This document shows positions 1 to 64,000 of a stretch of DNA of 64,000 nucleotides, in pieces. Each line of letters opens with the position of its first letter. The stretch's first letter is position 1. The translations under genes were made by a program, and so were the position numbers. The notes beneath the pieces were generated by a model. The model had not been told where the DNA came from. It was given only the letters and a program-made list of their open reading frames with translations, and did not search any database. Location: NCBI GenBank assembly GCA_003344405.1, contig NOWV01000129.1, positions 124,001-188,000 on the forward strand, read 5' to 3'. Origin of the DNA: Trichoplax sp. H2. Taxonomy: Eukaryota.

Positions 1-559
1 ATTCATTTCTTAAATAATAATCATCTAGCTCTCAAAAAGTCACTAGTGGTACTGCCGACAATGTCAATAATACCATTGCATGCTTTCAAATTGTTTTTTT
101 AAAGATCCATTTCCGACGAAGACGAGATCATCAAAAATGCAAGTCAATAATCGTTCAACAATGTTTCTTCCTTGACTAATGTAATTTGTAACTGAATAAG
201 ATTTATTACAAAATGTTTTATGTTCATAAAAAATTTAATTTCGTCTTCAAGCTGATCTTAAAGGGTGAAATAAATATGAAAAGTAAGAGTTATCAGATAT
301 GGCCAAAGTCGAACGATTGGCCATACCTACCATTCGCATGTTAAAAATAATAAGAAAATGTGGCTATTTATGATCTGTCCAATAAATCTTTCAGCTTATA
401 TAAACTTATAGCAAGAGTAATTGTGGAAGTAGTCCTACATTCCGTCAATGTTGTATGGAGATTGTTACTGGCTAACTTGACTAAAAGGATCCTTTTAGTG
501 GTAACCGTTTTACGACACAAGTAGTAGTACCGTATGGATATCTGTTATGTTATGAACCT

Positions 560-1560
560 ATTGAGTACATTCCTTGTTCGCTTGTTTCCGATGTGAATTC
601 AACGATAGTAAGTCAGAGTCGACGTGGTATAGGTTATGTAGATTGTGAAAACTACCTTGCATGGTATCTAATTTTATCACACAAATAAGGATGTGTACGT
701 CTTGGATGACAACATTAGTCGGTATCTTCTTCTGAATGTGTCTCTCTTTTATGACAACATTAGTCGGTATCTTCTTCTTAATGTGTACCTCTTTAGTGAC
801 AACATTAGTCGGCATCTTCTTCTTAATGTGTACCTCTTTTATAACAACATTAGTCGATGTCTTCTTCATGTGTACCTCATCCATGACAATACTAATCGAT
901 ATCTTCTTGTTCGTTTGTTTCGAATGTAGGTTGAATTACAGCAAGGAACCATGTTCCATACCGTCCTTTCGATTTTAATATCTAGTACTGTACAGGGCTG
1001 ATTTTAAACTGGTTTATTGCAGATGTTATCAAGGGCCAACTTGAACTACATGGATGTTACCGTAAGTCTTTTGTAACTGAGCTTGTTTTGGACGTGAATT
1101 GCAGCAAGAATTCATGTTATACATAATAATTAAGATTTTGATGTTGTGTATAGTACTGATTTTAGACTCATTAGGCTAACTTGAGCTACATGCACGCTGA
1201 ACGAATGGTGTCCCATTTCATAACCAGTAAAATGATATGTCTATCAACTATGACTTCATCAATCGATATCCTCTTAGCTTGTTTTAAACATGATTGGAAT
1301 TGTAGCAAGAATCTATACTACATTCAATACTCAACCTGTTAATGGCATAGACATGATTGATTTAGACATAGGGAATGATATGGCCTATTAACTATGACTC
1401 CATGAATCGATATCTTCTTTAGCTTGTTTTGGACGTGATTTGAGTTGCTGCAAGAGTCTAGTTGTCTATTCAAATGTAGAATGTTGATGGCATTTCCCGG
1501 AGTGATTTTAGACTCGTTTATAGAGGATATTTGTCATGGGTTAACTTAAACCACATGAGT
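560..1560. repeat. Degenerate tandem array (~5 diverged ~170-180 bp units) containing a nested 45-bp minisatellite
   Basis: Motifs TCGATATCTTCTT..GCTTGTTT, TGATTTTAGACT and AACTTGAACTACATG recur near 570, 900, 1080, 1262 and 1407. Confidence 0.7.
691..910. repeat. 45-bp minisatellite, ~5 copies
   Basis: Unit ATGTGTACCTCTTT..TGACAACATTAGTCGGTATCTTCTTCTTA repeats at 691, 736, 781, 826 and ~869. It explains the repetitive ORFs 558..884, 693..929 and 736..978. Confidence 0.95.
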
Positions 1561-2512
1561 GCTATCATTATTTCATTCTAAAATTTATGCTATGTCCATG
1601 TTGGATATCCATTCAGATAGAGTCGATGTTGTCTACGACACTGGCGACTTTTGTCAACTACGTCTTACCATGTTGACGATATTGGTCATTGGGCAAGATG
1701 TCACTCTGTCTATTTTCTCGTGATACTGTATATCGAATCTACTTCATAAGGAATCCTAGCCTATTTTACGTTTATTTGGAGTGATGTTGATTTTTTTCTC
1801 CATTCTGTTACGACATCGATTGATTAATTCAAGTCAAATACCGTGAGGGATGGACTATCGGGTATTTCCAGTATTTACTCGTCTATGAAATGGTATACAA
1901 TGTGGGCAAGTATGGATTCTACTAGGGCTAAGTGAACTTTTCAATCATTCATCCTGGTGCATGATGACATTGATGATTACGTTTCATTTTCTTCTTATTT
2001 ATGGCCATAACGATCATTTTATACAAGTTTGAACGGTATCCTTGTCGATTTTACTCCTCTTTGACTAGTGGATTGCCTTGTTTCTATTCAGTGAAAGTGC
2101 AATTTTTTTTGTTTTTCATTGGGCTCAATGAATTGATCCACTGAAAGGATCGAGAATGTTGGTCAAGTGTAACTTCATAGACTGTCTACTTAGTACTATT
2201 TCATTGCATTACTTTGCTAGGGACTCATGGCTCTATTAGTACAAGGTTTTGAAGGTGTTTTCATGCTGGGAGAACAGAATAGACAGGAGAGAAATGGAAG
2301 TGAGTATTGAATGAAATCAAGTCTGTAAACATGGTGCGTCCGACTTAGTAAGGGGTTTTTACTCATTCATCGACCTGACTACCATCCTTTCTCATGCACT
2401 TAACTAACAAAATAAGTAGACTTTATTCCACATGCAACAACAGTCAAGATCGCTCTTGATCCTGCAGGTCAATAAGATGAAAATAGCCATGGATTAACAT
2501 TGCAATAGCTAC

Positions 2513-2554
2513 CTTTTCTTGTCCAGAAGGTGGTTCTTTGCCTGCATCCGCCAT
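2513..2554 (-). CDS. Probable first coding exon of an unidentified gene running leftwards (MADAGKEPPSGQEK)
   Basis: ATG in strong context (gccatcATGGCG), 14 codons, then AAG|GTAGCT donor. It lies just downstream of a GTAC tract, as the other housekeeping starts do. Downstream exons could not be assigned reliably (a possible one lies at ~75-190). Confidence 0.5.
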
Positions 2555-2659
2555 GATGGCTGGTGTCCAGTGCTGTACCTGTCATGCAATTCGACTGACA
2601 CTCCAGTACTGAGTGACTCGCGTTCGCTTCACTTCGCTAGGCACAACAATCATCCTGCT

Positions 2660-2795
2660 GGTACCGTACCGTACTGTACAATGCACTCTGTCATTTGTGT
2701 ACTGTACACTGTACTGTACTGTACAGTACAGTGTACAGTATGACGTCTACACGTTAATATACTGTACAGTACAGTACTGTACACTGTATGTACAG
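2660..2795. repeat. Palindromic GTAC-rich tract (CTGTA/TACAG units) in divergent promoter region
   Basis: Contains the perfect 20-bp palindrome ACTGTACTGTACAGTACAGT at 2713-2732 and many GTAC/TGTACA sites. Confidence 0.9.
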
Positions 2796-3505
2796 TCCAG
2801 TAATAATGCACTGGAGTGACCACCGCGGTGGGTGTGAGCCCTGCAAATTCCAACGCGTCAACGTGGTAGAATGATGTCACAGTCGACAGTCGGCCGCAGA
2901 TGCTTGACAATGAAGAGACATGACAAGTCCTAGCTACCGTACCGTCCGTAAATATGCAGTATCTGACTGTCTGCTGCCGTCTTGATCAAAAGCGATGTCA
3001 TCCCTATCAACATAACCAATGTGATAGTAAACAGGATGGTCGGGCCAGGGAAGCAAGCCAGTGTATGACATTCTTTTTACGCACTATCACTCATTCTATC
3101 AGGGAATTGGCTAGCAACATGGAGCATCACTAGCAAAAATAATGTCGTAATACGGCCTACAAATTAAACTAGCAAAATCGCTATGGGTGACATCATTTTT
3201 GTACTGATAGGAGGCACAAGAGTACCAGTACTGTAACCGTCCCAGACTGCATGTCACATGATCGTACCCGTCACCACAGCTTGGTTGACGTCCAGTTGAG
3301 TTGAGCCTCCTCTGATATCCTTGGTAACTGGACGCCATTTTTGCTCCTTGTTCAATGTCTTGCAACTATTGCTGGAAAAAAAAACACTCTTGGTTAGCGC
3401 TATAGACGACCGTTCAAGACTTCATAAAGCTGTAGAAAACAGATAGTTCAATCAATTTAGTGAAGAACATCAAGTTAAGCTTGTAGTGGAGTTGGTGGTG
3501 CAGTT

Positions 3506-5944
3506 ATGGCCATTTATGATTTTTACATTTTCCATCGAGAAGGTACTTGCATCTATTACTGCCAATGGCACGGCAAGAAACCGCCATCGCCGTCGGTGAC
3601 AGAGGTAAATGCAGTATGGATAATGTAATATTGATGCTTTAGCCTCTAGTTGAACTCTTCAGCCATAGCGAGTTGGTGATAAGACACGTCAGATCAGCGA
3701 CATACTAAATACGAAGAGCAAATGCATTGGCCAACTTTTGACACCGTTAGACGTATTACTATAAAAGTGTCGCTTAGCATGTTCTACTAGGAGTACAGTA
3801 ATAAGATGATTGGAAAACGACTAACGCTAGAACAACTGGTAGTGAGTGGAAGGGAATGATAGAAAGCAATCTACTGTACTGTGTTGGGCAAGATTTTCAA
3901 CATTTACCCTGCCTTTCCCAGCCAGATAAAGTCTTTTACTGCTATTGCCTGGCCGGTAGAAAATACTTTAAAATAAAATAAAGAAAATGAACCGAGATAC
4001 TGTAAGTGGTACATCGACCATACTGCAAAGACTCCTACAGTATGCCTACTCATATACAACATTGTATAGAAATTGTATATTGTAGCTACTTTGAAATCGA
4101 GAATGATCACATCAGATTGGTCTAGTTCCACAGATTGCAGTGGAGTAGAAATCATTTCTCTAGTTTTTCTGGGGGGTTTCTAAGGGTACTGTGGCTACAT
4201 TTAGGAAGACGCATCTGCAGCCTTAGAAGAACGGCAAATCGAAAATATTGGGATCTACATGGAGAAGACATACTTGTACACTTGAACTAGCCAAGATTGC
4301 GTTTTACATAGTAAATTATAGTGTAGCTACTAGTTCCACAGATTACCAATGGAGTACAGTAGAGATTATTTCTCTAGTTCCTCTAAAAGGTCTGTAGAGT
4401 ACAGTAGCTACATTCAGGAATGACGTATTTGCAGTCACAGGAGAAGAACAAAATCCAAATGTTAGAATCGACATTGAGAAGACATACTGTACAACTGCTA
4501 CATTTGACGAGGCAAGATCACATTTTGGATAGTGAATTATGTTGTAGCTACAGTTATAAGATAACAATAAAGTGGATCAACAATCAAGTTCGATGGCTAA
4601 TCGACCACATCGGATTCGTCTACTTTCACAGATTGCGAATGGAGTACAGTAGCCACATTTAGGAAAACGCATCTGTAGTCACAGGAGACAGGAATTTCAA
4701 ATGTAGGGATCGACGCAGAGAAGATGTACTGTATCACTCTGACACTTGAACTAAGCAAGATCGTATTTTAGATGGTCAATTGTATTGTAGTTGTCTGTCT
4801 CCTTAAAATCGAGCGACTACATCATCTACATTATCACAGATTGAAAATAGAGCACTGTAGCTATAATGCAAACCTACAGTCACAAGACACGAATTGATAA
4901 TATCGTCAAAATCAATAAAACAATCAATCACCAGTGTCACGACAATACGGCAATATAGAATAGATAAACTTTAATGTCAAATTGGCTAAGCTATGGCCTT
5001 GAAAGATAATTATTATAAAACTACTGTGCATACAGTCTCTGCTTTCTCATCTGCATTGCTCAATCGAATGCATTTCAGGAGCATCCTGAAACAATTGAAA
5101 TAAAATTCACATTATTAAATTTTACATCTTTCTTCAACAGCATAATTGCAAGCTGATGTATGGTTTACTCTACTCACTGAAATCATTCGTACTTCGAATC
5201 TCACCCACGGATGGGTAAGTTAGTGCTACTTATTCCTCGATCGATAAAAGATACTCGTGTACATATATATATACAGTACTGTAGTACTAGAATTTGTTAT
5301 ATCTACCTGAAATATAACGGTACTATTGTAATAGTCACTGTAAATTAAAAAAAAATTCAGCTACTTTGTAGCATAACAAAATTAAGGAAAACCAATTTCC
5401 ATGTTAACACATTAAACTTTGATGTGTATGTAATTGAAATATTTTTCATTAGTATAGCAACTAGACGAAAAAATAGAATCACCTTTATTTGTGTGCATTT
5501 TAATTCTTACATCATTTAGCAAGGATCAATTTTCCAGTTACCGGACTAGTAAATATAAGTTAAATTATTATGAAACTCCAAGTGGAATAAAGTTTGTCAT
5601 GACTACCGATTTGGGTGTTGGTAATATTAAAGATATTATGAAAAGTATATACAGAAAGGTAAATCAATTATACAATTGAATAAACATATTAACTTCAGAA
5701 TAAATATAGAATAGGATAAACTACCATTCCTAAGTGATAGATCTGGATACGTAATGCCATTTGGCTATGTCCTATATATTATACATAATAGCTGAATTTT
5801 GTTTCTCTCTTGTTTTAGATTTATGTGGAATATCTAGTCAAGAATCCATTTATTGATGTATCAAAGCCGGTTTCTAGTGAATTATTTGTTTCTAAACTAG
5901 ATGCTTATGTAAAAGAATTACCCTTTTTTGAACCCAAACAATGA
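3506..5944 (+). CDS. TRAPPC1: Trafficking protein particle complex subunit 1 (Bet5); 4 exons: 3506-3604, 5141-5214, 5520-5658, 5819-5944
   Basis: Spliced product MAIYDFYIFHREGTCIYYCQW...KLMYGLLYSLKSFV...YRTSKYKLNYYETPSGIKFVMTTD...IYVEYLVKNP...SELFVSKLDAYVKELPFF matches TRAPPC1 motifs. All introns GT-AG with consistent phases. Confidence 0.96.
3935..4870. repeat. Degenerate ~215-250 bp tandem repeats (~4 copies) in TRAPPC1 intron 1
   Basis: Motifs GTAGCTACATTTAGGAA..CGCATCTG, GAGAAGACATACT, GCAAGATC..TTTT and TCCACAGATTG recur near 4190, 4405, 4650 and 4860. Confidence 0.8.
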
Positions 5945-6496
5945 AATTGGCCTCTACAGTAGTGGTTTGAGAGTAGCATCAATTTAATGATATTGCAATA
6001 TATCTTTGAGAGAGAAAAGAGGATAGACTCCAATAATACTATGTACTGTATCACACTATGTATCTGCTCTAGGACGCTATCCATTTTTGGTGTATTAAAT
6101 TGGAATTACTACTTTGAAGCCTTGTAGACGCATACAGTATTTGAGCACTAAAGTGATTTATTCCAAGCTTGTTACAATAATTGTCGTAGTAGAAAGATTG
6201 GTAATTTGAATGTGCACATTGCTGTGTTTTTAATGGATAGAATGGGACTGATCAAGTGGGTATACATTGTATTAGCATGTTCAATGGTGTTGTATAGTTA
6301 TCTGATGAATGCATCAACAACACAAATGCTTGTGTGTGCGTTCAGTAAGCTGTTTACTGTGAAAAACCTTCATTTTTAATTTTGTACAGTATAGTAAAAT
6401 GAATATACTAAGTTAAGATACGAAAATTGTTTGTTATGATGTTTTACGTGGAATATAAGGTGTAATTTTAATTGTTTATTGATATTCACCAAACGA

Positions 6497-9400
6497 CTAG
6501 TTTGAACAATTATTATACATTGTAAAATAACATTTGGCTAATTTCAAAGCAAGTTTACACAAATTTTCCAGGGCTGTAATGAACAAAAGTAGAAATACTT
6601 TTAAGTGTAATCATACTGCGCTGGGTAGCTTAAAATAAGTATGAATTAATTATATGATGTTCTGTTGATACTTTTTTACAATAAAGTATACTATCAGATA
6701 AGGTAAATAAAATCTTGACATAGTCTATGTACAGTTGAATTTGTCATTACGATAAAACGTGGTTTCAATCCGGCTTGCTAATCTGATGGCACAGTTGCCT
6801 TGATTGCAAAAGACAGAGTGCTAGAAATCATAAATTAAAATTAGCTACTGCTGTAGGGAAAACTAGGATTGCTCGTTTTGCTGTTCCAATATACGATTGG
6901 TAGATATTAGTATTCGAGCGGTCAGCATTGGGCAGTTACAAAAGTAAATTTCTTCCAATAAATGAGGCGGTAATCGAGAAACATCCAATTGGCTGTTATC
7001 AAAACAAGGTGTATACAGATATTCCTCGGTTGTTTTATTGTATCTTACGGTGAATTCCAGTCCTAAATTGATAAATGAAGTAATAGAATAATTTTAAAAT
7101 TATTTTATAAATTATCTTTTACGATCTGATGGCTGTATTATGCATAGTTATCATATGGGTACAACTTCAATGCTAACATACTGCTTTGACAGGATTTATT
7201 TTACTTTGATGGATTTTATTGTCAAACCTTTTAAATCTTGTGATCGAATTTTGAATACTTCTTTGTCCTTATTAACACTACTAAGGGGTAAGGGCTCAAT
7301 ATCTAATCGATTAAACTTTTGATATGCTTTGATAGTCATCGCTTGTTCTTCGATAACGTGCTAAATAAAAATTGTTGATTTTTAATTTATATCTCATCAA
7401 AGTATGGTACCCTTGCTATTTCTAGACAACAAGGATAAGCGTACAAAGATAGGATATTGATTGATTTTATTCTTTCATTCTCACCCTCATCGCTTCAGTG
7501 TCAGGGCTTTCAATTCTACTGTTGCGCAAGTTGTTTAACCTTTCTCTAGCTTTATTTAATTGGTGCTGCAATTTCTTATTTTCATCCACTACAGTTTGCA
7601 TTTTGCTATGGTGACACTTGAAGTTCATTTCAGTTATGATATGCAACCGATGCAGGTGATCATTTAAGAAATTGTATCTTGTTAGCTAGTCCATTTAGTA
7701 TCCAGTATTTAACATACACGTATTAACGTCGCTTATTTCTATTCATGGTAGATGGATTATTACACTGGGTACCGATAACTTACCTCTAACGCGTCTGTTT
7801 GTGAATGATTCTGTTGATCATTATTATGCGCGTTGTCTCGGCTATCTTTTACACCTTGTAATTGCTTTTGCAGGTCTTGCTTTTCATCGATGATACTTTG
7901 TAATTTTTTTCGATATAATTCGATTTTTTCATCAGATACTGTAATAAGCAAAGATTGACTTTCAATTTAATTTGATTCTTTATTATACATTGTGGTATTG
8001 GATCACTAGATTAGATGCGTGTCTACATCTGCGATAGAATACATCTTAATGGAAGTAATTGATGTACAGGATTAGGAAATCCTTTTTTGTTCAGTTCAGT
8101 TCAGTTTGAATATACCTATATACTTATGTACTACTATCCTTTCTGCTACTGCAGTTGATCATTTTTATTTACGATAATAAACACAATATATCAAGTGTGC
8201 TGTATCATATGGCATGAAAGTTTCAACTCAGATCAACATCACCATGATATGACAATTTTCATATCAACATCGTGTGTAAGACAGGAAAAATAAATACTCA
8301 ATACTGCACTTACCTCGACAACGTTCTTGACAATCTAACTCTAATTGATGATAGCGTCGTTCGGGTTCAGTCTCTCTGGTTTCTAAAAGTTTTTCGAATA
8401 ATGCGCGGAAAGTATTTTCATCGGAAGGAATGGATTGATTTTCCTATTAGGTAGAGCATAACATTGCAATGGCTTATCACTTTGTAAGTACTGATTTATT
8501 TTATGCAAGGTGAAAACAGTGACGCACGTTTGACACAGTTTCAATGAGCAATATTGGATTCAAAGGTTCAAAAATGGTTGTATTCCATTTGTACACGTAT
8601 TGATCGTACATTGCATAGACAAATGTGGGATCAAGTGCATTACGACGGAAAAGAGTTACTAGTTTGGGGTATTTTCTCATCTAGTATAAGGCCTTGTATT
8701 AGAATCCTGTTAGTAGGGTTTTGATTGGATACACTTAGGACATAGATGTATTGGTAGTCGTATGACAAGATTACTAATAACATAAGGGCATAGGTTATTC
8801 AATATACAGTACTGTAATGGCAGTGGTACGATGAAATGACTAATGATGTAACAAGAACGACATTGATTGATGTACTGTTTTTTATTTCAGGGATAGATGG
8901 ATTGATGGAAAGCTACGTTCAAAATCAAGATATCATCTTGGTGGTTACAAGTAGGCTTTTCACTTTTATTGCAGAGTGATTTCAAATGAACTCTGTATTG
9001 TGATGATGTAGCGAACAATTTGGACAAGTCTGTCTACTGGTCAAGCGATGCATTGATTCAATAAACAACAATATTGTAAGCATTCATTGGCGTCCTACGT
9101 TGTTGATGGAGGCGATTGGATGATTGATGAATAAGCGAAAGACTATACTGTACGATGAAAAGAAGAGATGATGTTGATCGTTATTGTAGGCTGTGATGTG
9201 TGTTACAGAGTGATTTAAAATTGGAATGATGTATCAGGAATAGCCTAGGACAAGACTTTCTACTATGATGAATGGATGCATCCACTGTGTATTTTTCTAC
9301 ACGATCGTGAGGGAGTTTTGGACTGGGACAGGAAACTGCAGTACTATCAAGGCAACGAAACGTAGGACGAATACTCCAAGTTATTTGAAGCGTATTTCCC

Positions 9401-9529
9401 ACTGACCTTGGTCGACTTTGAAGTTTTCCTTGATTGATGTCTATTTCTTCTTGCCATTGGTGAATTTTCATGACTGGAGTCGAGAGGACGCTTGATCCTA
9501 GTATACCTCCTCGAGCTGCTGGTGGCCAT
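6497..9529 (-). CDS. Csm1/Pcs1-like (monopolin) kinetochore protein, coiled coil + RWD domain; exons ~9529-9407, 8443-8314, 7938-7784, ~7616-7485, 7360-7228, 7062-6940, 6573-6497
   Basis: Basic disordered N-terminus, then LLETRETEPERRYHQLELDCQERCRVSDEKIELYRKKL coiled coil, then IKAYQKFNRLDI..EVFKIRSQD..GLEFTVRY..EYLYTP..SRLPPHLLEEIYFSLENLCKLALKLAK. The last part resembles the Csm1 C-terminal signature as I recall it (IYAP..SKLPEYLFETLSFPLSSLNQFYNKIAK). The exon 3/4 junction is ambiguous (two phase-compatible solutions). Confidence 0.8.
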
Positions 9530-9594
9530 TTTAACAATTTGAATAATTTTGAATTTGACCGCTACCGTTAAAAGTTCCACAATAAATAGAAATG

Positions 9595-9970
9595 CTGCTG
9601 TACAGTGTACAGTACACTAGGGGACTGAGCTTACGATACATTGTACTGTACCTGCAGACCGTGCTAGTACAGTATGCACATTACTGTACAGTACTGTACT
9701 GTGCTGTACAGTACAGTACAGCATTTTTGAAGGATAAATACTGTACTGCAACCACTGTACACTGTACGAGACTGCAACAGAGGGTCGAGACAGACAGGCG
9801 CATAGTACAGTCGACGATGTACTGTACATTGTACTGTACACTGTATACAGTAGTACTGTACAGTACAGTACAAGGATTGTAGGCGTGCTTGTACTGTACT
9901 GTACAGTGTACGTACAGTATGTAGACTACAGTGTACAGTACACTACACTGTACATTGTAATGACAGTGCT
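9595..9970. repeat. Largest GTAC-rich palindromic tract, in the Csm1-like/WWOX divergent promoter
   Basis: Dense CTGTA/TACAG/GTACA units, e.g. palindrome GTACTGTACAGTAC at 9853-9866. It begins ~65 bp upstream of the Csm1-like ATG. Confidence 0.92.
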
Positions 9971-10044
9971 GCAAAATGGCGATTTGAAGGGAAACAACAG
10001 TCGTACCTTCTTCTGCAATGATTTCAAATCTGCAGGATACTGAC

Positions 10045-10170
10045 TGAATTCTAGTTTGAAAATTGCATCGATTGCTCCTTCATCTATCTTTTTATATCAA
10101 ATGACAGTGAATTCTAGTTTGAAAATTGCATCGATTGCTCCTTCATCTATCTTTTTATATCAAATGACAG
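10045..10170. repeat. Perfect 63-bp tandem duplication
   Basis: TGAATTCTAGTTTGAAAATTGCATCG...TATATCAAATGACAG occurs at 10045-10107 and 10108-10170. Confidence 0.97.
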
Positions 10171-10568
10171 GCAAATTTGACAGCTTGACTACAATTTAGA
10201 GCGCCTTACACCACTCCAATAACAACCGCCTCACACTCGTACACTACCGTACAGTCTACAGTCTACAGTATTTTGTGGCCAATGTGGACTGTACTAACGT
10301 ATCCAGCAACAGGATACGACTGGTCTGTCATAGACTCACGGTCGCCATCGCCATACCAATGCCTTGTACCTGGCCTGTTCCTTCAGCCAGTTGGTTGAAA
10401 AGTCAGTCCATCCGTCTAGGAGAAAGTAGGCACTACTTCGTCAACAGCATCCATTCAAAATGGCCAAGTAGGCAAAGTCGACACAATTCATTGCTTTTAC
10501 TCATCATCATCATCTGCCACAGTATCGCCATTCATTGATCATCTTCATCACAAGTAGGAGGACCAACG

Positions 10569-13500
10569 ATGCAAGTGTCTAATCTTTATAGCAACGACGC
10601 TGACACAACCAGTTCGGATGCTGATTCAGATCCTGAATTACTACCTGGCTGGGAGAAAAGTAAAACATCGACTGGAAGAACCTTTTACGTTGAGTGAGTT
10701 CTACAACATCGTTATCCATCATTCTACAGCCAGCATAATACAGTACTCCAATACAGACTGCATCATCATTCTTCATAACTTCTTTCGGTGTTCATTCCCT
10801 TGGCCATTTTCATTCTATTCAGGTTGCATCGTCTCACCGGCTATTATCAATCTCATCAGTCTATCATGTAGTTAGGCTGGAGTCCTTTGCTAAATACGCA
10901 TATCATGATACAATTGACTTTTGCTTTTGTAACAACAAACTTTTCCATGCATAATATGTATTGTATTGATCTACAGTTCGACAGCTAACTCAATACTCTA
11001 GTAGCGACTGGATGATTGTTGTTATTCCTTTTGGCTTGGGCTAATCGCTGATGCGTTTAGGCTAGAAATCAATTACTGTACTTATACGAGATTGACTTCT
11101 GCCTTCTTGTACTAGTCATGGCATAACAATCATTTACATCGAATGAATTCCGCTACACCTGCACTGTATTTGCTTTTATCCAAGGTTCTACAGCGAACAC
11201 AATACTCTAGTAAGGACTGCATGATGGTTGTTGTGATAGTCATAGACTTACCCATTTTCATTCCGGTTAGGCTAGGTTGGGCTAGTCTCTGCTACGATGA
11301 TGACGGCATATTTGTACCATGGAATGAGGCATTGATCCGGCTTAAGTCCTTTGCTAATCGGCTTCTGCCCTCGTATACAAATAATGTCGTCGTTGATATG
11401 AATACGATGTGATAATACTATTAGCCTGATTGTCATAATTCTTAAATCAACAAATGTGATAACCCTTAAAGCTTCTCCATGTAGCCAGGATTCTGATTCA
11501 TTTCAATTTAGTGTGCAATTACTTTCATGGTATTAAAGTCATCATGTAATCAAAGAATGTTGTCAATATGCAAAACAAGTACACATCAAATCCACGCATT
11601 AACCCCATGTTCACAGTCAAACTCACTTTGGCTTCTCCTGGTAGCCATAATTCTGTCTTAGTTGCCTTCCCCTTGTTCTCAACCAATCTGTATTACATTA
11701 CTTGTATGCTTGTACTACGTAAAAGTAATTTTGCAGTAATAGGATGTTGTCAAGGCTATTAATGATACTCATATAAATGGACTTTATCTTCATTTCTTTA
11801 TCGTTATAATGTACACGTTTACTATACTGTACAATGCTAACTGAAATACTGTACATGATTGTCTTATTGATAGCCATAATACTCAAACGACACAGTGGGA
11901 ACATCCGCAACGTAGCCACAAGAAACCGCATCAAAAGATCGGTAATGCACCATATACTAATGCTAGTGTAATTATGCTTTAATGTTGACAATCTTCACAC
12001 ATCAAGAAATCATAATAGAGCACTCTAGTTGCACTGTATGTTGTATTCATTCAATCATCCGTTGCTTAAGTTAATCATGGATGATCATCTTAGTCCATGC
12101 CTTATGCAATTCTCTTGTTGCACCGTATGTTGTGTTCATAAAATCGTCCATGGTATCAACTTACTGCTATTCTGTAGGTTACTCGTTCTTTGTGTTAATA
12201 AAGGTTAGCCATGCCAATTAGCAATTCAATAATTCCAATTCTAATCTCAGATTTACCATTTGGCTGGATTCAAATCAAGAACGAAAATGGTACAATTCTC
12301 TATGTCAAGTAAGTTGTTCATTAAAGTGTTACTCCAAAGTCATGATAGAAATGAACTACTGTAATCATAATCAATACGATTCCAAAGAGTTGATGCATTT
12401 TAATACTGTTAGAGTATGCAATAAAATTATTTAAATTAGGTAGCCATCAAGATATTCTTGTAATAATTTCGGTAATCGCATTTCAACAATCTTATTTAGT
12501 CAAAGAAATCAAAAGAAAACCTATGTAGATCCAAGATTAGCTTTTCGAATGAAGAAAAATCGCCGAGTATTTGATGCTGTTTCAACATCAATGGACGTCC
12601 TACAGGGTAGAAACTTATCCGGTGGAATTGCACTAATAACTGGAGCTACTAGCGGAATTGGTTAGTTTGTGGTCTTACTAGGTCTAAAATTAGTAATTTT
12701 ATTCGATTTGCTGCTTTTGAGTAGTTATGAGCCCTTTGTATATACGCGTAAAGTGTATATAACCTTAAAATCTCAATTTAAAGCTAGTACATCTGATCTA
12801 GTATAAATTTAGGAAAAATTTTAATTCATTACGATAGATAAGGGAATCATGGCTTATATTATTGTTATTTAGCATATAAAATTATGAATAATTCGTATTT
12901 ATTTCCATGTATGACAATGAATACCGTCAATGGTTATACACACACAATCAATTAGTATGTTATTACTTCATAAAGACGTAGACTACTGGGCAAATAGATA
13001 ACTTCAAAATTGATTAGTAAATTCAACATATCGGATACATGCTAAGTGCAGCCTAAGCTTATTTTTATCATGTAAAACTTGACTACACTCATAGATTTAT
13101 TAGAATATTGCTGCTCGATCGATACTGGTATTACATTCTAGCTCTGATATCATTGCTAGTAAATGATTGATTATTGTCTTATAGCCAAATTGCTGATCAA
13201 TGTTTAGGATTTGAGACCGCTCGAGCTCTCGCACTGCATGGGGCTTTAGTCATAATGGGCTGTCATGATATCGTAAAAGGATCTATCGCAGCAAAGAAGA
13301 TTACAAAAGAAGAGGTTCATCTACTCTTTAAATTACGAACAATTAAGATATGAGACCTATTCGTACAAGTTAAAAAAATGAGGCAGTTACCCATAATTTC
13401 TATTTGCAAATACTTCCCTTCTACTACTGTACATAATTATAGCAAGACTTAACTTTTTATATTTTCTGCCCTAATTATTCTGTGTTTTCATAGCCTCTGG

Positions 13501-14585
13501 CGAAGATTGACGTTATAGAAGTAGATCTATCGTCTTTAAAGAGTATAGCATGCTTAGCTGATGAAGTTTTAAAAAAATACAGGTCGGCAACTTTATGGGA
13601 TTACTACGTGAAAAATTACCTTGACTAAGGTCTGATCAATCTTGTATTACTTGTATCATTCAGGCAATTACATGTAATCATTTGTAATGCTGGTGTATTG
13701 GGATTACCGTGGAGACTAACTACGGACGAATTGGAATACACTTTTACTGTGAATTATATTGGTCATTTTTATCTCGTAAAATTGTTAACTGAGCTTCTTA
13801 TTTCCTCCTCGCCGGCAAGAGTTGTTGTTATTTCTTCTGAGTCTCACAGGTCTGCTGAATTATGCTTGTCAAACATTCACATATTATCGCATTAAGAATT
13901 GACGTCTTTTGCATTGCAATTTCATTTTAGATTTCCCACTACTGATGGAAGTTCGTTTAATGTGGAAAATATTCTACCTTCAAAACAGCAATTTATCCCA
14001 ATGGAGGCTTATAATCAATCCAAATTATGTGGAATATTATTTAGTAACGAATTCAATCGTAAATATTCATGCTACGGTGTGACGTCGAATGCGGTTCACC
14101 CAGGCAATTTATTGCCAACTTCGCTATGTCGAAATTCATGGTTTTATACAATTTTATTTTTATTGGCTAGGCCTTTTGCTAAGTCTACTGTAAGTAGCAT
14201 TGCTAATGAATGATATAGATGTATTCGATATTTCGCAGTACGCTAAAGTTATAAGAACCTCAACAAATTTAATATATTAAGATCAACAAGCTTGCTACTA
14301 CTCGTATCCGTATTCCACAATTAGTATAATTTTATAATATGAAATTTGATGGATAGTTTATTTCTCTCGTTTTAATTGTTATAATCATTTTAGGTGCAAG
14401 GTGCTGCTACGACTACTTTTTGTGCAGCAGCTAGAGAGTTGAATGGTGTTGGCGGTTCTTATTTTAATAATTGCCAACGCTGTGATCCATCGCCTGAATC
14501 TCAAAATGAAGAGTTAGCAAGAGCTCTATGGAAATATACTGAAAGTTTATTAAGCTGTAGAACGATTCGGTTACTTCCTCAATAA
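10569..14585 (+). CDS. WWOX: WW domain-containing oxidoreductase; exons ~10569-10693, 11874-11941, 12251-12308, 12500-12660, 13208-13314, 13494-13582, 13664-13848, 13931-14189, 14394-14585
   Basis: WW1 ([30 protein letters not shown]), WW2 ([16 protein letters not shown]) and an SDR domain with [23 protein letters not shown], catalytic AYNQSK and QGAATT. Confidence 0.97.
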
Positions 14586-16177
14586 ATTAATAAATTCTGT
14601 ATTTATAAATTATTATGAACCATTTCCTCGATCATGAGTAGTCAAATGAAATTCTTATATGCCACCCAAATCCTAAACTACCACCGTATGTACATATTTT
14701 ATTAGGATAAATAATTATTTGCTGTGTTATTGATACAGTATATCCTGATAGTTATTATTGTTATAATTAGAGATAATAAATATCCACTATAATCATGACA
14801 AATTACTTAATGAATACTATGTAAACGTGTATCATTTTATTTGCTGTTAATGCATCAATTTTATACCTCTTAACTGACTGAAAATAAAGCTGTTTCTACC
14901 TAAGGTGCTATCTGAATCGGATCAATACAAATATATCATTAATTAACGGAGATGATAATAACAATAAAAGCATAATCTAAGGCGGTAATAATTAATCAAC
15001 ACAATAGATGACAAGTACGAGTAATAGTAACAAAAAGTTTAGAAATCGTAAACTAAGCTATAAATCGTAATAGGCTTATACCTTATTTCTTGCAAGTAGG
15101 AAAGCGTGCAATCGATCTTGTAGTTCATCAGGATATTTTTCAAAGTTGGTGAGCGCCAGTATTTACTCGTATAAACGAAAATAGGTACTCTTTCTTTTGT
15201 ACTAGTACGTAGAATACTAGAATTAGTGTCAATCTAGTACTCCATGAGTAACTCACTTTAAGATACATCTGGCACATTGCTCGATATAAAATTTAGCTTG
15301 TTTTGTTTTAACGCGACACAATCAATGCTTGGCTTCACTACGTTCAAATTTAAATAAACTCGTGTCGAAAAATTAATCAATGTGACAAGATAGCCATTAA
15401 AAAGATCACTTGCTATTACATGATGTATATATTTATTTATTGTAATCCACACAATTTTTACTTATCCAGAGATAATATGCATTTCTTTACAAGACCATTC
15501 CTGAAGTTATAAATCATTATTTATATAATTAATTACCTTATTTACAACATCGAGATAGACAGCGCAAAGTGAGTTCTATTGCTTTAAATGTTATGACATT
15601 ACTATGCATAAAACAACTTGAAGGCTCTTCCGCTTAAATTAAAAAATAATAATGACAGTACAGTCATGAATGAATGCTTAAAAAGCGTTTTAGCTGAATG
15701 TATATCATGCAGTCGTTTAGTAAGAATTTCTATAATTACAATGATACTAGTACATAATTTAAACCTGTTTTTATCATTTCGTAAAACTATCATTGCAATT
15801 ATACATATAAAATGCAGAGGCTCAGCACTTGTCATGGTTAAATTTATGGACAAGGAAAACGTGAGCGAAACTTGAACATTTGGTAGTTTCTATTAGGGTT
15901 ATTAACTGTAAATGTCCGATGCTCTTCGAATAGTATTAAGTACGGCGTCCACTCATTGCAATTGCTGAAAAATTATAACTTCTTTCAACTAATGTAGTTG
16001 TTTCACAATTTAATAACAAGTCGAAGTACTAATTGAATGATAATTAACGTTAAAATAATTCATTTTTCGTGACATTTAAAATATCAAAAATCATTGTACA
16101 GTAGTTTGGTTTCACGCACATTGAAATATGCAAAATGCAATTATTATAATGAAATACGACGAAAAGCCAACTTTAAC

Positions 16178-22853
<6,676 letters not shown>

Positions 22854-23214
22854 CTTGATGGAGTGGATTGAGCAAATAACGCAAGCGCACCTCCTTCCTT
22901 TGTGCAGGTCACCCTTTGGGTGGCGTCTTGCTGTTTTTACCTTCACCCTCCAACCCCGAGTGAAGCCAAAGTGAATGAGACGTGATGACTGTATGAAGCG
23001 CTTCGTTCGTTTTCTATTCAATGGAAAGCTGCCTTGTCAGTCATCCATCCGCTCTTCCTGTCAGCTCAGTCTCATTGAACTACAGTTGACTACTGTATGG
23101 GTATTCGATTTATTTTCTCCTCAATCGAAAGCGGCCTTCGATCTGTCCAGTCTTCTGTCCTTCATGAAATTCGACGTTGATCCGATCCGGTTCTGCTCCG
23201 GACCTCGGTCCGCA

Positions 23215-23280
23215 GAGGTACAGTGCAAAGTACTGACTGGTCTGACGAGAGCTACTGTACACTGTACACTGTACTCTCCA
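23215..23280. repeat. Short GTAC-rich tract upstream of ATG16L1
   Basis: GGTACAGTGCAAAGTACTG...CTACTGTACACTGTACACTGTACT. Confidence 0.75.
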
Positions 23281-23329
23281 AGTCTCTAGTCTGGACGGAG
23301 AAGAAGTTTTGCTGATGTCGGTGCAAGCA

Positions 23330-24560
23330 AATGTCGAAAAATTGAGAAAATTTGCGAGTTTGTGCAATTGATTTTCCATTTTCAATTCAATTTTATACCA
23401 CAACGAAAGAGAACGAGTTGATTGACAAGATTCCGTCGTCGAACTATCAGTGCAGTACTCAGTGTACGCACTGTACAGTACTGTACTGTATTAACCAATC
23501 CTATTTCGTAGCATTTGTGCCTATAAAGGGAGTTGAATTTTGGGCAATTTTGGTATAAGCAATTGTAGAAAAGTGGCGAGCTGGTGCAATCAATTTTGCA
23601 TTTTCAATGCAATTTTATACCAAACGAAACAGAATGAGTTGATTGACAAGATTCCGTCGTCAAACTATCAATACAGTACTCAGTGTACGCACCGTACTGT
23701 ATTGACCAATTCTATGTTGTAGTATTTGTGCCTATAAAGGGAGAAGAATTTATTTTTGGCGATTTTGATACATGCAAATGTAGGAAAGTGGCGAGCTTGT
23801 GCAATCGATTTTCCATTTTCAATGCAATTTTATACCAAACGAAAGAGAACGAGTTGATTGACAAGATTCTGTCGTCAAATTATCAGTACAGTACTCAGTG
23901 TACGCACTGTACTGTATTGATCAATTCTATTTTGTAGCATTTATGCCTATAAAGGGAGTTGAATTTTGGGCAATTTTGGTACAAGCAATTGTAGAAAAAT
24001 GGCGAGCTTGTGCAATCGATTTTCCACTCAATTTTATACCAAACGAAAGAGAATGAGTTGATTGACAAGACTCCATCGTCAAACTATCGGTGCAGTACTC
24101 AGTGTACGCACCGTACTGTATTGACCAATTCTATGTTGTAGCATTTGTGCCTATAATAAAGGGAGAACAATTTATTTTTGGCGATTTTGATACATGCAAA
24201 TGTAGGAAAGTTGCGAGCTGGTGCAATCGATTTTCCATTTCAATTTTATACCAAACGAAAGAGAATGAGTTGATTGACAAGACTCCTTCGTCAAACTATC
24301 AGTACAGTACTCAGTGTATGCACTGTACTGTATTGACCAATTCTATGTTGTAGCATTTGTGCCTATAAAGGGAGTTGAATTTTTGACAATTTTGGTACAA
24401 GCAATTGCAGAAAAGTGGCGAGCTTGTGCAATCGATTTTCAATGCAATTTTATACCAAATGAAAGAGAATGAGTTGATTGACAAGACTCCATCGTCAAAC
24501 TATCAGTGCAGTACTCAGTCTACGTACTGGACTGTATTGACCAATTCTATTTTGTAGCAT
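23330..24560. repeat. Tandem array of ~6 units of ~205-220 bp with alternating A/B variants
   Basis: Anchor GAGTTGATTGACAAGA recurs at ~23415, 23636, 23851, 24055, 24267 and 24471. Unit tails alternate between GAGTTGAATTTT.. and GAGAA.AATTTATTTTTGGCG.. Confidence 0.97.
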
Positions 24561-24594
24561 GAGTAGCTAGGAATAACTTTATGACGAGACTGAA

Positions 24595-25395
24595 CTGCTG
24601 TACTGGAAAGCTCCAAGCTGATTTTTTACTGACAGTACAGTATACTGAAGCAGCGTTCATTGCCATGGACATTACACACTGTACACGAATAGTACTACGC
24701 TACTGTATACTGGGAATTGGGACAAAGTCGCTATCATGGCGAGCCAGAGCATTGCAATGGAAGATCTTTGGAATCTGTCAGTCATGCTCTTGTTAGAAAC
24801 TTGAGCTATGCTATGCCAACCCATGATTAACCCGCAGTCTAAAGCTGACAACTCTGGTACCAGCTATGCTGTACTCAAGAATAGAATTGTTCCTATCCAT
24901 TGCACAGTATCTTAATCATTTGCCAGCTATTTTGCATCCAAGTCATTCTCCGCTCAGTAATGCAAAGAATCGTAGGTTCTCCTCCATTTCTATCATCGAT
25001 ACTCTTCACAGTGAAGGCTTGCTTCCATGCTAAACCATTCAGCATCAAATGTCCTAAGTCATAGAAGAAAAGTATCGGTTGTCTTGCATGATTGGGATTC
25101 AGTGCCCCTTCCTTGCTAGCCACAGTCATTTGCATACAACTCGCTCTGCATTCCCACTGTTCATGAACAAGTAGCACTGCACCTCCATGCTCAATTGCTC
25201 ATTTAGGAAATTAGATCGCTTCGCGGCGTCATAATCGATCATGGATCGGTAACCTTAACTGTTCGACACCGTCATTTTGCCTACTCTGCACTTGGCTAAA
25301 TGCCTTGAAGAAAATAAATCAATATCAATATAGGGTAATAATATTGTCATATTGATTAACTGTATACTAGTGTACACTGTACAGTATAGAGAGCA
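24595..25395. promoter_or_regulatory. PIN4 upstream region with GTAC-rich patches (24595-24710, 25360-25395)
   Basis: ACAGTACAGTATACTG, CACTGTACAC and CTGTATACTAGTGTACACTGTACAGTATAG, the last ~80 bp upstream of the PIN4 ATG. Confidence 0.5.
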
Positions 25396-25468
25396 CGAGA
25401 CGGATATACGTACTACAGGACCTGAACCATTTCGAGAGCGAGTTCGGTAGTCCAAGCCCATCGTCAAC

Positions 25469-27188
25469 ATGCCTAAGAAAGGCCAAGCTAAAGGTAAACC
25501 TCCATCAAATGGAGAAAATGAAAGCAATCATTGCATCTACCATTTTTTATAGTCTATAAAATAGACCAGCAAGATTGTCGTTTGACGAATGTAGTCATGG
25601 AATAGGGCTATCGTAATCAAATTGATAGGAGCTATTTTTATTCTAGATTTACCTTTGCCTACATGACCAATTTTGGCCCTTGTTTGCAAGGATTGAATTA
25701 GGTCATGCAACGATCGTAGTTTTGTTATTTTACGATCAGCCAACCACTGGAATAGCATGATACTACGCTACACTACTGTCGAAGTAATCATATTAAACGT
25801 AGATGGTATCAATCGAGTTGTTCAAACTCTTCATATCATAACATTGACTGCATGACAGACGTCATTGCCAATGCTACACAAGGTGTTTGGTTAATGAACG
25901 CAACCAGTTTAGTCGGTTGGCAACGCTGTGATGAATGGCTTGAATTGAATTTGATATTGCATTTTGTGTATAGTCTATCTTATAAATAATAAATATGCTA
26001 TTTCTACCCTGCATATATTTCATCAAGGCAAAGGGAGCTCATCCACTAGTGCAGCAGAATCAGCTACATCTTCCGATAAGAAAAAGGGCAAGAGTAAAGG
26101 TGGCACTGCTGTAAAGGTAAGCCTACGACAAGAAACCTTGACAACGCTGCTACGCCATGGCATCATGATGCAGTAGCATTTGAGTGCATTCGATAAAATG
26201 GTCCTTAGTGTTTTATCGATGGCAGATACAGCGTGATTATTAGAATGGCTCTACTGACGGTGCTATAAAATAGAAGATATCTGCAATTACGTATAGATTG
26301 AAGCTAGGCTGCTACCCATTGAATGATGGTTCATTGCATTCACATCTCTAAAATTAATTTACTATTACAAATACAGTAGTTCATTCCACTAGTACACCTT
26401 CAGTATTCTCTTATTATACTTGCTAGGTTCGACATATACTATGTGAAAAACACTCTAAAGTTATGGAAGCTATGGCCAAATTAAAGGAAGGAATTGCTTT
26501 CAATCAAGTAGCTACGCAATACAGTGAAGATAAAGCTAGACAAGGGGTAAGCAAGCAACACAAAATACAGCATAAGATAGTCTTGGACCTAGAACGGGCG
26601 ATAATTACTGTAGTGTTACATAAATCTCGTTCAGTAAAAATAGATGGCAAATTTTTAGTAAATAGTTGTAAGTAATCACGATATTGATAGTCTTACTTGT
26701 TATACTAGGGTGATCTAGGATGGATGACTCGGGGATCAATGGTAATAAGTTTGCTATACTTACACTTAAATTAGGCATTGCTGTCATGATAACAGTTGTT
26801 GTACTTATCTAATCCGTTGTTGCAATGCAGAAATGTACTTTAGCCAATTGTCATCTTTTTCTTTGGCATTGTGAATCATTGAATCGAATGAATAACCTAA
26901 TTAAAATTGCACAGTGGCTACAAAACCATTTTAACTTGCAGCCTAATTACTTTTCTTTTGCATGATTGAGGAAATAACGCAACATGTAGAATTATAATGT
27001 CTAATAGATATGGTAGCTTTCTGTATATCTTTCTAAGCAATCTTCTGCATGTAACTGCTTAGGTTGGACCATTTCAAGAAGCTGCCTTTAACTTGGAACC
27101 TAGCACGGTAGCCAGTCCATCATATACAGACCCACCAGTTAAAACTAAATTTGGTTATCACATCATTATGATTGAAGGGAAAAAGTAG
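25469..27188 (+). CDS. PIN4: Parvulin-type peptidyl-prolyl isomerase PIN4 (Par14); exons 25469-25493, 26028-26116, 26427-26546, 26709-26741, 27063-27188
   Basis: [94 protein letters not shown]. Confidence 0.98.
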
Positions 27189-28626
27189 AATAACTACATG
27201 AGTGCTAAATTTAGGCACGTCATTTTTAAGCGTTGTATATATATCGTAAGATATTATTTGTAAGCAGTCACGATGTGTTCATTTCTATAACGTAATATCT
27301 TGTAAAATCATGGTAGCGTCAATTTCAATACCACACAAATTTAGAGATGTTTGGTTTATTATTGCCGCCATGGCATGGATGCTGGCACAGTGAGATAATG
27401 TTGATATGCGAGAAGACGGATATGGTGGCTATTCTACTTTACCTTCCGAAATTGAGGAATAATTGACGTTGACATAGACGATGCTAAAATGTGTGATACA
27501 ACCGAGAACACAAAAATAGCATTTATTTTGATATCAACGCCTCAAAATAGGCTTCCCAATAGAGTAGAAGATGAAAACTATCCCTTATTGGAAATATTTC
27601 TATTTAGGATTTATTGAACTAGATTAAAAAGAATAAATGATTACAACGTTCAGGATCAACTCTAATAAATTGATATTATGCCATTTTACTCTAAAGTTTA
27701 TATACGTGTATTTCTTCGTCGCATCAAAGCTTCTATTTCTGTCTTACCATATAGAAAGATTGAATGTATTTTTCAATTGTTGACAAGACTACAACGTTAG
27801 ATTAAAATATCTAGCTAATCTCTACTAAGACCACTTTACAGTTTTGAGAGAGGAATAAATAACAAGTGGGATAATATCATCTCTGTAACTTCTTGATGAA
27901 ATGTTTCAGCCAGTGTTTGAATATCTGCCAGATCCAATTTAATGTATTAAAATACGAAAGTTAGGAGTTAATACTTCAAGCCATTTCGTATCTAACCTGA
28001 GTCATGGATTTTCTATAGAGTGTATTACTATAAAGTTTTAGAAAAATTATGTCTGCTATAATTTCCCTATCAAGATCGCGCTAAAGGTTACATGCTCATC
28101 GTTAAAATGCCATATTAGTATCACAACGCCCTATTGCAAACTATCATGCTATTGACTAATTTATTGTTCGATGATATACCCTTTACGCGTGCTAAAATTA
28201 GAAATTTTATTAATAAAAAAGGCTAATTTTTATCGATACAAGATACAGCTGAATAATGAATCATTAAGAGAGTAAGCATAACAATGTAGTAAACTGTTAT
28301 TTAAACTGAACGTGAGAATTTTAATATTGTGGTTATATCCTGCCAAATAAATATCTCCAAGTAGCAGCATTAACAAAAATTGAGTAAAAGTATATTCAAA
28401 TATCTCCTTTAAAGTTTGGTAGTTAAGATACAGAATCAATCAATTCTATTACTTATCAACATAAAATAGGTTCAATTAACAATAATTATAATTATCAGAA
28501 AATGCCCTGTTGGGTTGATATCTGACCTCTTTTGTAGATCCCTTGAGGAAAGTTGTTTTATTACAGTAGTTGATTTTGATCACTTTTTAAAGCTTTTCGT
28601 TACATGAATTAGTTAAAAGCATTATA

Positions 28627-28960
28627 CTTTTGTCTTTAAGTGCAGTAAAATCATATTTAGTTATTAGTAGCAAATTGTGCCTAGTAAACACAACAAGAAC
28701 GTAGCTTCCATTTTATACTTTTAGCAGATTTTGAGAAGCAGCCAGTAGAAATATAGATAAATAGGAACATTCAAACTGAAATATAAGTTAATATTTTTGT
28801 CTTTTCAAGTGCAGTAAAATCATTCTTTCAAGTTATTATTAACAGATTATGCCTGGTTAGCACAACAAAGAAGTAGCTTCTATTTCATCATTTTTAGCAG
28901 ATTCAAGAAGTAGCTAGCAGAAACATAAATAAATAGAAATATTCAAATTGAAATATAAGT
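28627..28960. repeat. Diverged ~167-bp tandem duplication
   Basis: TTTTGTCTTT..AAGTGCAGTAAAATCAT...GTAGCTTC...TTCAAA.TGAAATATAAGTT at ~28627 and ~28794. Confidence 0.85.
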
Positions 28961-29254
28961 TGAAAAAGGTACTATTTGACAATGGAAAGGAAATAGCAAG
29001 AAAAAACGTTTTAAACATAGGATAGTAATGAATAGCTCGCAGTCGTTTCAGGAAAACAAATAAGATGATTCATTGCTATCGTCATATTAGCTGTAAAATG
29101 ATTAAAATGATTCATTGCTGTATTATTAGACTAAACATGGTACCAGTTGGAGATTCTAATTAAAATGAGATTGAATAGTGATAGTCACAATTCTATTATA
29201 CCTAAAAAGATCCGTACTTGTAATTTATTTAATATAGCAATGAAATGTAAGACT

Positions 29255-29580
29255 AACAGTAAGTAAAATCATTTCAGAATGATAACATCTGTGATCGCCA
29301 TTCTATCAAGGTTATTCTGCATAGTTGTAGTAAGCTAATACACCCATCAAATAACTCCCTTGAATAAGAGTACATTACTCAAAACAATTACCTAGATAGT
29401 CCCCACGTCGGGCCAATTGGTATAATCCTATTGAGGTAAGTTTATGACTTCAACAAGAATTCTACAGCTGTAATTATGATTTCGTGGAAGCTATTTGGGC
29501 AATGGATATCTGTTGAACTGATAAATACGTATAGGTACGAAGTACTTGTACTCGCGCTCTTTTACATAGGAAGACTTGAA
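29255..29580 (-). pseudogene. Degenerate tandem copy of the GPCR C-terminal coding end plus 3' flank
   Basis: 29470-29580 resembles 29785-29881 (GTACTTG..CGCTCTTTT..ATAGGAAGACTTGA), and 29260-29470 resembles 29600-29790 (AAAATCATTT, TTCTGCATAGTTGTA, TGAGGTAAG). Confidence 0.7.
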
Positions 29581-29788
29581 TTATAGAAATGAAGTAGAAG
29601 ACTAAATAAAATCATTTTATAATGGTAAGATCCATAGCCTCCATTCTACCATGATAATTCTGCATAGTTGTATGCTTTGAATTAGAGTACATTTATTCGA
29701 AGTGGTTACACAGAAAGCTCAAATGCCAGGCCAGTTGGAATACCCATGCTGAGGTAAGATTGTGACTTTGGGAATTCTTCCACCGTAA

Positions 29789-30895
29789 TCATGATTCCGG
29801 TATGGTTATTTTGGTAATGGATACTTGCTGTGCTGATAAACATGTACTTGCACTGGCGCTCTTTTTTATAGGAAGACTTGATCTTGGCGATTGCACAGGG
29901 GTAGAACCCACACGATGTCGACGACGTGGTAAATCTTTTGTAGGTCGATTACAAGACAAGTATCGATGGATAAATAACTTTAGTTTCCGTCGTAAGATAC
30001 CATTAGTAAGTGTATATAATATTGGATTAACTGCCGTATTTAAGAACGTAAGTAAATAAGCCATTCTCTGAGTAGAAGGTGGTAAGAATTGGTTTTGTGT
30101 TGGAGCAGACGATTCCGCGATGGCGAGTACCAATAATGGTACCCAACACAACATATTAGTGCCAACAATTAAAGATGTTGTTCTAATAGATTTTTTCAGA
30201 TTTCGATCTTGAAAGTAACCAGCTACATTTTTACTGTAAGCAACAATAAAAATAACAATGTAACAAGTGATAGTCACGCTAACACCAACGATTAAATAAC
30301 TACTAATAACATAACCATAGACATAATTGGTTGTGTTGACTCCTTTGACATCTAAATTACACAAGACACTAAATCGATACCCATTTAAACCCACAATTTT
30401 GCCTAGTAATGGCATAGTAGCATAGCAAAAAGGAACAAGCCATGCTATAACAATTTGAAAGATGGCTTTGTTGACGGTCATTCTCGAGCGATAAAAGAAC
30501 GGATTAGTGACTGCGATACAGCGATCAATGCTAATAAGAGCAGTGGTAAAAAGTGAAGTACCCATAATCCAAATCAGGAGAAAGCCTTGAAAATTACATA
30601 GTCCTTGTGATAATTGATTATATGCGTAGCACATATTGGTTACAATAATGCTTGGCAAGACTAACAGCGCACTAATTAAATCCGTCACGGCTAAATTGGC
30701 AATAAATAGTGTATCTACATCTTGTTTTAATGATGTCCGACAGACGATGGTTAAGCAGAAAGTGTTACCTAAACCAGACACGATCATAATGATCACAGCT
30801 CCTGGAATAAAGTAATATATAAAAGCACTAGATGGTTGCCATTGATCCAATGTAGTAGCTTCCGTACTGACATTGGTAGTAGTGAGATCAATCAT
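29789..30895 (-). CDS. Intronless class A (rhodopsin-like) GPCR, orphan
   Basis: 368-aa ORF with 7 hydrophobic segments, GN (TM1), NLAVTD (TM2), Cys at the top of TM3, DRC, TM4 Trp, CWVP (TM6), NPILY (TM7) and an N-terminal NVS sequon. Confidence 0.97.
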   Translation of the reverse strand: MIDLTTTNVSTEATTLDQWQPSSAFIYYFIPGAVIIMIVSGLGNTFCLTIVCRTSLKQDVDTLFIANLAVTDLISALLVLPSIIVTNMCYAYNQLSQGLCNFQGFLLIWIMGTSLFTTALISIDRCIAVTNPFFYRSRMTVNKAIFQIVIAWLVPFCYATMPLLGKIVGLNGYRFSVLCNLDVKGVNTTNYVYGYVISSYLIVGVSVTITCYIVIFIVAYSKNVAGYFQDRNLKKSIRTTSLIVGTNMLCWVPLLVLAIAESSAPTQNQFLPPSTQRMAYLLTFLNTAVNPILYTLTNGILRRKLKLFIHRYLSCNRPTKDLPRRRHRVGSTPVQSPRSSLPIKKSASASTCLSAQQVSITKITIPES

Positions 30896-33800
30896 GATGG
30901 AGTTAGAATAAAATGATTCCAGATGAATACCACCCTAGGTGAAGACTACTGAGTCTTACAGTATTTTGACAATACTTGGCAAGGACCAAAAAAATAGTTA
31001 TGATCACGCTGCATAACCAGCGCATAAGGCACAGTAAAGTAATATTTTCTCCGTTATTGTTCTATTCAGTTTACTCTTTTAGCAGTGTTGCCGACTAGAA
31101 AGCAAAAAGAAGAAATTAAACTACTGCTATCATTAGAAATCTCAATGTTATCTGTACTAAACTAACCAACAACATAAATATATAAATATATATATTATAT
31201 GATAGATATAACTGCTACATTCATAGGTAACAACGTGAAAAATTCAAATTCTTCTCCAACTAGAAATCTCGATAGCATCTGCACTAATTCAAGCAATACG
31301 ATGTAAAAAAAAGTGCAAATAGCGCTAAAAATTTAAGAGTTATTACCACAACGAAATTAAAGATAAAAAATAGGAAAAGTGCATACTTAGTTATGGCTCC
31401 TACTTTGCAAATACTGTAAATGACAAGAAGAAATTTCGATATGATCTGTACTCATCTCAGCAATTACATTAAAAAAAAAATGGATCGGATAACGATGGCT
31501 GTTTTACAAAAGTTTCGCACCAAGAAAGCCGGAATTATTGTTGAATCTTGACAAAGTAATTTAAGACTAGAAGAAGATTTCACACTATTGCGTTGAAGTG
31601 CAAATCGAACACTGTTTATATGGCAAAATTTTCAAAATTTAACGTTAGAAAAGTATTACCAATACAACATAGAGATCGCTTTTATTTGTATTATCGCCAA
31701 GGTATGATTATTACCATGATATCATTGGACTTGGAGACCTGTGATGGGGATACTACTAATTTTGTTTTACAGCGGTAGTTATGGTCTTACGATGAAAAAG
31801 CAATTTATAGATGGAGTTACTGTCTTATACTGAGAGTTTGTTTGACTTTATTTACAGATTGATATTATTTCAATTTCCAAATAAGCACCTGTACCATGTC
31901 AACAAGAAAATTTTTTTACTCGTAATTGCTACTCAAAGAATATATTGCTACAATACAAAGCATAGTTGCTTTAAAAGAGTTTAAGTAGCGTAGCGTAATA
32001 AATAAAAAATGATTTCTAAAGATCGTGTTTAAGTAGCGTATGAGTTAAGGTACGCTAAATGCAAGTAAAGGAATAGATCGTATCGAATATCGATGTCAGC
32101 AAAGCTTGCAATTTACTAATTTTGATGTTATGGGTTGTTAATGTTAATTAATCCTAAATAAAAGTGGATACTACTATGGCATATTTTAACGCAACTGGAA
32201 AATGACATTTCCAAAGTCCTAAATGAAAGACTGTCTTGCTGTATGTGTATCTTATGGAATTTGAATTGCTGTTCATCTAGGACAAATCAATGAGTCTTCC
32301 ATTAGATTAGAATTCCGTATAAACTTACTGAATAAATGTATTATTCTATCCCTTCTATAGTAAAGAGTAGCACCCTTGCTTTTCATTTACCCTAGTCGGA
32401 AACCTTATGCACAATTTGCTCACTGTGAACGACATTCTTTGGGCAACGAATATCGGTTTTACTTTGGATCAGCGAATTGATGGAGATAATACTGTATATC
32501 AGTATTATCGGAACAGAAATATCGAATTACTTTCGGTGTTGAATGTCAGATACCAATTTTAATCATGATTTAATATCACATAATATCCCACTCGATGTTG
32601 TCTACGTGAGCGTGAAAACATAAACAAGACTTAATATATTGCCGGCACAAATTCGTAGATATTTAATACCGGTATTGTTCATACTCTTATAAATAACAAA
32701 CATTTATTACTATTGAGTGATGTATATATATTATAAATGAATGAGGATGCTAACCCAATCGATTTCGATGGAACGAAAATCGGGCTTTAGAATCGTATTA
32801 ATTATGTCGGAAATGGAGAGGTACCGGTATAGAAAGGTCAACTACGGTGGAATAAATCGGTCAAGCCCTTGTATATTGTATTGTATTGTATCAATTTGCA
32901 TGATAGAACAAGCTTAAAAACTAGCTATAAACACTTGAAAACTGTTGGACGTGATGGTAAATAGGCTATTTAAAATAGCCATTTCATATCATACAAAAAA
33001 AATTGTAAAGGTAAAGAGTCAACATTATAAATGGTCAATAAATTAAATAAGTCAAGTTGATTGTATCCAAAATGTATTATTTCAAATTAGACGTTCTCTT
33101 CACGATACTATAAGGAAACAAGAATCAATAATTAATTAAAGAGCATTACAATGGCCAGACTAAATTTATCTTCGTAGTTCTTTTAGTAAATTGAAAGAAG
33201 ATATAAAACCATCAACTATTCCCTACGGTGATCGCTACGGTACCATTTAGGTGTACTAAAATGATAGTGTTATATTTTATTAAACAGATCATTAAGAGAA
33301 GAAAAATACAGCTACATGATGCAACCTCTATCGTTTGGGGTGAAATTAAACTGTTTATTATTTGTGTTGGTTTTGCTTACTATTTGACCTAGATGAATAT
33401 CTAGTACTGCCAGTTCAAGATGAATTGCCTTCTTTTTATAGATTGAGTTGTCTATAATACACTGGTATGGTTATTTTAATTTTAGAGATAGAGCTAAGAT
33501 TCTAAATGCTATTCTGATGTTGAGTATTCGATTGGTAAAACTATCATGCCTATAAAAGAAAAGCATGTAAATGAATGCTATCGACTTTATCTTTTTAAGG
33601 AAAATCGATTGCAATATTTGAATTTTATGTTGCTCAGTGAGAAAATGCGATAGCAGCAGATATAGATACGCGTATTGCTATTAATTATTTTTAATAAAGT
33701 CAGTAAATTGCAATAGTCCAGCTTCTGTTGCTATGCGGATATTTTAAAAGTCTTAATTAAATCAACATCATTTTATAACATAGAATAGATTATTTCTTGG

Positions 33801-36800
33801 CTGTTGGCTCTAGATTTGTTGCTATGATCTACTAACTGATTTCATTAATGCAATTCTAATAAATTAGATTACAATAGAGTTTACGGCTGATCTAGACGAC
33901 AAATTAATAAAGTGTAACTTCAGCCATATTATTAAGTAATACAGGATCTGATAATGACGGCAATGATTCTTTCAATAAATTATTCCTGAGCGAACAACAT
34001 AGTAAATGCCTTACAAGTTTATAGGATGAAGAAATAAATTTATTAGGCAATTATTCTACTAAATCTAGAGGTACGATCTTTTTTTACTGTTTTGGTAGTA
34101 AAATAAAGTTACTCTACCGTTACAAATTCGAAATTTAGCTGCTAAATAAAAATGAAAACAGGAATTTTCTTAAATTGGTATGCTAGTGCTAATTAATTCG
34201 AGCAATTGTTGCACTGGTAAGGGAATAGTTAGATTTTACAATAATGATTATATTGTCTTTAAACTGGTGTATGCTAACAAATTAAAGAGCCTAAAAAGAG
34301 ATTCTCAAATATTATGGAATAGTCTAAAAGTTGAAAATGGAATCAATTTTACCTGGAAGATACTTTTGATTCAGTAACTTGCGAACCCAAAGGCTAGCTT
34401 GAGAGGAATTACTGATGCGTTCTGCTAAGCTTAATAGATAAATGGTTATCGCTTCAGTTGATAGGCAGGTTATGATAAACTAGGCAATGATAAACAGTAG
34501 TTGAATAAATAGAATTAAAGATTGCGATTAATTCAGAATTTAAATAATATCTTGGTATGATGGTAAGAATACTCACAACGGATCAAAGCTCATAAGTGAC
34601 GAATTAAATATTAGTGATCAATTTATATCTGATTCTGGCGATAATTTATTTGGTTACATTAAGTACAGCTTGTCTAACCTATGCTAAATATAGTGTGATC
34701 GGATCGTCGGGATTATAATTATCGAAAGATCATCAATGCACAAAATGGGGTTATTATAAATTTATGTTGACAATACAAGGATTAATAATCCAATTAAACA
34801 TTTGTTATTCATAGCGGAGGTTAATGGATTACATCTGCTTTCACGTATTATTTCAAATGGAAAGAAGCAAATAGCTATTCGCCGATACTTTGCTTGAGCT
34901 ACAATAGCAACTGGTGAAATTGTTTCTATGCAATACAATAGATACTTAACGGCCCATTTTAGTTGATCAATAAATATTAGCTATATGATATTAATAATTA
35001 TTCTTTTTGATCAATAACTCTTAATTGAATATCTCTACATTAAACGTCCTGTAAAAATTGCCTGTGCATGAATAAGCACGATAGAATTTTTAACCTTTTT
35101 AATTCAACTAGGCCAACTCCATATTGAAATAATTACAGGTTAGTATTATCATTTATCAATATGGCAAGGTACCGGTATTATTACTGTTAAAATTTCGTAG
35201 ACATAACAGGCATATACTCTAACAAGTAAATACATAGTGTAAAAACTTATCAGTATTCATTTAAGGTCTTGATCTTTGTACAACAATTTTCTTTACTTAT
35301 AGCTAAGACAAATGATCGATGATCATCTAAGTGAAGGCCTATAAATGTATTGAGTGAGCGACCATCTGTCACTTATATTGAATTTGAAAACTTGGGGTAG
35401 AAAAATTAAAAGGCAATACTTAACCATTGAAGTGAATAAATTTGTTACCTGGCTGGCAAGCAGTCATTCGATGTGACTTTCTACTGGTTTAGCGGCGCAT
35501 TTGTTTTAAATTTCTTATCTGCTAAAATCCGCAAGAATAATATAGCCCAAAGATGATCAAGTTGCTTATAAATAATGCTATATTCTACTTCAGCCCCTCA
35601 ACAATTACTAAAGACCTGTAAGCATGCCTTTAATCAGCCAATTATTCGTGTTACCATATAATAAAGTCAATTTTCGCTTATTGTTTTATTTCTTTGATGC
35701 ACGTGAAATTTTATTTAGTTGATTTGCCGTCTAAATTTATCCCGGGCGAGGCGCTTTTCAATGGCGATTACCATTGCTACATTGTTATTAATTTACGGAA
35801 CAAAAATACTGACCAAACCCTGACTCAGTTATGCAATTATTACTAAACCCATGAACTGAATAGAATGTTTAGGATTAATATTACCTGAGCAAATAATTTA
35901 TTAATTTTAATGACCATTTCATGAATAATTTTTTCGTTATAATTTCAGTTAAAATTCTATACACTAAATAATTTTAAGAGCTTTTATAAAGTTTGATTGT
36001 TTTAATGAGTACCTATAGATTGAATTTAATACGATTATCCCTTTTATTAGAGATCTATAGCATTAGCACATTGCAATTCATTATAAACATGTTTAAACAC
36101 CTATTTGGCGACAATCGCTTCAACACAGAATGAGACGTTTATCCGACATCATAACTACAGTAACCTACAAGTACCAATATATCAATTAGTCTTAAATTAC
36201 AAAGTTAGTTTCGACTTCCTATGGTAAGATAGTAGTTCTCCTATTTTAGAACTGATCTTATTTTACTAAATTTTGGCACATGATATTGTTGATTTTTACT
36301 TTAAATTATTTAGTGCCGAGATATGAATAGTGCTGTAATTGTCGTCGGTCTCATTATCATCAGTTCTCAATGAGGTGTGACGCCAAGATGTAATTACTGC
36401 CGAGAAAATTCTCTTATATAACATTGCAACATACTACCAGTCTATCTAGTAACTAAATTATCATTCTGTATATCTTCGTAGTCTATCAATTGTGCTGTAA
36501 TTTACGCCGGAACCACCGTTGTTAAAACTGTAGGTAGACCTAATTAAGAGGGTGTCGGCAAATTTAGACATACAGGCAATTACCGTGTTATCCGATAGAC
36601 TTGACTGTCGTGTTTACTTCTAAATACGGTATAGTCTATTTTCAGTAAAAGTATTAGTTTTCACTAGACTGTAGCATAACTCTAAGACTGTAACATAACT
36701 CTAAATATGTATGATCTATATTTAACAATTTATTCTGTGGAAATATCTTGTACTCTAGCTAAATTCTACCGTAGCACTAGCTTAACATACAAGTAACTTA

Positions 36801-37092
36801 TTTTCATGAATCATTCGCGCCTATAAATAATTTTCCTCCTGCTGTGCTCCTAACTTTATAAAAGCTATCTTCTTTCGTCTATCTCGTTAGTTAGTTCTGG
36901 TAGTTACACGGTAAGCTTGCATGCTTCGCCTATTCTACACTACTATAATTATTCGACTAGTCACGTCGTTACTTACACGATAATCTTAGACGATTATTCT
37001 CTTATACTAGCTCAATAAAGATTACTCTTCCGTGAACTATTTTATTGCACTTTATTGCGACTGATGCTGAACTCTCAACCTCCCGAAACATC

Positions 37093-38128
37093 TGTAAGAC
37101 AGTGTAATATTGTATTCTCAGTTGATGATATATTTAGTAATGTCTACCGTAGGTGTTGTATTCAACATGTGATAGATATTCTAGTTAGAAGCTTAAGTAT
37201 TAAATATAGCTAGCTTAGTAGCTGTAATCCTTTTGAAGAGGAGCGCTACAGTGCTCACACTAGAGCTTCACATGAAAGGTGTAAACTAGCCTGTATTTGA
37301 GATGCTAATACTGAAGTGTAAGTAAGGCGGAAAGGTATATAAGCGAGTAGTTTAGTAAAGTAAGATAGTTCTTTCTCGTTAGAGGTCCTCAGCTAATCGA
37401 TTACGTTGTATCTTCGTAAAGGAGGTTTTGTTTAATAAACCTTAATTTTCTAAAGTTTTGAAGATTCTTGATCTATCAACCTCACAACATCACATAAGCG
37501 ACCAAAGATGTCAACCATGGTGGCTATTTTGCCAGAATAATATTAATCTAATAGTGTTCTCTTTAGCAATATAGTGTGGGAATCTATTACCTAAACCGCT
37601 TCTATCGGTCTAATCGAAGACGACGTAGATAAACTTATAGATAAGCTGCAAATCAGAGCTTGCTACTCGTAATTACTGGTTTCTGAATGAATTTTATGTC
37701 ATCTTTATATTAAAATAAGAGTGTGAGGTTGATTTCAAGAATCTTCAAGACTTTAGAAAATTAAGATTTATTGAACAAAACCTCGTTTACAAAGATACAA
37801 CGTAATCGATCAGCTGAGGACCTCTAACGAGAAAGAACTATTTTACTGTTCTAAACTACTCGCTTATACACATTTCTGCGCTAACAATCTTAGCACCTTA
37901 CTTACTACACACTTCAGTATTAGCATCTCCAATACAGGATAGTTTACACCTTTCACGTGAAGCTCTAGTGTGAGCACTGTAGCACTCCTCTTCATAAGGA
38001 TACAGTTACTAAGCTAGCTATATTTAATAATAAGCCTCTAACAGAATATCTATCGCACGTTGAATACAATAACTACAGTATTACTAAATATACCATCAAC
38101 TTAGAATACAGTATTACACTGTCTTACA
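37093..38128. repeat. Long imperfect inverted repeat: arms ~37093-37486 and ~37722-38128, spacer ~235 bp
   Basis: For example CTACAGTGCTCACACTAGAGCTTCAC pairs with GTGAAGCTCTAGTGTGAGCACTGTAG, and TAGTTCTTTCTCGTTAGAGGTCCTCAGCT pairs with AGCTGAGGACCTCTAACGAGAAAGAACTA. Complementarity is colinear along ~400 bp. Confidence 0.97.
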
Positions 38129-39401
38129 AAGAGTTAAAGATCATTCCATGATCATGAAACAAAATCATCAGTGATTGTAGATTAAAGATAAAGAAGTTGG
38201 CATTCACTTTTAATGTTTTTTTCCCCTCTATTCACATAGCTATATATAGCGCTTTGCTGTAATTAACAGTAAGGTAAAATCTAGCAGATGAAGTTAACTT
38301 TATTACAGCAATGCTTATCAGTACTAGTATTGAATGCTAGTTGATAAACTTCTTTATGGTGATCCATGACAGGGTCAATTATTGGAAGTTCAGCGATGAC
38401 TAGGTACTGTAGACTCGCGATGTAGATATTATGTAAGTTTCCTTCTCGACAGATATGCATATAAAGTGGTGTTGGACTCCTCTTTATGTTAGCAACCACA
38501 TAGCAAATGATTGTGTTGGTATTTAGCTGGTGCTTGTTTAAATGAAATATTGTACATTCCTCGATTGGATTTTCAATGCTTACGAACTAGAAAATCCGAT
38601 TTGGATAACGTCCCTTCAAACAGAGCTTTAGTGGATCTAATATCACTCTTTTCATTCCATTTTATAGCTCTAACATCGATTATTACACTAATTTCATACA
38701 GTTTACTCGCCCTTAGTACCAATTTAAAAACTGCAATGCATCTTTATCTTAAGAAATTTTCATAATATCTTTGGTAAAGTAATGTATTAGCTAACTCTAA
38801 GTTCTAACCTTGACAAAAGTTAATTTCTATCTCCAAATCGACACATTAGTGCGAATATCATGGATTAACTGATAATTTCATACTGGGCACAACGTACATT
38901 AGATAAAAATTAGCAAATAAGACGGTTAAGCATGCTATCATTATCTCTACGATATTATTGCCATGGTATATTAGAAATTATACGGCATAGAGCATTCTAG
39001 TTTATTGCGATACGTCGCATTCAGTAATGTATGCAGATATACGATATTATCAAAGATCAAGATTCATTTCAATTTAATTATTTTATTTACATAACTTTCA
39101 TGATGATTAATTATATACGATAACGATTACTATGTTAGATTGCAACGAATTAGGTAACCATTCCCATATTCAATGGCATCGGTATGGCTAATGGGTCGAA
39201 CATTACTTACTTTTACTTGGCTAATTTAAATTATTCGATTTGTAATGAAAACAGCTAAAGCAATATTGTATGCCGTACGATTACTTACGTCAAATAATGT
39301 TTATTACCCGCTCGAAGGATTCGGTTAGTACTGATATACGTGTTTGTATTCCGGATATTTTTGTTTATCTTATAGTAATATGCATATTATCTTCTATGTA
39401 T

Positions 39402-39586
39402 TAGTATCCTTAAAAGTCAACCCGAAACCCGGTTTGAGCCCGACTTGAGGGCGGGATTCGGATTAAGAATTTGTGTGATGATACCGTGTTTGTATAGCGA
39501 TTGCACTTATTTCGGGTTAGAAAATCAACAATTTAATCGGGTTTTATCGGATTCGGGTTGCGTTTTCACTCCATTGAAAGACTCTA
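39402..39586. mobile_element. Non-autonomous hAT-like MITE (185 bp) with 8-bp target-site duplication
   Basis: CTATGTAT flanks both sides (39394-39401 and 39587-39594). Degenerate TAG-starting TIRs (TAGTATCCTTAA vs reverse complement TAGAGTCTTTCA). Inverted subterminal AACCCGA/TCGGGTT motifs. Confidence 0.75.
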
Positions 39587-42500
39587 CTATGTATCATTGA
39601 GAACAGAGTTTTCGGTTCGAACAGTTGGTTTTAAAGAGATTATCATTAATTATTATGAGACAGTCTGTTCTTTTTCTTAATTTTCCAGCTACATACAATT
39701 CATGAATCCATACATTACTAAAGTTATGGTATTGCTTTAAAATTTCAGAGTACAATAATATCATTTTACGCGGATTATCATAAAAACGATGGTGTGCTTG
39801 TTTGTAAATTAGCAGTCTGAGCGTAAAAATTTAAATTAGTTCTTGAAAATAGTTTATGTACAACTTTAACTTTCCCTAATAAAATGGGTTATAAGACGTA
39901 AGTCTTTCTGGTAAATTGAAAGATTTTGGTAGCAATGTCGCTGCATTGCAATTTCGTATCGTAAATTTCGGAAGAACGTTTCGCTGTCGATATGACAGGT
40001 TGTACGTTATTTGACCGCCCTTACTCAAACGGATTAGCCTGTTTACTTATATAGTATAAATATTATCAAAATCATTAGCGTATATTATTTCCTTGCACTA
40101 TCGTGGCCGATAGTCGTACTTGTCGCCATTGGTACGTAAACAATTGGCGTGCCTTGCCATGAATTTACGCAATAGACCTCCTAGTAGCTACCGGCAACAT
40201 CATCGCCTATTTTATTTATAATGCAGTGGGTGGTGGGGCTGTCGATTTTATTTTTTGATTTGATATTTATTTAGATTATAATTTTGTCCCGTGTGGATTA
40301 TTATAGAATCTTTAATAATAAACAAATGGACGCCTCACGGGCTGCTGTAGTAGATTATAATTGATCGAGTATTTTCGGAATAATTTTCTTAAGTTCTTTT
40401 GCATGAACGATCACATAAATTTGCATCATGTTTTGTATGTCTCAGTAAGAATTACAATTATTTATTCGTACATTTGTTGGTAAATACGGAACTCCTTAAA
40501 CTATGTGTTTAATTTTTTGCCTATGCCAACACCCATAATAAAGTATTTGATGATGGGCTGTCCGTTGCATCATTATGTAAACGTGGCTAGAAATGAATAG
40601 AATCAAAGTTATAATTTAAACACTTCAATGATGTAATAATTGGTAATGGAAGTTCAATCTATAGAGAAATTGAACTCTATCTAAGCCTACGGAATTTCCG
40701 ATACTTTAGTAATACCTTGATATCAAAAATGAACTACCTACTGTACAGCTTATTACAATTTAGCAGATCTATTAACGCCATATAAAAGTGGAGGATGATT
40801 TATAACATGCCTTACTGTCAATAGCTCATGCTATTGGCCATGTATTCCGACCAAAGTCACCGAACATGTACTACTATTAGATTACAGCAGGTGGTATAGC
40901 TGCTTCATTATCCTTGCGTTAATGTTAATCGCAGTGTTTCTACTACACACTATCTTTTTAGACGGGTTTTCATTTCTATCCTGATGATATCGGTAGAAAC
41001 GGTTTGGTTACACCAGGCAATAGCAGATTAAAAATTAAAACTTGAGTTAGATTAAAGCTACATCAGTAGCTATTATGAAAGAGCTGTTGCATGGAATTGC
41101 CCATTTTATTTCTAACTGGAATGATCAGCAGTCAAATATCTTTGGTGTTGTATTATCCGTAGAAATGGCACAGTGCAATCAAAAAGGATGTCATTTAAAT
41201 GTTGCAATGATTAGGTTTACATATTGTTACAGATTTATACTATACTACAGTCTTATATTCAATCTTTTACTCAAATGCTGATATTTGCGCTGTTTAAAAT
41301 ACTCAGTAGCCATATCGAGAATATAAACAAGGATGCTTCCATTCATGGTCCTCTGAGATTATATGGTCATCTTTTGATTGTAGGAATTATTTTTACTCCT
41401 GTTAAATAGATGATTACGGTACTCTATTACCTAGTTGATGAAATTGTAATGCTCAGGCAGAAATAATTTATTTACTTGATCTAATTTTATAATGTAACAG
41501 AGCGCCAAACGTGCTCCACTGCAAGTACAAAAGTCGGTACCGTAGTTTAGATATGCCTTAAAATGGTTATCAATGATCAATTTCAACAGGTGCAAACATG
41601 AACACATTCTATGTGCCTCGTCCTACTTTTGCCACTAAGTAGGAAAGAGGGCATTAATAATGATTGAATGGGTAATTTTTTTGGTGGTAAGATCAACAAT
41701 CTGTTCGTGAAGTTTAGTGGAATATTGATATTTTATTCAAGAGACAGTTGTGTGAACAATTTCCGATACTTTGGTAAACAACAGGCGGAGTAGCTGATGT
41801 AGCAAAATGGAATCTAAACTCGTTAATCTGAAATTGGTATAGTGCGGTACTTGTTGTAGCTGATTAATATTCTGAGTCTTAAAGCACCGAATGGACGGCC
41901 TTCTAATTTTTAGATTGTTTTCGTATTGAAGCTTTGCCTGGATTCGTTATAATCGTTTCAAACGACTTAACTTGAGTTGATATACATGCACTTGCCCATG
42001 ACAATATTGAATTAGCTACGCATGTATACGTAAATAAGAAATGATCACCGTATGAATGAAGAGGTTAAATATTGAAAATTCCAGTACTGTTTAGTATAGT
42101 ATTGGAAATTAATTTCCTTGACAGTTGGTATTGAACCCGTTAAAACGAGCTAAGAGGAGAGTGTAATATCGTGGAGAATTTCCAGATCAGATGTGTCAAA
42201 ATTGGAATCTCAATGACACAAAAAATCAACTCTATTCATCGTAGGAAAGAAATAGGGCAACGGTTGTCAGTCTCTCCATTGCTTATACTGCAGGGGTCCG
42301 CTGGTTATCCTGGCTCTTTTTTATAATTAGAATTTAGAATTTTGTGTTTACTGTTAGTCATTCCTGTTGAAAGCCTTCCCATTTCCTAAATAAATATCCC
42401 GCCTTAAACCCGAACGATTTGTTCTTGTAGTATTTTATAGTTAGCAGTCAACCAATCTAAAGGCTGAGCGACAGTAGAAATTACAATACAGTATACGGCT

Positions 42501-42674
42501 CGAACATGTACAATGTGATTCGTTTTCTTTAATATGATTGAATAGTAAACATTATAAGTAAAGCGCTTCAAAAAGACCAATCGTCATGAATCGTTCTATC
42601 CAGATACATATTAAAACCAAGCATTTGCGATGAATTTTGTACAAATTGATGCAAAAATTTTAATATCGAATGTA

Positions 42675-43080
42675 TCATGCCGAAAGTAGATCCCTTGCTA
42701 ATAGTGTTCTGCATCGTACTGAGAAATCACTCAAATGAATGGACTTTTCCATTTTTAATAAAATTGTTTTGTCCGGGATCAAGCATCCATTTCATGCCCG
42801 TAGTAGATCCCTTGCTAATGGTGTTCTACATCGCACTGAGAAGTCACTCAAATGAATGGACTTCTCTATTCTTAATAAGATTGTTTTGTCCAAGGATCAA
42901 GCATCCATTTCATGCTGAAAGTAGATCCCTTGCTAATAGTGTTCTACATTGTACTGAGAAGTTACTCAAACGAATGGACTTCTCTATTCTTAATAAGATT
43001 GTTTTATCAAGGGATCAAGCATCCATTTCATGCTGAAAGTAGATTCCTTGCTAGTAGTATTCTGCATCGTAGTGAGAAGT
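42675..43080. repeat. ~118-bp tandem repeat, ~3.5 copies (remnant at ~43255-43300)
   Basis: TCATGC.GAAAGTAGATCCCTTGCTAAT at ~42675, 42792, 42910 and 43028; GGATCAAGCATCCATTTCATG at the unit ends. Confidence 0.95.
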
Positions 43081-44281
43081 CGTTCTGAACTTGGGATTGA
43101 CTAGCTTTGATCGTTGTACGATCAAATTGGAGTTTTAGCGGATTTTAGGGGTACTTCAGAGTACTTGGCAGAACTCTACTTGCTAGGCGATGAAAACTCA
43201 GTATGGAAACGATCTTGAGGTTAAGGCATGAACTGCTGTATTCTAAATGGGATTGAATTGTCCATGGATCGAGCATCCATTTGATGATGAAAGTCGATTG
43301 AACTCTGACTTACAGTATCGAAAATCATAATATCTCCTTCATCGATCTACGGTGGAAGCTTGACTAATGCAGATACGAGCGCGTTTGATGGGAAGAGGTA
43401 GAGACTATTTGAAGAAGCCTTAGGAGCAACGGCTTCAATTCGTTGTCCAGGGAACCCTCTATAGGTAGTTAGAATAGAGTTTACTAGACGTTTTACTATA
43501 AAGGCTATGGGGATTAGGGGTTGCATAGATACTTTTTAGATAGCTATCCGTCTTAACATCCAATGCCGCTTCCCGTAGGTATCATTCGACATTGGACTAG
43601 CACAGGCTGTCGTACACTATCACATCGACGATAAAACAAGTACAAGAGTACGTCATGTGTTTTGTTGATTTTCTTCCAGCTAAATGTTGTTGAGTCACCA
43701 TTCGTCCTGGATTATGTACAGCAGGGCGTTCCACAGCATTTGCTGGTGACCATATACACATGGCTAACCATGGTGGAACGCCCTAATGGACAGTATATGA
43801 GAGCACACCACCACAGGAAAGACCGTAAGAAAACACACAACCTGTCGTTCAAGAACATCGAACACGGAACTGCCTTGAAACATTTTTGATCGCTTTTGCA
43901 AATGGTTCAAGTCAGCGTAGCCTCTGCTCTCCCTTCGTAGATATTCGATAAGAAGTAAAGAGAAAGCATACTGTACGACGTTATGGTATAGACTAGAGAA
44001 AATGACTGGCAGTTGGGTAAACATTATTTTGCCGTCCTTTCCTGGCCAAAATCAGCATTAGGTCTGCCGATAACAAGTTTATTTATTTTTTTTTCTACTG
44101 ATTAAATAAAAAAATAAACTTTTATTCACCGACCGTGACATGTTGATAAGTTAGCGGTAGGGTTACCAATCAAGAATGCAAAGTAGCAAGGTCCAGTAGT
44201 TGTTATTCTCTTGCTGAATTTAAATTTTCATGCAATTGGCATTTTTCACTCATTCTTGTTCGATGACCATCTGAGTGCAAG

Positions 44282-47200
44282 ATGCGTTGGTCAACTTACC
44301 TTCAGATCTTTTGTGTCGCTTTAGGTAAGACGTTATTGTTCAAGTAGGAGAAAAAATAGAATTCCTGATGAAAAGTGGATATAGTCTTTTCCTGTAATTG
44401 TTAATGTCAATCTCGATCTTGCGATAGTCAATGGCCATCACTACAAATTGTCATCAAAATGAATTTTAGGAAAACTTGCCTAGTTTCGATTAGTGACTTT
44501 GGAAGTTACGATTAGAAATAAAATGTTTCATGAAATGACAGTTATTGTAATACGAGTACAATTGAAATACCAAATGTTTTACTGGTTATAACTTTGGATT
44601 CTATTTCAATACTTTATTAGTATTTGTGGTCGGCGCTCAAGGAGATGCTGCCAAGCCAGAGTGCAGTCAAAATCAGGTAATTTTTGCTAATGTCGACCTA
44701 ATTAAGTTATTATGAATTGTTATACAGTAGTTTATTTTCTAATGTCGACATTATGCAGGATATGTCCGGCAATTTCGTTTTTTCTGAATACGTTTCAAGT
44801 ATACTGTGTATTTTATGCCTTGGCAGAGCACATGCATTCCTATAAGAATTCGTTAATTTTGATGTACTGTATGGCTACTAGACAATCATTCAATTTTTAG
44901 TCTGGACAAATTCGATGTTCGCATTTAATATAGGAATTATTTCACCAATTTATATCGCACACGTGATAGGTATTTATGTGCATCGAAGCCAACTGGTTTT
45001 TAAGCCTCTCAAAGGCTTATGGATAGCAAGCTACCTTAACGTATCGTAGATTGATCTGCTAATACTTGATGCACAAATAATTGATGCTCTCTGCTGCAAA
45101 TTTCCGTAAACTATTTATCTGCCATACACTAATCCAAACATACTTAACTGCTCATTTGTCCTAAAATAGTTTAATTTTGACATTTAATTCTTGTGTTATT
45201 GAATGTATTTTAGCCACAAGGTACCGATGACAGATTGAAAACTTTGCGTAGTCATCTAGCGCAAGACAGTAATAACATTCATGCATACATCATTCCTGCT
45301 GGTGATGCCCATCAGGTACGTTCATAAGATATACGAGTATATCGCCATCAAGGAAACTATCTGCGCCAAATAAACATGCTTAAAAAGCTCACAGTACTTC
45401 GATAGATTCTATTTACATCAGGCCTAATAGTCAACTGTAATCATAGTCACCAGTAAAAGTGAGATTTTGCAAGAATACATCATCCATAATTGTCAATGAC
45501 AGCCTACTGAATACTTGAAATCGATTGATCATATTGAATAACCCATTATCCTTTATATAGAGCGAATACATAGCTCCTTATTCCATGAGAAGGAAATTTA
45601 TCTCTGGTTTTACTGGCTCGGCAGGTAAATTCTCCGCCAGTTTTTAGACTGTATGTCGATCCCTATAAGTGTGGTATAACAGCAAAATAAATATGTATAT
45701 AGTGCAATGTGACAGTGATAATTGTGTTATTATTATATATACAATATAAAAGAAAACTAAAAATGGAAAAAAACACACAGGCTGTAGAACCTTAATTTGA
45801 TTATGCATTCTATCGCCATGATAAGGTACGGCCATTGTTACCAGAACTAAAGCCGCTCTATGGACAGATGGACGCTATTTCCTTCAGGGAGCGGATGAAT
45901 TAGATTGTAATTGGATTTTAATGAAAGCTGGTATGATTATAATTTTACTTTTTAAATCTCAATTTATCGTTTAGCTAGTGAGCTTTTTACCAATTATTTA
46001 TGCAAAAGGTTTCAGTGCAGCAAGTTCTTGCATTGAAGATATGAATAGAATAACAAATAAATGCAGAGGTGTCTTTATTAAATGAACTATTGCTTATTAT
46101 CTTTCATTCATAATTAAGGCTTACCAACTACTCCCAGTCAGACTACCTGGTTAAATCAGGTATTAAAATATCTTTAATTATTGTTTGACTACTATCTAAT
46201 TCAGTAAATATTACATAATAGAGAACTATAGCTTGATATGCGGTTCAGAATACTTAAAGTAGATTGATGTAAATTGTTTTGTATGACAGTAGCTTTGGCA
46301 AATAATAATTGAATATTCACATTTACGATCATAAGTTAATACAATTTCAGAACATTTAGTCATTTAATAATTTATTTAAAATATTTGCTGCTAGTATTGT
46401 ACTTTATGCAGTTGCCTAACCAGTTATATAGAAAGTATACTCTATTTTAGAAGGATTAATTTTAATTATCTCTCTTTTCAGGAATTGCCAGCCGGTGCTA
46501 ATGTAGGAGCTGATCCTTTCCTATTATCTATCAGTAAGTGTCCTGTTTTTAAGTCTACTCTTCAGGCTCAATCGATATAGGCAGTATAATACTGTACTTG
46601 AATCATTTTGAAGTTTGCGATAATATAGTTATCATTATTTGATGCAGATATTGCTTAACAATAGTGTACCTTACTGAAGTTGTAACAGATGTTATTTCTT
46701 GGCTTTGTATGCTCCCGCAATTAAAAACTAAGCTATGAATTCTTTATGTTATGATTATGATAGATTCATGGTCATCATATGAAAAGGTGAAACTACATTG
46801 AAACTTTACGATCGTTTTCTTCGGCTATATATAATCAGATTCAAGTTCTGCTGTCCTTATCCAATATTTTTACTTTAATTCCGATCTGTAGGCCTTGGCT
46901 ACTGCAGGACATAAAATGATCCCAATAAGTGAAAATTTGGTTGACAAAGTATGGCTTGATAAACCAAGCAGGCCTGATGCAGCCTTAATTGCTATGGAAA
47001 ATTTTTACACCGGTATAGTGACAAATTATTTTCTTTGCAATAACTTTCATCATCTTCTTCTGTATACGTAATGATATAGCTATCATTAATATCCTCTGTT
47101 CATTACCTACAATAAACTTAATCAATGTGTATTGATGTTGATTATATTTGTGGTATTAACTAAATTTTAGGCAGATCGTGGAAATCAAAAATCGATGAAT

Positions 47201-50200
47201 TGCGTGGTCAATTACGAGCAAAAGGAACATTTGCAATTATAGTACCAGCATTGGATAATGTTGCTTGTAAGATAAATTTATAATTTATGCCTTTTTTGAT
47301 TAAGTCGATTGCCTATGATTAGACAATTGCGAGTGCAATTCATATGCAATCGTCAACATAATGTAGTGGCGGTGCACATAGTTATTACTAGTGCGTACAG
47401 TAACAGTAGCAAGCATATTAAGGCTATACACATACGAACAGTAATTATACAGAATGAGTAATGTTCAATGATGTCCTCGTCTTTTCTGAAATAAGTATTT
47501 AAAACCTGGGTTTTATGGTATCGTTGAGGATTGTTATCATTGATTGTTTATATTATTATACTATGCAATTACTATAAAACTACTATTGTCCTATTTTATC
47601 TGTAACTACGTAGAAAGATCTAATTATAATTACTGGTATGCCAAGTATAATACTTGACTGCTACATTCGATAATAAATTAATTTCACTTAACGGAGTTAT
47701 CAAATTTTTAATTTAGGGCTATTAAATCTTCGTGGTGATGATGTTCCATATAATCCTGTCTTTTTCTCTTACGTTATTGTAACGCTCGATACCATTGAGT
47801 AAGCTAATAGAATGTCAGTTAAATGAGACTGATTTGTTTGAGTTACGAAAGTGCATACGCACTTTATGACCACTGCACCTGAACGTAATCATTGAAATAC
47901 CACTATCGATATATCCTAATAGATTATACATAGATGAATCAAAGGTCAAACCAGCTAACATTAGAACACATTTGGAATTGGATAATTGTGCTAATCCACA
48001 TTGTATCACAGTCAAGCCGTACAATCAAATTTTGACTGGCATTAAGGCTATTAGTGATGGAAATCCGACTGGCAAGATCTGGTTAAGTCCCAGAACTTCA
48101 AGTTTCGCTATTTATAATCAAGTAAAACCTGTAAGTTTATCTCATAGAGTAGTAAATATCAACGCATATCATTACATTTGTTTTGTAATCTTTAAGTGAG
48201 ATCGAAGCTGTGTAAAAGTTATTGAAGACTATACGAATTGCTAACAATATTCGTCCTACGTATTTACGTCTTTATAGGAACAACGCTACTTGGAACCATC
48301 TCCAATTTCGTTAACAAAAGCTATGAAGAATGACGTCGAGAGACAACGTATGAGGGAAACTTACGTAAGTATAGATACATTAGATTCCACTACGTATGTA
48401 ATAATTAAACTAATTGCATGATGTAGGTTTACATTATCTACTTTTGTATTAACTGGTAATGTATTATCATGCTACTTCAAAACCATGATTTCATAGATCC
48501 AAGAATCTGCTCTCTATTGTCAATTTATGGCTTGGCTTAGCAAAGAGGTGTGTTAGTTAAATTCTATTTGTATTATATGAACTTAAAATTTACTTTGTTT
48601 TGTACACTTTGTTATTACGTTTGTGTAATTTAAAATTAATAGAGTTAGAGTACATCATACGATGCAAGCACATAAAAAGGAATTGAAGCTTTGATGGCCA
48701 ATTGTTAATTTTTCCTTCAAATTTTATAGATCAAATCGAGACCCGCTAATTTAACAGAAATGTCTGCTGATAAGTACATGGAAAATATGCGATGGTAAGA
48801 CAGTAATTATTGGTTATCTTTTACTACATATGAGTATTTGATTAATATCATCAACGAGTAAATTAATTTACATCCATATTCAGGAACGCCTTCAAAGACT
48901 TTAAGGGACTGAGTTTTGCCACGATTTCTGCTGTCGGCCCTAATGGTGCTATCATCCACTACAAGTAAGTAATGTACATTGAATGGAAGTTAATGTCAGT
49001 ATTTACTTGACATATTTAGATAATTTGTGATTCAATATTTAAGTCGTGGTGGTATTTAAAGTTGAAAAATTTAACCGTAATTATAATTTACATTTGTTTT
49101 TGAATGCTTGAATCACAGTTTATGCAATCCAAGTTGATATCGATGGAATTTTTTCAACTTGATGGCTAATGTTATTTTACAATAAATGAGCTAATTAATT
49201 ATTGTCTATCATTATTCTTAAAAATACTTGTGTATCTTCTTCTTACTAGGGCATCTAAAAAATCCGATACAAAATTAGACCCTGATCAGATCTACTTATT
49301 AGATGCTGGTGGCCAATACCTGTTAGTAATAACAGCTAGCTTTATAGTAGTCATTTTTGAAATATTGATTTAAAAATTAGAATGTGATGTCTTTATCTGC
49401 AGTGGAATGATGCTATATTTAAAACTTGTATTTGACAATCAGTCTAATATTATATATTTTCAATCCCTAGCGGTGGTACTACTGACACCACAAGAACTTG
49501 GAAATTTACGCCTGGAACAGCATACGAAAGGGTAAGCATCTATTAAGACGATCTTTTTATCGTTAACGATTCTAGAGATCGAATCAAGTAGATAACTATT
49601 TATCACGTGAAAGTAGAATAATTCTTTTTTGTGGCCTGGGATTTAGGAATGCTTTACTCGAGTTTTAATGGGCCAAATCGATTTAGCTCGAGCAGTTTGG
49701 CCAGAAGGTACACATGGCCGAGTTATTGATATTTTTGCCCGCCAACCTCTCTACCAAGCAGGCCTGCAATACAGGCACGGTACTGGACATGGTATCGGAA
49801 TTTTCTTAAACGTTCATGAAGGTTAGTATACCCTTAACTTTAAAATTGTTCATCAATAAACTACCATATAGTGTTATTCTGAAAGTGATACTCATCAGCA
49901 TCCTAATCTAACGTACATATTTGACAATAAATAAACTGAATACGCCTCGCTCTAGGTCCTGGACGTATTGCATCTGGTGTCCCACGGTATTATGAAAAAC
50001 CATTAGCACCCGGCATGTTCTTTTCAGACGGTAAGAAATCTAAATTTGATTTTCATGTACAATTCATGCCTGAAGTTTATCCTCGATTTAATTATTAAGG
50101 TGCTGTTCTAGTAATTAAAATTACTCTGTAATGTTTTTTATCAGAACCTGGATATTATGAAGCAGGTAAATTTGGCATCCGATTGGAAACTGTCGTTATG

Positions 50201-51058
50201 GTTAAAAAAGCAAAGACTCCTGTAAGTTGATATAGTGCTATAATGTACATATGCATGCATGCAATTTAATGTCCGCAATGTTTGTATTAATTAAAAAAAT
50301 ATCGTAAGCGAGTATCAGATCCACTTTAAAAGGCTAGAAAACAATTTATGGGATATAGTCCTATATGCAACGTTATGACTAATTACAGTATATGATAATT
50401 TAATTTATCAAAAGATTGTATAAATTTATTTTGGGTGTAAGTGACTGGTATTTTATTTTTTAGTATAATTATGAAGGAATGCAATTCTTGGACTTTGAAG
50501 TTATTACTTTTGTAAGTTTGTTAAATACTGGATAGTAGTTGCGTGTAGCGTTAACTGAGATAAAATATCTTGTAAGGTGTTGTTCCTACTTATAATATGC
50601 TCAAGTATTAATAAAGCTATAGTTAAAGGTATATTTAGCGTAAAAATTAGAGTTTATGCTTGCTATTTTTTTAGGTTCCAATTGATATCATCAATTTAAT
50701 AGACCTTAAATTGATGAGCAAAGAACAGGTTAGATTCAACGGTTATTATGTTGGATGATTGGTAACGTTAAAATATGTATAATATGTATTTAATGTTTTT
50801 GTGTCTATTAACTTGAAAATATAGAGAGTCTGGTTGAACAAGTACAACTCAGATATTCGCACTAAAGTTGGCCCTTATTTGAAGGAACGTAAATGGGATG
50901 AAGGTTACAACTGGATGTTGGAATACACTAAACCTATTCCAATTACCGATGAACAGCCTCCTAACGGCAACAGCGCTTATAGTTCTTCTAATACTGTAGC
51001 TATTGCTTTAGTTACTGCCACTTTGATGATGATTGTTAACTATTTCAATCGCCACTAA
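44282..51058 (+). CDS. Xaa-Pro aminopeptidase (aminopeptidase P, M24B), XPNPEP2-like membrane form with signal peptide and GPI-type tail; ~24 exons
   Basis: Signal-like N-terminus [22 protein letters not shown] (exons 44282-44324, 44621-44676). Also [44 protein letters not shown] and metal-binding motifs [45 protein letters not shown]-terminus [30 protein letters not shown]. Confidence 0.95.
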
Positions 51059-52032
51059 TGCAGGTGTAAATCGAATCAAATCTTAAATGTAGCTTCCTCT
51101 ACTTTGTGTGATGATTTTATATGTTATCGTTTAATATAATGTTAATTTTTGTTTGTTTGTCATCTCAAGTTCGTATTCCAAATGTGTGTATTAACTGTTA
51201 AGAGTCGAATAAAAAGATGATATATTGATCAATGGTAATTTACTTGAAGCGCAATTAATTCGCGTCGGTGGCGACGGTTAATCGCTTATAATTCTATCAA
51301 AAGGCGATAGTACAATACTATACTCATTACGGACATTTTCACTGACTGCAATACACCAAATGGGAGTAGCGATAGCGTAATGCTTTTCCACGATATTACG
51401 CTAAATTCGTTATGCATTACGTGTATAGTTACTACAGTTACTAAAGTCCATTTTCCAGTATAATTAAGCGAGATTGTATCAATAATTTTATTACATCCTT
51501 GATATTATCACTGCCTGTACATTTGTAACTAGAGTTTCAAATTTACATTCATTCTTATCGCAAAACGTTATGATTGTAGTCAAATTGTCAATACGTACTT
51601 AATATAATTCGAAAGTTAGAACAGTTTCGATCTTTCAATAGAACAAAAAATTATTTACAATCTTTAGATTAGGCATAAGAATAGAACCAAAGTAATTGCG
51701 TCAAATTAGCGTTCGTAGGATATAGTAGCTCATGGATACATCAAATTGTACTGATGGTACAGCAAATGAAAATGAATTCACAAATACTGTGTGAATGTAA
51801 CAGTGAATGCGAACTAAAATTACTACGTAGCAAAAATTTCATGACATAGCCAGATGTAAGAATAATGAGTCAATTTACGTAATAGTATATTTCTCTTTAT
51901 ATCAATTAATTACCCAAATGTTCATATAAATTTATGGTAGTAATACTGAATGAATAAATTCATTATAAAATCAAGAGAATTATAAAGCACATGCAACACT
52001 GGGTAAAATTAAATTTTGAGTATACTCGTACA

Positions 52033-55013
<2,981 letters not shown>

Positions 55014-55644
55014 ATATGGCGGTGGTCCTTAAAATATTGGTCTGAATATTGAAATTGGCGGGAAGACGATGGTTGCCCTACGTGCCCTCGAGAGGGAGTG
55101 GCCGGTCGACAATCCAGTCAAAGTACGCAATCATTATCCTACGAGTATAGGAAAACACCTGGATTCAGTCACGAAAATTGGTTAAAAAGCCAGAGGAACG
55201 GCCCGTGGTCGTTTTATGTACTCCCATACGAAATGGGCAAATAGACTCTTTGCTGGTCATTTCAACTGTGCTCTACACCTGCAAGCGTATGCATACTGTA
55301 TAATACCAGAGACTGCCGAGACCACCTGATGCCCGTGTTTCGGACCACACCATGCACAGACGGACAGACTTGCCGAGACTCAAGGACAGAAATGAGGCCC
55401 AAAATGCCGGAAATATCGCAAAAATTAGTTTACTTTCAGTAGGGATCTTCCGTAGACCTGAGAAAACTTCGGTTCTACTAATGGAAGAACAGAAATGACG
55501 TTCGATAACTGCTTTTAAGCAGAACCTTGTAAAATAGAATGCATTTCAATGTAATATGACTTCATTTAGAAAATGAAGTCAGCTCTAGAATTGAGCTTTA
55601 AATGACATTATAACCAAGGGAAGAAGTGTTTGCAATACGTGCGA

Positions 55645-55865
55645 TGCAGTTGAAATAACCAATAAAATAATCATCCTCCACATTTTAGTAGAGTGAACGA
55701 CCGTTTCTCGTTTCTCTCTTTCTTTTTAGTAGTCCCTAACCATGCCAGGGACTACTAAACTACAATACAGTACTAAAAGAAACTGTAGAGAAGAGAGAGG
55801 GACTGTCGGCTTTCCTGGCCAAAATGTGGAAAGTGACTATTTTTCTCATCATTTTAGCTGCACTG
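55645..55865. repeat. Imperfect ~220-bp palindrome with a central perfect 13-bp stem-loop
   Basis: TTTAGTAGTCCCT-aaccatgcc-AGGGACTACTAAA at ~55725-55759. Outer arms AAATAATCATCCTCCACATTTT and AAAATGTGGAAAGTGACTATTT. Confidence 0.75.
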
Positions 55866-55957
55866 TACTGTTGACACTCACTCTAGTTGACAGCTACCCT
55901 CCGAAGTAGCACAACAGATACCAAGTTAGTTCCGTACGGCCCCAATCTTCTAATATA

Positions 55958-58766
55958 TCAAAAGTGACCAGCAAATTGGTCAGCCTTGCTATAGCTTGCA
56001 ATGAAAATCGTTGGCAGTACCTCTCGCTTTCCTTTTCTTTTATTCAATTTTCTAAGGCAAACTTTGGCATTCATGAAAAATTGCGAAGCGTACATAATTT
56101 CCATTTGTGCCTTCATGCAATGTTCTATTCTGATTGAATCTTCATAGTTTAAAGCTCTTCTGATGCCAAGGCGATAAGCTTTAATTCCGAATATTTTATT
56201 TAGGGCACCAGATAGGTTACTGTTATTTTAGCGCGATTAACTAACTTAAATAGCGACAGTATTGACTTTAATATAGGAGATTCTATATTGGTAGAGATAT
56301 CTCTTCTGTCATGATGATTGTAATGAAGTAGTCGACTAAAAGCGTATGAGCAATGTAATTAGTATTACGTATGCCACATTTGGAAAGATCGATGATATTA
56401 TATGGTACAATGATATTTGCAGGAGCTCCTATTGTATTAATTAGCTAAACTATAGTAACTTGTAAGATGGTAGATGATGATTTACCAGTTGTATATAAAG
56501 TGAGGCCTTTCTGTAGTTTACTAGTTTTTATCCTCGGTTAACATTAGAATCCCGCTCTCTCTCGCCTTGTAGTTAGCGTTTATACAATCCTTAGGGCTGT
56601 TTATGCTTTCTACGATAGAAAATAAGGAAGCTAAGTACTCTATCGTAATACGTAGGCTATATTATGTGATACTGTATACAGCAATCTCTTCATAGGAGTA
56701 GTAAAAGTCACGAAAACAGATACTAGGTATTAGTTGTTGTAGTCGCGCACTATATTAAAACTTGCACGTAATTATTGTTATTAGCTGAAATCATTACAGT
56801 TGTGCATGTCATAAGCTACTAGTGCTGTAGTTAGCAAGAATTATTTTCATCACGCTGCATAACATCTGGAGCAGCAGCCATACGTACCTCTAGTAAAGTT
56901 CTCATCAAGTAGTGCAGAAAATAAGAACTTCATTGTCCGATTTGCTAATAAGCTAATAAAGACATAGTTAAGGCAGAGGGGTTCATCGTGTTGTATGTAG
57001 GAATTAATCGATTTAGTATGAGAAGCAAGGTGCTATATCGAATTTGGCAGAGTAGGATACTTTAGGTATAAAGCATTGAGGTATTTATATTTAGACGGAC
57101 ATAAACAAAGCGATGTCTAGAACTCGCTCTAGCTCATTGGTGGAACTATATGTTGTGATAGGATATTATTTATAGAAATTTTGTTTCATATTAACCAAAT
57201 GAATAATTAGGTCAAATTCAATTGCCGGTGTATCAGCGGCCTTGATGACAACGATAAAAGCCGGTCAGAAATTTTGCTTTTAATGTGTTCTTTCTACCTT
57301 ACTTGGGTGAAAGGGATGATAAATGTAAAGATTATTATTCTACTATGAACCAATTACTTATAACTTTTTGAGTACAGTAGTATATAATTATATATGTATT
57401 GGAAATGAAATAAAGAATTAATTTTTGAAGAAAGGAGCTCAGCTTGGATTACTACAAGAAACGCTATTATCCTGCTTAACGGTAAATAATATTAAAATTG
57501 TAGCTGCATTCATTGAAAACTTAACGACAGTGTGATAAGTTACCGAACGGTGAATGATTGCATTTTTACATCACTTGCATGAAAATTTAAGCAGGAAATT
57601 ACCTCCCAGTGCTGTATAAAACTAAGACTAACTGATTGCAACATCGTTATCAAGGCTACAGAATTAATTTATCATCATTCCTATGAAAATGAATGTAAAA
57701 TAGGAGACTATATTATACACTTATTTGCGGAGGATGGAATTTCGTGGCAACGATTACATCACATTGGGAGTAAACAACAAATACAGCACATATTTCTATC
57801 TTGATCCACAGAGTACTGCAAGCAACTCAAAATCAATCATCCATGTGTCATAATCAAACCTACACCCAATGAGACTAGGTATACATGCCATTTACTGTTT
57901 GCGTCATCATGGATTCAGACAGGTTTTCACTTCTATTATATTTCCAGCAGGGATTTTGAAATAGAGAACACAAGCAGCAAATCACTTTTGAAATCCTAGT
58001 CAAAAGCAGTAAAGTTTTAAAACTCAGCAATAAATCGATAAAATCACATCAGTTTATTGATACTGTAGCCTATAAATAATATATAAACAAGTCTGGTATA
58101 TATCTAGTAACAAGAATGAAAGTAATACCGATATTAGCCTTAAGAGGAGTGGAGAATAAAAGATAGATTACGAGGGAATTCTCGCTGCCTAGTAACATTA
58201 TTTGCCTAGACATCGAATGTTCGCATAGTACTATTTATGAACTCCAAAAGTAGCAGAGGATTATTCGTTGATCAAATTGCGTAAATTATTTCTCATATAC
58301 ATTAGTTGTTAATTGATTGTCAACTACAGTTGAAATCAGTATATACTACAGCATGCCTATTGCATTGTGCCAGTATCGACAGTGGTAGTCTACGATACGG
58401 CTTATAATAAAGTATTGATTTCAAAGCAATTTTAATAATATACCGTACTAAAGAAGAAAATTAGCCTTAAATTTGTCATGGATTATAGTAATTGAAATAA
58501 TATCTTAGTCTGTGAAAGTGAGTTAGGCTATACGTCATATATATTGCAGTATATAAGTGAGATCATTAATATGATCATTAGATAAATCATTTACAGCACA
58601 TTGTTTGCTTGCGTATAACTTTTGCTACTATTGAATTGATTACCTCTAACCCTAATCTAATCTGAAATATTATTCTATGATTTATGCATCTACTTCAGAG
58701 GGATATGATCTTACCTAGATCCCGGATATCATGCAATTTGTATGGTAGCGGATCCACAGCAGTCAT
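55958..58766 (-). CDS. Tentative small orphan gene (~100 aa); candidate exons 58766-58715, 56944-56888, 56510-56486, 56219-56094, 55988-55958
   Basis: A phase-compatible GT-AG chain gives MTAVDPLPYKLHDIRDL-ANRTMKFLFSALLDENFTR-ERPHFIYNC-NLSGALNKIFGIKAYRLGIRRALNYEDSIRIEHCMKAQMEI-IKADQFAGHF*. No family recognised; it could be a chance assembly. Confidence 0.3.
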
Positions 58767-61700
58767 CTTTCCAAGATGAAAGCTGCTTAAAAATTCGCTG
58801 CATGCTGGGAAGTTCTCCTGGCTTGAGCAAAATCTTCAGTTCCTAAAATCTGTATTTTATTCATAATTAGTCGTTTAGTTAAAAAATAACATCAGGCTAT
58901 TACAGAAAGTGATAGACAAGTACATCGCTAATATCCTATAGATTCGATTTTTTGAAATGCCAATTTATGGTTCCAAGAAAGCGAGGTAGCTTAAACTCTA
59001 TACAACATATTATTCTAGTAACTAATGGAAGGATTGAAAAGCATCTACGTTATTGTCAGCTTACGCGTATTTTTTGCTTTCGTGAAATTATTTGTTGCAA
59101 TCGTAATACTTAATTGAATAAATAGAATTAGGAGATTCAGGATACGAATTTACTTATCAAATTATAGTCGCAATGTGTGTTAACAGCAGCCAATGCTAAC
59201 AGAACCATTCTTGTTTCATTGTGATTTCAATATCATGGATTGCAATCTTTTAACCAGAGGCATAAACATAAACTACTTGCTCGTAAATTATTATCAGAAT
59301 TGCAAATTCTCAAATTTAATATACCTGTAACGATTATATTAACACAAAAAGAGGAGGAAGGGAAAGCATATGCATGATCATTTAGTCTATGATAGAATTA
59401 CTAAGTTTAAAGTTGCCTATTCATTTGTAGCGGTATTGTGAGCAGTCTTAATGCCTATTCTGCATTCAGGAAGGATATCAATTTTTAGGACGAAAAAAGA
59501 CAAAAATGTGGTCAAGATGAACAGGAATATAAATTATTTAACTTTAACTTCGATTCGATAGACGGTAATCATCGTGCACATGCTACGAAACAAACAAGTT
59601 TAAATTATTTCCTTTCAGTAATTAATGTCAACAGAATCATACAAAAATCCAGCACAATATCCGTATCATAAGCATTAAATGTCCTAAGCTACGAATAGTT
59701 AAAAGTACGAAAGGTTATGCGTTATTTATTTTGCTTATATTGTAATGATTGTTATAGTAACCGTATTATACAATGAAAAGTGTATAGTAGTTGGGATATA
59801 GTATTGCAAAAGTGTAACAAATATTCATCAGAAGACAAGGTATTTTATTCCTGATAGAATTAGTGATATTTTTGTATATTTTGTATAGTACTATTTATCA
59901 GATTTGCACAACATGATGTAACCATGCATTAATCCCCGAAAATACTTATATATGCCAAGGTAAGTCCAGATTCTTCGGTTATCATGGATTACTCTCCTGA
60001 CAAAGAATAAGGTAAAGTATGCTGCTCTTCTAGGTTGCTATTGTCAACTACTATTTTAGCTTAGATCTAGAACTACCCTTCTAAACTGCAATCACACAGA
60101 AAAACTTCACAACGTCGAGCTACTTCTACTTTAACGAATACGACCAATACTAAATACTCGGGCTACAAAAACAATTACTAACGGCCAACATTCGCAATTA
60201 CGAGTCAATGACAAAAGTTTTAGTCGACCTAATCTCTATATAGGCAAAAATCAAATACTTAATCTATACTACTCTTGAAGCTGCATTTGAACCGTGACAA
60301 CGGCATATAAATGCTTCATTTAAATCTATGAAAATTATTACAGGCTTTTTTGCTCCTTACAATAGATTATTTTCCAATAAGGCCTTCAAAATTTAATATA
60401 TGGATTAGCAATTAATGGGATAAATTACCGATCATGAATTCTTTTAAATCTTTAATTTCTTCCTCGAAGGCAGTACTATCCACTTTTCAGCTATCTTCGT
60501 CATAGTTGCTGTCTTTCCTTTTGCTGCGCTATTGGCAAGGCTTATTATTCCCGGTTTATGTATCGAATAGATTTAATTGAAATCCGGAGGTTGCTAAAGT
60601 TCTAATTGAGCGTATATTAAGATATATTGTAAAATTAGGTATCCAAGCCAAGATCATGCCAACAGATTAAAGCGTATGGTGGACCCTGAGTAATGGATAT
60701 TATGGGGTTTATGATGACTATAATCGACCATTTATGACATTTTGTGATTTTTGGTCTGATCCAGGATATGTACGGACTCTAATTGAATCGCTATCTCGAG
60801 AAAATGCTAGAAAGAATAGCTATCGTCTAAATTTCTGTTATAATGTTCAACAACAGCTTGTTCATTAATTGGTTAGAAAATCTGCTGGATAAATCTACCA
60901 TGATGACCCTCGTTAACTTAACAGGGACAACGCATATTTGGGTTATATACAATTTTAATGCCGATAATTGACTTGGTTTGTCGAATCGTAGAAATTATTT
61001 GCGCATTGCATTTTGTCAGTACCCTAAATTTTAGAAACACTGGCCATACTGGCCAGTCGTACTGTACTATCATAGATTATATTAGCATTCGTGGCTACAG
61101 ATGCCAACAATGTAGTATTATTCTGATATTCGATGAAGAAATCAACTACTGTATGCATATTCAGACCCAATAAGCAAAACTAATATATGACAAATGGGTC
61201 GTTCTTGATGACAATGAACCTTGGGAAAACAACTTTGGTGATTATTTACACTATAATCCAAACTTCTCTTGCTCTTCTGCAAATTACACGACGAGTTATT
61301 GGATCAGTGGTGTATATATATACCCCACTACTTTATAGTAACCAGGCTATTATTATCTCTATTTTCATTTCCTGACGAGGCAGGAAAAAATCTTAGTGTA
61401 TCATTTCATGCAATCAATAGCATAATTTGAAATAACTTATGTAAGCAATCATGACTATTATAGGGATGTTTATTTTACGTATACTCCCCAGGAATATTTA
61501 ACACAAGAAATTAATAATGATGAATTTTGACCCTATGGCTAAATCTAATCTTAACAATATTCGTTTCATTATTTTTTTTTTAATTATTCTACTTATGTGA
61601 TGCATCAAAGCTCATTTTTGTCGCCTTGAAACAATAAGACTGTTTTGATATGATATTACATTTTTGAAAATTTTTACGAAATGTATCTGTATTGTAAAAT

Positions 61701-62039
61701 TAAAGTGTTTGCTTTAGAATAACAAAAAGGAAGATGAAAATCGATTTTATTTTATACAGTAAAATTGCGCGTCTTACAAGGATGGTTCAAAGATATGATT
61801 ATTCAAGTTTTGTCACGTATAATACTGGAGTGATTAAGTTCTACTAACTAGTTCTGGTAACTTTGATCATTATTCTTCAACCCATTTTAGGGAGAAATTA
61901 GCAGAGGCCTGGCTACTGGATGGCTCAGCTGACAAGATATGTGTAAATAAAGGTTACTAATAAAGTAAAATACTATTGCTAGTGTTTCCATAGCTAATCT
62001 GAGGTACCCTTCACTTAATTTTCGCCATCGACATCGCTC

Positions 62040-62960
62040 GTTATTTTTTATATTTTACTTATTCCCCACTTTAAATTAAATCAATAGTAAACAATTCTTC
62101 TTATTTTTTAACTCTAAAAGATATGAATAACCTTTTAAAGTGTAGATTGATGAGGTTACTTAATTTGTATAGATGATGATAGATTAAAAGAGTTGATGTT
62201 AAATTACTATCTGTGATATATACCAATCACGAAATTCCAAATTTTAGAAAAATAAGGGCTTTATTGAATCTTATACAAAGATCAACTACACACAGCTCTA
62301 CTTTAGCTGAATACTACTACTAAAGACTTCTAGAACGAACTAACAGAATAATCTAAAGTTGCATGCTTTTATACTTTTCGTAGCATTCGCAGCTACAATC
62401 CGCATGGCAACCTTTTACCTTATTTTACACATAGTTAAATTATTCTTAGTAAGACTATTCTACTGCGGACCAACATTAATCTGATATGGATACGACTACA
62501 GTACTTACGTAGACATTATTCACACCAGCCAAAGTACAATGAATTTCGTGACCGGTATATATCACAACCGACTATATGTTTCATAAAGACTAGTGCAAAC
62601 TCCCGTCGCTTTACTGACGGTTTACGATAATGTGCTCATTTAACATCTTTTACGAGGTTCAGTAACTTTATACCGTACCGTATGCTCGGAATTAAGCCGA
62701 TTTTCATACTAATGAGATATTTGTTAAATTTAAAAGGAAAGGATGACATCGGTATATGAGATGCATATCCTTTATTTTCGATATATAAATCGCAGCTTGA
62801 CTCATTAATTATTTAATTTTACTTTTTTCTATCTAAAACAAAATCAATAATAAACAATTCTTATTATTTCTCAACCCTAATAGACGTAAATAATCTTTTG
62901 CAGGTCTGGATATATGAGGCTATTCAATTTATATGATATTTTGAAAGGTTGATATTAATT
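62040..62960. repeat. Two diverged ~160-bp direct repeats (~62040-62200 and ~62810-62960)
   Basis: Both share AAATCAATA.TAAACAATTCTT.TTATTT, ATGAGG.TA.T.AATTT.TAT and GTTGAT.TTAA.TT. Confidence 0.7.
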
Positions 62961-64000
62961 TAGTGTTGAGTATATTTTATAGCTTACAAATACACACAAT
63001 TGACCGAGATTACAGATTTTGTATTTTAATATTAGATAAGATGTTTCAGCTAGTAAATAGGTTAAGGTAGCACATGAAATTAAGCTGATTTGCATATTAA
63101 AAGATCTTTGCTATCTTTAAAAGAAAAAAATATTAAGATTTTATCCTTGTTAACGATTAATATCGGAATATGGATGAAAAATTTCAAATTCAATTTTGAA
63201 GCATATACTATAATCGATGTCATATCAGTATTTGATCCTGATCAATTTAAAAATTACATACGTGCCCAAATAGTTAAAAAATCTATTATTTTTTATTAAG
63301 GTAGTACGCAATTTAATTATATAAATATCTAAAATTGATTAATTTTTAGTAAAATTGATCAGTGCATTTATTTGGTAGAAATAGAAATATTAGCTAGAAA
63401 ATAAAACAATATTATTGGGTATTTCTAGCCATACAACTGCTTTAAAGTCTAGAAATATTGATACCTATGTGGTATGATATTAAATATTTGATTTAAATTT
63501 GACCTTTGAAGGGATTCATTTTAGTATTTAGTGTATATTAACTACAGTAAATAATTAACTAGCAAGGTTGTAATGAAAGATTATCTACAAAATTCATGTT
63601 CTGTACCATGAAAGACTGCATTCAGCGCTATTATTGGACAAGTAAGTGGATTTGAAAGTTTAGAATTTACCATAATTATTATGGAATGGCTCGATATTAT
63701 AAACGAGTCTGTCGTGCATTAAGGTTTCACTATTAATAAATAAAATTAATGATTAATGAAGTGAACTTTTAGAATTGTCTGAAATTTATCGCATTCAATA
63801 CTAGACATGCCTATAATTATGCTGGCATGTTCTGTATTGCGTAAAGGTAGATGATCAGGTGAGGCAACGATTAAAGTCCAATCGATAAATAAATAAGAGC
63901 ATGTAAATGTTAGTAACAGATTAAAATAATTTTCGTTGGCAAGAAAAGAAATATGAAAGATTTTGTTTTAAGGAATACCTACTGTGATATTAGTAGAAGC

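What the first reader, a model, noticed from the sequence alone, without database searches (positions are those of the whole stretch)
6497..9529. Csm1/Pcs1-like monopolin subunit in an animal genome
Seen: seven short exons splice into a ~290-aa protein with a basic disordered head, a coiled coil beginning LLETRETEPERRY..QERCRVSDEKI, and a C-terminal domain ending YLYTP..SRLPPHLLEEIYFSLENLCKLALKLAK. Established: Csm1/Pcs1 is the coiled-coil+RWD core of fungal monopolin, which crosslinks kinetochores via Dsn1/CENP-C and acts at rDNA; it is not part of vertebrate, fly or worm kinetochores. Inference: this animal keeps a monopolin-like module. The ORF track shows only fragments, so automated annotation could miss it. 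Occurrence in some non-bilaterians may already be reported.
Basis: partly seen in the sequence, partly recalled or inferred. Interest (0 to 1): 0.82.

Follow-up and report, generated by a model that had tools for sequence, protein, structure and literature searches.

The report
Probable Csm1-like gene in Trichoplax
This is a real, expressed six-exon Trichoplax gene whose protein probably belongs to the Csm1/Pcs1 (monopolin) kinetochore family, which most animals have lost, but no standard sequence or structure test could confirm that.

Summary
The gene is real and lies on the minus strand. It is already annotated as a hypothetical protein in Trichoplax adhaerens (246 aa) and Trichoplax sp. H2 (290 aa). 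RNA contigs from 4 runs of 4 studies confirm five GT..AG introns. The window's RNA-supported translation equals the H2 protein exactly.

All 4 runs read straight through its proposed donor and acceptor. The protein instead ends ...EEIYFCNCPMLTARILISTNRILEQQNEQS at TAG 6865-6863.

The layout holds: a basic head, a long coiled coil, and a C-terminal alpha/beta domain of about 110 aa.

Csm1 membership is likely but not shown.
- Negative or inconclusive: Pfam Csm1 gave no match even at E<=10. phmmer against 1.84 billion proteins and against PDB sequences found no Csm1 relative. My two single-sequence AlphaFold models were too poor for fold search.
- Positive: ESM Atlas feature and structure look-alikes point to Csm1/TITAN9 clusters, for the head and for the coiled coil. 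A homodimer prediction passed (0.73, best control 0.00).

Plowman et al. 2019 already report Csm1 in Nematostella and Amphimedon. At best this is a new, very diverged placozoan member of a known family.

The parts
9407..9529 (-). Coding exon 1 (ATG 9529-9527), aa 1-41. Basic, Ser/Thr-rich head, predicted disordered.
   Evidence: Sequence. Joint 9407|8443 in 3 of 4 RNA runs. Residues 1-45 hold 12 K+R, 3 D+E and 14 S+T. No helix and low pLDDT in residues 1-49.
8314..8443 (-). Coding exon 2, aa 42-84. Start of the coiled coil (LLETRETEPERRY...).
   Evidence: GT..AG borders. Joint 8314|7938 in 4 of 4 runs. Helix 50-121 in the AF2 model.
7784..7938 (-). Coding exon 3, aa 85-136. Coiled coil. The only part with relatives outside Trichoplax.
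   Evidence: Joints in 4 of 4 runs. P0003 and P0004 are 50% and 66% identical over aa 77-130 and 84-124. This block has the highest pLDDT, 79-92.
7485..7616 (-). Coding exon 4, aa 137-180. Second coiled-coil segment. Missing from the T. adhaerens gene model.
   Evidence: Joints 7784|7616 and 7485|7360 in 4 of 4 runs. P0001 equals the window translation without this exon.
7228..7360 (-). Coding exon 5, aa 181-224. Neck helix and the first strands of the C-terminal head.
   Evidence: Joint 7228|7062 in 4 of 4 runs. Helix 176-197 followed by strands. In-register contacts 183-183, 186-186 and 190-190 in the dimer prediction.
6863..7062 (-). Coding part of the last exon, aa 225-290, plus stop TAG 6865-6863. 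Rest of the beta-meander, the YLYTP motif, LPPHLLEEIYF and the C-terminal helix.
   Evidence: Contigs are unbroken across 6940 in 4 of 4 runs. Translation equals P0002.
6300..6862 (-). 3' untranslated part of the last exon. It runs on below 6300, the edge of the stretch laid.
   Evidence: Contigs cover 6300-7061 in X14, X6 and X8 (table 8).
6497..6573 (-). An open frame inside the 3' UTR with an AG in front of it. Not seen spliced.
   Evidence: No joint 6940->6573 in 0 of 4 runs. Contigs cross both proposed sites unspliced.

Best explanation
The locus encodes a 290-aa Trichoplax nuclear protein (TrispH2_008118 / TRIADDRAFT_61676). It is most likely a strongly diverged orthologue of Csm1/Pcs1, the coiled-coil plus single-RWD core of monopolin.

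Shown:
- It is transcribed and spliced from six coding exons.
- It has a basic Ser/Thr-rich head (aa 1-45), long helices at 50-121, 132-169 and 176-197, and a C-terminal alpha/beta head of about 110 aa. The head is predicted as a four-strand beta-meander followed by helices.

Predicted in silico:
- Two chains pair in parallel and in register along the neck helix. Each head packs on the partner's neck.

Inferred from the family (PMC6823300):
- The paired heads would each offer a hydrophobic cavity for a short acidic-FxF-basic motif at the N-terminus of the Mis12-complex protein Dsn1.
- The dimer, perhaps bridged into a higher-order clamp by an unidentified Lrs4/Mde4-like partner, would tie neighbouring microtubule-binding units or kinetochores together, or recruit condensin or SUMO-protease-type clients to centromeres or rDNA.
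- A mitotic Pcs1/TITAN9-like role seems more likely to me than a budding-yeast-type meiosis-I role, because Mam1 is reported only in point-centromere fungi.
For: - Gene and splicing.
- Atlas features, head 176-290: ranks 1-3 and 5 are clusters carrying PF12539 (0.89 with 188 of 256 shared features, then 0.87, 0.82, 0.78). The first other family is MAD at 0.78.
- Atlas structure, head: row 1 is a cluster with 89% PF12539, TM 0.76 over 106 aligned residues. Rows 3-5 are a 12% PF12539 cluster (0.71), a cluster named Csm1/Pcs1 C-terminal domain (0.71) and DUF7806 (0.69). Row 2 (0.64) is an unnamed Ascomycota cluster. Rows 6-10 are bacterial clusters at TM 0.45-0.54.
- DUF7806 is carried by 87% of a cluster named TITAN9 family. 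TITAN9 is the Arabidopsis Csm1-like kinetochore protein (PMC12362390, passages).
- Atlas features, coiled coil 42-180: 0.83 and 0.83 for Csm1 clusters, 0.82 for TITAN9.
- Homodimer of residues 45-290: ipSAE 0.73, best of 3 controls 0.00. Partner pLDDT at least 71 and runs agree in at least 64% of contacts. The tool's calibration: 21 of 30 solved one-chain pairs and 0 of 23 solved single chains reached the mark. On eukaryotes it was 17 of 29, but only 1 of 7 with no older solved relative.
- Among kinetochore RWD proteins, single-RWD homodimers are Mad1 and Csm1 (PMC6601020, passages). Mad1's Pfam family is absent here.
- The predicted order helix, four strands, Y-x-P, helices fits the UBC/RWD description in PMC6601020.
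- Size and layout resemble S. pombe Pcs1, which has 261 aa with its head at 125-261 (PMC6823300).
Against: - No Pfam PF12539 or PF18504 match at E<=10 in three scans: 0 of 7 exons, 0 of 2 proteins, 0 of 1 domain.
- phmmer against 1.84 billion representatives gave 3 hits at E<=0.001: the T. adhaerens copy and two short fragments that match the coiled coil only.
- Word-based searches found only the two Trichoplax proteins or nothing.
- PDB sequence searches found only GldN/PorN, at E 0.17-0.78, and no Csm1.
- My AF2 models are poor: mean pLDDT 54 with the head below 50, and 48 for the head alone.
- Foldseek on the head-only model gave nothing at E<=0.001. Its weak rows include CENP-O/P-type chains (6qld_O, 8ow1_O, 6nuw_C, 6qlf_P; E 0.12-0.47, TM about 0.27-0.31), not Csm1.
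- All Atlas scores are below the tool's own bar. Feature scores under 0.9 are 'a lead only', and every structure row is marked 'under the bar: name no family'.
- The tool states that a third of shuffled proteins get a first hit of 0.8 or more.
- The two Atlas calls may not be independent, if a part's features carry context from the whole protein.
- The dimer pass may come from the model's memory of solved coiled-coil dimers. It does not separate Csm1 from Mad1.
Confidence: 0.62

Rival explanations
1. It is a kinetochore-type coiled-coil plus RWD protein, but not a Csm1 orthologue. For example, a short Mad1-like paralogue, or a very diverged Spc24/Spc25 or CENP-O/P-type subunit.
For: [quoted passage not shown]
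- The MAD family appears at 0.78 in the Atlas features.
- Weak Foldseek rows hit CENP-O/P chains at E 0.12-0.47.
- An earlier scan note (e1-554612) records a Mad1/Csm1 confusion in a red alga.
Against: - Csm1 clusters rank above MAD in features: 0.89, 0.87, 0.82 against 0.78.
- No Mad1, Spc24/25 or CENP-O/P cluster is among the 10 structure rows shown.
- No Pfam hit to MAD, Spc24, Spc25, CENP-O or CENP-P at E<=10.
- The Foldseek rows rest on a model with mean pLDDT 48 and TM about 0.27.
- The predicted homodimer argues against the Spc24/25 or CENP-O/P heterodimer types.
- At 290 aa the protein is far shorter than Mad1 proteins. The Mad1 length is recalled, not from a call.
Confidence: 0.17
2. 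It is a placozoan-specific coiled-coil protein whose C-terminal domain is unrelated to RWD/Csm1. The language-model look-alikes would be chance or composition effects.
For: - No sequence homologue outside placozoans in 1.84 billion representatives.
- No Pfam family.
- Every Atlas score is below its stated bar.
- The tool says shuffled proteins often reach 0.8, and that a third of them also show 10 of 10 family agreement.
Against: - Chance would have to pick the same small family three ways: head features, head structure (TM 0.76 over 106 of 115 residues, clearly above the bacterial rows at 0.54 or less), and coiled-coil features.
- 188 shared features exceed the 170 that the tool gives as typical of true family members.
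- Coiled coil, homodimer and single head match the family's architecture.
Confidence: 0.16
3. The reader's seven-exon form (exon 6 spliced at 6940 to 6573-6497) is a real, functional isoform with a different C-terminal helix.
For: The sites are GT (6939-6938) and AG (6575-6574) and the frame stays open to TAG 6499-6497. Contigs drop rare variants (text).
Against: No such joint in 0 of 4 runs, and all 4 cover both sites unspliced. Neither database gene model uses it. The read-through tail already supplies a C-terminal helix, predicted at 279-288.
Confidence: 0.05

Closest known systems
S. pombe Pcs1 / S. cerevisiae Csm1 (monopolin core; Pfam PF12539 Csm1, PF18504 Csm1_N)
   Same: N-terminal coiled coil plus one C-terminal alpha/beta (RWD-like) head. 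Predicted parallel homodimer with paired heads. Size close to Pcs1, which has 261 aa with its head at 125-261 (PMC6823300). Nearest Atlas clusters by features and by predicted structure.
   Different: No Pfam or phmmer similarity. An extra basic Ser/Thr-rich head of about 45 aa. The coiled coil is longer and broken into three helices. The Dsn1-binding cavity, an Lrs4/Mde4 partner and localisation are all untested.
Arabidopsis TITAN9 (Csm1-like; Pfam DUF7806) and Dictyostelium Cenp-68
   Same: These are highly diverged non-fungal Csm1-like proteins that needed sensitive searches to find (PMC6823300, PMC12362390). A TITAN9-family cluster scores 0.82 with the coiled coil. A DUF7806 cluster gives TM 0.69 with the head. 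TTN9 interacts with itself and sits at centromeres through the cell cycle (PMC12362390, passages). That is the kind of mitotic role I infer here.
   Different: Different kingdom. No direct sequence match was obtained. No functional data exist for the Trichoplax protein.
Csm1 orthologues reported in Nematostella vectensis and Amphimedon queenslandica (Plowman et al. 2019, PMC6823300)
   Same: Non-bilaterian animals that keep Csm1 while most metazoans have lost it. The Trichoplax gene would be the placozoan counterpart.
   Different: I could not obtain those sequences, so no comparison was made. The paper's main text does not name Trichoplax (0 occurrences).
Mad1 C-terminal domain (single-RWD homodimer; Pfam PF05557 MAD)
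   Same: Coiled-coil homodimer ending in a single RWD head (PMC6601020). The MAD cluster is the best non-Csm1 family in the Atlas features, at 0.78.
   Different: It ranks lower than the three best Csm1-bearing clusters (0.89, 0.87, 0.82) and level with a fourth at 0.78. It is absent from the 10 structure rows shown. No PF05557 hit at E<=10. This protein is much shorter than Mad1; the Mad1 length is recalled.

Membership tests
Csm1/Pcs1 (PF12539, PF18504) | Match to the Pfam Csm1 C-terminal domain profile at or above the gathering score (22.6 bits) | tested here: not met
   No PF12539 or PF18504 row at E<=10 for 7 exon translations, P0002 and P0001, or residues 176-290. Cut-off value.
Csm1/Pcs1 (PF12539, PF18504) | Architecture: N-terminal coiled coil followed by one C-terminal globular alpha/beta head | tested here: met
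   AF2 helices at 50-121, 132-169 and 176-197, then four strands and helices. Confidence in the head is low (pLDDT below 50 to 68). The ESMFold2 dimer has pLDDT 72-73.
Csm1/Pcs1 (PF12539, PF18504) | Parallel homodimer through the coiled coil, with paired heads | tested here: met
   ipSAE 0.73 against a best control of 0.00. In-register contacts 183-183, 186-186, 190-190. Head residues 201-203, 216-230 and 267-280 touch the partner's neck. This is a prediction only, may be from memory, and is shared with Mad1.
Csm1/Pcs1 (PF12539, PF18504) | Head fold superposes on solved Csm1 structures better than on other RWDs | tested here: inconclusive
Csm1/Pcs1 (PF12539, PF18504) | Conserved hydrophobic cavity on the head (Sc L161 / Sp I241 position) that binds Dsn1-N/Box 1 | not tested
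   No tool-given Csm1 sequence was available to align. From recall only, the LPPHLLEEIYF stretch resembles the region around that residue, which would put I263 there. This is a lead, not a test.
Csm1/Pcs1 (PF12539, PF18504) | A Dsn1/Mis13 with the N-terminal acidic-FxF-basic motif in the same genome (co-evolves with Csm1, r = 0.799 in PMC6823300) | not tested
Csm1/Pcs1 (PF12539, PF18504) | Lrs4/Mde4-type partner bridging two dimers into a V | not testable with these tools
   Lrs4 orthologues are not detectable outside fungi even by the specialists (PMC6823300).
Csm1/Pcs1 (PF12539, PF18504) | Centromere/kinetochore or nucleolar localisation | not testable with these tools
   Needs microscopy.
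Mad1 (PF05557) | Match to the MAD profile; long coiled coil with a Mad2-interaction motif | tested here: not met
   No PF05557 row at E<=10. Atlas features 0.78, rank 4. The Mad2-interaction motif was not examined.
Spc24 / Spc25 / CENP-O / CENP-P kinetochore RWDs | Match to the family profiles; heterodimeric partner | tested here: inconclusive
   No Pfam row at E<=10. Weak Foldseek rows to CENP-O/P chains at E 0.12-0.47, on a model with pLDDT 48. A homodimer is predicted instead.

The most novel reading that the evidence does not exclude
Placozoa keep a working Csm1-Dsn1 kinetochore clamp, in a form so diverged that profile HMMs cannot see it. Part of the reported 'loss of Csm1 in most metazoans' could then be a detection failure. 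Language-model or structure-based searches might recover hidden Csm1-like proteins in further animal lineages, which would re-date the loss.
Probability: 0.2. Interest if true: 0.6.

Novelty: new member of a known kind. Interest (0 to 1): 0.36.

Why it matters
[quoted passage not shown] Among animals it is reported only from a cnidarian and a sponge (PMC6823300). A placozoan copy would add a third non-bilaterian lineage. That would favour loss on the bilaterian stem rather than scattered early losses.

It would also offer a small, culturable animal in which to ask what the module does in an animal, and whether that role is mitotic.

There is a method point too. The case shows how far kinetochore RWD proteins can drift beyond HMM detection.

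The practical yield for annotation is modest. The T. adhaerens model lacks an expressed exon, and both models could carry a 'Csm1-like (putative)' note.

Tried and rejected
- Pfam on single exons, full proteins and the head: no Csm1.
- PDB sequence search with the whole protein and with the head: only GldN/PorN at E 0.17-0.78, taken as chance.
- Exhaustive phmmer: no relative beyond placozoan fragments.
- Three word-based searches: exon 6 with longer targets, the head region, and the last-exon coding part with near lengths. They returned only the two Trichoplax proteins, or nothing. No alignment could therefore be built for profile comparison or for AlphaFold.
- AF2 on the full length and on the head alone, both single-sequence and both low confidence. 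Foldseek/PDB and VIA wide on the head model gave only weak, scattered rows. I draw no conclusion from them about fold or family.
- Whole-genome search for PF12539: no genome is held for this window.
- I tried to get a tool-given yeast Csm1 through the 'control genomes' of the genome search. I fetched bacterial 16S loci for a handle and searched one with PF12539. The only control genome named was a bacterium, and one of the 14 rang, below the cut-off. This was a dead end.
- Corbett et al. 2010 (PMC2955198) is not held.
- No paper in the library names TRIADDRAFT_61676 or TrispH2_008118. None of the papers listed that mention Csm1 or monopolin also mentions Trichoplax, except one on kinetoplastid kinetochores with a single mention of each, which I did not open.
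- The scan has no earlier notes on this genome.
- Minor joint 8442->8527 in one run (X6, depth 4.3): treated as noise.
Full report
**What is in the sequence**

On the minus strand between 9529 and 6863, six open stretches join through GT..AG borders into an 873-nt reading frame. The exons are 9529-9407, 8443-8314, 7938-7784, 7616-7485, 7360-7228 and 7062-6863. The stop is TAG 6865-6863.

A search with the 40 aa of exon 6 found two database proteins, each 100% identical over the query, among 4 candidates:
- TRIADDRAFT_61676 of Trichoplax adhaerens (P0001, 246 aa)
- TrispH2_008118 of Trichoplax sp. H2 (P0002, 290 aa)

So the window is placozoan and the gene is already annotated, as 'uncharacterized' or 'hypothetical', with no precomputed Pfam domain. 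The six-exon translation of the window equals P0002 letter for letter. Without exon 4 it equals P0001.

**RNA evidence**

I laid the contigs of four runs from four studies on 6300-9700. X7 is RNA on record; X8, X14 and X6 are guessed RNA.
- Joints 8314|7938, 7784|7616, 7485|7360 and 7228|7062 stand in 4 of 4 runs.
- Joint 9407|8443 stands in 3 of 4 runs. In X7, contigs cover parts of intron 1 instead.
- All skipped parts end CT..AC on the plus strand, which is GT..AG for the gene.
- Exon 4, absent from the T. adhaerens model, is present in all four runs.

No run shows a joint from 6940 to 6573. Contigs run unbroken from 7061 to 6300 in X14, X6 and X8. In X7, separate contigs cross both proposed sites unspliced. 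Contigs can hide rare isoforms, so a minor form is not excluded.

The main product ends ...LPPHLLEEIYFCNCPMLTARILISTNRILEQQNEQS. The quoted '...SLENLCKLALKLAK' lies in the 3' UTR.

**Anatomy of the protein**

- Residues 1-45 are basic and Ser/Thr-rich: 12 K+R, 3 D+E and 14 S+T. They are predicted without structure.
- Single-sequence AlphaFold gives helices at 50-121, 132-169 and 176-197. The best confidence is at 81-120.
- After that comes a beta-meander of four strands, at about 199-204, 213-220, 226-233 and 238-245. Then Y-T-P (241-243), then short helices and a C-terminal helix at 279-288.
- Confidence in this head is low, with pLDDT below 50 to 68.
- The order helix, meander, Y-x-P, helices fits the UBC/RWD description given in PMC6601020 (Fig. 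2 legend, passage read).

**Tests of the Csm1 reading that failed or gave nothing**

- Pfam, with E allowed up to 10, shows no Csm1 (PF12539) or Csm1_N (PF18504) row. This holds for 7 exon translations, for P0002 and P0001, and for residues 176-290. Only sub-threshold coiled-coil families appear.
- phmmer of P0002 against 1.84 billion representatives gives 3 hits at E<=0.001. They are P0001 and two short ORF fragments, P0003 and P0004, 50% and 66% identical. The fragments match the exon-3 coiled coil only and look like single exons from other placozoan DNA.
- Two further word-based searches, with the head region and with the last-exon coding part, found only the Trichoplax proteins or nothing.
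- PDB sequence searches give only bacterial GldN/PorN at E 0.17-0.78.
- With no relatives I could build no alignment. Both AlphaFold jobs ran single-sequence and came out poor, with mean pLDDT 54 and 48.
- Foldseek against the PDB gave nothing at E<=0.001. Among its weak rows are CENP-O/P-type chains at E 0.12-0.47 with TM about 0.27-0.31.
- I treat these fold searches as uninformative.

**Evidence that points to Csm1**

The ESM Atlas holds this exact protein.

For residues 176-290:
- The three nearest clusters by language-model features all carry PF12539 in part of their members. Scores are 0.89 with 188 of 256 features shared (27% of members), 0.87 (16%) and 0.82 (38%).
- The best other family is MAD, at 0.78.
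- By the Atlas's own predicted structure, the nearest model belongs to a cluster with 89% PF12539, at TM 0.76 over 106 aligned residues.
- Row 2 is an unnamed ascomycete cluster (0.64). Rows 3-5 are a 12% PF12539 cluster (0.71), a cluster named Csm1/Pcs1 C-terminal domain (0.71) and DUF7806 (0.69).
- Rows 6-10 are bacterial clusters at TM 0.45-0.54.

For the coiled coil alone, residues 42-180:
- The features again land on Csm1 clusters (0.83 and 0.83).
- They also land on a 'TITAN9 family' cluster at 0.82, 87% of which carries DUF7806. This identifies DUF7806 with the plant Csm1-like protein TITAN9 (PMC12362390).

The tool's own cautions apply:
- Feature scores under 0.9 are leads.
- Every structure row is 'under the bar'.
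- A third of shuffled proteins get a first hit of 0.8 or more.
- The behaviour was not measured for parts of proteins.
- The two calls may not be independent.

**Homodimer prediction**

Two copies of residues 45-290 scored ipSAE 0.73, against 0.00 for the best of 3 controls.
- Partner pLDDT was at least 71, and runs agreed in at least 64% of contacts.
- The tool's calibration: 21 of 30 solved one-chain pairs and 0 of 23 solved single chains reach the mark. On eukaryotes 17 of 29 reach it, but only 1 of 7 without an older solved relative, so the pass may be from memory.
- The contacts are parallel and in register along the neck helix (183-183, 186-186, 190-190).
- Head residues 201-203, 216-230 and 267-280 pack on the partner's neck.

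Per PMC6601020, kinetochore proteins with a single RWD that form homodimers are Mad1 and Csm1. There is no MAD profile match here.

**Most likely mechanism**

Shown: the transcript, the splicing, and the helix-rich plus alpha/beta layout.

Predicted: the parallel homodimer.

Inferred from the family (PMC6823300, passages): each head has a hydrophobic cavity that binds the N-terminal Dsn1-N/Box 1 motif of the Mis12-complex subunit Dsn1. Dimers, bridged in fungi by Lrs4/Mde4, would cross-link kinetochore units or recruit other clients.

A mitotic Pcs1/TITAN9-like role seems more likely to me than budding-yeast-style meiosis-I mono-orientation, because Mam1 is confined to point-centromere fungi (same paper). 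The basic N-terminal head has no counterpart that I know of in fungal Csm1 and may serve nuclear import or regulation. That is inference only.

**Comparison with what is known, and novelty**

Plowman et al. [quoted passage not shown] The TITAN9 paper repeats 'other eukaryotes except most animals'.

Trichoplax is not named in the main text of these papers (0 occurrences in the listings). No paper in the library names the two locus tags.

I file this as a probable new, unusually diverged member of a known family. One defining test was not met (the Pfam profile), two were met only by prediction, and the functional ones are untested. The scan met a related Mad1-versus-Csm1 question before on other DNA, a red alga (note e1-554612).

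**Verdict**

- Confidence that this is a Csm1/Pcs1-family protein: about 0.6.
- Interest is moderate to low.

Noticed in passing
window 5458-5944 (+): Two exon-like frames match Pfam Sybindin (PF04099) at profile positions 63-107 and 107-139, with E 5.5e-10 and 2.4e-08. This is a TRAPP-complex subunit gene. It converges on the 3' end of the Csm1-like gene, whose RNA contigs run on below 6300.
   Followed up: partly
window 9667-9968 and 2697-2740: Imperfect arrays of a 10-12-base unit (GTACAGTACT / TGTACTGTACAG) sit directly upstream of the gene's 5' end, and again near 2700. RNA contigs of all four runs break here, with many loose ends and small inserted stretches at 9598-9700. This looks like a dispersed simple repeat that confuses assembly.
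   Followed up: partly
window 10045-10170: A perfect (100%) tandem duplication of a 63-base unit, so probably recent.
   Followed up: no
window 691-908 (ORFs 558-935 on both strands): A 45-base unit repeated 4.9 times at 82% match. It gives a repeated 15-residue peptide in the open frames. Whether it is coding was not examined.
   Followed up: no
window 12444-14213 (+): Exon-like frames of a short-chain dehydrogenase. 13629-13895 matches adh_short (PF00106) at E 8.2e-07. 12444-12665 ends in a GxxxGxG-type nucleotide-binding motif.
   Followed up: partly
window 6572 and 6784: All four RNA runs read C where the window has G (6572) and C where it has T (6784). Both sites lie in the 3' UTR. These are probably strain or lineage differences between the window's source and the sequenced animals.
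   Followed up: no
window 8314-8563 and 8886-9470: In run X7 only, contigs cover parts of intron 1. The cause is either intron retention or pre-mRNA, or genomic DNA in that library. One X7 contig also shows an 'opposite strands' joint at 8563/8599.
   Followed up: no
proteins P0003, P0004 (not in the window): These short database ORFs are 50-66% identical to exon 3 only and are preceded by intron-like residues. They look like prokaryote-style gene calls on genomic contigs of other placozoan lineages. They show that exon 3 is the best conserved part of the gene.
   Followed up: partly

Follow-up and report, generated by a model that had tools for sequence, protein, structure and literature searches.

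The closest described relative of the tracts reported here is the major microsatellite of Trichoplax adhaerens, the pentanucleotide repeat ACAGT (Wang, Zhang, Meyer and Bao 2010, Biol Direct 5:18; PMC2871265). Counting perfect tracts longer than 12 bp, that study found 11,697 microsatellites, 7,233 of them pentanucleotide repeats, with ACAGT making up 78% of the pentanucleotide class. The genome has one gene per about 8 kb, and of the ACAGT loci 54% are found no more than 1 kb, and 85% no more than 5 kb, upstream of a gene. Translation and protein modification are over-represented among the genes nearby, and a transcription factor-binding role was put forward for the repeat. In 2026, two repeating motifs, ACAGT and ACGG, emerged de novo when the Chimaera network was applied to Micro-C data of T. 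adhaerens (NAR 2026; PMC12817080); there ACGG, not ACAGT, is tied to a transposon and corresponds to the transposon-linked motif of Kim et al. The latter (Kim et al. 2025, Nature 642:1097; PMC12221973) described promoter hubs for about one third of placozoan genes, of housekeeping type and with a specific promoter motif, together with Mutator insertions in hub promoters and Mutator TIRs that contain the hub motif. All statements on these three papers refer to parts of their text. Literature searches with the motif letters plus "placozoa" or "Trichoplax" returned no paper beyond these three; those with "promoter" led to nothing but unrelated sites and primers, the letters occurring in PMC11482795 and in PMC6067683 solely within primer tables. 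A word search of a paper on promoters of the sponge Amphimedon (PMC4773876) had none of the terms sought, and a sponge origin of the window, considered at first, was rejected in view of the exon matches below.

For the stretch of DNA analysed here (64 kb, the window), a sequence-only reading had proposed that self-complementary, GTAC-rich tracts form a lineage-specific promoter mark. The exons of the window identify its origin: with the WW domain-containing oxidoreductase of Trichoplax sp. H2, exon 13896-14210 shares 97% identity and the majority of the exons of this protein reach 100%, and the 5' exon to the left of array 2 is 100% identical to T. adhaerens TRIADDRAFT_61676 and to TrispH2_008118. 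The host genome is therefore that of Trichoplax, so that the tracts belong to the already published feature. Like the class of Wang et al., they combine a Trichoplax host, a perfect repeat longer than 12 bp and a position within 1 kb upstream of a gene, and we regard it as nearly certain that they belong to the (ACAGT)n/(ACTGT)n microsatellites, the class that is dominant in the Trichoplax genome and lies upstream of genes. The feature has been known since 2010 and was touched on again in 2026, and the window is a rediscovery of it. New relative to the published ACAGT repeat are the orientation flips, a heptamer kept at two spacings, and the lack of a transposon-like TSD or of common flanks.

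The tract at 9595-9970 is full of GTAC-cored pentamers, GTACA and GTACT, which amount to ACAGT/ACTGT repeats. In the whole window GTACWGTAC was observed 29 times against 0.43 ± 0.67 expected (maximum 3) from 100 dinucleotide-preserving shuffles of the 64 kb; the corresponding values were 327 against 185 ± 12 for GTAC and 274 against 141 ± 10 for ACAGT plus ACTGT. Three ATG-to-ATG intervals between head-to-head genes, together 4.6 kb or 7% of the window, hold 26 of the 29 GTACWGTAC (8 in 2554-3506, 14 in 9529-10569 and 4 in 22853-25469), the three sites outside being at 985, 53773 and 61059. All six perfect ACAGT-class tracts longer than 12 bp (13-17 bp, at 2708, 2764, 9706, 9858, 9890 and 23478) likewise fall inside these divergent intergenic intervals; five of them lie 66-750 bp from the nearer flanking ATG, and tract 23478 lies 625 bp from ATG 22853. 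Counted per 500 bp, TACAGTA plus TACTGTA reach 19 in 9501-10000, 10 in 2501-3000 and 5, 4, 3 and 2 in the four bins of 23001-25000, with 0-2 in most of the remaining bins.

These counts confirm what had been observed in the letters. GTAC-rich tracts are present where they had been placed, they thin out through first introns in 3001-6500 (16 heptamers in 3.5 kb), and they are largely absent from the gene-poor stretches at 31-44 kb and 56-64 kb (0 and 1 GTACWGTAC, respectively). Dense arrays had been claimed near all three head-to-head pairs; this applies to the two main arrays, while the minor sites at 10246-10269, 23218-23274, 24632-24706 and 25359-25387 are far weaker, with about three units each at most (Table 1). 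In each pair one ATG lies 66-110 bp from the nearest array edge (for the many-exon gene the distance is 366 bp); the opposite ATG is 300-713 bp away in pairs 1 and 2, and arrays reach out to about 450 bp upstream of the ATG. Tandem Repeats Finder reported periods of 5, 7, 10, 12 and 17 inside the tracts, its row in array 1 covering 2697-2740. The notion of a CpG-island analogue did not survive as CpG enrichment: the observed/expected ratio of the whole window is 0.88, and those of the promoter intervals are lower (0.68, 0.66 and 0.80), so the intervals carry no CpG-island signature and the term can serve only as a functional analogy.

Table 1. Coordinates of the features discussed, numbered from the first letter of the window
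Feature	Start	End	Strand	Description
Pair 1 minus gene, first coding exon	2513	2554	-	ATG 2554; MADAGKEPPSGQEK; donor just left of 2513
Array 1	2661	2793		GTAC-cored pentamers in both orientations, first two units ACCGT; 107 bp upstream of minus-strand ATG 2554 and 713 bp upstream of plus-strand ATG 3506
Palindrome in array 1	2700	2740		Perfect, 41 bp; 20-nt arms 2700-2719/2721-2740, 1-nt spacer, 100% complementary
Short CCGTACCGTCCGT run	2937	2950		Reverse complement is an ACGG-type repeat
TRAPPC1-like gene (inferred), start	3506	3625	+	ATG 3506; 40-codon open frame MAIYDFYIFHREG...
TRIADDRAFT_61676/TrispH2_008118, exon 1	9407	9529	-	ATG 9529; gene extends down to 6866; exon 1 100% identity
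Array 2	9595	9970		14 GTACWGTAC; two hairpin-capable modules, ~9590-9726 and ~9814-9958; 66 bp upstream of minus-strand ATG 9529 and 599 bp upstream of WWOX ATG 10569
Perfect 20-nt inverted repeat in array 2	9855	9907		Arms 9855-9874/9888-9907, 13-nt spacer
63-bp unit, two copies	10045	10170		100% identity; between array 2 and WWOX start; no GTAC motif
Mini-array	10246	10269		ACCGT, then three ACAGT units at 7-bp spacing; 300 bp upstream of WWOX ATG
WWOX, exon 1	10569	10694	+	ATG 10569; gene extends to 14582
Pair 3 minus gene, first coding exon	22751	22853	-	ATG 22853; many exons (~15.5-22.9 kb); intron 1 is 20467-22750
Sub-array	23218	23274		One ACAGT, then three ACTGTAC at 7-bp spacing; ~366 bp upstream of minus-strand ATG 22853
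Tandem repeat	23340	24560		Unit ~204 bp (416-bp higher order), ~5.8 copies, 85-89% alike
Sparse sites	24632	24706		One ACAGTACAGT and two single ACTGT units
Small site	25359	25387		Palindromic junction ACTGTACAGT; ~83 bp upstream of plus-strand ATG 25469
Parvulin (PIN4)-like gene, predicted exon 1	25469	25493	+	MPKKGQAK, then GTAAAC

The head-to-head arrangement was judged from ATG positions and was confirmed at that level for all three pairs, which make up a small promoter sample (n = 3 divergent pairs). Contigs of four public runs (X14, X18, X19 and X20, with X19 and X20 on record as RNA) were compared with 2001-22000. At the donor of the pair 1 minus gene, contigs of X20 and X18 depart from the window sequence at 2513; 16 letters of this loose end, sought in the window for the second exon of the gene with ATG 2554, had no match there. 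On the other side of the pair, exon 5458-5676 matches Pfam Sybindin (E 5.5e-10), and we infer that it forms one TRAPPC1-like gene with the frame opened by ATG 3506. For intron 1 of the pair 3 minus gene, an X18 loose end at 20466 continues in the window letters from 22751. The name parvulin (PIN4)-like is our own reading of a predicted gene, exon 26427-26672 of which matches Pfam Rotamase_3 with E 0.0021, a score below the curated cut-off. Pfam gave no family for the exon-1 open reading frames 9350-9616 and 22743-23036, nor for the open reading frames 24896-25198, 3114-3365, 21101-21361 and 6866-7093. The label "housekeeping" for the array-bearing genes would follow from gene identity only.

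Two further observations concern gene models. On the minus strand, 7485-7622 is an extra exon of the TrispH2_008118/TRIADDRAFT_61676 gene with 96% identity, for which 246-aa and 290-aa models exist (T. adhaerens and Trichoplax sp. H2, respectively); this one-exon difference is probably one of annotation or isoform. The region that separates the tandem repeat from the parvulin-like gene holds, at 24893-25135 (minus), an 80-codon ATG-to-stop frame without a Pfam match; if this frame were a real gene, it and the parvulin-like gene would form the true head-to-head pair, and 24632-24706 would fall on the 3' side of the frame.

Within the tracts, the conserved unit is the heptamer ACTGTAC rather than the phase of the repeat. 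The spacer base in GTACNGTAC is T in 16, A in 13, C in 2 and G in none of the 31 cases (A/T in 29/31), and three-base spacers are ACT or AGT in 8 of 10, which preserves ACTGTAC whether the spacing is 5 bp or 7 bp. The units also change orientation: 12 of the 27 pentamer junctions in the window (44%) are inverted and 15 are direct, and the flip junctions ACTGTACAGT and ACAGTACTGT are each a 10-bp palindrome. As a set of (GTACW)n arrays with which to compare orientation we used 113 metagenome contigs selected for (GTACW)4GTAC. Among the 113 matches listed, 103 of 1,944 junctions are inverted (5%; 1,841 direct), so that orientation mixing is about eightfold higher in the window (Fisher p 7e-9), on a set that was picked for longer in-phase runs than the window has and may thereby favour homogeneous arrays. 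Among the same matches listed, 74 of the 113 loci are without any flip and 11 have at least 30% inverted junctions. The statement that the tracts are no simple slippage microsatellite thus agrees with the junction counts. Orientation-mixed GTAC pentamer arrays were also seen in a few metagenome contigs (L084 1184-1531, L073 1300-1565, L074 774-1024 and L076 816-989), which resemble the Trichoplax promoter tracts, in some cases with ACCGT units, and L084 shows a higher-order repeat of about 50 bp.

We arrived at a reading in which the tracts are a Trichoplax promoter microsatellite that acts as a binding platform, a full explanation to which we give a probability of about 50%. It is drawn from the placement in three divergent intervals, the near A/T-only spacer, the heptamer at two spacings and the orientation flips. 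The same fine structure bears on a neutral alternative, in which slippage and fold-back errors of replication generate a functionless microsatellite and maintain it preferentially where promoter DNA is open and transcribed. The arrays do behave like microsatellites, which speaks against a binding platform and for the neutral alternative: they are pentanucleotide repeats that vary in length between paralogous copies by a 10-bp indel, (GTACW)n arrays exist in the DNA of many other organisms (at least 113 metagenome contigs), and palindromic repeats can spread via hairpin-mediated template switching. Some promoters also do without them, since no array lies within 1 kb upstream of the single-exon GPCR gene at 29792-30895 (minus; database matches 40%, unnamed) or of the thymidylate-kinase-like gene (minus, ATG near 54.88 kb), which is arguably housekeeping and has one ACTGTACTGT about 1 kb upstream. 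However, a by-product of this kind does not account well for a spacer that is A or T in 29 of 31 cases, for a heptamer kept across two spacings or for orientation mixing eight times that of ordinary arrays. Nor does it sit well with 54% of the loci falling within 1 kb upstream at about 8 kb per gene (PMC2871265), or with a network trained on contact maps alone picking out ACAGT (PMC12817080), and we consider it unlikely. The published 54% and the window data both support the lineage-specific promoter mark that the sequence-only reading had proposed.

The tandem repeat of pair 3 offers a view of the motif in paralogous copies. Each ~204-bp unit has a GTAC motif pair just upstream of a CCAAT box, then a TATAAAG-like TATAAAGGG and then a stretch with AATTTTGG-like runs, so that the motif pair occupies the position of an upstream promoter element, and from its sequence each unit looks like a small promoter. 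Among the six units, unit 1 is longer by 10 bp (ACTGTACAGT), and in units 2 and 4 ACCGT replaces ACTGT. At 2661-2680 and 10246-10255, too, ACCGT keeps the phase of the ACTGT units. Being both in phase and alternating between paralogous tandem copies, ACCGT and ACTGT connect two motifs that are listed apart in PMC12817080, where the ACGG-type repeat is the second T. adhaerens motif named.

Other repeats of the window were noted alongside. As a small-RNA gene array, 23340-24560 was rejected, there being no Rfam match at gathering scores, and Rfam (gathering scores) together with an ARAGORN tRNA search returned nothing in the window. The 63-bp tandem duplication at 10045-10170 looks very recent. 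Further minisatellites at 42675-43081 (period 118 bp), 691-908 (45), 1231-1513 (145) and 28624-28961 (172) contain no GTAC motif arrays and agree with the published 2.4% minisatellite content of the Trichoplax genome.

The order of elements in the tandem units also weighs on a second alternative, in which the CAGT core of each ACAGT unit is initiator-like and the tract is a row of start sites, with (ACAGT)n serving the plus gene and (ACTGT)n the minus gene. ACAGT may resemble the fly initiator TCAGTY, and array 1 runs (ACTGT)n then (ACAGT)n, an order that would be divergent on the initiator reading. In addition, ACAGT remains the commonest pentanucleotide in ESTs (PMC2871265), and array-bearing contigs of the RNA runs X19 and X20 pile up on both arrays, which hints that the tracts are transcribed somewhere, DNA carry-over being also possible. 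Against start sites, the motif of the tandem units lies upstream, not downstream, of the CCAAT and TATAAAG-like boxes, the orientations in array 2 are mixed with no clear left/right split, and arrays reach 450 bp from the ATG; RNA libraries can contain DNA, and the contigs show no 5' ends. Taken together, we find a row of initiators quite improbable.

The contigs of the four runs also show how far the tracts extend beyond the window. Summed depth is highest in the two array-holding bins for X14, X19 and X20, and not for X18; in X14 it amounts to 353 and 221 in these bins and to 20 or less in the others. Of the loose ends among the rows listed, 21 of 24 fall in arrays, with a flank agreement of 0.44-0.73, and some contigs connect array 1 to array 2 with foreign letters in between. 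The highest depth on the arrays, with disagreeing flanks, indicates that many other loci of Trichoplax carry these tracts among different neighbours.

A third alternative is that of transposon remnants, in which the tracts would be TIRs or miniature derivatives of a Mutator-type DNA transposon entering active promoters, an origin that has been proposed for the hub motif of placozoans. Mutator insertions leave a TSD of 9-11 bp. At six boundary pairs no such TSD was found, the best direct repeat being 3-6 bp with ±4 bp slack. The 6-bp TGCTGC is directly repeated around array 2 (9593-9598 and 9967-9972, again with ±4 bp slack), an arrangement that could be chance, with an estimated probability of about 2%; should it instead record an old insertion, it would favour a transposon, as do the two hairpin-capable modules of array 2, of about 140 bp each, the ACCGT units in phase with ACTGT units, and the published Mutator insertions in hub promoters and hub motif in Mutator TIRs (PMC12221973). 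The inverted arms in arrays 1 and 2 consist of the palindrome-cored repeat itself and are therefore uninformative on TIRs. On the other hand, array-to-array similarity in a within-window blastn comparison ends at the motif tract and never enters the flanks, and the flanks of the array-bearing contigs disagree. The 0.13% of the genome that consists of transposable elements includes 6 MuDR fragments and a single MITE family (about 20 copies), compared with ACAGT loci in the thousands (PMC2871265), and it is ACGG rather than ACAGT that was assigned to a transposon (PMC12817080). An origin from transposons is accordingly improbable. A single dispersed transposon family, which the sequence-only reading had itself set against its proposal, was not borne out in the window, where neither a TSD nor common flanks were found.

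The self-complementarity that had been claimed is strong. Folded as single-stranded DNA, 9585-9975 reaches -88.5 kcal/mol, compared with -61.9 ± 4.2 in shuffled sequences (z -6.3), none of the 100 being as stable, and the tracts contain perfect 20-nt inverted arms. The 7-bp-spaced irregularity of the palindrome in array 1 is mirrored in both of its arms, and the arms of the inverted repeat in array 2 include non-motif bases (CAAG/CTTG), which points to a true inverted duplication. Folding predictions thus suggest that a cruciform potential of the tracts exists. Could the structure then suffice without any reader, DNA mechanics alone acting through cruciform extrusion or by disfavouring nucleosomes? 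The folding z of -6.3 and the perfect palindromes (41 bp, and 20+13+20 bp) would fit, and each unit holds TA and CA/TG steps, which are flexible DNA steps. Yet homogeneous (ACAGT)n, which is incapable of forming hairpins, occurs in the same arrays, 15 of the 27 junctions are direct, and the smaller promoter sites have too few units for extrusion, which leaves structure on its own as a very improbable explanation.

Among the mechanisms that the sequence-only reading had listed, a multimeric transcription-factor site is the best-supported. As for the binding-platform reading itself, we hold only tentatively, as something short of an even bet, that the tracts are a multivalent platform for a placozoan promoter or architectural factor. 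Each would be a cluster of sites for a putative sequence-specific DNA-binding protein of placozoans, which recognizes the heptamer ACTGTAC (GTACAGT) and in many cases meets it as a dyad, ACTGTACAGT or ACAGTACTGT; adjacent sites in number would allow multivalent, orientation-free binding. Such binding would hold the promoter shared by two genes in an open, insulating state, and it may also contribute to the contacts between promoters that have been described in placozoans. The arrays would be made and resized by slippage and small inverted duplications, with the heptamer kept by selection. The placement, the enrichment, the constant heptamer, the mixed orientations and the published associations, genome-wide and with contact maps, are observed; both that a protein binds and what its binding does are inferred parts of this mechanism. 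We know of no placozoan protein that reads the ACAGT repeat.

A broader and more speculative reading, which we think has a rather low chance of being correct, is that ACAGT/ACTGT and the ACGG-type units (ACCGT/ACGGT) are variants of one GTACN lattice with the core TAC[G/T]G, recognized by one placozoan-specific architectural protein, and that the orientation-mixed, dyad-rich arrays between divergent genes are promoter-hub anchors. Leads towards it in the window are the ACCGT units in phase with ACTGT and the alternation of the two between tandem copies. Conceivable readers of such a lattice are a domesticated transposase and a Myb/SANT-like factor. Placozoan genomes are compact and have very few transposons, yet about one third of their genes gather in promoter hubs (PMC12221973), and a repeat at thousands of promoters is an obvious bait for the hub protein. 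The fine structure described here defines the bait oligonucleotide: the kept heptamer, the dyad junctions and the A/T-only spacer.

The known systems compare with the tracts at several levels. With the (ACAGT)n of Wang et al. (PMC2871265) they share the organism group, the repeat unit, the gene-upstream position and the proposal of transcription factor binding, and they are the same feature; in the parts of that paper drawn on here, nothing is said of mixed orientations, of palindromes, of variants spaced at 7 bp or of a location between divergent gene pairs. The ACAGT motif of PMC12817080 is the same pentamer repeat, linked there to genome folding by a model-derived association, and ACAGT and ACGG appear as separate motifs, whereas in the window ACCGT (reverse complement ACGGT) is in phase with ACTGT. 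The hub motif of Kim et al. (PMC12221973) lies in promoters of broadly expressed genes and is conserved in four placozoan species, with a proposed architectural protein; it is found in Mutator TIRs, while no transposon hallmarks were found at the tracts of the window, and the likeness between the two is one of description. In the T. adhaerens maps predicted in PMC12817080, an inserted fly M1BP motif has an effect, owing to a shared 4-nt pattern.

Ordinary (GTACW)n slippage microsatellites share the pentamer and reach at least 24 bp in at least 113 metagenome contigs, with 5% flips against 44% here. In flies, M1BP Motif 1, the BEAF-32/DREF sites and the (GA)n of GAGA factor are short, often repeated motifs at broadly expressed and often divergent promoters; these housekeeping and insulator motifs keep chromatin open and insulate, and the factors that bind them are known proteins. 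Their likeness to the Trichoplax tracts is a functional analogy between unrelated sequences and lineages. If the one-lattice reading were true, the arrays would correspond, on the basis of a microsatellite, to CTCF sites, CpG islands or the housekeeping insulators of flies.
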